Shown here piece by piece: positions 1-64,000 of a stretch of 64,000 nucleotides of DNA. The notes under the pieces are model-generated. The model was not told the DNA's origin, searched no databases, and saw only the letters and a program-made list of their open reading frames with translations. The translations under genes were made by a program, and so were the position numbers. Within the stretch, counting starts at the first letter, position 1. Every line of letters starts with the position of its first letter. Source of the DNA: Marsupella aquatica (Eukaryota; Plantae; Marchantiophyta); contig OZ316893.1 in NCBI GenBank assembly GCA_973895155.1, positions 25,533,520 to 25,597,519 on the forward strand. Reading direction: 5' to 3'.

Positions 1-1541
1 AGCAGAAGCATGAGTGGAATGCAGCAATGCAGAGGGAGTTGCAATCTTTGAGTGACAACAAGACATGGGAGCTGGTGGAGCTTCCAAGAGGTCAGCAAGT
101 GGTGGACAGCAAGTGGATTTACAAGTTGAAGGATAGTCCTTCAGAGGGTGGAGACAAGATCTACAAGGCAAAGCTTGTTGCCAAGGGATTCACTCAGGAG
201 AAAGGAGTGGATTACAATGAGGTCTCTTCACCGGTTGCTAAGTATTCCACAATTCGGATCTTGTGTCAGCTTGTTGTGTTTTTTGGTCTGGTGATGGATC
301 AGATGGATGTTGTTACTGCTTTTTTCTATGACAACTTGGAAGAGATGATCTTCATGAGACAGCCACTAGGCTTTATGAAGAAGGGCCAAGAGAACTTAGT
401 TTGCAGATTGCTCAAGTCCTTGTATGGATTGAAGCAATCTCCCAGACAGTGAAACAAGCGGTTTGATGATTTCATGCTTGCTCAAGGTTTTACAAGGATG
501 GTGTATGATCCTTGTGTGTATACAAAATCAGTCAAGAATAATGTAATTGGTTTCATCATTCTGGTGATTTATGTGGATGACATGCTGATTGTGGCTAAAG
601 ATCAATCTGAGGTTGACAGTCTCAAGGAAAAATTGAGTGTTGAATTCAGGATGAAGGATCTTGGTAAGGCCAAGAGGATCTTAGGGATGGAGATTTTTAG
701 GAACTCTGAGACTGGACAGTTGTGCTTGAGTCAAGGCCAGTATGCGAGGAAAGTACTTGCACGATTCAACATGGAAAACTGTAAGCCAGTGAGTATTCCT
801 TTAGCTTCACATTTCAAGTTATCATCGGCTTTCTCTCCTACGGATGCTATGGAGAAAGGTCTGATGGCTAAGATTCCTTATGAGAAGGCAGTAGGCAATC
901 TGATGTATTTGATGACTTGTACAGTTAGGCCTGACTTGGCCCTAGCGATGGGCAAGGTTTGCAGATTCATGTCAAATCCAGGGAAGGTACATTGGGAAGC
1001 TGTGAAATGGATTCTCAGGTATCTCAAGGGTACACAGGACTATGGATTACTATTTGATAACAGATCAGATAGAACGTTAGTTGGCTATGTAGATTCTGAC
1101 TATGGAGGCTATCTGGATACAAGGAGGTCTACAACTGGGTTTGTTTACACTCTTGGAGGAGGATGTATCAATTGGAAATCTACCTTGTAGAAGTGCATAT
1201 CTCAGTCTACTACAGAAGTAGAGTATGTTGTAACAGCAGAAGCAGTAAAGGAAGCAATTTGGTTGGATAAGTTGATCGCGGAGATGGGTTTAGAGCATGG
1301 AAAAATGACTCTAAACTGTGATAGTCAGAGTGCTCTTCACTTGGCTGCTAACCAGGTGATGGATAGCAGGGTGAAGCACATTGATATCAGGTACCATTTT
1401 ATCAGGCAAGCAGTGTCTGATAAAACTTTTGAGCTAGTCAAGATTGATGGAAAGCTCAATCCCGCTGATGCCTTTACCAAAGTGATTCCTTTGGAGAGTT
1501 TCTCAAGACATCGTGCTACTTTGCAGGTTTTGCAGTTGTAG
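1..1541 (+). pseudogene. Copia pol (RT-RNase H) with two in-frame premature stops
   Basis: ORFs 27-452, 474-1190 and 1263-1541 share one frame. TGA at 450-452 replaces the conserved Trp of PRQW, and TAG at 1188-1190 replaces the conserved Gln. Confidence 0.92.
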
Positions 1542-1748
1542 TGCAAGTAGAGTTATTTAGCAATGTGTGACTATTTGTATATGGATTACTCATTCCTGTT
1601 AGGCTACGGCTTAGTTCTAGTTAACCCTTAGTTAACCCTTGTGGTTTTTAGGGGGAGACCTGGTTTGGTGATTGTCTAGAACTTCCCGTTGAGGAATCCA
1701 TATGGTAGCATTTAGTCCAGTCCCCAAGACAAGAGTCAAGGGGGAGTT

Positions 1749-2110
1749 TGTTAGATATTGCTCTAGTCTTGTGACTCATGAGCTAACCACAATTAGTCTA
1801 ACTCGGGTTAGGACTTAGCTAATGTTAGCGGTAGTGCATATAGCCAGGGCTGATGCCAGACCCTGGTGGAACAAAGGCTCATTGTTATGGAGCTAGTTGA
1901 GAGATAGGAAGAGCTTGTGTTGTGGATGCTTGGTATGGCCGGTCGGCCTAGAGTGCAGTAAAGCTCTTGTATGTTCCCGTGGACGTAGCCTCATGTGGAG
2001 GTGAACCACGTATCTCTCTGTGTCGACTCTTGTACGTTGGATGGTTCATGGGCTTGCCGTTACGAATGTCGTCTATGCTCAATAGAGAGTTGTATATGAA
2101 AACTCTGGCA
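1749..2110 (+). repeat. Copia 3' LTR (right boundary uncertain)
   Basis: Starts TGTTAG two bases after the PPT and contains the typical copia LTR motif pair cccgtggacgtagc...gtgaaccacgta. A candidate CA end is at 2109-2110. The 5' LTR is outside the window, so the end cannot be verified. Confidence 0.6.
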
Positions 2111-2640
2111 TCTTATATATAAATTGCGAAGGAAAGCTAGAGTTGAGGTCTAGGCTTCTAGAGTGAAGCATGTAGACCATGATTCTGAGGCCCCACCATA
2201 ATATATGTGCATTGAAAGGAGTATGTTATGATACATATGATTCTCAAAATGATGGGGCCAAATATGATGGTTTTTTTTAATCATTTCACTAACCTTCAAA
2301 GTATGAGAAGAGTAAATATATTTTATTGACACTTTTATTGCACTCTTCTCTATTACTCTCCTGGATTCATATTCAAAGAATGGGTAGTCGGGGATAGTAT
2401 TTGCAAATACAAATAAAACAGTAATGTAATTTTTCTAAAGTGTAATTTCAAACATCTCAACAAATGAGTAGTGGAGTCTAGTATTTACAAATACAAATAA
2501 AACAGTAATGTCATTTTTTAAGAGTGTAATTTCAAACATCTTTAGTGGCAATGTACTTCAAAAAACAATTTCAAACATAGAGTCAATGTAAGCAATTTCA
2601 AACATCAATTTGAAACATTTTTAGTGGCAACGTAGTCCAG
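2111..2640 (+). mobile_element. Possible non-autonomous Helitron-like or dispersed repeat 5' end, with internal ~86-bp direct repeat
   Basis: Begins a|TCTTATATATAAA. 2111-2180 matches 39625-39694 (gctagagttg..ctaggcttctagagtgaagc..tagac). 2398-2457 is repeated at 2484-2540. Confidence 0.35.
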
Positions 2641-2956
2641 ATTCAACCCCGGAGGACATTAATAAGACTATGGTACCACAGCTTGTGCGTGTGTGCGTGT
2701 TTATCGGCTCGATCTCGCACTTGAAGGGTCGGCGATCTGTCTGCAAAATAGTTGGTAGAGTGGTACCGTGTGGCGTGCATGACTCCGCTCGAGGTAACCG
2801 ATAATCTGGAGTAGATCTGGACCCACATGAGGGACTGATGATACACATACAGCTCACTCCTATCCTGTACTCCACTGTCGTCAGGTGATTTCACACTCTT
2901 GAAGTGAAATTTTTCTCTTGCGATGAAGCTCATGCAAATCCACTGATGCCAAATTG

Positions 2957-2959
<3 letters not shown>

Positions 2960-2992
<33 letters not shown>
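2960..2992. repeat. (GA)16 microsatellite upstream of or within the ETF beta 5' leader
   Basis: Direct observation. Confidence 0.95.
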
Positions 2993-2995
<3 letters not shown>

Positions 2996-4156
2996 AGTAG
3001 GGAATAGAGTTGAAAATGGTGATTGGCTGACTTATGAGGAACTTCAGTACTGCGCCGTGGGATGCTGAAATGAACAATTGTTGTTAGAGAGGAATAGAAG
3101 TACAGAGTACGCAAGCAGAGAGGAATTCCATGGAAGAATTTGGAGTTTTTGATCGAGTTCTCTGATTTGAAAAGTAGATTGGTGACGGATACGCCCAGTT
3201 CGCATTCAACGGGGGCAACATCCGGTTGGATTGACTCGTTGGCAACCAGAAACAGGTAGGGAAATCCTGCTCTTCGTCTCTTTATCAGTGGACAATGGAT
3301 GTGAAATTCTGAAAGGGGAAGAACTTGGCCTTAGACATCAGATGTGAGAGAGGTTTAAAAGAATTGATTCGCTTTGACAGTATGTTTTGTTAGAGGATAC
3401 CAACAGCATGACTGGTCACAGCTCTTTCCATCGTATATACATATATATTTTTGTCCCAGACTTTTGTGTACCAAGCAATGTTTAGTATATTTTGAGCTGT
3501 CCTGACCACGGTTCAGTTTCAGAGTTGAGGGTTTTCGGGAAGGAAGAAAGGGTGCATCGCATGCATTCCTGCTCGGGCTTCTCTGTTTCGAGTTTCGTCT
3601 GTTGGGTGTTCAATTTAGGGCTAAAAACATGGGAAACCGAAGCCTGAATTCTGGATCTCTAAAACATTTGAGGATTGAGCAGGAGTTGGCAGTAAGTTGA
3701 GATTGGGGCAATAACGTGCGGGAGAAAATTAGTCGAATTCGCACCTGAATGCACAGGTTGTGGAAAGCACTGAGAAAAACATAGCCGTGATTGGCTGTGA
3801 GAGGAGTGACCATTCGGAAAGGGGAGGACGCGATTATTAACCGAATCTATTAATTTCTTGGTTCAATTGCCATTTTGTGTACTCAATGCAGGGGCTTGTG
3901 TTGATCACCGGATTGTGTATCATTGATTGTGTACGCAAGATTATAATATCATGAAGGAGGTCCAGCTCGAGTAGAGAGGGAGTGAGAACAGGATAGTTGT
4001 TAACTATTTCATGTCCTTACCGCAGCGACTCGTGGTAAGTGAGGTTGGCGTGGAATGAGCCCAGTAGCCTTGTGAACTATTGAAGAGAATTCTTGGAATT
4101 AAAATCAGATTGCTCTCAAGCTCGATTTAGTGTAGGTGAAGACAGAGGGGAGCATC

Positions 4157-4909
4157 ATGAAGGTTCTAGTAGCCGTTAAGCGAGTCATTGACTATGCTGC
4201 GAAAATTCGAGTGAAGGCGGATAAGAGTGGGGTAGAGACGAGCAATGTGAAAATGTCAATGAACCCATTCTGTGAAGTAGCTGTGGAAGAAGCCTTAAAG
4301 ATCAAAGAGGCCGGGAAGACTTCGGAGGTAGTGGTCGTTAGCATGGGAGGTCGTCAGTGTGTGGACACCCTTCGTACAGGTCTCGCCATGGGGGCTGACA
4401 GGGCAATTCACGTTGCTACCGATGCCACTCTGTACCCTTTGGGTGTGGCCAAACTCCTCAAAGCCGTTGCAGCTATTGAGCAGCCCCAATTCATCATCTT
4501 GGGTAAGCAGGCCATTGATGATGACGCTAATCAAACAGGGCAAATGGTTGCTGGACTGCTTAAATGGCCTCAAGCGACATTTGCATCCAAGGTGACTTTT
4601 GAAGACAAGGATGCTGTTACTGTGCAGAGGCAGGTGGACGCGGGATTGGAGACAGTCAGGCTGAAGCTTCCCGCAGTTGTTACCACTGATATGCGCCTGA
4701 ATGAACCACGCTATGCTACTCTGCCTAACATCATGAAGGCCAAGAAGAAAACTATCACAAAGATCACCCCGGAAGAGCTTAAGGTGGACGTAGGCCAAGA
4801 TCTGGAGATTCTTCGAGTGGAAGAGCCCCCTAAACGGAAAGTTGGAGTGATGCTTTCGTCGGTGGATGAGCTGTTGGAAAAGCTTAAAAACGAGGCTCAT
4901 GTGATCTGA
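4157..4909 (+). CDS. ETFB: Electron transfer flavoprotein beta subunit (250 aa, intronless CDS)
   Basis: Motifs [51 protein letters not shown] and [19 protein letters not shown]. The ATG at 4157 follows a tgtag acceptor at 4135; the ORF-track start at 4136 is a GTG just inside the exon. Likely 5'-UTR introns lie at ~3256-3890 and ~4035-4135. Confidence 0.97.
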
Positions 4910-6673
4910 GTCCGGTCTTCTTCAAAAGAAACATTATTCCAGCTCTGAATCTCTCGTTCAGCTAGGAAGAAGAGATATGAAGCGAATGGGGTTTGAGCTG
5001 ACTATTGTCCTGGGTAGTGGGCCAGTACAGTATGGCACAAAGTGTTGCAGAGAAATATGCCTAGTAGGCGAATCTGTTTTCACAAACAAGGTGATATGCC
5101 AAAGCTCAGGTGTAGGCATGGCTATCACGAGTGGCAAAAGGATGCTTTCTAATTGCACACGGACATCCCCAAATCTACAGGGAGATATCAGGGGCACTGA
5201 AGTAGAAGGCCCAAGATCACTTACTACAAGTCGAGGGAATCCGTGGCTCTAGTTTCAACAGATGAGGCGAGTTGAGGGGGCCTATACCGTTAACGATGAA
5301 GAGTTCTGACTCTGTTGTATGTCCTTCGCTGTTCGTCTCATCCGTCGTCGACAGCAAAAGCTCTTGTAAAGATGAATGAGTATTTTGTTCCCGCTATTCT
5401 ACTCCGGTGGAATATCTAACAGCTGGTGAAGATGGGATATATTGTCTTGAAAGGAAGGTCAGGGTTCTAGTCAGGTCTCCAAATGTCCTTTCCCACAAAA
5501 CGTTGTGTACACTTTAGTTCCAATTTGTAGATTTGCTTGTTAGAGCCTCGTAAGAGGTATGTAGAAGGGAAGTGTGTTCCAGTCCGTATTTCATCTGCCT
5601 TGAATTTCCTTTGGCTTTCTGGAATGTACATATCAAGCTGGATTTTTTTGGTTTTAGTCAATAAAGATTCTACAATCTTACATCACAATCAAGTCTCCCT
5701 TAGTCTTAAGTTCACCTCTTCTTGGCATTTGAAGAAATTGGACCTATGCAATAACCATTTCTCTTTCAATGGCTTGTGGGATGGTTCGGTAGTTCCTATG
5801 AACGTGGATTGCTGAATTGTTTAACCCTTTTTCTGTCGAGAGCAGGAAATATTTCTGGAAGGGGTACCAAGTTTATAAATCTATTGTGACTCAATCCCTG
5901 CCCTAGCTGCCTGTGTAAAGGATAGCAAAGACTTCAGTTTATCAACTGGCAATATTACAGTGTTAGTACTTGAGAGTTCACCTTAGCCATGTTCACAACA
6001 ACCGCCATGCCATGAATGGACCAGACTAACACGAGGAGTATCGGAGATTTATGAAGAGAATGAACATGTCTTTATTTCAGTCCTGACCCTCTGGATCAGC
6101 GTGCCATTGGACCAAGATGAGGCGCAGCAGGTTACAAGACAGCCCAGTACGAAGTACATGTCGACTGAGCTTCATAGCTCTGCACGTGAAAGCCTCTTCT
6201 ACGTACTCTACCCAGTGCGGTCCATGCCCTCTTCTTGATTCATCCCTCGGCAAGGTTTATTAAAATTCCACCTCCAAGAAGGTGGTCAGTAGCCGCCAGT
6301 AGCAACAGCGTATACTACCGCTCTCGGTGACTCATCTTAAGATAGAATCTAGAGACTAAAGGACTAATCTCATCTGAATTTTACAGGAACTCTACCTGGC
6401 CATGGGGCCAGCAAAACAAGCAAAACACTTTGATATCATGATCATGGAATCTGATCAGAAGTGGATGTCTAAAGACCTAAATACTCTTGAAACATAATGC
6501 TTTGGCATTCGTTCAAATTGTGGCACGAAAATGAAGGGACTAGATTTAAGATGCTGCAGATTTTCTAACTGGAGCGTAACGAAGTCAGAGAGACTCGTTC
6601 TCAACCATAAAGATGAGGTGGAATCTAGATGACGTATCATTATCCTCCTTAGTATGCAAATTGGCCCACTTGT

Positions 6674-9600
6674 CTACGCAGGAAGGTTCTCATTACTTGC
6701 GTCTTTGGATGGGAGAGATGAGACTCTAATATTCTCATCACCCTTGACAAGTTTCCCATCGGGTGTGTAAACTATATTTTTGACAAATGTATCTGGCATT
6801 TCTATCACAGTAGCATCTCCAACTTTGCCTTTCTTAGAGAAGTCGTCACAGGGCTTAGCATTGCGATACGTTACATAAAGTGCAATTTGCGCCGCGCCAA
6901 AGAGTACTCCAAGTACATTTGGAATCTGCAGAACCACCATCGCGCTCTCAGATGTTTTGCTAAGTTTTGGTCTTCATAAAGTTGGTGGCTCTCTCCTTTC
7001 GACTTACATGCTTTGAATTTTAGTTTGATTTTATATTATATCCCTATATTGTTCCTTTTCATCATAACTACTTCACAATGTCAAAGATGAGCGTGCATTA
7101 ATGAAAAGGAGAGGGACTCTGAAGACAGGATGCATCGTCTTCGAATTGCCCATCAGTCGAAACCAGAAGAAATGCATGGATTGGTAGTTAAACTTTGAAA
7201 CCTCAATAAATAACTCGGCAGAACATGACTGATTCGAAAAATGCATGCTCAAGGTTAAGGTAGTCCTCTGTGGATAGAAATTCTGATCATATGTGATGCA
7301 AACACGCGTACCTACCGAGCCATACAGTCAAACACGGGGAACTCAGAGAAGTTGACTACTTGAGTACCGATGGAGGTAAGAAAAACCAACCAAGACGAAG
7401 ATGTCCTTTGTGAACATGCCATAGCATGTCCAAATGCAGCTGTTGATGAATAAAAACACACATAGCAGAATTGGTAGGAACTCCACGCTTCGAGTGAGAA
7501 TCACCATCTTCTGCTCCGACCAGCAAAAAAAAAGCCACTTTTTAATAAACCTCGAATTATCATTCAAAATCCTTCACTCAAATGTGCTCAGTCGAACTAT
7601 ACGGACCATCAAGTGAACGTAGGAGCTATCCTCAAGTCGTTGCATACTTAAACCCCTCACTGCAATCAGTGTAGATAACGCTACTATCGAGGCTATCACT
7701 CCTCCTCGCAACTATCTATGAATCCCCAAAAATCCAGAATGGTACATCGAAAAATCCACATCCATAATGGTACATCCGAAAATCCACAAAATCGAAAACA
7801 TGTACTACAGGTTTAAATTGCCCTAGCTAGGCTCCTCATGGCGGACCCTAGCATGCAGGAATAAAAATAAGAAAGTTTTATCCTTCATGAAAGTTAGTAA
7901 CAGTACTCATTTTCTTCAAGACAAATTGCCATAAAGTGAAGTATTTTAAAACCCCTTAAATCTGGGGCCACGATGATTGCATTAAGTAACCACGGCTAGG
8001 GAGAAGCCTTCACAGTAAAACTTCCAAAGCATCATCCAACTGTTAGCATTCGGATTGAAGCTCTTTTTTTTCTTTGTGCAGGAGCCATGACTGTTTGGTG
8101 TGCGACGAATCCACTCCGATTATATAATAAGGGTTTTGGTGAATGCTCGTGAGGTAGGCTGTGCAAATTTTGTGAATTCCAACCGAGACGGTGACATCCA
8201 TTCAAGGCATCTTACATGATCTGATCTACGAGAATCAGGTGACTGCAGCTCATGCTTACCGCGACCGTGAGCGGGGACGCATAAGTGATGACGCCAATCA
8301 CGACACAAATGCCTCCCACTGTCTGGGAGCGTTTATGTTGTGGAACAACAGTGAGGGTCAGCACCGCGGCAGTTGCCAAGAACACAAAGCACGCAGCCAG
8401 CACCTTTATGATGTACGTCTGCATGAAAAATTGGAACACATTCATAACATCAGGATGGGTCCGGAACGATTCCTTCAAAATTCCACACTATTTCTAATCA
8501 CATTAAAATTGCTCAGTAGTATTCTAAGTCAAAGTTCACCAGATTTATAACGTCCGCGATCAAGAACTCGGAGCATGCGGGGGGAGCATGTTCACCTAAA
8601 TAGTGCACGGTCAAAACTAATTAAAATGCACTGAAAAATGAAGAGAACGTGGCCACAAGCGATGTGCATGAGAAGCCTGGCCCTATTGGGTAGCGACAGA
8701 CTGAAGAGAGAATGGGTGGACCTTCTGATCAGTCATAGCCCAAACCCCGGACATAGCCATGCTGTCCTATTGTCCTAAGCAAGCAGCCCCAAATAAAAGG
8801 TGACATTGGCTGCACGTGACAGGGGTTTTACTTTATGTCGTGGACATTGAACTTTGAAATATCTTGAACTTGTGTTGCAGACGGATCCGGGGACGGCTCA
8901 TGACCTTGGCATGGGTGAGACCAAAAAAACAAAGAACACACATGAGCTCATCTAGCAGCAGCCAATTGCAACAACAGTTGACGACATCACCGAGGAACCG
9001 ACTCTGTAGTTGTCTTGGGATCCTTAATCTACGCTGAAACTCAAGGTACGTTCAATCCAATCCTACTGGGAGAGATTGGACCTGTCCTGAATATATCCAA
9101 TTTGCGCACTGAAAGTGAGCGCACATTGGATCCAACAAACACTCAGTGATGATTTTGGACTAGGCCTGGAACGCACTTAGCTAGCTGTCTTGGGATCCGC
9201 AATTTACGTACGCTGAAACTCAAGGTACGTTAAATCCAATACTACTGGGAGAGATTGGACCTGTCCTGAATATATCCAATTTGCGCACTGAAAGTGAGCG
9301 CACATTGGATCCAACGCACACTCAGTGATAGTTTTGGACCAGGCCTGGAACCCCCTTACTATTAAAAGTCACCGCAGATTGGATCTAAGATACTGGAATA
9401 TATTGTCTTGGAACGGTTGACTTGAATCCCTCCTAAAGTGGATTTCTACCCAGTCACATTCTTGTAACTTTTGCGTGAACATGGCTCTCCTCACACTTCA
9501 AGTAAGATGTACCCTCAATGGCGGTTGATAAGCTAGACAGAGCTCCGCTAATCAAGTCAGGTGCAAACTGTCATCAAATTACTTGAGGATCTCGGATCGA

Positions 9601-11054
9601 CAGGAACCAGAGGGTTCAAATGCCTTCTACACGCAATGGCATGCATGCCTGAAACTCTCTACAGCCTGACTTAGATCATACCGCACGAGGTAACGATCTA
9701 GTAAACATCGAGCGGATTGTTGGTTTCGATCAACTCTTACTGAGTACGTGTACATAACAAGATAATACTCTAGTCATATATGAACGCTAGAAGGAATTCG
9801 ACCAAGGATGCAGCTTCAGATTCAAGGTTCCAGATCTAAAACACAAAGTTCAAAAGTAACTCACCCTTGTTTTCTTCGCAGCGTAGGTCAAGAAGACGGT
9901 AAGATAGAAGATCTGTATTGAGCAACTAGCGACGTTGATGGTGATGAGCATGAGGGCGTTTTTCGTGACGATTGGGAGGCCATACAACACCCAGAGCAAG
10001 GCTGAGACAAGTGCAAACACGTAGGGTAGGCCAGAGAATCCCTGCGTGCATTTGTTCTTGTATATTTTCCAGAATGTGGGCCTGCCAAACGGATAAAACC
10101 TAAATAAGGCCAGAGTCCTACAAGGTCAACAAGAATGGTATGTATTCTAATGAGCATTCAATTAACCTCACAACCTTCAAATTTCAAGAATGACACAACC
10201 TTCGGAAAAGTGGAGAAAGTGTGGCCGAGGGATCTAGTGTTGGCACTCCTTGAACTCACTACGGCTACGCACTGTAATGTAGAGACTGTTTAATTTGATC
10301 CATTCCCTTTGTAATATATTGGCACCATGCATGTGTAAACGTACAAGATAACAGAACTCGTGATATATGATTGACAGATCGATCATCTGATGATTCAATG
10401 GCTAGCTACTTTATTGCACGCAAACATTGATCGAGCGGGCACACGAATGAAGAAAATGCGCCGTAAAATGCTAGTTCGGAGATGGCTCGTGTATGATCTC
10501 TAGTGTTAAGAAGTACTCACATTGGTGCTAGATTGACTCCCACTCCGAAGATATTTCCTGGAAGTCATATATACAGTTTAACAGGCCGAATGATCAGGCA
10601 AACATAAAATTCAGATGGCAAAATGAGCAACCAATTCAAGTGCTCGATTAGAAATCTATATATCTCTAAAGATTCTATAATTGTGAGATGGATATATTTT
10701 CCTAGTAACTACATCAAATCTAGACAGACTGAGGCTGAATTTCAGAATTGGACAAGGTGAAGGATGCATCAAATACACTGGATCATTCGAGTAACACACG
10801 ATTTGAATTCAGCATGCATTCCACTGTAATCATGAATGAAATGGGTGCTCCAGCTGGATACACATGTCTAGTAAACCCAAAATGCTAGTTGAAACGAAAA
10901 GTTTCGATTGAGATAGCTATGCCCAAAAATGATGGTAAGTATGACCTTTCTTGAAGCAAAATCCTTGAAAACTTCGGTTCCAAGCTAGCTACTAGGGGGT
11001 CGTTTTATGCGTACCTATAATTCCGAAGACGAGCTTGATAATGTGCGGATCCAT
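6674..11054 (-). CDS. SWEET: SWEET (MtN3/saliva) sugar transporter, 6 exons, 274 aa: 11054-11015, 10557-10521, 10081-9865, 8418-8260, 7510-7391, 6925-6674
   Basis: All junctions are GT-AG and phase-compatible. Exon sizes 40/37/217/159/120/252 match the canonical SWEET layout. Motifs FGIIGN, APMPTFWKI, FSGLPY, LW.LYG, LITIN, YASPL, TRSVEFLP, W..YG and IPNVLG...G.AQ. Confidence 0.95.
9011..9351. repeat. Tandem duplication (~179-bp period, 2 copies) of TCCAA...TTGGA hairpins within SWEET intron 3
   Basis: 9011-9171 and 9186-9351 are nearly identical. Each holds three inverted-repeat stems. Confidence 0.85.
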
Positions 11055-11354
11055 TGCTGCGGCTGCCTGGCCTTCGTGTCTGGTAGCTAGCTGGACTAGA
11101 CAGAAAAATTCAATTCAAGTGCTACCAAGCAGATCGTATATCAAGCACTTCAAGCACGAAGCGCTGTAAGGTGGAGGCCGTTGCAACTCATCAGAGCTAG
11201 TGTAAGATCAGATACCCCGTGAACCGGAGCAACTGCCTGAGTGGATCAAATTCCTTCTCTGACTGACAATTGGCCAAGTCAGACTAGTGCATGTGATCCG
11301 TGTACAGGTACATGCATGCGATCCTAGAGGATCTCTGTAGCTCCCCGATACAGT

Positions 11355-11536
11355 TACTTATAATTAAGCAGCGTTCCCGTCCACAACGAATCTCTCGCGG
11401 GCTCGCTCGTTGGATATATGATCTCTACGTGGGTCTCAGGTGAATGACGACCAACTAACGCCCCAGCTGAGAACGAATCTCTCGTCGGATCTCTCGTTGC
11501 ATCTAGCTCAATCTACGTGGGTCTTAATTAGGTGAA
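11355..11536 (-). promoter_or_regulatory. SWEET core promoter: TATA-like box plus a duplicated module carrying TACGTGG (ABRE/G-box-like)
   Basis: TATAA at ~11357-11361, about 300 bp upstream of the ATG. The module aacgaatctctcg...ctcgttg...tctacgtgggtct...aggtgaat occurs at ~11385-11445 and ~11472-11537. Confidence 0.45.
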
Positions 11537-14500
11537 TCTCGAGGTGAATGCGTCGACCCACTATTTCTTGCAGAAGTTTTGTGCCTGGAAAAGCTCTTGG
11601 GCTTCTTGGTCGACCCACTCACTCGATCTGCAACATTAGTTTACATCTGTTTTGGTTATATACCATGAGAGGCGAACGGGGCAGCGTGTTGGATTTTTCG
11701 TCCGAATCAGACTGCTTCTGTTCGGCTCGCACGGACTGTCCATCATCATTAGAATGTAAATTTCCTACGTTAATTTTGAGCATGACTGCCTGAGGAGACA
11801 TTCAAGACTCGTGCAGGCATAACCAAAGCTTGATTCGTTTGGGAAAATGACACTAGACCTTCTGCGAAAAGGACACAGGACCTAGGAAAAGTAACGAGTC
11901 ACCGCTTTCTGAGAGAATGACATAGGACCGAAAATATCATGACAATATTTGTCTGAGGGGTAGAATTAACTAGGAAAATGACACTACATTACACTCGCCT
12001 CTAAGCAATATTAATATATGTAACCTTGCCGGATCCAAAGTCCTAATTAGACATGACATTAAGGACGTTCACTTATGTAAAGTCACCAGATTAAGGACTT
12101 AGACAAACGACATAAACCTGCCAAAGCTCTCAATAATATTCAGAGTTTTGGATACTTCGTCTAGAGTAACGCCATTTCTGAAAAACTTATTACCTTGGTA
12201 TATAGACCGTCATCTAAATTAAGGCCAGAAGCAGCGATTCATGGGATTTGAGCATGGAAAGCAGAATCACAAGATTAGGGACATATTACTACTTAAGAAC
12301 AGGTACAGACTGCGAAGCTCATACGGTTCAAAGATTTGGATACACTCAGCGCCGCGTACGCGAGACTGGTGTAGAGCTAGTGTCCTCAATTAATTACGAC
12401 AGCGTCGACAAACAAATGATTCTGACATCGACCCACATCTCATAGGTTCGGTAATCTGTCAAGCAGTGATCCATCATCGAACAGTCATCCCTTGAGAAGG
12501 ACGTCCCTGGGGACATTAGAGGCTGGATTTGCTGAATCCAGCAGTGATCGAGGTAACGCTTTCGGTCATCAATTGGGCTCTCTTGAATGCTCCTTCATGA
12601 ACGGCGGGGTATTCCTGGCTTTGTTATAAGTAAAGTGCCGGATTTCACGGAGAAAATGGGACAGTGAAAATTGAAATTTCCCAAGTCCCCACCCTAGCTT
12701 TCGCATCTACACGCCCGGAGGGATTCCATGTATTGACAGCCAGGCCAATTGCAACCGAACCAGGTCGATCTTAGAGAGCCTCAATCAGTTAATGCTTGGC
12801 ATTTTTCGAGTCATTTCGGAGCTAGAATCTCGATCGCGTGTCTCACCGTCTAGCTCAGTGAGTTGGCGTTGTCGATCGGAGGCATTTCTTCGTTGGCAAT
12901 GCCCTTCCACCACCGCCACCTCCTGCCGCCGCCTCCCTCCCGTCACAAGCTCCCCTCCCGCCCAAAGCAGTCACGCTCTTGTTGGGAAACGCCAACCCAC
13001 CACTGAAGTACTTGATACCGTGTAGAGATGGACGCAGATTGAAGGATGTCCATCAGAGATCAATTCAACGTACAGGACTTCAATTGCCTTGCAGAACTTG
13101 GACACTACGGGCTATTGGAAACGGAAGAGTCCAATTCAAGGGCTGCTGTTAAGCTGATGGGGCGAGCAATGTCGAGCTTCCATCAGCTACAGGTCGACTG
13201 CAAGCTGATGATTGGAAATTACAGCAGCTGTGAATAAATTCAGGCCCCGAACTTGAATGTTGATGTGATCCAGCTCTTAATTCGTCCCACCGATGTCACA
13301 CCCAGTCGGGCACCCAGTACAATCTCGAGACGCAGACCTGAGCTCGTATACTAGTAAATTCTGCAGCTGTGATCACTCACAACGCAAAAGCGTCGGCCTT
13401 CTCCACTGAGTAGGTTAATCATTGATCGTTCACCAGTCCTCGAGTAGGTAATACCAAGTTAGATATATTGCATGTCTGAGGGTGGCTGGGATTTAAATAA
13501 ACCTGTTTTTACTAGCATACCTATGAATCCCCAAAACTGGTGTGCATTACTAACCTGCCCCCAAAACTGCCCAAAAGTACTTTTAATTATCAGGTTGCCC
13601 CCATCTATGATATGGGTTGGTCTAACTCCTAAACTAACTCAATATGACGCACGGTTGGTTTAGGGACACATAGAGGCTTGTGATTCACCCGCTGGTGCCA
13701 AGCTCCTTCAACCATAGTCTCACCTTGACCATGCTAGATTCCCACAAATAACACTCACCTGAACCAAGGTGTTAACTATCTACAAGCAAAAACTATCGCA
13801 TGCTTGTCCCCCTCATTAATTTCCCCCCACTTTTACTCCTGTGAGCCGGCACTTACATTGGTACATTTTCTTAACTATTAGAAACCATCATTCCTTCAAT
13901 TCATACCTGGTGTTTAATTAGGGTCTGCTAAAAATATGGCAGTTCAGCAAAAGAAATACATTTGCTGGGAACCGCCCCCCCCAGGGTATCCCCAAGGTCA
14001 GGCATTGCCCCCCGCCAAAGAGGGGATGGGTTGGGATGGGTTATCTGGTGTGAACCCAATAAGTGAATATTGAAGAAACTAAGTTTGGGAGGAGACTGTC
14101 CAATAACACAAAGATTTAAATTTGAGAATCTTGCCTAGCCAGGAGGTTAAGGCCCATAACCTTGAGACCCTTCCATGTATTCGACGGAGAAAGGTATCAT
14201 GTTTGCTTTGCCGCTGCCAAGGAGCTCGATGAAAAAGGGAGAATATTCAAAGGAGAGTTTAGGGTCAGAGGCCTAGTATTGCGTAGCCCTTGAGCATCCT
14301 AGAATGGCATTCCCATACTTTCTTTCCTTATCTGAACATATGTTTCTTCTTATTTACATCCCAAATTCACATAATCTATGTATAAATAGCTCAATCAACG
14401 CCCAGGCCTTGCATTGCAGAGTATAATTGGTAATGGTAAGTGATTTCTATAGTGTATGTAATTATAGCCAATGCCCTTGCACTCCAGAATAAAATTGGCA

Positions 14501-14813
14501 ATAGTAAATGATGTTGAGGGGAAGTGTTGTCCAAGGTAAATGATATGCCCAAGCAATTGGACACTAAGGTAAATCAACAAGTTTGCTTGACAATAATTGG
14601 ATTTAGGTGAGTGTGCAAGTAATGGGCACAGGACAGGTGCACAATAGGGCAGGTCAAAGTACTCCCATAACCTAAGTGTTACAACTTTTATTTTCTGGAC
14701 TTACCACCCTTATGGGGTACTTATTTCGGTAGCCCATAGCAAATCTGTCCTGGTAGTAAGAACTTTTTATGTCCTGAGTTGTAAGTCATAAGTCAGTTAC
14801 AGCTCCCTAATGG

Positions 14814-14917
14814 GCACCTTTAGGACAACAGCTGGGTGAACCAAAATATCATATTGATCAAACTGCACCTTTAGGACAACAGCAGGGTGAACCAAAATAT
14901 CATATTGATCAAACTGC
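14814..14917. repeat. 51-bp tandem duplication
   Basis: gcacctttaggacaacagc(t/a)gggtgaaccaaaatatcatattgatcaaact x2, one mismatch. Confidence 0.9.
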
Positions 14918-16290
14918 CAGAGAGAGGCTGGAAGCCAGAATACACGCATAAACAGACCATGAGCTATAAGATACATAATTAGATATCTAATTTTCTATCA
15001 TTAGGTCAAACTTATGCTTCTAGAGATCCCATTATATGAGCTCAAATCAAAAAATTATTTCTTAGCGTCTGTCTAGGAAACCTAGCCAAGGAAATATTTT
15101 TGGACTCCCTGTACTTCCTGTACAATTTTTGTGGATCGAAGGTCCCATCAAAGTCCTTCATCCAGTTTCATTTGTATTGCTGGAAGTTTGATCCACCACT
15201 CAAGATATGAGCATCCGCAACCTACTTTTGATTCTGTTACAAGTTCAATCATTTTGTGAGTTTGTGGTGTGCGGCAATCATTTTGTGGGTTTGTGGTGTG
15301 CGGTTTGCGGTCAAATGCGTTCAATGCAGTTTGGTGTTCTGACGATGGCCCTGTCACCGTGAGTCGCACTTATTTCTGGTGCATCCACCACGAGACATTA
15401 TTCGCCGAAACCAAATAGCATCATTCTCCACGAAGAGAGTAGAGGTGATGGATCCATACCTGAAGAAAATCCCACTCCTGGATTAACTGTGGTCTAAGCT
15501 TTATGTCTCGCATCTCCTACGTTGTAGACTGAGAATCAATTAGGCCTCGAGGATTCTTGTTCACAAGAAAACCTATGAAATTGAGAGATCATCTACATCG
15601 AGATAGGTAGCCTAGGTTTCTGAAATAGAAGACCTCATTCGTCCCAGGCAATGCAAGTGATTTACTTAGGCAGTTTAATCGATCCCGGGGTCTCAGACCA
15701 CCCACCGTACTCACTATCTATTCCATTCTTAGTAAGGAATGATTGACCTTCACCGTACTTACAGTTTTAATTATTTAATTATAAATGAATGATCGACACT
15801 TATATAGAAGCGCTCATGGAACACTTACTTAGGCTTGCTAGTTTTGGGTCGTCTGTTCGACACTCTGACGTTTCAATTTAAGAGGGCCCATGGGATGGAA
15901 TGCGAAATATAAATATCACAAGGTTAGTGTAAGGACTTATGTGGTCTTTCTTCTACTGTCGTAGGATATTTTGGTACGACAACACTCAACATCCTGGGCA
16001 GTATTTGCATTTTCTTCGGACTTGGAAAAAGCTTTAAACAAAGTCAGTTGCAAAGAATATATATATATCCATATTAAGGTTCTTCGCAAATTACGAAGAA
16101 ATGCGAATGAAGTTCAGCCACATCAAAATTGTTAGAGAAAATATGTGAATTAAAGAGATAATCATGTAGAGCTAAGAGGTTTCATTTCAATACTCCAGAG
16201 CAAATCTTTGAGTACTAAGTTAGTACGGAGAGCTAACTTGAGACGCAAGGTTCATGAGCTTTTCGTACCGTGCCTCTAAGCTGAATTGTT

Positions 16291-17215
16291 TTATGATAGT
16301 TGACCACTTTTCTTGCTATAACATTGACTCGAAGTGAATAGTGAGTAGTCGGTAGGCGAAGTACTTCTCGCTATATGAGCTGACTCCACGTACAGAGCCT
16401 GTCTGAACTGGAGTATCTGCTTTTGGAATAAACTGAATAATTTTGATTGATCGATTTCCGTAGAGTCATTGTTACCTGCTTCCAAAGTTAGGCGGTCTCT
16501 GTCGGAATTGGAATGTACGCGCTCCCGTACACGCTTTGATTGAATGGGTTGTCTGCTTTTAGAATAGACTATGTACGTAGTTTCCAGTTCCTGTGAGCTC
16601 CGATGATTGACTTGTCATTGTCGTGCTTCCCTGGTCGTATGGTTTCTTTCTGAATTGGAGCATGATTGTGCTTAAATTTTGTGGTCTCCTTTTGCAACAG
16701 ACTGCATGGTTAACTTCCCCATCCGATGAGCTGGGATCTTTGGCTGGCATGCATTGTCTCGGATGTCTCTTTCTGAATTGGACTATTTGCTTTTGTTTGG
16801 GTGGTCTCCATTAGGAATAGACCACATGGTTTCCATCTCCCGTGAGCCCGGATATCTAGCTTCCATGGTCGGATGGTCTCTTTCTGAACGGGAGTGCGCT
16901 TTCCGTGTCCGACCGAGCTGTGTAGGCTTAACATTGGCTCCTGTGGCTTACATCCAAAGGTGGACTGTCTCTGAATCAGACTCTTGGCTGGTGTTCATGA
17001 CGGATTTCAGATCTTGACTTGCCAGATCTTGCTTCCAATGGTGGGATGATATCTTTGTGTGCATGTTTGTGCTTTCGATGTCCGAGTTCTATGGAGGCTT
17101 GACAATAGCAACTACAGCTTGCATCCAATTAATGTGGGCTCCCTCTGAATCAGACTCCTGGTTCATGACGCATACATCTTGACTTCCCAGGTCTTGCTTC
17201 CAAACCAGGAACATA
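16291..17215 (-). pseudogene. Decayed internally repetitive sequence, possibly a former repeat-protein gene
   Basis: About six units of ~110-165 bp with the core tccaattcagaaagagac/tctgattcagag. The 3' four units translate in one frame as recurring S(N/R)S(E/D)R(D/N)...EA with scattered stops. Confidence 0.35.
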
Positions 17216-18284
17216 CTCTAGTGAGCGCTTTACCCCCGAGTCTGCAACAAGTTCATCATAATCTTAACGACCAGCGGGGGAAAAATCATGTGGAGAGAGG
17301 AGAAGACAAGGACAGGAGGTGATGAATTGTGCAAACGTGGGTAAGTTTCGAACAAGATCAGCATATTCTGAAAGAGAGAGATCATGCAAAGAAACATATA
17401 GACAAGGACAATAGGTGACGAATTGGGTCAATTGGCGGCCAATCCCGTTGACGTTTCAAATCCCCGGCCAGATCGATCCATAGCCTTCTGACATGGCCTG
17501 CTATCCCAAAGGCCTCACGGTTTCCGAACGACAGTACATGAGCGAATGATCTAACACCAAAGCCGGATGCGGGAATAAGCCCATATTTCAAGGATGCGAC
17601 CAAAACTAGTCGTGTTGACTAACATTGCCTTGAAAGACGGTACTCCTGTCCCTTTCATACGGACAAGTCCAGTACTGTATACATTTTCATTCGTAACGAT
17701 CAAGAGTCACAGGAGCACAATTATCCGATATTCGAAAGTCGTGAGTGGTTAATTAGGTGGAGAACGATAGTCTGATCCAGCTTCCAGCTCAGTCTACAGG
17801 ATTTAGAGAGAATCTCGTTCCTTAAGTAGGACCTGAAGAACACTATTCTGCAAACAGTTCGTTGCCCGGATGGCATTAATTCACCTAAATAATGAAAGCT
17901 CAGGTAGTCATCTGAGAGTTTGATATGGTAACTAACTATGCAGTAATTAGAGATTCATGCCCACGGAGGAGTCTACTCTCAGTTATCTATATGTCACCGC
18001 TTTGTCATCTTTATAGGCAGTGTGAGCAGCACTCTGCCTTGTAATTAATATCAACAAGCTAGCAACGTACATATGCCTTCTACATTGCTATCAATCCAAG
18101 TAGTAGTGAACAGAACGTACTCGATTCAATTCAAATTCGATGATCATTTCCGAGGTTCTATCTCGTCACCAGCATCTCCAACGTACTGGCAAGATTCTTC
18201 CATATGCTCAAGGAGGATTCACGGATTATAAGTGTTTGTCAATTCTACGTACACTTTAGTCCAAATTCTGCATAATTTTAATTT

Positions 18285-18600
18285 GGGCCCAAGTTGGAGA
18301 TGAAGCATGCGAGATCCATCCCAATCTTCGCTGGAAAGATCCTTCCATTTGCTCCAGTAGGACTAACGGAATTAAAGTGTTTGGTAGGTCTACACTTTGT
18401 TCCGAACCCTGCCAGCAATTGGAGAATCGATCTATGAGAATTCTATGTCAATCTGTTCTGAAAAGATACTGCGATTTGCTCCAGGAGTATTAACGGGATT
18501 GAAGTGTTTGACAGGTCTACAATTCGGTCCAAACCCTGCCAATAGTTTTGGCCCAAGCTAGTTGGAGATTAGCCATGCCAGATCCACGACAATCTGTTAA
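18285..18600. repeat. Degenerate ~130-bp tandem repeat (~2.3 copies)
   Basis: atttgctccag...taacgg.att.aagtgtttg..aggtctaca...aaccctgcca occurs twice. ggcccaag..ttggagat occurs at both ends. Confidence 0.7.
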
Positions 18601-21270
18601 TAAGCAACGAGAATCCTTTGCCATCCTTAGTCGGGGCCTTAGTCATGATATTGAGCTCACGCAGACGTCAACTCAGGTCAAGCCGGTACACGTCTGTTCG
18701 ATCGTGCGAAGCACTGCTATTGTCATGCGCCTTACCTGCAATGAGGAAGATGAATCCTCAAGGATCTTTCCAATACGTTGGAGACGTCGACAGGACAGCG
18801 GCAAGTAGTGATCATGCTCTCTGGCGAGTGAGGATAGTCAGTCGTCCGGAATGTTTACGAGAGGTGTAGGAGACGATGTAGCTGAGTCGGATGGTTGCGG
18901 ATCTGCAATGAGTACCACGTCGTTGTAGATGCAGAAGTCTAGTACAAGTTCACGCATTCACCGCTTGTGAGGGCATGGCCTCCGTCAGGCAGATCCGTGG
19001 CCCTGCCACCCAGGCGACTAAAGCACCAAACAGGACCCCCCGCGTTGTTGAAGAGCTCTCGACCAGAATTACCCTCAATTCCTTGCCTGTCCATGATAGA
19101 ACAGATGGATTGGCAGGTCCAAGAGTCCTACCATTTCGATCAGCCGCCAAGTACTGGTGACGATCGAGTAATTCGAGATGTATCCGCTGAGTCATCGTTT
19201 GGGTAGGTGCCTCGCATATCCCTGATAGAACAGAGTTCTCGTGTAACGCTGTGAGGTACGCAGATCGCAGGTGACGGCTGGCTTATAGCTCTGTAGCATC
19301 TACGAACCGTTGAACGTCGGTGTAGAATCCGTAGATGCTCGTTCACATCAAAACGATTCCTACTAATTGATGACTCTCTCCACTATCGATGTCATCGATG
19401 ACTTACCTCTTAGAAATCAATGACTATCTCCGCATGAGCGAAGCATGACTCAAATTCTCCGTGCTTCCAAATTCCTCTCTCAGAAACTAGATTTGAATGG
19501 CATTCAAGAGCAATAACGAGGGGGCGAGGCTCATGGGAATGTAGGAGAACAAATTCCAGCTGGGGACTTGCACAAAATAGATCAAGGTACAACTCATCAT
19601 CCTGCTCGGCCCAATTCACCTTCGTTAAAGTGCAAAACGAAGAGCCTGGATAACAGGGGGGAGCTTGAGCAGATATCAAACAGTTGGTGGCAAAAGTTGG
19701 CAGACAACATATATAACCGTAGAGATGGAACCTGACGTAGACGATGTGACAACCAACTTATTTATCAAGAGAGAAAAAATGGTAGGAGCAGAAACGACTT
19801 CTGAAGTCGAAAAGTCGGAAACGTATGGAAGATTGAACGCCCACAGATGAAGAACCGAAACGATGAAAGGCTAAATGAGGTATCTGAAAAACGAACAAAA
19901 ATACTGGACTCGAAATAACGAGATGAGAAAACCGAAGAACACAGATGAAAAACACGAAAATATAATAAGATGAAAAGGAATACTCAAGTCGAAGTGAGGG
20001 AAAGGGACCACTGAAGACAAAGATTGAACGCTCACAGACGAGGCAGACGAAAGAGAACAGTCAAACTGATTGTAAGAGTGAAAGGTGAATGAAATGCTGA
20101 AAGACTGCATGAATCACTGTAAAAACCGAAACAAAATAATAACAAAAAAGTGCAAGCTTCGAAGAATAGGTCAATTGACTTGTGGACAGGGATTAGGGTT
20201 TAGGGTCAGTCTCTTCAATCGAGAATTAATTACTGCAATCTGATTTCTGCAAAAGAACTAGTAACAAAAATTGCCGACATGTTTGTGAACTATCGCCTCT
20301 TTGGTATCCTTGATTCTCTAGGTGGTGCCAACCTGGTCAAATGTGCCCCTGATTCTCTTGGTACCTGCTAACCTGGTCACCGTCGACGGACTGTGGACAA
20401 GCCACTTTCAACTGGTGTCGAAAACGCAAATGATAATCCTTTGCCCTGAAAATCACTTGAAGTTCCTTTTAGTCTTAGAAGGAATCTTTCGTTCGTTTAG
20501 AAACAACTCACATTCAGAAGAAAACACATCCCCGAACACATCTCTTGGTCCCCAACCCAGAGTAAGCCTTTCTAGTACCCCAACCGAAACCTTCACATTG
20601 TCTAACGTTTCAGCCCACTCACTTTCCCTTCGAGCCAATGGGGAAGGGAGTGGATTGAAATGTGATGACCCATTTAATGGGTTGGTAAGAATCTTACGTG
20701 CAGGCCGGCATATTTCGTGAGTCGGCAAGTGAAAACTTGGAACAGGTTAACGAGATGGATGACAATTGTGACCGTATTAGGAGCGAAGTTGAGAACGATA
20801 TCAGGAGATTTTGTGAGTAAAAGCCAAGAGACTGATCGTCTCACGACAATGTAAAACCGAGACTTGTAATTTGTGTCGAGTGGAGGACTCTATACATTCA
20901 TGTCTGTCCGGCCCCATGGACTATTTTTCGGACAGATGTTCTCCATTGAAAGTTGGGAAGCTTTGACCTAGAGACCGACACTTAATTTTCTAGCAGTCGC
21001 CCCAAAACTTCCACAACAACTTCTCAAAATATCCGATTTACAAATTGCAATCTGGGTCGCAGTGTGACGGTTATAACCTCACGACAAAAGTCGGTCACAC
21101 CGATTTTCGAATCTGTCCTGACTAAACAGCGGTGGATAAAATCAACTCCCACCTCAACATGGTTTATTCACAAAAAGCACATCCTATTATATAACAGCTG
21201 GTGGAAGCATCTCCACAATTGGTTCTCAACCCATTCAAAAATTGAAGTGGCAGGATATGTCCCACACTTA

Positions 21271-21990
21271 CTACAAGGGTAGCATGAGTATAGGACATGG
21301 AACAAATTCCCCAAGGAGGTTCCCATCCACATGCTTATGATGAATTGCTTCCATACTCATGATCACTAAATCCAGGCCCATATCGTCCGCCATCTCACCT
21401 ATGACAGCTGCGGGCTTCTGCCCCTCGCCCATCCTCTCCACCAGTGTGTACTCTTCACAACCTCCTTCAGAGAGATGCCAACGAATGGTGTTCAGCTGTA
21501 ACTCATGCTTCTCTTTAGCTTCCTTACTGTCGTCCCTTGCTCCCTCGTCCTTAGAGCTCTGGTGGTGATCAATTACAACAACAGTAACATCTGCCCCATA
21601 CTGTCTTGCCAACGCTGTGGTGGTGGCCACCGTCTGCCGTGTCGATTCGCTCAGGTAGGGATTCCGATCGATGATTGGCAGCAGAACATGCTTGAAAGCC
21701 ATTGCTGTCCCGAGCTTAGGGTTTATGGTCGCCTCACTTGATGATGGAGACGAAGGGGACGCAGAGGAAGCAGAAGCCCTTACTGATGGCACACTTACTG
21801 ATCGATGTGCTGCAGCCAACACTCCGTATTCCAAAAGAGGACCAGGAGAAAGGCGAATTGCCTTCTTCAGAGACCTGCTTCTTGCCACCGGATCATGAAG
21901 ACTGCATACGGAAGACGAACTCCAGGCCAACCTCTCAGATTGTGTCACCCACAAACTCCCACCCACTTGAAATCGCTGTGCCACAGCCAT
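21271..21990 (-). CDS. Plastid-targeted universal-stress-protein (USP/adenine nucleotide alpha-hydrolase fold)-like protein, 239 aa, intronless
   Basis: A Ser-rich transit-like N-terminus from the ATG at 21990 precedes the conserved plant domain FKHVLLPIIDRNPYLSE.TRQ...IRWHLSEGG...IGE.AD....DLVIMSMEAIH.KHVD.NLL.EF.PCP.L.LPL. Confidence 0.88.
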   Translation of the reverse strand: MAVAQRFQVGGSLWVTQSERLAWSSSSVCSLHDPVARSRSLKKAIRLSPGPLLEYGVLAAAHRSVSVPSVRASASSASPSSPSSSEATINPKLGTAMAFKHVLLPIIDRNPYLSESTRQTVATTTALARQYGADVTVVVIDHHQSSKDEGARDDSKEAKEKHELQLNTIRWHLSEGGCEEYTLVERMGEGQKPAAVIGEMADDMGLDLVIMSMEAIHHKHVDGNLLGEFVPCPILMLPL

Positions 21991-22372
21991 CCCAGCTCTC
22001 GTTGATCTCTCTGATTCGCTTCCTAGTTTCGGATATCTCTTCCTTCTCTTACTAAAACAACAACAGAGGAATGCGAATTGACTGAGGTCAGCAATGGGTC
22101 GAATACATTCGATTGAGGTCGGCAATTGATTGATTGATTCCTGTTAAGAACTATTGGAGCTGATGAGGATGCAATTTGCAGGAGGAGAAAGGCGAGAACA
22201 GTGAAATGCCAGGAACGAGGATGAGGCTGGCTGACTGTCTGGAATTGTAACGGGGGTTTGTGCACGCGAGGACAGACATGCAAGACTAACTTGTCCGACG
22301 CTGCCAGAAGAATCCGGTGGGCCTAATCCACATGACATGGCGACACAGTCATCACAACAGGTACTGTACTCA

Positions 22373-23116
22373 AAGGTGGTGCTAACATCAGCTCCCAGTC
22401 TATTTATTTTAATTAATGTTGGGCCAGTGGTGAGAGGTGGTGCTAAAATCAGCTCCCAGTCTGCTTTTTTTTAGTGGTGGGCCAGTGGTCAGAGGTGGTG
22501 CGACCTCTCAGTCTGGGGTGTACTGGTGGGGATACTGGTTATTCCTCAGCCCTGGCTCGTTGTCGAGCCCTGGTTTAACTCTCTCTCCTTCCTGGTCTGG
22601 GTTCCTGATGGCAGCCTTGGTTTAACCCTCTCTCCTTCCTGGTCTGGGTTTCTGTAGGATTCCTGGGTATTGTCCACTTGTGGCTGCCCTGTAGAATTAT
22701 ATGCTTGGGAGTACATCCTCTCTAGTGTGTTGGATGGGTCTCCTTTCAGTTGCCAGGCAAACATAAGATAAGCTCCCAGTCTGCCAGTGCTGAAACTAAG
22801 GTGGTGCTAAGATCAGCTCCCAGTCTGGGGTGTAGTGGTGGGAGTACTGGCTACTACTCAATTCCCGGCTGTTCGCTTTGGGCCCGGGTTTAACCCTCTC
22901 ACCCTCCTGATGTGGGTCCCTGTCAGATCCCTGGGTGTCGTCCCCTTGTGGTTTGCCCTACAGATTTGCATGCTCCAGAGTCCCGGTCCAGTAGGTCATC
23001 TATCCACTCTTGGATGGGTCTGCTTTGGGTTGGAAGACAGATCAGCTCCCAATCTGGGGCTTTTTCAGTGTTGGGCCAGTGCTGAAAGGTGGTGGTAAGA
23101 CAGCTCCTAGTCTGGG
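22373..23116 (+). mobile_element. Array of a ~27-bp motif (ggtggtgctaaNatcagctcccagtct) with two inserted ~210-255-bp SINE-like copies (22515-22769, 22827-23038)
   Basis: The motif occurs at ~22375, 22436, 22494 (partial), 22800 and 23088. The two inserts are homologous, start GGGGTGTA(C/G)TGGTGGG and carry GGTTTAACCC (B-box-like). A third relative is at ~25340-25490. Confidence 0.5.
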
Positions 23117-23191
23117 TTTATTTTAATGTTCACTTGGCCATGTAAGGTAAGATCATGTCTAACCCTTACAGTCAACAGTGCCTATTTAAGT

Positions 23192-23600
23192 GCAGGCTCT
23201 CCGGAAGATATCACCTACCAGCAGTTATCCAGTGAATGCACTATGCCTATAAGTGCATGGGATATCATTTATGCACTTCTCCATATGTGCATGGTCTCCA
23301 CTACCTAGTAACTGCAGGGGAGTCACTCATGCACGTCTCCATTTGTGTTGTCAGGTGACACACATCAGACTCCCCAAGTCCTCATTGCAGGATGCAAGTG
23401 GATAAGTGCATGAAACTGCTTTATGTACTAGTAGTTTGATCCATTTATCAATAAATGTGTCTTATGTATGTGCTGCACTAACTTATAAATGCATGTGTAT
23501 AGATATAGATGGAAATGCACTGTCTTATGTATTTAGCGTGTAGTGCCAATAATTTATTGTTTGGTGAGGGTCAACTTGCACTTACGCAAACGGCATTTTG
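23192..23600 (+). mobile_element. MITE-like dispersed repeat with CAGGCTC(T/C)CC terminus; inverted copy at ~42680-43438
   Basis: 23222-23295 aligns to the reverse complement of 43050-43128 (gcactatg..ataagtgcatggg..tcatttatgcacttctccat). The terminus caggctctccg matches cggagagcctg at 43428-43438. Confidence 0.6.
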
Positions 23601-23842
23601 ATGCATTTACAAAGGAATTGTGGTAATATTAGGGGACTACGTGGCCAGCCTGCACTCAATGGAATTTCAATGCTACACTTAGACAAGGTTGACTGTACTG
23701 GAAACCCTCATTGTAAGTGCATGTTGACTAAACAAGTAACTAAAATGCAAAAAAGTGATGTACAACATATTCACTTCAAGTTTTCATGCATTGTTTTGGT
23801 ATTTTGGTCACTGTTTAATTTAGTACAGTTTTGATTATGGAC

Positions 23843-24240
23843 CCCCATGGGAAGCTCCTTCCAAATCCTTGGAAGCACATGTAACCACATCAGCACTATT
23901 GGTCACACTATTAGTTATGCAAGAAGAACCAAATGTCACTAATATCCGTGGTTGAGGCAAGGCAAAGACAACACTTCAACACCATAACTGTAAAAACAAT
24001 GGAAACTGAAAAGTAACACTTCAAATAAACAAAAAAAAATGGAAAATAGACATATACTAAAAGAAAATAACCTTAGTTTGGATGTGTTGTCATTGATATT
24101 TCAGTGTTTTCCGGGAAATTGTTTGGATTTTCTATTTTATTGGCAAAGTTTTGAAATAATCATGGATAGAATGAAACTCTTCAGCTTCTATGGCAATACA
24201 CTAAACTGTTTGGCTACTATGGGCAAAGGAATAACAAGGG
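23843..24240 (+). repeat. Dispersed AT-rich repeat, homologous to 36220-36770
   Basis: Collinear shared blocks: ccccatgg.aag, ccacat.ag.actatt.gtcaca, tta.ttatgcaagaa.aaccaaat, aaactgaaaag.aaca.ttcaa and tttggctactatgg. Confidence 0.65.
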
Positions 24241-25339
24241 AATGTACTAAACCCCCTGGCTATTTTAACATTTTGCATGGACTGTATGGAATGTCATATG
24301 GGCTTTATGGACATATGAATACCAAGGGAATGTTTGGACTCTTACCATGAATATAGTCTCCTCTTTTTGTCCTCTCATCTCCATTCAAACATATTTGCAA
24401 CTCTTAATTGCTCCAACATGTTGATTAACATCAAACTTACAAAACCAAGGGGTCCTCAACTAATTTTCTACTGAGTTAGTTGTTGAGTTATAGAAATTGT
24501 TATCTATGGTGATGTGAAGCTTATAACTAGTGTGGTGGAAAATAGTACACTACGGTGTGAGGCTGAGTTTGGCCCATGACAACTGCTCACAGGATACTAA
24601 AAAGGGGGGTTGTGGAACTGGGTATTTACTCCATAGAGTAACCAAATCTATTAACTTATGCAGATTCTCTAAGGTGGCAAGTCCCTTGTACTATGGAGAT
24701 ATATATGCTGCTAGTAGTCATCCCTCACACATATAACCTACACAGTTAAATCTTCCAGAATTTCAGGATGACCATCAGACCTAGCAACATGGGTCGTAAA
24801 GAAGGAAGATAAGTGTCTGGTAAATTTTGTCCAAAATTCTTTGTACTAGTAGCTCAAATCCTGGTTAAGAATTTGGGGGAAATTTCCCACTCAAATTATC
24901 TGAATTTGGTAAGGATGTTCTTTGCCCCTGATGAAAACTACTTGGAAAGTGAAATCCATCTACTATTTTCATCAATGCTTCAATGCCAAAAGCAGAAACT
25001 GGGGCCAGGGGACGAGCATGGAAGATGAGGTCATAGGTTTGTAAACCCCTAGTGTACCTTTCTCTTTGTATTCCTATGGATGGTTATGAGCCATAACCCA
25101 TGCTGGCCTGGCCTGGGCATTATGAGAATTTGGTCTCGCCTAGCTAGCTCACCTGGAGGGTTATTCAGTTTCAGGCACAATTTTCACATCAAAAATAGAG
25201 CAACACACTTGGTTGCACTTGGTAGTCCATGGCCACTTGCAGAATTACATCCTATAACTCCCTTGGGGCCATGGGTTACTCTACACAAGCCTACCTCCAA
25301 CCCCCTCTACTCAGGGAGGGAAGGGTAGGTAGGGTTGAG

Positions 25340-25490
25340 TGTGTAGTGTGGGGAGCGGAGTATTGGTTATTTCCTAGGCCCCTCATTGGCCACTTTGAGA
25401 CCCTAACCCTCTCTCCCTTCTGGTAGGGTCCCTTATTGGATTTCTGGGTATCCACCCTAGTAGGCTACCCTTCTCTGTTGGGTGCCCCGA
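25340..25490 (+). mobile_element. Third, diverged copy of the SINE-like element
   Basis: gtgtagtgtgggg...tattggttatt..., taaccctctctccctt.ctggt..gggtcc..., ggatttctgggtat..cac...ggctaccct align with 22515-22690. Confidence 0.45.
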
Positions 25491-26997
25491 AAATGATAGT
25501 CCACAAATGGAGGGCCTTTTAGGTTCAAATGTAAAAGGCCAAATATACTAGACATTCTTCTCAATTATGCTTCAATGCCAACAAGACAAAGAGACTAGTC
25601 CTTTCATACCCAGTTTAGAGAATACATTTTAGTTTATCAGTGATGCCTTTGCCTCAAGTACTTTGAAGCAAGCATTAGAGATTACCATTTCCTCTCATTG
25701 ATCCCTTGGGAACAACTGTTTGGTTTAATCCCTCAATGCCGAATAGCTTGCAAATTTGAAAGCCCACATGTGACTTCTTCGTGGGATTTGTGGAGACATC
25801 AGCGGGACCTGTGAACCCCCCTGCGAGCACTACCAATGGTGAGCACTACAAATGGTAAACTCTGCTCAGACAGCTCGCTTTCTCTGAAAGGCTGGCGACA
25901 TTACAGCTCAAGGGCTCTCAGGGTTTTCCAGTCAGTATTATTCTTCTGCAGAGTTCCCATCTTCGCTCGAAATTCTCTTTTGCAAGGAACGTAATTCTGT
26001 TCAAGGAGCGATGAGAAATTTCCGATCCATTCTCTTGGTTATGCAACTTCCAAGCTTAGCCTCGAAATTCGTGCAATAGTTTTGAGTAACCGTAAATTGA
26101 ACAAGTGCAGGTTACAACAATACCTTTGTAGTTTTCAATCGGAGGGTTTATCGCACATCACAATCCTGTCCTCTCTTCAGAACACCTTGTAGGACAGTGG
26201 GCATGTGATAGATAGGACGGATGTCACGTTTCTTTTAACCATTCGTTGTATATGGCCGAAATTGGTGAATGTACAAGTCAATGTATGGGAAGGAAAGACG
26301 TTCATTAACGACCAGACAGTCATTCATTAGCTTCAATCTACACAGGTTCCACCAGTGTTACTAATACACTGGTCTCAATGCCGACGTGGAAGGATATTAT
26401 CAATTCAGAATGAGAAATAATCCTGGAAGAGAAACAGTTGTACCAGACAGAGGAGACTCCTGATAAAGTCCGTTTTCACTAAACCCTGAGATAAGTAGAA
26501 TGAATTCGACATGAATAATGGGCCTGGTACAGACAGAATGTACACACCCTCTGATGGATATTGGGGTGACGATTTATCTCCAGAAGTACAGCCGCTTGCA
26601 TTCGTGTATCAAGGAAAACCATTTCGATCTCAAGCAACAAGCCGTACCAAGCAAATGAACTGACAGGAGATGAGAAAAAATGAAGAAACCGTGACGCAAT
26701 CTACAGTACCATACAGTCCAGGACCATTACCTCAAAGAGCTGTTACTAAAAGCAATTGAACAGGGTGGAAGGAATCCACACACATCCAGCTGTATCCACG
26801 TCCATTCTTACAAACCCAGTTGCGCACAGTTTCATAACGTTGAGACGCAGTCCCTCTCGTGCAGTTTTTATGTTACAGTCGCAATGATGAGGCTGGCCAA
26901 ATTTTCTTCGTCAGACCGTAGTTAAATTGCTTTAATGCTAGAAGAAGCATTGATAAAATAGCATGATAGGCTCAAATCATAGACTCACCAATTCTGG

Positions 26998-27160
26998 CCG
27001 AGTCTGATCCGCAAATGCTCCTCGCTGTCAGTTGGTGCTCTACCAAATTCACCAGTTACCCTAAACCCTAAACCCTGCGCCGAATCTGATCCACAAATGC
27101 TCCCGACTGTATGTTGGTCCTCTACAGAATTCACCAATTTCCCTAAACCCTAAACCCTGC
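26998..27160. repeat. 82-bp tandem duplication, each unit ending in (CCCTAAA)2CCCT telomere-type repeat
   Basis: ccga.tctgatcc.caaatgctcc...aattcacca.tt.ccctaaaccctaaaccctg x2, immediately 3' of the PurN stop. Confidence 0.85.
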
Positions 27161-27175
27161 CAAATCAAACAAAAT

Positions 27176-28204
27176 TTAGTAATACTCAGCCTCGTTCCAG
27201 GATTTCCTGATCAGAGGAACTCCATCATCCCGCCAAAAAATCCGATCCTCACAAAGAGCGGCCACAACTTCAGAGTACAAAAGATGCTCCACCGTAAGCA
27301 CTTTGGCTGCCAGATCCTGTGGCGTGTCATCAGTCAAAACCGGGACAATCCTCTGCGCTAAAATGGGGCCGGTGTCGAACTTCTCATCGACGAAATGGAT
27401 TGTGGCACCTGAAAACCGTGCCCCGGACTTGACGACCGCCTCATGGACCTTCATCCCATAATAACCCTTTCCCCCAAAGGAGGGGAGTAGGGACGGGTGA
27501 ATATTGAGAATAGATCGTGGATATGCTTGCACGAGCTCCGGAGGTAGCAGCTTCAAGTAGCCGGCCAGCAGAACATAATCTATACCCCGATCTCTCAGAG
27601 CAACAACTAGATCCTCGGCAGAAAGGCTGTCTTCTGCATGCTTCGAGCGCGGGTAGGTCAAGACCTGAAGGCCATGATCTCGAGCATAATCGCAGCCTTT
27701 GCAGCCAGGCTTGTCGGAAATCACCACAATGACATCTCCGTATATGGAGTTGTTCAGCGTGGCGGAGTGAAGCGCCTGAAAGTTGGAGCCTCCGCCTGAC
27801 AAGAACACGGCAAGCTTCGATCGGTTAAATCCGCTGTCCGCAGCTGGATCGCCACCAGACGGCGCCGCATTTGCTTTCCTCTCTCTCGCTTCCCGTTCTC
27901 TTTTTGCTCCTACTCTTCCTCCTGCCGTTGAACTTGACAATCTCTCGACCTGATTCGCAACTTTCCAACATCCCGTTCGCCCCCTGGAGCTCGATGACAG
28001 AGTTCCAGACGGAAACAAAAGCCGCCCATTGGAATTAAATCCGAAACTCGCACATCTGAACAGATCTCGAGCATGACAATTCCGTCTCAAACAAGAATTC
28101 TGCGCAGAGGAAGAGCCCTCCGGATCACAACGACCATTCTCGACAAAGCAAACCGGAGAACAAGCGGAGTGGGTTGCAAGTTGAAATCGTAGAATGCTTC
28201 CCAT
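27176..28204 (-). CDS. PUR3: Phosphoribosylglycinamide (GAR) formyltransferase with organellar transit peptide, 342 aa, intronless
   Basis: Motifs LAVFLSGGGSNFQAL, LLAGYLKL, ILNIHPSLLP.FGGKG.YG.KVH and SGATIHFVDE.FDTGPILAQ follow an N-terminal extension of ~125 aa. Homologue of bacterial purN. Confidence 0.96.
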   Translation of the reverse strand: MGSILRFQLATHSACSPVCFVENGRCDPEGSSSAQNSCLRRNCHARDLFRCASFGFNSNGRLLFPSGTLSSSSRGRTGCWKVANQVERLSSSTAGGRVGAKREREARERKANAAPSGGDPAADSGFNRSKLAVFLSGGGSNFQALHSATLNNSIYGDVIVVISDKPGCKGCDYARDHGLQVLTYPRSKHAEDSLSAEDLVVALRDRGIDYVLLAGYLKLLPPELVQAYPRSILNIHPSLLPSFGGKGYYGMKVHEAVVKSGARFSGATIHFVDEKFDTGPILAQRIVPVLTDDTPQDLAAKVLTVEHLLYSEVVAALCEDRIFWRDDGVPLIRKSWNEAEYY

Positions 28205-28737
28205 TGGAAACTATCTCCCCGTTTCCGTCACCCAGCAATCCAAAACTCATGGACCTGAGAGGTGTGACATCAGAGTCACCAGGAAATCGAGAGGATGAAA
28301 AACACGGTGACCATTGTGATTACAGCTCTAAATGAGGAACCGTAAAATCTGCCAAGAAGCTGTTGTTTCACTCAGCAAACAACTCAGAAAACAGAGGATG
28401 AAGTGATTCTCGTCAGCTCCTTGGGTGTGCCTTGCGATGCTCTCCTGTGCCTCACAGGTCCGCCTGTATACTTGCATTTGCATTGCCAAATGCTTTTCTC
28501 AGCATTCTCGTCCTCAGCATTCTCTTCCTTTTGTGTCACTGTATAAAAGTTTGCTCATCACCCGACTAAAGAGATTCTCCTTAGAACGAACAAAGCTCGA
28601 GGAATGCTCTCCCCGAGAGATGACCAAATTGAACTTGTCAACTAGAAGGTGGGTTCCTTAGTGCTCGATCTCATTTATTTAACAAGCTTTTTACCAGGTT
28701 AACCCCAAAGTGAGCGTTATTACACCTGACCCCAACA

Positions 28738-28926
28738 CTATTTGTTTTGCTTTACTTCCCCCCAAATACTATATGAGTCTAAGTAACCCGTATTCTTGCC
28801 CTATTTGTTTTACTTTACTTCCCCCCAAATACTATGTGAGTCTAAGTAACCCGTACTCTTGCACTATTTGTTTTAAGTTACTTCCCCCCAAATACTATAT
28901 GAGTCTAAGTAACCTGTACTCTTGCC
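28738..28926. repeat. ~63-bp tandem repeat x3
   Basis: ctatttgtttt...ttacttccccccaaatactat.tgagtctaagtaacc.gta.tcttgc x3. Confidence 0.92.
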
Positions 28927-29399
28927 CACGAGAGTGCCTGAGTGATTGGTCTGAAACCTGAAGCCCCAATGATGAACTGAGGTCCGAGCGACTTGAGTGT
29001 CCCCAGTACAGCAGCATGTCGAGTTCTTGACATTTTTTGAAAGAAAGACGAGCTAGCAGGATGCCCTGTGCTTGGGAGGAATTGGGTGGGTGTTCGCAGG
29101 AAGAGCAGGCCAACTGCACTTAAATCAAACCAAAAGGTCAAAAGACTCAAAGAGTTGGAGCTGAATAATGCACCAGAAAGACCACCAACATACTGATTGA
29201 TGAACTCAATTACAATGAAGAACTAAAGGAGTAAGTGGAAAAGTTAATAAAAAAAGTATTTAGCCAGTGTTACTGGGTCACCTACTTAGGTTCAAACCCT
29301 AAGCAACTTTGGTGTGCCTCCAACCAGGGTATCAAGGGTACCCCTACTTACATGATGGTGCCCGCTGGAAAATTAAAAATAAACTGAGTACATTTTGTT

Positions 29400-30520
29400 T
29401 GCCTCAAAAGATATTATCTAAATAAATTAAACTCAAACATGGATTGGCTGCAAGCCAAGGACAATACCCAGCAGGTGTCCCAATAGGGTCCACCAAAGAA
29501 ACAACAACAGCACACAACAAAGACCTCTAGAGCCCAAAAGTAGCTACAACCCCTACTGGACACTCAATCAGAACATGATAAACTCAACTATGACAAACAA
29601 CCTAAAGAAGAGGACCAAAGCACACTTCTAGCATGGTTGTCTACTGAAAATACTGGTACTTCTCACAGGACAGTCTCCTCTTGTGAGACTCAGAGCCAAC
29701 TTGCATGTGAAGGTCCTCAACAGCATCCCGTCAGCATTTGCAAAATGTTAGGGGAAAAACAGATCTCATTATCTGCTGCCTGCCGCACGGCAAAGCTTGC
29801 AAATGGCAGAGTTTCACGACATGTGTCTTGTTTGGGATTTTGTTTTATGTTTAGAGTTTGCGGTCCAGAACTCAAGGGTCGGAAGTTGTACCTTCGAAGT
29901 TTCTAGGCCTGGCACGCAAGGGGGTTAATGCATTGTTCTCTCCCTCACTTATATTCTACCGTGAGTCAGTTTGAGGACCGGAAAATGCAGGGCCACTCAC
30001 ATGCGAGTTGGCTCTAAGTGAGCCTAGGAGGGGCTTGCGACATCTCCAATTTGAAACCCGGAAACGTAAACACCATTGATTTCTGTCATCTCCAAAAGGG
30101 TGGTACATTTGCCTCTTAGTGTCAGTGAGAATAATGATGTCAGGCCTGGGCCTCATGCATCTTCTCCCTACCTCGGTGATGTAAATCTGCAGTTGGTGCC
30201 ACAAATTAGCAATAATAATTGCATAGGACGTTGGTGGTGTTTGCATGGAGCACTAGGCATCTTTGAAATCTACCAAATAGTAGGAGCATGAGTGAAGTCG
30301 TACCATTTCCCACCAGTTTCTGGATATCAGAGAATGGTTGGGAAGAGGATCCCAGAAGAGTATGTTATAGAACCTTTATTAATTGATGAGTCTGTAGTGG
30401 CCTTGAATGGGGATCAATTTTATGAAGTGTTAGGTGAAGTACTCGCAAGATGGCATTGTTGTGAAGCAGGCCTCTGACCAAAGAGGGATTGGTCACAATA
30501 TAGCATGTTCCAAGCCATGC
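29400..30520 (-). mobile_element. Degenerate LINE 3' remnant (ORF2 C-terminus plus T/G-rich 3' UTR)
   Basis: The minus strand gives a stop-interrupted frame ...NILFWDPL...RNWWEMVR...IIANLWHQLQIYI resembling plant L1 ORF2 C-termini. No RT core is visible. Confidence 0.35.
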
Positions 30521-30969
30521 TTCATTTTTTTGTTTTTGAGTGATTTAGGGTTTAGGGCATCTCAAAGCTTCAAAGTTATGGGTGATGGCTTTTGGCCATA
30601 ACTTTCTCACAGGGTTGTGTAAAAAGAATTGAAAAATTATGGTCATTGCATATGACCAATCTTCGTGACCTAAAGTCCATAACTTTTTCTCTCTCTAACC
30701 TTAACTACTACCTGTAGTTTAGTCCATAACTTTTTCTGTTTGTAACTTTAACTACTAGTTTAGGTCCATCAAGTAATCTTAGCTACTAGTTTACCGTCCA
30801 TCAAATTTGAAACGTTGAGACCCCTGCTGAACTAAGCTTATAAATAGCTTAAACATCAAATGCATTTCAGATTAACAACAATAAAGTGGTAGCCTGTCCT
30901 AATGAACTGAACTTATTGATACCTTAAACATCAAATGTGCACAATAAGGTGGTATCCTCTTCGTGAGGA

Positions 30970-31900
30970 ATTGCAGGTCCAATGTTCAAATCTCAATGCT
31001 CGTCGCCTCAGGAATTTTGTCATTTGGGCAGCCCCGAGCAGGTCTAAGCTGGTTAAGTTAATTTGGGCAGCCTGGGCGTGTAAATTAGGCTAGGCACGGA
31101 AGTGCCCTTACTCGTGTGCGACATTTGACGAAGGTCCAAGCTTGGAGCTCTCGTGACTCCTCACTCTCAATGTTTCTCTTCGCTAACATCCCAAGAGCCC
31201 AAGAATTGGTGTAGTATACAGCTTGATGCTCCGGGTGGTCCATCCTTTCCCCAGGTAATCCACCTGCTTCTCCAAATGTACTGTCTCTCGAGATCCAAAT
31301 AGCCAGCTTGGTGCTGGTCCATCCTTTCCACAGTGTCTCTAGAGAATGCCACCGACAGTTCAATTTTTCAGGAAGCCTAACCTGAGCTTAGATGTGTTGT
31401 GTGTCTAGAGAACGCCACCGAGGGTTCAATTTTTCAGTAGGTGTACTGTGCTGCTGCGCCATCAAAGCCCAAGTAAGTAGAAAGCGACCACCCTTTCCTG
31501 TCACCTTTAGGGCGCTTCACAGCCCAGCGATCACAATTGACGAACATTCATTCCCTGAGTAGTATTCCTGGACGACTGAGAAAGATCGAGCCGACAGGAC
31601 AGAATCTCGCTTCTACACTTCTAGATGAGCAAGTGGTCCCACGTATCTGCTCATTAGTCTTACACATTTGAGCAGACAGACGGAGATCAGGCACGGTGCC
31701 AATCCTTCTAGTAGATAACAAACTTTTGAACTCCCTCAATTCTGTGTCATTGACTTGCAACTGCTTACTCAATAGACGTGGCAATTGATCAGCGGTGAGG
31801 TAGATGTGAATTTTCCCGAGTCCCGGGTCAAACTCAAGATTACAATGCGCTGTTTGCCGTCTCTAATCAGCCAATTGAGCGTAGGAGACAAAGAAATCTC
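30970..31900 (-). pseudogene. Decayed leucine-rich-repeat (NLR-type LRR) gene fragment
   Basis: Frameshift-spanning LRR-like peptides: LPEKL...WHSLETL (duplicated at 31334-31371 and 31402-31437), TKL/YLDLE, LQ./LDLR./C...VRALP and NLTSLDL. Confidence 0.4.
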
Positions 31901-32533
31901 CAAGCTAGGAGAGAAAATGAGTGCACACTGGGATCCCAAAGCTTTCTTTCCTTCTTGAAGGCCCCTTTCTAGATGTCAATAATAATCAGAGCTCTGGCCA
32001 TGCGCATTATCGTATCCGGTCAGAAGTTTAGTCATTTCTAGGATGAAGTCAAAAACAAGATGCAACCCTGTATAGGACTACCTCCAATGGACACCTGCAA
32101 AAATTGATATGCTCCATAAATTCAATCTGTCATGTTCCTAACTGGCCATGGGCCCAGGATGCTCCACCCTGTTCAATATTCATTTCAATCCTCAAACACC
32201 TTATAAAACAAGAGTTCAAATGGGATCTCCATCCAAATCTTTGAACTAGAAAGTGATCCCAAAATACTCTTTGCATGAAAGTCAAGCATTTTACTCTAGA
32301 TAGTTGTCACCCTTATTACTACGCACGTGAGCAGATCCCATGCAAGCTAAAGATTCCTATCCGAGAAAACGTTTGGAATGCAGATCCTATCCGGACAAGA
32401 AGAACCTGTCACTAAACAGAGAATCAATGATATCACTCAATGTGGGGTCCAGGAATCGACAGACGGAAGTCATCGCAGGAGGTACCATTGTGCAATGGTG
32501 AGCCCCGGTTTTCTTGTAATTATATTTTACTCA

Positions 32534-33982
32534 TTACAATGGTCCACTACTTTTAGGACTCTCAGGTGGAACCACCCTAGCTCTATATAGACAAATGTAG
32601 GCCATGTGCCAATCACCTCCACCAGAAAGCTTGGTAATCTCTTCTTCCCTTTGAGGAATGGGATTGTCATCATCAAACTCGATCCACTTGCCACTTTCCT
32701 GTTTCACCCAAGCTACGTAGTGCCCAGAGTCGGCGCTTCGCCCCTTGTGTGTCAACACGGATACCAAATCGTAAATCCCGGTCAGCTGTGGCTCCCCTGC
32801 CTCAACTGCTGGTACAGCAGCACCCTCGGACGATGACGGGACGCCGGTCAGGTCTTGCAATCCTTCCTTCTCCTTAGAGTCCTTGAGGCCAGCTTTTACG
32901 TCTTCCATTTCCTGTAAGCGTTTTCGAGGAGATTTGAGCTTCTCCTTCAGCTCATCAGTGCAGAATTCCAGCACGTCCAACACAAGAGGGTAGTCCACCT
33001 TCCTCAAGATCTTCGCCTTCCCAGATTCTCGCTTCCAAAAAAATCGAACAAATTGTACCGTCAAGTACAATGGCAATCGGCTAATCAGAGATTCCTTTAC
33101 AAACAATGCAGAGCGACCCAGAACCGGAGACGTTTTCTCAATTTCAGATACCAGACCCGCCTTCAATCCCTCCACCAGATGATTGACTCCTTGGGAAATG
33201 TGGCATTTCAGGGTGTAAACAGTCTCTCCATCGGAACTTTGCTCCCCGGATTCAGCACACTTCTTGACACTCTGGAAGTCAATTCCGAATAGATACTTAA
33301 CGGTGGCCACGGCTGGACTGTGCTCATCTGCTTGAGACCGGAGCCCCTTCGACAGATTGTACACCAACTGCGTCCAGCATTCCTCTGCGTCCTGTTGCAT
33401 ATACATTCCGGTTCTGTCTTGCTGAGAGAATTGGGGAAACTTGTTTCTCAGCACTTGCAGGAAACCAATTGGAGCTACCGGATACGAACTCCGATCCAAT
33501 TCTTCAAAAATATCTCTAGTGGCAAGAGTGAGCCTGTGCGCCGATACGTCCGTCTCGGCACTATTCGCGGTGCTGTACTTCTGTAGTGCACCTTTCAACT
33601 CCGGCACAGAATGCAGACACTGCAATGTAGAATTCAAGTAGCAGGTGTTGCCCAGATTTCTCAACCCCGCAGTGTATCCCGCTTGCAAAGAGCCCTGCAT
33701 GTCCTCAGGAAGATCTTCCAGAAACACTGTCTTCTCCTTGGGGGGCTCCGGCAGTACCTCTGCCGTGCCCATCATCATCAGCCTCTGCCCGTCCTTTACG
33801 CCGATCTTCGCCCAATCCCCGTCATCCTTCAGCAGGCCTCCCTTGACCATAATCTTCTGTCGCTCAGGGGGAACTCCGGTGAGGTCGAATAGCTGGCATT
33901 TGAACACCAACGGGGGTTGGTCGGTGTCGATGTCCACAGCCGGGAAGAGCTCTTTCTGCCATTTGACGCTCACGGTCGGCAT
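32534..33982 (-). CDS. UBP6: Proteasome-associated ubiquitin C-terminal hydrolase UBP6/7 (USP14 orthologue), 482 aa, intronless
   Basis: N-terminal UBL domain (MPTVSVKWQKE...TGVPPERQKIMVKGG), Cys box GLRNLGNTCYLNSTLQCL, QQDAEEC, His box LTHKGRSADSGHYVAWV, and GGGDWHMAY. First ATG at 33982; the ORF-track start at 34021 is TTG. Confidence 0.97.
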   Translation of the reverse strand: MPTVSVKWQKELFPAVDIDTDQPPLVFKCQLFDLTGVPPERQKIMVKGGLLKDDGDWAKIGVKDGQRLMMMGTAEVLPEPPKEKTVFLEDLPEDMQGSLQAGYTAGLRNLGNTCYLNSTLQCLHSVPELKGALQKYSTANSAETDVSAHRLTLATRDIFEELDRSSYPVAPIGFLQVLRNKFPQFSQQDRTGMYMQQDAEECWTQLVYNLSKGLRSQADEHSPAVATVKYLFGIDFQSVKKCAESGEQSSDGETVYTLKCHISQGVNHLVEGLKAGLVSEIEKTSPVLGRSALFVKESLISRLPLYLTVQFVRFFWKRESGKAKILRKVDYPLVLDVLEFCTDELKEKLKSPRKRLQEMEDVKAGLKDSKEKEGLQDLTGVPSSSEGAAVPAVEAGEPQLTGIYDLVSVLTHKGRSADSGHYVAWVKQESGKWIEFDDDNPIPQREEEITKLSGGGDWHMAYICLYRARVVPPESPKSSGPL

Positions 33983-34119
33983 ACTGCCCTTCCTCTTCCT
34001 CCCGCCTTCAATCGTTGCCAAAGTGGTCGTCGTCTTGTCGCCCCCGATTTACCCGAAGCCACGCCAGGCCTCCTCTCCTCCTCGCTCGTTTCTTCTCCGG
34101 ATGGTTAACCTCCTTCCCA

Positions 34120-34226
34120 AAACCCTAATCGACCCTCTCTCAAAACCTAGCCCGTTCAACAATCTCGCCCAAAACAAAAGCCAAAACACCTCGAGAACCG
34201 AAGCAACCGAAAGAGAGGTTTAGGGC
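34120..34226. promoter_or_regulatory. Telo-box motifs (AAACCCTA / TTTAGGG) in the UBP6 5' region
   Basis: AAACCCTAA at 34120-34128 and GTTTAGGG at 34218-34225. Telo-boxes are common near the TSS of plant housekeeping genes. Confidence 0.4.
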
Positions 34227-34859
34227 TACAGTCGCATTTCCGTTCCGTATCTCTCTCTCTTTCTCTCCCTCGATTTGCAAAAATGGAAAATTATGCAAGA
34301 GGAGTCAATCAGCCACTTTCGCACACAAACATCCAGCAAGAACCCTAGACTTATTGCGTTTGAAAACTCATTCACAACGAGGCAATCAGCCACTTCCTGA
34401 CGCAAACCTCCAGCCCGCAACCCAGCCTAATGTATTACATATACGTCTTCCCTCAGAACGCAGCTGCTCCAAATTCCAACCTCCCTCGTCGCTACTACAC
34501 ACAAGTAACTAGACCACATCCAGCGATGAAGGGCTCCTTCGATTCCCGTTGTGCGCCACCACCAGAGACAGCAGCAGCACCACGGAGGGACAGAGCTCGC
34601 TGAATTTCGGGATGTGCTCTCTCTCTCTCTCTCTCCGGCTCCGAGGCTACGGCATGAGTTGTTGTGCGTGTCGGTGTGTACCCCACACTTTGTCAAATGT
34701 TACGTAACGAAGGGACTACGACTGAAATCCTTTCCAAAAACATGCGTTGCTTGCTGTCTATGTACTCCTCTACTCCTCTGCTGCTCTGCCTCTCGTCGCC
34801 TCTTTTGCCGAGCCTGAATTGTACTAGAGACGTGAGTTGTACTTGACGCCCTTGGCAAT

Positions 34860-36210
34860 CGTGATTTTTCTCGTTGGGTGACTTTGGGTGCTTTTATGTT
34901 GAAGAATGCAGAGTCGTGAGTTTTCATTTTGAACTTTTAGGGGCTTTTATGTTGAAGAATGCAGAGTCGTGATTTTTCATTTTGAACTTTTAGGGGCTTT
35001 TATGGAGAAGAACGCAGGGTCGTGATTTTTCACTTCTGAATCTTTGGGGCTTTCATGAAGAATGCAGAGTCGTGATTTTTTGTTTCGAATTTTTAGGGGC
35101 TTTTATGGAGAAGAATGCAGAGTCGTGAGACTTGACTTCTAATTTTTAGGAGCTTTTATTGAAAAAGAATGCAGGTTCGTGATTTTTCACTTTGAAATTT
35201 TTGGGGCTTTCATGAAGAATGCACTCGTGATTTTTCATTTCTAATTTTTAGGGGCTTTTACGCAGAAGATGCAGAGTCGTGATATTTGACTTCGAGTTTT
35301 TAGGGGCTTTTATGGAGAAGAATGCCGGGTCGTGATTTTTCACTTCTAAATTTTTGGGGCTTTCATGAAGAATGCAGAGTCGTGATTTTCCATTTTGAAC
35401 TTTTAGGGGCTTTTATGGAGAAGAATGCAGAGTCGTGATACTTGACTTCGAATTTTTTGGGGCTTTTATGGAGAAGAATGCAGGGTCATGATTTTTCACT
35501 TCGAATTTTAGGGGCTTTTATGGAGAAGAATGTAGAGTCTTGATTTTTTTGTTTCTAATTTTGAGGGGCTTTTATGCAGAAGAATGCACAGTCGTGATAT
35601 TTGACTTCTAATTTTTAGGGGCTTTCATGGAGAAGAATGCAGGGTAGTGATTTTTCACTTCTAAATTTTTGGGGCTTTCATGAAGAATGCAGAGTAGTGA
35701 TTTTTCATTTCAAATTTTTAGGAGCTTTAATGGAGAAGAATGCAGAGTCGTGATACTTGACTTCAAAGTTTTAGATGCTTTTATTGAAAACAATGCAGGT
35801 TCGTGATTTTTCACTTTGAAATTTTTGGGGCTTTCATGAAGAATGCAGACTCGTGATTTTTCATTTCTAATTTTTAGGGGCTTTATGCAGAAGAATGCAG
35901 AGTCGTGATATTTGACTTTGAATTGCTAGGGGCTTTTATGGAGAAGAATGCAGGCTCGTGATTTTTCACTTCTAAATTTTTGGGGCTTTCATGAAGAATG
36001 CCGAGTAGTGATTTTTCATTTCAAATCTTGAGTGGCTTTAATGGAGAAGAATGCAAACTATGTTTAGCTTAGAATTTTTAGGGGCTTTTATGAAGAAGAA
36101 TGCAGGGTCATGGTTTTCACAAGTTTAGGGGTTTTCATGAAAAGAATGCAGAGTGGTGATATTTCTTGTTGTGACTTTGGGTGCTTTTATGATGAAGAAT
36201 GCAAAGCCTT
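34860..36210. repeat. Satellite/minisatellite: ~25 units of ~52 bp organised as ~156-bp trimers
   Basis: The unit aagaatgcagagtcgtgatttttcattt..aatttttaggggcttttatggag has three alternating variants. The variant-C unit recurs at ~35008, 35164, 35318, 35474, 35633, 35789, 35944 and 36096. Confidence 0.95.
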
Positions 36211-36263
36211 GATTACAAACCCCCATGGAAAGTTACTTTCAAAATTCCTCGATACACGTGTGG

Positions 36264-36401
36264 CCACATGAGTACTATTTGTCACAAACAATAACACTTA
36301 GTTGTGCATCCACATGAGTATGATTTGTCACAAACAAGAACACTTAGTTGTGCAGCCACATGAGTATGATTTGTCACAAACAAGAACACTTAATTATGCA
36401 A
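36264..36401. repeat. 46-bp tandem repeat x3
   Basis: ccacatgagta..atttgtcacaaacaa.aacactta.tt.tgca x3. Confidence 0.9.
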
Positions 36402-36819
36402 GAAAAACCAAATTTCATTATTTGTGTTTGAATCAAGGCAAAGTAAAATAGTTTGACCCTGTAACTCTAAAACAAATGGAAAACTGAAAAGCAACATTTC
36501 AAGTAAATAAAGAAAATGGTCAAATGTGGGTGAAAGAAAATAATCTTTGGATGAGTTATGATTGGTATGTCAATGTTTTTTGGTAATCTGTTTCAATTTT
36601 CTATTTTATCTACACATTTTTGAAATAATGACAAGTAGAAAGAAACTCTTCAACTACTCTAACATTTACCAAGGTAGCATAAGAAACCCAAGAAATTTTT
36701 CAACTTCTTTAATATTTACCAATGTAACTTAAAAAACACTTTGGCTACTATGGATAGAGGAGTAACAAGCCAAGGTAAGAAACACAATAACTACTAAGTG
36801 ACTCTAAGACCTTTCAACC

Positions 36820-37800
36820 ACTATTTTTATTTTTAAATTCCAATGGGGGAAGACCCCCACAACTTTATTCCATCGGGAGACCTAGACAAAAAAAAAATTC
36901 TGCCTGATAGGATGAGGCAGGGGACCAAAAAACCAATTAATGGGGGCAAATGAGAGGAAGCACACCCAGAGAAAAAGGAGGACCCTCCCTACCAGACTGC
37001 CGGAGAGAGGGCTAGTCAAAGATGGCAAGAGGGGGCCAAACAAAGCCAGATGGCAGAGAGTACCTAAAACAAACAAAGAACCAGTATGAACCAGAAGCAG
37101 CAAACAAAAAGCATGGAACCCAGCCAGACATCCAACTGATTGTCAACCAAGTTCCTTCCTCCACTGGCAGACCACACAAAAAAACCTCCTTTCATCACAG
37201 AGAGAACCCCGGGACCTTGATTACTAGGAAGACTCATAAAGCTAGCCGACGACAGTCCCATTTGGTCCGCCAACCGGGATGAACCGCAAACATTGATCTG
37301 AGAAACCAACTGACCGAGGGGTTGAGCCAAATATTTGCCATCGATGTTTACTCCCCCCATCCCTTACTCGCCTTAAATCATCCCCCAAATACGTCAGTCT
37401 CCCTGAAGGCAAATTGTTTGAGATTCCCCGGTGGATGCAATACTCTGCGCCTTCCAGCCTAGGCATCCCAATATCATGTGGGTAGCAAAAGATAATCCCG
37501 AGGAGAGGACTAAATATCCTTACTCAGAGCAAGAAGAGAATAATATATGGATGCGATGGATAGGACGTAAGGGAGATAGAGCAGATTCGAGAAGGGTGGG
37601 CCTGTGTGCTTGTCGGTAGCCATTTTGATCGCCAAAATAATGTTCCTGATTGTCAAAACCAACCATTTGGGACAGAGAATATCTTGCTGCCAGGGAGAAC
37701 CGACCAATCCGTTTATCCAAATAATCCCAATTGTTCTCCAACATAAAAAATAGCCAGCTCAGAGGAGGAAGGATAGCTCAGAGAGAGTCGATCATATTGA
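36820..37800 (-). mobile_element. Probable 5'-truncated LINE-like retroposon 3' fragment
   Basis: The minus strand ends AATAAA, then a TGGGG-GTCTT-CCCCA stem-loop, then an A-rich tail (36820-36870). It is preceded by a T/C/G-rich UTR and broken reading frames. Confidence 0.4.
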
Positions 37801-38504
37801 TTGTCTTGGCCAGAATCCCTACGATGAATACTGCCAAAAGCTCACACGAGAATATTAACTCAGACTGCCACTGACTACTTTGTCTGATATCTACCCGGAT
37901 ATCTATAGTCAAACTATTCTCATAACTATCCAGATGATCATCTTATTCCTGCTTAGACCTCACACTTTATAACTAAATCATATCTGGATTGAGAATAAGT
38001 GAACAGAAGAATTCTAATAATGCATGCTACGAGAGAAGATTCCAAAGCCAATCCACGAGAGATTATGCTTTAGAAGAATAGAAAATACATCTATCACTGC
38101 AGATAATTATGTTTTTTTGTTTTGTTTCTTTCAGAGAAAAAAATAGGAAGCCTATAATAGTTGACAAATGCCACCAATGAGCCCAGGGAAAAGGGCAAGG
38201 GTGGAAATCTGCTATAGAGGGCACCAGAGAACCACACAGCCACCTGAATAGTGGGGTTCAACCCCAGGTTATGAATATTATGAATTTTCAACTACCTTTC
38301 AATTACTATTGACAAAGTAATAGTTTACATGAACTATATGCCTGGAATGTTGCATGTATTATATAGACATGCATAGAGGTACTAAGAGATATGTCTTACA
38401 TGGAGAATTACCCCCTATTACCATGAATGTATTCATATTTGTCTTCAATGAAATTGTCCTAACTACCTTTAAAATTCACTTCGTTTCAAATCCTCCATTT
38501 CATC

Positions 38505-38830
38505 TTTGGCGCTTTTATGGAGATGAATATATAGTCCAGATTTTCTCTCTCTTTGAAATTTTAGGTGCTTGAATGGAGCATAATGCACAGTCCAGACATT
38601 CTCTTTGAATATTTATGTGCTTTATGGAAAAGAATGTACAATCCAGATTTGTGGGGAGTTGTGAAACGCTTGTTGTAACTTTGGGTGCTTTTAAGGAGAA
38701 GGCACAGTTGTGGATTTCCACTTTCAAGTTTTGGGAGCTTTTATGGAGAAAAGTGCACAGTCCATATTTTCTTTCTCTGCTTGAAATTTTAATTGCTTTT
38801 ATGGAAAATAATGCACAGCCCAGATTTGCA
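38505..38830. repeat. Degenerate continuation of the 52-bp satellite (~6 units)
   Basis: Recurrent gcttttatggag(a)..aatg.acag(t)cc motifs at ~50-60 bp spacing. Confidence 0.7.
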
Positions 38831-41800
38831 TTGGGAAATATGTAAAGTCTACTCTGTATTTAGTTTTGCTTAAAACCAAAGACTACTGAGGCATGTAAAT
38901 GTAATAAACAGGGTGTTATGAGGGAATGATGGGCAACAAGAGCCCCTCAAACCTTGAGTCATACCCCTCATTTGGGGGGGGGGGGGGCAAATATGATCCA
39001 GGATGCTCTGTTACCAAGGCATTATGGGCGAGTCACTTTGTTATTTAGGGCATTGAGCATACTAGTCTCTCACTTGAACTACTCAGGACTCTTCAAATAG
39101 GGGATGAAACAATTGGAACGGCTTTGGGAAGTGTTTTAATTGCTCTAAGTCACCAGCAGTCTCCATTTTAAATTGGGGCTTACATAGTATTATAGTTAGA
39201 GTATACAGATAATCTAGAGAACTGTTTTGGTGGCATTGCATGATAATTTGGAAAGACACCTAATGGAGAAAGATACCTAAAATTTAGTCATTGGGAAATA
39301 TACCAGTTACCCTCGCAAGTTAACAAAATTACCAAAATACCCCTCTTAATTGTATAGAATGAAATTTACTGTTCCTTATGCCACCACCCCTATCAAGAAT
39401 GGCCATTGAGAGTCATAAAGCAAAATGTACTAGAGTTGCTATGTAGTGTGCACTTTTGTGAAGTTTTACAATACAATGTAGGCTATCAATGATCCATTGA
39501 AAGCCAAAGTAACACAGTGCCACAACCACTTTGAAAGACAAATATCTTAGCAAGTAATGGTGCAATCTTCTATCCCTTTGACAGAGCTTTCAATTATAAC
39601 AAAGTGCCATGTAGGATTGGAGGAATCTTAGTTATAAAGCGCAAACCCCAAGCTAGAGTTGGGGGCTAGGCTTCTAGAGTGAAGCCTCTAGACAGTAAAA
39701 CCCTTCCTGAACCATAAACCTTCACACTAGGGTTAGTTAACCTTTGTTTAGATTAGGATAAGATTCACATTACTTAAGCCCACACATGTTAGTAAGGTTG
39801 GAAGGAGGACATTATCTCCCTCATTCTTCACATAAACTTTCTCATGAGCTATGGATCCTACAGAAATTTCTCCATTCTGGTGTCTTGTTGGTGTCATATT
39901 AGATTGTGTGCACTCTCATGTTCCGCATTTGTTGTCTCGTCTGAGCCAACAGTTTCTTACATCCTCCCCCCCCCCAAAAAAAAAAAAACCAAAATAAGAA
40001 TAATAAATTGTCCCCTACCTCCTTTAGAAAAGCAACTGAAAATTGCTAGAATATACTCAAGTGAACCTGGTACCTCCACCACATAGGTCTCGCGTGCAAT
40101 TCATATCAACTCATATTATTTATATATTTGTCTTTAATAAGTCAAAAAGTAGGCTACCTAGGGCCCCACTCTATACTCAGCTTCAAAATCTTGGGTCTTG
40201 GTTTTCTCAGAGCTAACTTCACCTAGTGCCTCCTTGTATTTCTAGCTTCAAAATCCAGCTTTAAATCACACTTTATATTATAAACTAACCCAATACCCTG
40301 TTGTGTTGCACATTCCTATTGTTGACAGTGTGAAAGTCAGTTGTTATTTTGGACAGGTTGTCATTGCAACCATGTCAAAGTGTTTTTCTTTTGGGTGAGT
40401 GGGTGGTTGTTAGGATTGTGTTGTGGTTGCGACCATATTGTACGTGATTGTTGATAAAGTGCTGTTGATGCAACCATCTGGTAGTTGCAGAATTGTTATT
40501 GTTGCAAAAGTATAATCATTTTGCTTGATGTTGTAGTTCTGACCACCTGTTTGCCATTTTGATTGCCTATATATAGTTTCTAGTGAAAATCAATTGTTGT
40601 TTCAAGAAGAACATGGGAGCAAGTCTCCTGAGAATTTAGTGACATTGGATAAGTCATCACATCTTGAGTGACAATAAACCTATCCGTAAACTGGTCTAAC
40701 CCTGGACCAGTCGTGCGCGATAAGCAAAAAATAGTGCACAAAATCAGAAATGAAGAATCAACATTTTCCCCCAATCCAAAGCCGCAAGAAACAATTTTCC
40801 CAACCAAAATTGACTCAAAAAAAGTTTTGCAGAATTTAACCTTAGTTTGTTGACTCGGGTTATAGTATGAGTTTAGGGCATCTTAGTTTTGGTTGTTCCC
40901 CTGTCCTCCTCCAAGCTGTGCACCCTTTCTTTGGGATCAGGAGCGATGGGAGAAAAATTGGATAAGCAAGCGGGAGCAAGATTGAGGCTAAAGTATGGAT
41001 CCAAGCACGGGTAGAATCTGCAATCCTCCATCTGGTTCAGGTTTTCCTTACAAGCGCTGCATCGCTATTGGTGATTGAATTGCTTGCCTTCAATTTGGCT
41101 AGCTTTAGTCCTGTGTATCGCCGTAGTCAATTGAGATTTTTGTATTTTAGGGGTTAGATACATTACAAGTTCTCTGGACAAATTATGGATGGATTGCATT
41201 GGAGCTTTGATTACTTGACTTCTAATAATTTTCAGTTACATACCTACACAATGTCTCCTGGCTGGGGCTTTGCTTTTGGTGCGTTTCTTGAGCTTTTCTA
41301 ATATCTATGGAAAACTTTAGTTTGAGTATTGGTTGTTCAGTCTGAGTATCTGTTGAAATGATTCCAACTGCATTATAGTAGGAGTGCAATTGATAGACAA
41401 AGGAGAGCCTTCTCTTTCTTGGTGCGCACAGTAGGACCCATCTTGAATCATACTTGTCTAGTATAGTGTGTCTGTGATGGAAAAGACAAGATTGTGTAGT
41501 ACTGTGAGTCCATGGCTCTATCCAACAGGATTAATAGGGTAAATTTCACTTTAATGAGCTACAGTAATAAATCATCTGAGCTGGTTGTGGGAAACGAGAC
41601 CTTCAAATTTTGTCAAGGTGTTGAGATTTTGCCTTGACTCTTCTTTCTATGTTTCAATGTCTATCATGAGTTGTGTCCTGACAACTCTATCTAGGGGAAA
41701 TCAAAAAAATTGCTTAATAGTAACATGTGACGACAATTAATTATGCGCAGTTTACTGTAGATGCAAGAATATTGTGAAGTGGATATTTTTAGAACTGAAA

Positions 41801-44800
41801 AGCTAATTATTAATCAATTTTTACCAATTATTTGCTTTTGTGAGAATCAAGATGAGTCAATTATCATTTGAGTCTGCAGTCAGATTCCTCTTGGGATCAA
41901 TTCAATTCAAATTGCGTTTCCATCACCCTGAAACCCTGCTGTTGCCATTGAGCTTCTCTTCAAATAGCAGTCACTAAAGTCCCATTGATGAATCCATTCC
42001 CTCCTCCCGCAATGTGTCTGCCGTACTTAATCACTGTGGAGGGCAATTCTCATTCACACTCTCAACAGTCAAAGATTGTCCAGAGAGTCTTTGGAATCAT
42101 CAGCCATTCCAAGAAATCCCATCCACTTAGAGATTTACATGTGTTGCACTTTGGACTTGCCCGTGATTACATTGAATCAAAGTCAATTAACCTGGGTCAA
42201 ATTTGACTACTGGTTCAAACTCCTTTCAACGATGTATGAAACGTGATGGCAGTTTACATATAGCAGGGGCCTGACAAAGTTCAGGAGAAAAAAAAGCCAA
42301 AACCCTGCACTGAACAGTGGATGACATATGCAGGTAGGTTTAATGTAATGAAAAGCTGTTACAAAGATAATTGTTGGTCCTTAGAATGAGGTTTTGTATA
42401 CACCATAACCCAAAAAAAGTGTAATCTCACTCTAATAAGGGAGGCAACCAAAGAGCCAAGAGGCGAGGAGCCAATCAAGGGGAGCACCTCTAGAACAATC
42501 GGGAGCAAAAGGCCTAAAACCTTACTTATCTGCAAACTGAAGAGCGTGGTAGAGCTTCAAGGTGGATTGCATAGGAGGGTCTAGCAAAGGAATCTGTCCA
42601 GATACCCTAGAACAATAAGGAATTCTTCTTTTACTCATCTATATTTATGTTCAACAGGTAGTTAGAATACTACCAGGCATAAGTGCACTCAGTGGGTAAT
42701 TGCAGGGGTTGGTCGTGTAGTCCCCTAATATTATAACATTTTTCTTTGTAAATGCACCAAAATATACACTGTCTGTAAGTGCAATTCAATGTCACTAAAC
42801 AACAACTATATAAGCACAGTTATGTCTATGAAAGTGCACATGCATTTATCAATTCCTGCAACACATATGTTGAAAGCATCTACTATATAATAAGTGCAGC
42901 CCACAACTACACATGGTAGTTTCATGCACATATTAAGTGGAATTGTGCATTAGAGGATTTGGGGATAAGGAGTCCGACGCATATGACCTGGCAAGACACT
43001 TGCCAAAGTGCATAAGCTATTTCACATGCATTGTATGCACTTACAGGAAAGTGCAACTTGCCCACATGGAGAAGTGCATAAATGATGCCCATGCACTTAT
43101 GACATAGTGCAGGTTGTGGATAAGTGCATTTTCTCAGGAAGGCAGGTTACCGGAATGTAAACATTTATGGAGGCCCTTGATATTCCCATAATCTATTGCC
43201 CGGAAATGAACTTTTTTAGGACAGAAATTTGACTATAATGTATGTCTAGGCAAGGGTTCTAGCCTAACAGTGCTCCAAGAAAGCTCACAAAACTTTTATG
43301 TTTACTGTCTATCAAGTTTTCTTCATTTTCTGTTCACAAGATTGTTGCTAGTCAAGTTTTCTGAGCTTTTTGGTCAAAAGGTTAAAGGATAGTAACCCCA
43401 AACCAAACCTGCATTATCCTATACTTGCGGAGAGCCTGCGCTTCAACAGGGTATGCATTATCCAATACTTCCCCTGCCGATAATCACACATCAAAATCGA
43501 GATCAAAATGTGATGCATAATATACAGTGTGCACTCGCTAATTTAAAGAAAATAAAGACATTTTCATGGTACAGAATGATGTCATACACAATATATGTCA
43601 TAGTTTGTGTGCAATTATTGGGCCTCCAATACTTCAGGGGAGCCTGTTTGTGACAGGGCCCCAAACCCGATAGTAATTTAGTGATGACTTATAATTGCAT
43701 ATATAAGTAGAAAGACAAGTAGGTGTAGTAAAAGTGTTTGGATTTTCAAATTTTTTTGATTTTTGTTAGTTTTAATAAATGGATGCGACAACCAAAGGCC
43801 GGAGTTGAGAGGGGTGCCGGGCGGTGATGGATGACAAGGGAACCATTGAGGGGGTACAAGGAGGCCACAAGGCATCCCAAGGACTTGGTGCCAAGGTGTG
43901 GGCATCTTGGAGGGGTGGGGGCTGGTCGGAGGCTCCACGTAAGGCGCAAAACGGGAAGAATGACCAAAATATAGAAAACATTAAAACTTAAAATAGACTT
44001 GTTGCGCTAGTACTACTCCAAACATGGTCATGTTTGGATTCATTTTAAAGCTCTCAATGAGCCCCATGCGAAAATGTGGTTCTCTAGTTGATTTTAGGTC
44101 TATATCAAACAGTGACATCTTGAGGGACCTCAATGCTCGTAAAACGGCAAACTAGACAATCTTGGAGTAGTGATGGTGGGAGGGCCCTTAGAACGAAGGG
44201 GTTCCCACACTTGTGTTCCCCTTCACCCTTTGTGTGGTCCTCACATGGTTTTTGCTCTCTTTCCCTTCCCCACTCCGTAGAGGGGCACTCCGTAGAAGAA
44301 CCACTCCGTAGAAAGGGCACTCCATAGAAGAACACATTTGTAGAAGGGGCCCTCACACTTTCTTCCTTCCCTTTTTCTCTATTCTCACTTGTGGGGTTTC
44401 CACCCATACCTAAACCCTAAACCCTTTCCCTCTTGTGCTTGCTTTCAACGTGTGTACGGACCCTGGTTATACGAACATCAGATTTTCAACCATCTCAAAA
44501 TCAGGAGTCTACGGGCTTGTTGGAAAGAGCTCGCTGAGCTGAATCCAACGATGTGTCACACGGCCGAAATGGAGCTAAGACGGGGGAGATAGAACAGATC
44601 ACATTTTTTGAGAATACAGGGGTTTTGAGGTCGTACGGACGTCCGTATGGCAAGAGGTCCCGGCTTTGGGAAGGAGGAGGTAGCAGCACATATGGAGAAC
44701 CCGTGATCCGTGTTTTGCAAAGCCGGGCCCCCCTGATGTTGTACGGACGAAACGGAGGGAGACGGTGCCCCATGAAAAGTTAAACGATCACATCTTGGCC

Positions 44801-45808
44801 GTTTGACCTCCATTTTGTGCACCGTTTATGGAGCCGTGATCAGGAAGAGGAGGGCTCCTCAGATATGTTTTCAGAAGTGAATTCTGAGAAAATTTTAGTT
44901 TCGACAATTATAGGGGCCCCCTCTTTTTACAACGGATCGGTGATGGCGATCAAGAGGATTGAGGCTGGTAAGCAGGGTAAATAGATAGGATAGGAGGTGG
45001 TGGACTCAAGTGAGTCCTTGTTTAGTGGAGTGGTATCCACTCCAATTGAGAGTGATGAGGAAACCAACTCACGGGGCTCAAGCCATGGCACCGTGAGTGA
45101 GGAGGAGGACTAGGGTGGCCGTACGGACTTGGTCGTACGACTTCTTGACTTTGAAAACTTTTTGGAAATGGGCACTCACGGGCTTGTTGGAAAGAGCTCG
45201 CGGAGCTGATTCCAACAAGAGGTGGCGCTCCTCAAACGGAGCCAGGATGAGCAAGTTCAAGCTCGACGAAGTTGGTCGGTATGGGAAACTAAAACGACCA
45301 TAACTTGGTCGTCCGATGTCCGTTTTGGGTGCGGTTTGGTGATTCATGATCAGGGGGAGCAGGGCTACCCAGGAGTGAGCTCAAAGGTGAAATCAGAGTG
45401 ACACCTAGTTTTGGCAATTGCATGGCCTATTATATTTTCACGATTTACAAAGTGATTGCGCCGTCGAAGGCACCGTCGGTCCCTTAGTTAGGTAGGGTTT
45501 AGGGGTATGTGTGTGCCGCATACCGCTAGGGTTTAGTGATGTTTACCTATTGGTGATAAGGTTTTAGCGGCGCTGCTAGGGTAGCCGCCATCGTGGTGAC
45601 CTCGTGAGGGGTGCTTTGGTGTGTTTGTTTCCAGTATTTAAGGGGAGAGCCCCGGAGTAGTTAGGGGGGGAACTCAGTGTAGTGCTTTGATGCTTTTGAG
45701 TAGCGTTTGTGAGTAGCGCACCGATTAGGAGGAGTTCAAGCCAGAGTAGTGAGGTGGAGAACGTAGCACTTGTCACCGGGAGGCAGGAGTTGGGCAGACG
45801 GCTGGAGG

Positions 45809-48800
45809 TGTGGTGCGTCCCATGGCTTCCTAAACCCCAGAAACCCCCCTTCACAAGCCGATTCCCGTAGGTTTCGCGTTTGGCGAGGCCATTTTCGCGG
45901 CTTAGTGGCATGGGACGCTACTAACCTCCTTCTACTACTACTATTAACATTTTACATATATATACTGGACAGATCCTTCATCGGGTCATGAGATACGTAG
46001 CCGGCCTAACCTAGGCCTTCCCTTGTCTTCCCCTCCTTCTTGTTAGGTATATTTGGATTCTGCCGCCGGAATGATCCCCAATAGGCTTGGTTAAGCCGCT
46101 AAGACCTTTCTCAGCTCGACACATCCAACTCTCACTCCCTTGCTTACTTTCCTTCATCTATTAGTTGATGTGGGCACTCTTCATACAAGTTAATGCGACA
46201 CACAAATAGCAAAATGACTCCTTCTGACTGAGTCATACCATGCACTTGCCATACAAACAGTACATCTCATACACAAGCTCTGCAAACTAAGCCGTGAGGC
46301 CAACTCTATTCAGTTCTTAGGCATGAGGAAACATGAATATACACAAGGGTCACTGTATGACTAACCGAGAGCTTCTCTTACTACTTGATCCTAGCCCGGC
46401 TGGTGCAACTAAAAACTTGCTAAAGAAGAGGCCCTGAGCTCCCCGCTGCCCAAGTACTTATCCTGGTAGTGGATCCGCCTAATTCTTTGTAGCGTAAGCC
46501 TAATCTACCTAACTGAATCTACCTATGTACAGCGAGGCAGGAGTACAAGTGTTGCTCTTACCAGTGGAACCGCCATCCCACTAAGCTAAGTGTCAGAGCC
46601 GCCTCCTGGTCCTGATCCTAATCCTAAACTTAGAGATCTGAGCCCGCCCTGCCCCCTCACGCCTTCTCCCTCCACGTCCACCCTCCTTGAAAGGAGCGGC
46701 CCTCCACCACCATCATGGCAGCGGTGTCTGTTCCTTAGTGGACGCCCCAACGCTTCCTCCTCAGCCACTACCGTAGGTTCATTCTCTGACAGATTACCTG
46801 CCCTTGACTAAGTCAACTCTCCATCGGCCTGACTGGGTCCACCCCCGGCATCGGCATTGGCATCGGCTTCAACATCAGCCTCGGCTACGGCCTCAACCTC
46901 GGCTTCATTACCGAGTATCCTGGCCTCGGCTTTGTCATCCCCTTCTTCTAGGGTAGTTGGATCCTCTGCCGTAACCCTGCCTGAGGTTGGTGCTGGGTTT
47001 ACCTCCTTGGTCACCACGGCCTATGGAGCCGTATTAGTCCTTGACCCTGAAGGTTTCCGCTTCTTCTTTTCTGGTTTGGCAGTTGGCCCCTTCCCCTTCC
47101 CACTTACTTCCGGCACTGGTGCAAATGGCGCGGCTTGTCCTTCGGCCAGTACCACTCCTGGTAACTTAGTGGCCTCAATTTGAGTTGGCCCTGATGAAGC
47201 CAAACACTTAAATACTGCGGCTTGTTTCTTTAGGCGCTCCGTTTGGTTGTCGGCTCGTCGTTGTAAGTTCTCTAGCTTCCGCGTGCTTTCCTCCAACTCT
47301 TCCTTCACTTTGTCCAGGTCCTTGCGCGCCTCCTCGAGCTCCTTCTGGGCTTCCTCCAATTCCTTTTTAAACGCAGCTCTCTCCTCCCGGGTCGCTCTTA
47401 ACTCCTTGTCGAGCTCTACAATGATGACAGACTCCATCTGGTTCATCTTGGCGTAAGTCTGATCAAGCATATTGTCCTTCTCATGCAGGTCGGCTTTGAA
47501 GCTGGCCGTCAGTGACGCAAGCTCCTGCTGCAGCGCAATAATCCATTGATAGGATTTCCCTAACTCGGCCTCCTTCTGCTCAAGGGCTCCACGGATAACC
47601 TCGAGCTCCCCCTTCAATGCCCTTTCCCTTCTCTGGGTCTCCGCCATGGCCCGGTTGTTGGCTGTTATGTGGGCCTCCTCTGCATCCCTCAGCTCTCGCT
47701 TCCACTTCTCCCGCTCCTTGATCGCATTGGCCAACTCTCCTTGGGTTCAAGTCAGTTTATTCTCGATAATCCGATTATCAGACTGTGCGGTATCCAATTG
47801 GCCCTGCATGATATTTAGCTCATGCCGCTTAATCCGCAGCTCATCTTGGGCTTTCTTGGCCGCCCTCAGGTCTTTGATTTCGGTTTCCCTTGCCCTAAGC
47901 CGACGGATGACCTCGTCCTTCTTGCTTCTTTCCAAAGCCACCGCTTCTTCTAATTGGCACTTCTCCAACATCTCCCTCTGAAAAAAGGGTCCTTGCTCCA
48001 ACTCCTCCCCAAAGATGCTGAGCGCCAGCTCTCCACACATTTCCCCGTACTCCATGGCTCTATTTTTAGCATAGGTGGAGGAAGTAGAAGTCATCGGCAT
48101 CATCCACCGCGGCCTTTGTTCCCAAGCCGCCTTGCGGATCTCTTCTATTGTGGCTGGAGGGATGCTTCATTTTTCTGCAAGCCGCCTGATGTCCTCTGGC
48201 CATTCTCCTCCTGGTAAATCCTTTTCCCTAGCCAGGGTTGCCTCCTCTTCTTCCCTGATTCGCTCCTGAAATTCCTGCACCGTCTGTTTTATGCCGTCAA
48301 AGCTCGGGGGAGCGACATCTGGTGGGGGAGACTCGGGGCTGCTCTGCTGGCTTGGGTCTCCTTGAACTACTCTTGGGAGCGTGGGGATGAACCGGCCACA
48401 GGTCCTTACTCCTGGAACATGATGATCCGACCCGTAGCCGGAGTCATCATTGCTGTAGTCCTCGGCTTGGACTACCGGCTTCTCCCGCTGTTCTCCTGGT
48501 TTTGTCGTGAACATGGCTTCACCTCTCACCGGTCTTGGTTCCTCCTCCGGCTTCCGTGTTGATCTCTTGTTCTCCTTGTCGTGGCCGGGAGCTACGGCCT
48601 GCTTCTCCTCGGCTTCAGGACTTGAGGCTCCTACATACATTCGGACTCCCGGCTCGTGTTCCGGCCTCCTTCTCTCCTTGACCCCAGTAAAGGGGTTTTC
48701 CCTTGTAAGCCGGCTTAGGCCTACCTCTGGAGCAGTGTCCTGCATTGGTGCCGTTGCCGTTGCTGTTGCTGTTCTCTTTTCCTTCTCCAGCAATTTCAGC

Positions 48801-50489
48801 AGATTCTGCATGCCTGGTTGCTGCATCGGCAAGTCCTCCGTCCTTGGCCTAAACACCTGCTCGATTGTAGGACTGTCGGGCGGGTTTGGTTTCTCCGTTG
48901 CCGGCCTCTGTTCCAGAACCTCCTCTGGTGCCCTTGCCTGTAGGGGAAGTACCGGGGCAAAGGTCTTACTTCGGGCATACCGGCATAATAGCGGTACGTG
49001 ATAGCCAAGCCGGGACACGCTTCCCTTGCCGATCACCAACTGTTCTTCCTTCAAGATCTTCTTTAGTTGAGTGAGGAGGTAACCATTGTAGTCCCGGCTT
49101 GGGTCTGGCCTCTCTGCCAGATAGACCTGTGCCTTGCCGATCTCTGGTCTCGGCCAGTTGCAATGCATGGTCACCCGCAAGAAATCGATGATCTCTCCTA
49201 TATGCGGGTTAGTGCAGGTGTTTCGGAAGAAGCCATTCTTTGTTGAAGGCCCGGGAAACGACCGGAACTCCTTGTCTGGCAAAGTCTTCCTGGTATCTAC
49301 CTTGGTCTTATTGCCCTTCGGCAAGCCAAACACTTCGGCAATCACCTGGGGAGTGAGATAGAAATCCTTCCCATACACCCTTGTGGAATTGGTCTCGGAC
49401 TCCCATGATCCCATAAATTCTAGTAAGTCTGAATCCGGCACCTCCGGCTTCAGCCACGGTAACCTTACGAAGGCTTCCAAGCCGGATCCGGCCATGAAGC
49501 CCTGGTATTTCCGAGTCTGCATAGCCGTAAAGCATGCATCCTCCTCCCGTGCAAAGTATAATTGCACTTCCTCGGGGAGAATCGCCGCCCAGCCTTTCCA
49601 GGTGTCATCTCTTGTTGGAATGGCGTTGATGGGGTCGACCTCCTCCTCCTCGGCTTCTCTCTGCCTCCTGCTCTCCTTTTCTGCTGGCTTCTTTGGTGCC
49701 GCCGACCTCGTTCTTTTTGCCGGGGTGGCCTCTTCGTTGTTGTTCCCCTTCCTCTTCATCTCGGCTGCCGTGGATGTCTCTCCTAGCACGGTTGCCTTTG
49801 TCCACCCCTCCGTGCTACCCTTCAACTCCCAGTGTATGTCGTTGCAGCGTTTGATGGCTTCGCGGATGCCGACGACTCTGTCTTCGCAAAACAGCAGGTC
49901 GTCTAGCTCATTGCCAATAGGCGTCCACAGGAATTCAGCCTTGATGAGTTCTCCTCCTAAGAAGACAACTTTCTGCAGCTCCCACAATTGGGCGAGCTCC
50001 TGCCGTTCTCGAGCTGCTCTCTCCGATTCTTCGTCCTCATAAGTCCCAATGTACTCAGTTGCCCGTTCGAACAGGCATCCCCAAAAATGTGCCGCTTGAT
50101 TGACGTTGCTCATACCCTTCTTGAGTTGATAGTCAGTATCTGTTCCCACCCTGAGCGCTTGCCTAAGCAGTTGACAGTAGTTGGCCGCCCGTAGTCGCCT
50201 GCCCAGTTTGTGTTTGCAAATGAGCCACTATTCCTCGCGAGCGGTCCTTACCCCTCTCCTCCTCTGGTTCTCCCTCCCGTTGGTTACCCCTAGCCGCCGG
50301 CACTTAGCGTGCCCTAACCCTAATCGTGTTCTCTCCCCTGGCGTCCTTACTTTCGGCCTCGGCTCGGGTTCCATAGTCACCCTTAATTGTTTATATTTTC
50401 CTTATTTATGTAACTATACTAAGGTGTTTCTAGGGTACACTTCCCTTTTCCCCTAAAACTAGCCCAGTGATTCCTGGCTAGGCATCACA
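45809..50489. mobile_element. 4681-bp TG...CA element (giant ORF-bearing solo LTR or non-autonomous integrase-mobilised element)
   Basis: Termini TGTGGTGC / GCATCACA (7 of 8 inverted match) and a perfect 5-bp TSD GGAGG at 45804-45808 and 50490-50494. No paired LTRs, PBS, gag or pol inside. Confidence 0.85.
46586..50374 (-). pseudogene. 1263-codon retrotransposon accessory ORF (PMD/plant-transposon-like domain, low-complexity linker, long coiled coil) with five premature stops and no frameshift
   Basis: ATG at 50374 (MEPEPRPK...). ORFs 48167-50149, 47747-48103, 47021-47734, 46808-47017 and 46586-46768 are all in the same frame. Motif LLEFMGSW...VYGKDFYLTPQVIAEVFGLP and an E/K/L/A heptad-rich region at ~47200-47960. 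Confidence 0.8.
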
Positions 50490-51911
50490 GGAGGCCGGGT
50501 TGTCTTTGCATGTGTTACGGGAAACACGAAGAGATATGGATTTGGCTTGAGGTTCCAATATTTTGTGTGTCACTTGTTGTTGCTTGTGTTGTTTGTTTTC
50601 CTCCCCTAGTGCATGTGATCGGTTTCATTGTGGAAACAATTGCCCTTGTCACTAGTGTTCAAATCTTATTGTAAACATTTGTATGCTTGCCCATGAGAGG
50701 GGGGTGGTGACACCACTCACCCGGTGGGCATGAGTTGTAGATGGTAGGGCCAGTCCCTTGGACTTGATCAAAAATGGAGAGACCAGTTGGTAGACCTCGT
50801 GGTAGACTTGATCAAAAAGTACACTTCCGGGAGCGGAATCAAACATACTCATCCTTAGGTGTGGAAATCCTCCAAATAACGTCCCTTCACGACCCCGTAA
50901 TACGATACCAACGGTTTAAGCGAAAAAATATACGATTTGCACGTATGAATTGTTGGATAGGCAAGTGACACTGTTGTACACAATATATGTCATATTTTGA
51001 TGTGCAATTATAGGACCCCAATATTTCCCGGCGCCGGTAATTGCACATCAAAATATGACATACATAATGTATGACATTGTTCCATCCATGATAGATGTCA
51101 TTATTTTCTTTAAATAACTGAGTGCACCTTATATTATCACATTTTGATGTCTGAATATCGGGACACCAATATTCTAGGGAGCCTGCACTTGCAGTTAGAC
51201 AGGGTAGACTGTAGTTTACTTTGTGCAGAACCTCATCATCCCTACGGTAGATTAGGGTACAGGAGTCAGTCGACAGAAACGTTGCCTCCCGTCCGATGGG
51301 AGACCGTTTGAATTTGAATTCGGGCTTCCCCCTCCCCCACGACTCCGTCCTCTTCTCCACTGCTCTGCTGCTCTGCTGCAAACAAGCTTCGAATCGCTTG
51401 CTCGAATGCCGTCTGCTGTTGTGGATGAACCGACGCAGATTTGCAATCGTTTAGGATACACTTTCAGTCGACGCAACTCACTGTTTTCCCGACGGAAAGA
51501 CCACGATATTGATCCGTTCGTAAGCTCGACGCTCTCTTCTCTGCTCCTCGCAGATGGCGGATCGGTTTCGGTTTTGGTTTTCGATTGCCGTGCTTTCTCG
51601 CAGATCTGCTGAATTTGCCGATAGCTTCCGTTCATTCCAGGTTTGATTGTGATCGTCGGCTGTTTTTTCGCTTTGTGTTGGAAGGTTTTCTCTCAGCGCG
51701 TCGTCTTTCGGAGGGTGGACAGCGAGAGACGGGAGATGATGTATTGGTCACACGAACTACACCTTCAGAGGATTTCTTTGTATAGTTAGAGGTTGGATTT
51801 CAGGGGCGTTTACGGCTATGTTCCTCCAGGTGGAAGAGACTTGCCAGAGGGAAGGATGAAAATGAAAGTATGAGATGAGGACAATTTGTCGCTGAAGACA
51901 ATATTGGTAAG

Positions 51912-54900
51912 ATGGAAGTTGTGGAGGGTCAGTCGCCTCAAGTAAATGACGAAAAAACAATCGACGAGACCACCGTCTTTTTCAGTGAGAATGGCACTGT
52001 TTCGAAGAGGCAGAGGAGGAAGTCTCTGGGCAGACGGGTGAGCTTTGCGGAGGCACCGAAGTTGCACATCTTTGCTCGTGACGATGAATACGTTACTCCC
52101 ACCCGTGCAACAAACGGTGCTGGTTCTCCTCATAGGGTAGGAGGAGAGCGACGGTCACCCAGGCTTGCTGCGAAAGTGGTGGATGCTGATAAAGAGAACC
52201 GAGTATTGGCTTCCAATCCTGCTCCAAAGCGTGGGAGAAGAAAGGGGGGCAGTAAGCCCCTCGCTGCTCGAGAAGAGGAAGACCCAGCTCTGAAACCTCA
52301 TAATTGGTTGGATGCCAGAGACCCTTTATCACAGGCTGGGTACTCACATCCTCTACATTTCAAGTCCTTTGCATTCCACCTTGCTCAGGGATTGCTGAAA
52401 ATATGCGTGACCTCCAATTTACGGAAATGTTTTGCTTTTACGAGACTGGAGTTTGCCAAACCTTCTCGTTCTTGCATTGCAGAGGGCCTAAAAATTGACA
52501 CTGAAAAGTATGGAGCTGAATGATATCATGAATTGCATGGGAAAATTTTGGTAGCGCGAAATTGCAACTCTATAGTTCGTCTCAATTTGCGTATTATTTG
52601 CTCCATTTTGGTTTTTGTCAGTCTGGCGAAATTTGGCACAATAAGAATTCAAGCCTGTCTGTTTTTACGATATCGTCAATCTACTTCTCTTGTCCGTTTG
52701 TGTGTAATATAATGTCTATATCAAATTGAAAAGAACAGGGCAACATCTCTTTCAAGGATTCTGTCACCAGCCCTTGAAGAAGTTTGATGAATTACTTCTC
52801 TACGTTCCATATACAGGGATGATGAGAACACTGGCCCGGTCGACCTGCGCCACTTATCCTTCGATCAACAGGAAACTGAGATGGATGAGGACAACCTGAC
52901 GTTGGACAGTACCACCTTCGCTCTAAGGTCCCTTCAGCAGATCAGAAGTGTTGAATCAGCAGCTGTAGTTCAACTTGACACGAACAGGCCGGGAGCTGTC
53001 AGCGCAGACGAAGATGGGGTCCTTGATGAAGAACATGACCTCGAGGAAGTGCTGGTTAAGGACATGAGCTTTACCATGAATAAGCCTGTTCGTCGGCGAA
53101 AGCCTGTCAGAGAATCCATCACAGGCCTTGAAAGCACGAGCAGTGATACTGTCATGAGCATGAACATAACGATGCTAGTGTCCAGACGTCATAAAATGGC
53201 TCAGATGCTTGTTGGTGGTGACAACATTAATGTCGACGTGGAAGAAGATTCAGTGACGGTAAGCCCCCAGAACATCCCTCCTCGGAAGTTCATGTCCCGT
53301 GGTACTAGGGAGGATAATTCTGCACTAGTTCTCTATTCAAACGATATGCAGAACGGTCCAGCGAAGGGACCACTGGCTGAAGATGTCCGGGCTTTTATAG
53401 AGGAAAGATATGGTGACCTTGGTGACGACACCGGTCCAGTACAGCGACACTTCCAAGGCGCATTGAAATCACCACTCGGAGGCATACCAGGGGCTAAAGA
53501 TCTCCCGGCTCAGTTAGACGAAAACTTTGGTGACGGTGGTGACGAAACTCAAGTGCAAATGGAGAAAGATTCGATGACCGTAAACCCCCAGAAGATCCTT
53601 GCTCCTCGGAAGTTCATTTTGGATGGTAGTAGGGATGAGAATTCTGCAGAAATTATCGGCTCACACAATCTCCAGAAAGGTCGAGCGCCGGTACCACGCG
53701 CTGACGATGTCCGGGCTCTATTAGATGAAAGATTTGGTGATCTTGGTGAGGGCACCAGTCCAGTACAGCGAGACGTCCAACGCGCATTAAAATTACCACT
53801 CCGGGGCACGCAAATACCAAGAGAGGAAGATCTCCCGGCTGAATTAGAGGAAAAATTCGGTGACGGTGGTGACGACATTTATGTACAAGTGGAGCAAGAT
53901 TCAATGACTGTTAGCCCCCAGAAGGTTCCTCCTCCTGGGAACTCCATATTGCATCGTAGTAGGGATGAGAATTCTGCAGAAATTCATGTTTCACAAGATC
54001 TGCAAAACGGTCCAGCGCTGGTACCACGAGCTGAAGAGCTCCGGGCTCTACGAGAGGAAAGATCTGGTGAACGCATTGGTGACGACACCAGTCTAGCGAA
54101 GCGAAACTCTCAAAGCAGATTAGAATCACCTCTCCAAGGTATCAAAATACCAAGGGCTGAAGATCTCCGGGCTCCACTTGAGGAAAAAACTGATAGCAGT
54201 GGTGACGCACTAAAATTACCACTCAAGGGCATCATTGTACCAAGGGTTGAAGATGTCCCGGCTCAATCAGAGGAAAGATTTGGTCGTCACCTTGTTGACC
54301 TTGATGAAGACACCAATCTCACTAGAGGAAGTGGGGAAAGTCTGGACCCTATTGCCACCGTGGACATGAGTTTCTGCTCTCCTAGATCCGTGGGTAAGGA
54401 AGACCGGTCCATTACGATGGGCATACCTTCGCTAGGGCAACTACTTAGAAAGGATGAGGATGAAGAGGATGAGGAGTCGTCGTCCATAGGTCACATAGAC
54501 CGGAGTATAACTATGGGTATACCTTCTCTTAGGCACTTAATCAGAGAGCAAGAGGAACATGAGGAGATGGGGGTGGAGGAACAAGTGGAAATTGATACAA
54601 AGCACAGGGCAAGGGAAACACTCAATTCGACTGAGGAAGTAGAAATGACGTTGACGGGGGAAGAGTTTATTGGGATCGACAGCAGAGCCACCATACAAAT
54701 GGAGGAATCCCCTGGGCCGAAGTTTGCAAAGCACAGAGCAAGGGAAACACTCAGTCCAACTGAGGAAGTCGAAATGATGTTGACGGAGGAAGAGTTTACT
54801 GGGATAGACAGCAGAGCGACCATAAAAATGGAATCTCCTGGGTCGAATTTCGCAAAGCACAGGGCTAGACAAACACTCAATCCGACTGAGGAAGCAGAAA

Positions 54901-57900
54901 TGATGTTGACGGAGGAAGAGTTTTCGGGGATAGACAGCAGAGCGACCATAAAAATGGAGGAATCCCCTGGGCCGAATTTTGCAAAGCACAGGACCAGGGA
55001 AGCACTCAATCCGACGGAGGAAGCAGAAATGATGTTGACAGAAGAAGAGTTTTCGTGGATCGACAGCAGAGCGACCAGGACAAAAGAGGAATCCCCTGGG
55101 CCGAATTTTGCAAAGCACAGGGCAAGGAAAGCACTCAATCGGACGGAAGACGCAGAAATGATACTGACGGTGGAAGAGTTTACGGGAACAGACAGGAGAG
55201 CGACCATAAAACAGGTGGACTCGCTTGGACCGACTTTTGCAAAGCACAGGGCAAGGGAAATACTCAATCCGACAGAGGACGCAGGAATGGTACTGACGGA
55301 GGAACCAGTCACAGGACTGGACAGCCGAGCAACCACCAATCATGAGGAATCTCCTGGACCGATCTCTGATATCTTTGCAATGACGAGCACAAAGCTCAAT
55401 GGAGGTGCCTCCAATATGGATGGCAAGAAGTCGAACAGGAGGATCATTTCTTCGGACTCACTCGAGGCTACAGAAATGATGTTGACGCGGGAAAGGTTGT
55501 CAGGAATAGACAATCGACCAACTGCCCATCTTGAGGAATTCACGGGACCGGATTATGATAATCGTGCAATGAAGAGAGCAAAGTTTGAGAGAGGTGGCAC
55601 CTCCGTGGATAACAAAGAGTCCGACAATAATTGCTATCCTGCAGTTGGCAAATGGTCGACGACAGAGGACAATCATTTCTCCACTGCACTGGAGAGCGTC
55701 ACGCCCCAAGTTCCGCGCTCCAGTGATCTTCTTGGAGCGGAAATGAAGTCACTTCACTCCACACCTGTTAGGCCAGCTCGTAGGAGTATGTGGATGACCC
55801 CTCCGTCTTCGGTGATTACTGCAAGAGCTAAAGATGAATCTAGCCCAGAAAGAGAAGATGATATTTACGACACAACAGCTGCTATAACTGAAAGAATTGG
55901 AGAAAGAATTGGAGAGGATGGAGAAGAGAGCATCAGCGCTACGAAAGTGTCCGTGGAGGAAGAAGATGTCCCCCATCTTATCATTAAGAGCGAAGACACA
56001 ACAGCTCTTATATCTGAGAGAGTTCCGGAGGATGAAGAAGAGGGAATCAGCGTTACAAAAATGTCTGTGGACGAATTTTTACAACATGCAGAGGTTCTTT
56101 GCTTTCTCAGCATTTTTTCCCCCTTTTGAGGAGCATTTTGCCTTTTCTCGTCTCCTTTTCTAGCTGATGTTTTGTGGATTTACGGGTGCGATAGCTTATC
56201 ACTCTGCAAAGCTAACGACTGATCTAGTCTCCCACCCGTAGTTGGTTTAGCCAGGCGTAGCAATCCGGAGTTCATATTTTCGAAAGATTACCATTATGCT
56301 TAAGCTTGAATAATCTTTCCGAGTTCTTCATCGTTTTATTGGACCAGTACGCAACCATGCTTCTACAGTTGGGGCATGACGATGATTACTATTTTGGCTG
56401 ACAGGTCCAGTTCTCTCTTGGGCATCAAGGTCCAAGGGATTTGGGCAAAGATCCATCGTTGGTTGAGACTCACCACGTGCGTTCGCTAAGTGAGATCTTC
56501 AATTTTCTATGTCTCGTCAAACCACAGGTGCACCTCGATTGCCCATTAAATGATGTTTTTTATGAGGCTTTGTCACCTCAAAGAACCTTTTAATTTAATA
56601 CGTTAGAGATCGCATCAGATTTTAAGCTGAATGTCATGATGAATTCCAGCTTATAATCATGAGCGATGCATGCGCCGAGCTGCACCATGAAAACTCCATC
56701 AAAGCTACGGCAGTGACGGAGCTCGAACAGCCACTGACAGCGATATTTTCCAACTTTCAAGTAAGAACCAGATGAAGCACATTTTTCAACTTTCACGTAA
56801 GAACCAGATGAAGCACTTGCATTGGAACAGTCTCGCTGTTGGTTTCAACTGGCAAGCTGACACTTTTGGTGAAGTTTCGTCAATTCAGAAAGCACCTGAG
56901 GGGGAGAAGCAGCGACTAAGAAAGCAACTTGAAAGAATTCAGGGCAATTACAGGTAAGCAGGCAAGAATTTACTAATGCCATGACCTCATTGTAGATTCT
57001 GGAAAAAAACAGACCCTTCAAACTTTGCTTATTGTGGCCTCGTGGAAAGTTCGCTGGCAGAGAAAGATCGGATCCACTTCCAGCTGATAGTGGAAAACGA
57101 CATTACCAAGGAATTACTCAAGATGAAGGACAATATGATGGTAATTTTCTCTCGCTCTGTGTACTAAGCCAAATGTTTCTTTCGTTTCTTCTTTAAAGAG
57201 AGACACTCGTCTGTAGAATAATAATTGTTGAGATGTGAATCGACGTGAATTGTTAAGTCGGCATGGCAGCAATTGATTTAGAAGTACCTGCGTTTGTGCA
57301 GTACTACGTGGAACATATTCAAGAACAAAGAAACATATTTCAAGAGAAGTGCTGTCGGCCATTTCGCTGTCTTCAATCGAGCCTTTCTTCGAGAGATGCG
57401 AATCTGGAATGCATTTCGACCTCGCAGTCAAAACTATCTACTGTAAAGCACCTCCGAACAACAGCTAATCTCGAGAGGATAGAAGACCTGGTATACTATC
57501 CTCCGACTGGCTTTTCCCGATTGAGTCGTGGTATGTACTGAACATTCACATGGTATCTATAATCCTTCCATGAGGAATGCCCACTTGACTCGGAAAATTC
57601 GGCTCGACCTTGTGCAGAAGAAAAGACTTGAGGATCTGAAATCTTCACTGGAGTTAAAGTCAGGCAAGTCACGCCCAAGGGAGCAGGTGGTGACTCCTCT
57701 GGCCCGGACAGTATCGTTATGATGATTGCATGCTAGGTCTTGGTCCTCCCAGGCTAATCTTAACACGAAGATATTTCATTTTTTAGAATTTTATCCCAAG
57801 TTTAGCCTCCTGCATGCTCCGTCTGTTCTCCAAAACCAGTGCCATGTCTACAATTAAATCTTCCAATTATAATTTTTTGTCGTTGAATATAGATGTGAAG

Positions 57901-60900
57901 TGGTAAATTTGTGGACTCGTTAGGCAGGAGAAAACCCATTGTAGAACGGAAAAAACAAATGAAAGCCCATTAATTTGTAGAGCAAATTTTCAAATTGCAA
58001 GGGCGACTCCTCTCAAAGATGCAGCTGTTAGGGGACACACATAAAAGTCATGTCATCCTTGGAAACATACTTTACGATTTTCTAAGAACATGCCCGTCTT
58101 AAGCCGATGTCTCTATATTCGGTTTATCGCAGGTAGGCCCTTCTAAGGTGCCATTGCGAACAGAGTCAAAGGTTGTCGCACATTATCACTTGTGGGGGTG
58201 AAAATTCCTTTGTAGCCGTTACTAATGTCACCGTTGTCTTCCCATTGCAGGCGGCTGAAGAGAGCTTGGAACGTCTGAAGCAGAGGGTTGCACGAAGCAA
58301 AAACAAATTGTCGGACTTGCGCAGCCAATTGGTTGAGACAATATGCTCGGGGGAGAACAATCTTCGGAAAGAAGAAGTTGCCCATAGCCCTTATCTCGGA
58401 GTCGAGAAAATGAAGAGCGAAGTTTCTTTCCTTCACAATCTACAGGTATTTCCACTGTCTTGAGAGGGTATATTGAGTGCGATATTTGTTTTGTCTATGC
58501 ATCTTTTCAACTCCCAAAACAGGAATATCGCTATCTCATTCTTTTGGCTGCACGTGATTAGAAGACGAGTCTCGGGTGAAATACATTCCTTTCAGTCCTC
58601 AACATGCGAGACAAACAAGCCTATTAGTGGAGTCACAGGCTCTGAACTGCAGGTCAAAATTTATCGATAGTCTCCCCTTTTTCCCTGGAACGAAGACTAA
58701 ATGACTAATTTTTTGAGCAGCAATGCTAGAGAATAAGTAGAGAGGTTGTGATCCTCGTAGAATCAAGCGGGACTCACCTTCCTGGGAATGAGCGGGGTCT
58801 GAAGTGTATTGTTCTTTGAATACCAATGTGGAAGATATCCGTCTTCAACGAGTTCTAGAAATGGAGAGAATAGAAATGCACTATGACTGAGCATACATGG
58901 GTTCTGTCAGGATGGGTTCCAAGTCAAGTCAGCCGGCAGAGAAAACCAGGACATGGTAGTGGAGCTCAGCTACCGTTCTCTTGTAAAACGAAGGTAAAAT
59001 GTCGTTTAACCCAACAACATGTTGAATAATATAATTTCATTTCAGTGTTCGATTGGGGTTTCTCGTTGTAGAAACTCTTTCACGGTGCTTGCAATAATCA
59101 TATGAAGGAGGAATTCTAACTGGATGGGGTCTACTTGCTTCGAGACAGATACGTTGTACGCAAAGTAGGCACTGCAGTGAAGGTTTTAAGAAGTACTTGG
59201 TCTCTTGAGCAAGAGAAACTAGAAGAGGTATGTTACCCACTTTCTGTTGTGCTTCTTTCTTTGTTATATCATAAGGAGGTATTGTTGCCCACCTTCTAAC
59301 TGACTTTTTTGTCGAGATTTGCAGATTTTTCCGAAAATAAATGCCCTCGTAGTGTTCTCTTTCGCCCTTCAAACAAGTGGCACATCCAAGGGAACCTCGA
59401 TAAACTCGGCCGCTTGGCCGCAGGTACTTCAACTTCCATTTTTCATTTTGCCCATTGTTGTAATCTATCGCTTAGCATTACTGCAGCAGTTCTCTGATCT
59501 GTGTTTGATATTCTATGGTTTCACGTTGTAGTTCACTATCTTTTCCACTTCTATGGCAAGCCCAAATATTTCTCAATTAGTAGTTTTAGTACTAAATTCA
59601 AAAGTGGAGCCTGACAAGGCAATAACCATGGTATGAACTGGGTTGGCGAGGTTATGAACCACTTCTGAAAGTTTGAGAAACCCATCACATTAGTGGAACC
59701 AATCAGGAAACGAAGGATATTTCGGGAATTTTCGTGTTTTGAATCTAAAAACTAGATTAAGTTCTACCAAGGCTTTTGTATCGATTTCTCAAATATTGAG
59801 AATATTTTCAGACTTTTGGGAAAGTCTGACAAGTTACGATATTAAAGTTTCACGATCGCCAACCGTAAACCAAGTTCCTGCAACGTTACTGTGACCGAGA
59901 TAAATGGCAAATCGTGTGGTATATTTAATCTTGCCAGGTTTAGCGTTGAGATCTCTTCAGAAATTCTTACACATTGCGCGTTTCTACAAGCAGAAGTTTG
60001 GTCGACTGCGTGCATCCGAAGCAGTTCGGTTCACGCTTCCATCAGATAAACCCGGTGGCATACCAGAGCCCACGAGTTTGAGAGAGTCCATGCAGGTACG
60101 CAGCACAAGTGCCTGTGATGTAGCTTTCTCGTGTCATCTTTCCTTCACTTGTCACGAAAGAAAGGTCGACAGCATTGTGAATGTCTAAATTGGCCAATGG
60201 TCGAAGATGGCCTCTGCTTACCACCCCTTCACTGTTTTAACGTCATATGTTTTGTGCAGTTTACGCGGATTCTAGTGGGTAACTTGATGAACTTAGTGGA
60301 GGAAATTGGACAGTGCCAACTGGTCATCAATGCCTCTTCCGGCGGCGGTGTCCTGGCCGAAGCTCGTTTCCGAAATGATCCTGGTAAGTAGTTGTATCAT
60401 ACTTAAAAATAATGGACCAGGTGTAATTTCTGACCCAGGATTACAGAGCGTTGTACTTATGTATGCTTGTGACTTCGAATGTGAGTTCTCTGATGGTGTC
60501 CTGGTGATTTTGTCTCCGCGCGGTGCAGATGGCCACCTCCAACTCGAGCTCAAATTCATCGACTGTGTCTCGTCTATCAAATTCTTTTTATACCTGGATA
60601 TGACCTGCCTCCCAATGTAAGCAAGCATTCACCTGTATCAAGCGTTGCATATCTCTTTCACCTCTTTCGATTTGCATTTTTCTACATCCGTCGCGAATCC
60701 AAGATTGGAAGACTTGTGTGCTGTAATGAAAATCAGAGGATGTGATCCTGACACTAAAATTATATTCCGTTTGTCACGATTTCCTCGCATCGCTTATTAG
60801 ATTGAAGTATAATGAATTGTTCCAAGAGGAGAGATGTTAGTCATTTATTCAAAGCCTTCCTGAACAAAGTCGCGTGGGCTCGTGCGTAGGAATGGATATC

Positions 60901-61085
60901 CATTGGGAGATTTACCAGCCAAGGTTGAAGTGGCATATTGTGCTCCCCCGGTCCGGCACAGGTTCAAGCCAGAGACCCTCGAAACTTTATTATCCCTTGT
61001 GAAGCCTGGGTACCAGAGGCTAGAGCGGACATATGCAGCTGTGGGCTCTTTCTTGGCGTCACTTCGGAGGGGCGTATCAACATGA
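51912..61085 (+). CDS. KNL1: Kinetochore scaffold KNL1/Spc7, ~1805 aa. Proposed exons: 51912-52339, 52817-56093, 56405-56527, 56650-56760, 56889-56953, 57050-57140, 57302-57490, 57618-57686, 58251-58445, 58911-58993, 59149-59227, 59325-59423, 59532-59630, 59994-60095, 60260-60383, 60529-60616, 60890-61085
   Basis: N-terminal RRVSFA..HIF.RDDEY.TP (PP1-binding RVxF), plant motif D.LTLDST.F and MELT-like repeats. Spc7 coiled-coil pattern (KPQL....CAEL...F..FQKA..GEK..L.KQL) and RWD motifs FPKINA, GNLMNLVEEI, LYLDMTCL..NGYP. All junctions are GT-AG and phase-consistent, though some internal boundaries are uncertain. Confidence 0.88.
53210..54285 (+). repeat. Coding repeat in KNL1: ~3.3 copies of a ~108-112-aa unit
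   Basis: GGD...V.(V/M)E.DS(V/M)TV.PQ....P..F....(S/T)R(D/E)(E/D)NSA...Q.G.A..P.A(E/D)..RA...ER.G..G..T..., starting at ~53213, 53534 and 53864. Confidence 0.9.
54599..55550 (+). repeat. Coding repeat in KNL1: six 42-43-aa (126-129 bp) units plus one degenerate unit, each with an MxLT core
   Basis: KHRARETLNPTEEAEMMLTEEEFTGIDSRATIKMEESPGPNFA units start at ~54599, 54728, 54854, 54983, 55112 and 55241. A degenerate unit lies at ~55430-55550. Confidence 0.95.
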
Positions 61086-62369
61086 AGCAGATGATTAAGT
61101 ATTCACCGCACAGTCCCCAACTTGTAATAAAGTGTACAATAGCGCTGCAGATTCAATGTGTTCGATTGGCCTCGCTACCTCTACCACTTGCAGTGATAGT
61201 CTCGATCGGCATTTGGAGGTGGGATTGACGAGCATTTTAGGCATTGTTAGACCTTGTTCTCTACGAACTGGAGAAGAAGGCCACCCTGCTTCCCTTCGCA
61301 ATCTAGCCACTGTAATAGCGTGAATTCTTTCCCCAATCAACAGGCAGTCTCGATCAATGCCTAGAGTGGGAGTATCGAATGTAAACTCATAATTTACATT
61401 TTTAGAGTGAGCCACAATGTAGTACGAGAGTCCTCTTCTCATCAATGGATGTCTTAGTTGGATAACCTCTCTTGTGCTTCCGTGAGGTTGCTCTGCTCAA
61501 GGCGTTGTCTGTGAAGGAAGGACAGATTCATCAGCACGAACGTCAGCTGGGGAGTGGACAAGGATCGCCTTTTCAGCTGGTCTCCTCCCGTCTGACTTTA
61601 TCGATTCTTCTTTTCTGCGGTTGACCTTAGTACCTGACCTTTCAGTTAGTATCCCTCTCACTTTTTATGTGTCTTAAAATTCTCTCCTGCTTGTCCAGAA
61701 AATCGGGTCCCAGCAGACTGAACTCCAGCTCAATTCAAATTTGTGATATAACTCTGTCAGCTGATCATGTCAGTCTGACGTTGCATGGTGAATCCAGTCT
61801 CTCAGAAGATCCGATTGGCTCCCCTTGACTTCGTATTCTCTACCCATGCAATAACAGCTTCTCCCTCAGAGTCACAGCAGCACGAGAGACTACTGTTATC
61901 AGGTTCTGTGGGTAGATTGTCTGACTTCAGATTCTCAGTTACCCCACCAGGAGATTCCCAAATCCCATGCTATATATATCCAGTCGCTTTTGCCTAGCTG
62001 ACCACTTCTACTGTACCTTACTGATCAAGCCGTTTGATGAGCGATTCTTTGGAACTGATTTGGGGCCGAGAAAGATTTTTAGATCGTGCTTCGTACGTTG
62101 CAGTGGCACTGGTTGGGTCACTCTGCATCCTGGATTGGAAACTGTAGAGATCTCACAACCCTCAACTTCTTTATGGTGACATCTTTATTCATACTAATGA
62201 GTGAAGGCGTTTTCAAACGATGAAGTGCAGTGCGATTGGATCTTCAGTCGAAGAACTACATAGTTCGCATGACATGAGTCCTTAGTACCAGACAAACCAA
62301 TCAGGATCGACTCTATTCCACGGCTCGACAAAATTTCAAGGAGTTCCATTACCAGACACACTCGAGACC

Positions 62370-62700
62370 TCGGTTGGTTAAAATCAATGTTCGACTCCTA
62401 ATCTCTTGGCCATTTTAGTCCACGAAGGAAGGCAGGGACTCCAATCTAAACATCATAGATTAGTGAGAGTCAATCTTTGACACCTAATCTCTTGCCATGT
62501 TAGTCAATGAAGGAAGGCAGGCACTCTTTTTAATATCCTTGATTGGTTAAAATCATTGTTGACACAATCTCTTGGCCATGTTAGTCAATGAAAGAAGGCT
62601 GGCACCCCGATCTAAACATCAGAATTGATTGGTTGCTTAACATCAATTATTGACACCTATTCTCTTCCCCAAGTTTATCAATTAAAAGAATAGTACTTTG
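62370..62700. repeat. Degenerate ~85-90-bp tandem repeat (~4 copies)
   Basis: ttggttaaaatca.t.tt.gaca.ctaatctcttggccat.ttagtca..gaaggaaggc.gg.ac repeated. Confidence 0.75.
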
Positions 62701-63249
62701 GCACTTGAATCTAGGCACCAAAGTTGATACTGGCTTGGGTCAAGGAGGAGGCATAATTATGCTGGTTGCTGTCCGGGGAATTGTTTAACCCGTTGGCTTT
62801 GGACGTCTTTGGGGCTTTACACCTTATCTTTATCTTTGGGGCTCAATTTGTCATTGTTGGCTGGTCTTTGCAGTTTTTTGGTGTAGCGTGCTATTGCCAA
62901 GTTTTTGTCCTTGCTGTCTTCTTTTAGGCAGCTGTGCCTGTTACATTACAGAGAGCTCAAGGGCTCAAGCATCCACTATTTGTCATAGGGCCAAGGAATT
63001 AGGGCTTCTGGACAACTTACTCTTTTGTGACCCTCTTTACCGCGGAGCTTTATGAGGCTTTTGAATAGAATTTTAGTTTGTCCTTGTTGGCTGGTTGTTG
63101 GGGCTCTTGTTGGGGTTTCTGCTTTATTTTCTCCCCATTATTTGGTCTCCTGCCTTTGGGATCTTGACTCTTGGATTGACACTTTTTGTACTTTGACACT
63201 GATATATATATATCAAGCATTGCAGTTTTAGTTTTGTACAATGCATTAG

Positions 63250-64000
63250 AAGATCTTTGTCTAGAGAAGCAATTGAGGGAGTAGCATAATACTCTGTCAG
63301 GGCTCAGGTCTTAGAAAATTCTGGAGCAGTGCTGAAGGTAATAATTATATCTCTATTTCCATTGGGACCCTCAGGGCTTTTATAAGAAGAACTCTCCCTT
63401 GGGAGGGCTCTACATAACACATATATAGTGCGGACCATTTGGCAACATTTGGATGAAAAACTTGACAATTGACGTTGACAACCAAGACAGGTGTTTTATT
63501 TCAAACATGCAAAGGGGATTTTCAATATCAACTCCAAAAGGCAAGATGCAACTACCAAATATTTAATGGCATCTTTCTTTCTATCCTTGCTTTCTGGTAC
63601 AGGTCACTACCCAATGTATATTTGCATCCACTACAATATTTCAAAGGTAGCCACTAAAGCTCCTAGAGTTAGAGTGGTTGGTCCCAAAGGTGCAGAACTT
63701 GTGGTATTCTCACCCTTTGTCATGGAACCTTGCACAAACTTACCACCCCTCATCTGTTGAACTCTGGTTCTTGCCAGGACTCTAAATTGTTCAATCAACT
63801 GCTGTTATTAACCAGGTCAGTGACCAAGAGAGCTTTGGTCACAAGAAGATTGAAAGACTTTTCCTTGTATTTTCTACTCCATACCACCCAAACCACCCCA
63901 ACCATGGCTACTGTACCCGAGTACATACCAAATGTGTTGAGGTTCTACTACTGGACTTTACAGACTTTGTTTGGTTGGTTATTCGACATTCATTGAACCA
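63250..64000 (-). mobile_element. Possible decayed LINE RT remnant
   Basis: Minus-strand peptides KDAIKYL / PFGVD (frameshifted YLG.PFG-like) and HPNVAKW. Many stops. Confidence 0.3.

Follow-up and report, generated by a model that had tools for sequence, protein, structure and literature searches.

A 4.7-kb TG...CA element in the liverwort Marsupella aquatica, likely a solo LTR that carries an accessory gene

Solo-LTR formation is considered to disarm retrotransposons by removing their genes. In most plant LTR lineages, TG...CA ends with a 5-bp TSD are the rule, reaching 95-99% in Athila, Ogre and Retand (PMC6317226 supplement 3). Ogre and Athila resemble the element described here in their 5-bp TSD and in length, LTRs reaching about 5 kb in non-chromoviruses; their eORFs carry PMD (57%, Ogre) and ATHILA ORF-1 (16%, Athila) (PMC6317226). 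Retand elements (Tat) are reported only from flowering plants, with recent copies only in eudicots and monocots, and have LTRs of 315-1194 bp and internal TRP28 ORFs (PMC11963269). Like the present element, they have a 5-bp TSD and a long accessory ORF that combines a transposon-type domain with a coiled coil, and an own promoter and a nuclear role have been proposed for gene23 of Grande (PMC11963269, PMC7264820). However, in Retand the ORFs are placed after pol and before the 3' LTR, whereas here the ORF lies between the TG and CA ends of a 4681-bp unit. In addition, the Retand domain, Transposase_28 (PF04195), had no match in the protein of this element or in 27 further proteins of its family. 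With the length of the unit and the reported restriction of Retand to flowering plants, this leaves the Tat/Retand assignment suggested by a sequence-only reading of this DNA not established.

The rice elements Retrosat2, RIRE3 and RIRE8 are also comparable, by description only, in having LTRs longer than 3 kb and one additional ORF of unknown function, but their ORF0 precedes gag-pol and was searched separately from the LTR (PMC3485330). Protein-coding frames inside an LTR, as proposed here, are described for MMTV sag and HIV-1 nef in U3; these are vertebrate retroviruses with unrelated and far smaller proteins, so that the likeness is an analogy only (PMC12789967). In the literature consulted, plant accessory ORFs sit in the internal region and not in the LTR, which counts against placing the present gene in an LTR, and no description of a gene-inside-LTR layout was found there for plants. 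Plants are already known to have long LTRs and to have such accessory ORFs; what would be new is the position of the gene within the LTR.

The locus lies in a window of 64,000 nucleotides of M. aquatica. The 4681-bp unit (45809..50489, no strand assigned) is a decayed copy of a precisely inserted, high-copy element and is probably the solo LTR of a Gypsy-type family whose LTR holds an accessory gene for a predicted nuclear protein.

Ends, target duplication and flanks

The element is opened at 45809 by TGTGGTGC and closed at 50489 by GCATCACA, and the inverted match between these termini is short and imperfect (7/8 bases). It is flanked by GGAGG at 45804..45808 and 50490..50494 (plus strand), forming a 5-bp TSD. 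On sequence alone the boundary case is weak, since the coding frame is bracketed by 14 TG..CA pairs that have a 5-bp repeat, where 1000 dinucleotide resamples give 8.7 on average, and 4.8% of the resamples contain a pair whose termini match at 7/8 bases. With such pairs being common, the boundaries might have arisen by chance around a fragment of a larger repeat or a host pseudogene; this very improbable explanation is largely refuted by empty-site contigs and by a family-wide break at 45809.

Empty-site joints were found in the public runs X1, X2 and X3 (3 among the 15 joints listed of 133), and one of them skips exactly 4686 bases, that is, 4681 + 5. The empty-site contigs hold a single GGAGG copy, and in them both flanks of the element join as one host repeat. 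The unit itself is high-copy in the public-run contigs, where 22 of the 32 pieces listed (of 701) start exactly at 45809 and 28 start within 45807-45809; a loose end lies behind 45808. The summed contig depth, which is not taken as copy number, rises 5- to 25-fold across this position. The family-wide break covers the left end, while the right end is given by the empty-site joints of this single insertion. Together, the joints and the break settle the boundaries as real. The TG...CA ends and the perfect GGAGG duplication of the sequence-only reading are confirmed, as are copy boundaries shared at the left end, and the data support an insertion of the integrase type, with a 5-bp TSD that is genuine.

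The loose flanks that adjoin 45809 are unrelated to one another (agreement 0.41-0.51 over 5-12 contigs per run), and no dominant shared flank was seen among the left-terminus loose ends in a contig-counting table that would under-weight a collapsed internal region. That every long left-end flank observed is unrelated would also fit a stand-alone non-autonomous cassette, in which an integrase-like DDE transposase acting in trans mobilised the whole 4.7-kb unit as DNA, and the unit was never part of an LTR-gag-pol-LTR element. Hairpins adjoin both ends, the left one alone being significant, which points the same way. Integrase-like DNA transposons with TG...CA ends do exist: Ginger and some GingerRoot elements are single units that can have such ends and extra gene sequence (PMC6839031). 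However, the same source gives TSDs of 4 bp for Ginger1 and 6 bp for Ginger2 and GingerRoot, a DDE transposase, and long TIRs, of 100-150 bp in GingerRoot (PMC6839031). The present element has none of these: its TSD is 5 bp, no TIR was found beyond the 8 terminal bases, and no Pfam match to an integrase-like DDE transposase was obtained in the main or other scanned frames, although a non-autonomous member needs none. The flank sample is also small and would hardly reveal a shared internal region, and a cassette origin is considered unlikely. If correct, it would represent a non-autonomous element of a new kind, whose ends are like those of an LTR.

The coding frame and its predicted protein

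A frame of 1263 codons (46586..50374, minus strand) fills 81% of the unit. Its span and share agree with the sequence-only reading, and its register has been kept: it contains 6 stops, whereas each of the other five frames has 29-62 and about 55 would be expected. The frame is not open, however: five internal stops at codons 49, 736, 876, 1118 and 1189, which that reading left unstated, make this copy a pseudogene. At least one of the five is absent from the bulk of the other copies. The ATG at 50374 proposed as the start is doubtful, because homology begins near codon 90, and M88 (50113) is the likelier start of the gene. A TATAAA (50390..50395, minus strand), 16 nt upstream of ATG 50374, is a candidate promoter by motif. 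No Pfam match was found in 7 other-frame ORFs overlying the gene, and the Pfam check for gag-pol remnants elsewhere in the window covered only 11 long ORFs.

The predicted protein has two conserved domains that are not repeats of each other, all features being on the minus strand. The N-terminal one (about codons 88-195, 49790..50113) belongs to no known family and is shared with 4 relatives at 30-40% identity. It is followed by a basic K/R-rich patch (49700..49759), which has a similar counterpart in the relative P0006 and which we take to resemble a bipartite nuclear localisation signal. The main conserved domain (about codons 260-470, 48965..49597) is shared with relatives and, on leads from the Atlas, is possibly of the PMD, Transposase_32, ATHILA or DUF1985 type. 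The protein also contains a P/E/K linker and a coiled coil predicted from composition (codons 811-1055, 47210..47944), a proline-free stretch of 245 aa with 67% A/E/L/K/Q/R. The basic patch, the linker and a coil of about 250 aa in the sequence-only reading are all present.

Twenty-one relatives were found at E<=0.001, the best with 42% identity (E 3e-53), and on these matches the protein family is real, with relatives elsewhere. The three named relatives, with 22-30% identity, are all from the liverwort Calypogeia fissa. Three host ORFs next to the element had no exact-sequence counterpart in the protein collection. The PMD label given to the main domain did not hold in Pfam: at curated cut-offs, PMD, Transposase_32, ATHILA and DUF1985 were unmatched in the window frame and the 27 further family proteins, and the main domain had no Pfam match even at E<=5. 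SMC fared no better than PMD, Transposase_28 and Transposase_32, the ATPase head and hinge being absent and the Pfam matches below cut-off being to generic coiled coils only. In the Atlas, which uses language-model features, the nearest named clusters are plant-transposon accessory families that occur in eORFs of Ogre, Retand and Athila (0.84-0.86, 119-133 shared features, scores <0.9). These sub-threshold leads possibly point to plant-transposon accessory domains.

Two AlphaFold models were poor (pLDDT 43.9 and 42.0), and fold searches from these low-pLDDT models gave no match at E<=0.001 or Z>=5. A profile search returned no solved relative of the protein, and its coil and that of relative P0029 did not match in sequence (E 0.44). 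Word-indexed protein searches, which are weak and silent on any fusion to gag or pol, returned two Calypogeia proteins and no others for alignment A1; residues 60-490 of the X-read protein and the longer forms of alignment A2 brought up nothing. Protein-based locus searches gave no locus.

A proposed gene inside an LTR

In agreement with the sequence-only reading, the unit holds no second LTR: sequence comparison found no second copy of either end inside 45809-50489. No internal region, PBS, PPT or second LTR is attached to the unit, and PBS-like motifs had no match directly after either end. The short public-run contigs showed no full-length element and no LTR pair, which counts against the solo-LTR reading. 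Retand, Ogre and Athila commonly have internal antisense ORFs with a transposon domain and an SMC-like coil, and the unit could be a rearranged derivative of an OTA-type element, in which a normal internal accessory ORF was fused by deletions to the outer parts of two shorter LTRs and the original TSD was kept. In runs X2 and X3, the summed depth of the left 780 bp, which are non-coding, exceeds that of most of the ORF, a pattern expected of a separate shorter LTR. In X1 and X5, however, the conserved domain reaches at least the depth of the left arm, and a single deletion would have left an inner copy of one end. Many contigs carry differences that lie 28-49 letters from the contig ends, to either side of the 46586 stop, and 50339-50445 is covered by others, which indicates that in many copies the arms run on into the ORF. 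A rearranged derivative is thus rather improbable.

Differences between copies bear on the maintenance of the frame. Indels fall at 8 distinct places in the 12 rows listed of 45, and 6 of these are outside the frame, while the other two are a 3-base change within the frame and a change 5 codons before the stop, as expected for a maintained frame. Of the single-base differences, 22 (from 40 listed of 913) are inside the frame; read singly, 15 are non-synonymous and 7 synonymous, and one would create a stop. Purifying selection is not indicated by this small, biased sample.

For a solo LTR carrying a gene, the following course may be proposed. A full LTR-gag-pol-LTR element would have been inserted into another repeat by its own integrase, after which recombination between the two LTRs would have deleted everything internal, so that a single LTR remained with a TSD copy on each side. 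The gene would be transcribed from its own right-end promoter (TATAAA at 50395, start at M88). Being within the LTR with its own promoter, it would be carried twice in each full element and once in each solo LTR. In the weakest step, the protein, with its transposon-accessory domain, basic patch and coiled coil, may bind the chromatin of the element and aid transcription of the family in trans, by analogy with the proposal for the antisense ORFs of Retand; the chromatin or anti-silencing role named in the sequence-only reading is hypothetical. With odds slightly better than even, a bryophyte Gypsy lineage has moved a complete accessory gene of 1,100-1,260 codons into its LTR, where it was doubled per element and left with its promoter in each solo LTR, scattering hundreds of copies of a helper protein.

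If this is true, an LTR that is at least three-quarters one gene escapes disarming by solo-LTR formation, and the main route by which the host deletes retrotransposons would spread a trans-acting helper gene. It would also provide a natural high-copy system for probing the unexplained accessory ORFs of plant Gypsy elements. In annotation, gene-bearing solo LTRs would resemble ordinary intron-less genes, and the unnamed Calypogeia gene models may be such solo LTRs.

The left arm and the terminal folds

The left arm (45809..46585, no strand assigned) is non-coding, has many small indels and is well covered by other copies. Pfam gave no match in six frames of the left 790 bp of the unit, Rfam gave none in the unit, and no tRNA was found in the window. 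Searches with two motifs of the left hairpin as a pattern found 23 loci in metagenome contigs, of which blastn and tblastn showed none to be element-like, and 0 loci in genome and viral contigs. This hairpin, predicted by fold computation at the left terminus (45811..45923, plus strand, 113 nt), has an energy of -47.4 kcal/mol and a z of -3.81, with 1/200 shuffles equally stable, and the fold at the right end is not significant (z -1.1). The left arm also contains a TATA-like run (45957..45964, no strand assigned), a candidate by motif that is palindromic and thus fits either orientation.

Boundaries, insertion and copy number of the unit

The 4681-bp unit at 45809..50489 is a genuine element with clear boundaries and a high copy number, and a single decayed gene from an unnamed family fills it. 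In the window, the unit begins with TGTGGTGC at 45809 and finishes with GCATCACA at 50489, and GGAGG flanks each end. Pairs of TG..CA with a 5-bp repeat are frequent by chance (14 observed around the frame versus 8.7 expected), and therefore the sequence alone is insufficient proof of these ends. The sole feature setting the 45809/50489 pair apart from the other pairs is an inverted match of 7/8 between its ends, such a match being obtained in 4.8% of 1000 resamples.

The stretch is partly present in seven of the eight public sequencing runs listed (five studies), and the contigs of five runs were compared with the window. The whole unit is skipped by at least three joints, one each in runs X1, X2 and X3 (15 of 133 joints listed), and one of these joints omits 4686 bases, the element plus one copy of the target site duplication (TSD). 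In X1 and X4, a contig departs from the window after 45808 and continues into the right flank with one GGAGG only. Thus, the unit is inserted in another repeat, other copies of which are empty, and the single GGAGG at the empty sites indicates that the TSD was created at insertion. The TG...CA ends and perfect duplication described in the sequence-only reading are therefore borne out. Its suggestion to compare copy boundaries also gave agreement, shown for the left end, where 22 of the 32 contig pieces listed (of 701) start exactly at 45809. Across this position, summed contig depth increases 5- to 25-fold. The sequences flanking it show no relationship to one another (agreement 0.41-0.51).

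Between 688 and 27,734 contigs per run aligned to the 6.7-kb stretch, mostly 90-99% alike, and depth along it peaks over the unit, summed contig depth not being equal to copy number. The unit belongs to a large family with subfamilies. The host sequence (43650-45808 and 50495-51070) is itself a multi-copy repeat by contig depth, and a search for clean TG..CA ends in it found none. Contigs across the host/element junction have a depth of 179 in X1 and 133 in X2, compared with about 16-66 for long unique-looking contigs, and so the filled site may be amplified or the target of repeated insertion. One X1 contig (depth 349) joins 48391, in the middle of the ORF, to 45807 at the element's left end, which is probably a copy nested within another copy of the same element. 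Two left-terminus contigs, from organisms A and B, carry an equal 627-base flank ahead of 45809, which suggests one insertion common to both.

The decayed gene and its protein relatives

The minus-strand frame of 1263 codons, reported to run from ATG 50374 to stop 46586, holds in span (81% of the unit) and register, with 6 stops versus 29-62 in the other frames. It is not open, as five internal stops are present (codons 49, 736, 876, 1118 and 1189), making the copy in the window a pseudogene. The proposed ATG is present, but a candidate promoter, TATAAA, lies only 16 nt ahead of it at the unit's right end. A TATA box at this distance is too close for the transcript to include the ATG, and ATG 50374 is thus unlikely to be within the transcript. 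The next ATG on this strand, M88 (codon 88, at 50113), is favoured by this spacing, by homology starting there and by the relative P0012, whose first Met aligns to it; another relative, P0021, reaches further upstream. A gene starting at M88 covers 75% of the unit.

Among eight indel places in family copies (12 of 45 entries listed), six are outside the frame; of the remaining two, one is a change of 3 bases and the other falls 5 codons short of the stop. At least one of the frame's stops is absent from most other copies. Both the indel placement and the unshared stop point to maintenance of the frame within the family. Counting against this, 15 of the 22 listed single-base differences in the frame are non-synonymous, although many reflect the decay of this copy and linked changes are ignored.

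When 1.84 billion representatives were searched with phmmer, 21 relatives were obtained (best 42% identity, E 3e-53), whose alignments span codons about 90-490 and fall into two blocks of conservation. Two of the ten representatives examined are named, both from Calypogeia fissa, and a third named relative came from another search; Calypogeia is a leafy liverwort. These names weakly suggest that the DNA probably comes from a bryophyte. The longer relatives have a common layout of basic patch, domain, low-complexity linker and C-terminal coil-like stretch, the last giving no sequence match to the frame's coil in the relative compared, P0029. The PMD/plant-transposon-like domain that had been claimed lacks a Pfam match: the conserved domain was unrecognised in the frame protein and its relatives, with PMD, Transposase_28, Transposase_32 and SMC as the proposed targets. 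In the ESM Atlas, the window domain lies close to DUF1985 (0.86) and to a cluster of which 14% is PMD (0.85), and the relative P0002 to Transposase_32 and ATHILA (0.84); these scores are consistent but below the 0.9 level, and so a lead only. Predicted structure models were poor, and fold searches with them gave no match.

Possible origin of the unit

Within the unit, no second copy of either end was found, and no gag or pol Pfam domains were detected in the frames scanned, in line with the earlier description. A long TIR is also absent. The left 780 bp are non-coding and start with a predicted 113-nt hairpin (z -3.81), and a palindromic TATA-like run is located at 45957. If read on the minus strand, transcription would start just ahead of the hairpin and the entire gene would be in U3; if read on the plus strand, the gene would be antisense within a very long R-U5.

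On balance, it is probable that the host repeat received an insertion of a Gypsy-type element whose LTRs are 4.7 kb long, and that recombination between the element's two LTRs left a solo LTR at 45809..50489. This LTR would hold an accessory gene driven by its own promoter, and the product, predicted to be nuclear, may help the element family in trans. Excerpts of earlier studies describe 5-bp TSDs and LTRs of up to about 5 kb, with PMD in 57% of Ogre elements (PMC6317226), LTRs over 3.2 kb with an ORF0 upstream of gag-pol (PMC3485330), a nuclear gene23 with its own promoter in Grande (PMC7264820), MMTV sag and part of HIV nef in U3 (PMC12789967), and Tat, Athila and Phygy domains in a liverwort genome (PMC12885004).

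A PBS or PPT common to the left-end flanks was not found, although unique flanks yield many contigs and a shared internal region would yield few. A stand-alone cassette mobilised by an integrase-like enzyme is considered unlikely; Ginger and GingerRoot, in the part of PMC6839031 covering them, have TSDs of 4 or 6 bp, whereas that of the unit is 5 bp. Slightly less likely again is that deletion in an element whose ORF is internal produced the unit. Accessory ORFs of plant elements are internal and of unknown function in excerpts of PMC7264820. The Retand antisense TRP28/SMC ORFs, in excerpts of PMC11963269 from flowering plants only, are between pol and a 3' LTR, with LTRs of 315-1194 bp, whereas here the gene lies between the ends of a 4681-bp unit. 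By the tests run, the unit is not a Retand element. Searches of open-access literature listed no plant LTR with an ORF within it and no liverwort solo LTRs; precedent is possible in Repbase, subscription papers, the element tables of PMC6317226 or the supplements of PMC11963269. If paired copies flank gag-pol, the favoured solo LTR would derive from an LTR retrotransposon new in carrying a whole accessory gene inside its LTR.

Other features of the window

A small hairpin at 50968-51080 is part of an inverted pair at 43499-43617 and 51038-51151 (81% alike), which has a MITE-type appearance; a second inverted pair is found at 23221-23640 and 42717-43127 (64%). An array of about 53-bp units occupies 34800-36210, and a second, diverged cluster follows 2.3 kb further on at 38485-38830. 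A Copia-type reverse transcriptase fragment is present at 453-1190 on the plus strand (RVT_2, E 1e-20). Long uninterrupted frames encode an ETF subunit (4136-4909, plus), a Usp protein (21271-22143, minus), a formyl transferase (27176-28210, minus) and ubiquitin with a UCH protease (32534-34048, minus). Plant relatives of the last are possibly intron-rich, in which case a single-frame gene is notable. Two further plus-strand frames, at 51879-52523 with an RVSF motif and, behind it, at 52791-56129 (1112 codons), had no match in a Pfam scan. The longer one contains three repeats of 107-110 aa and several of 43 aa, and the two together presumably resemble a kinetochore KNL1/Spc7-like gene.
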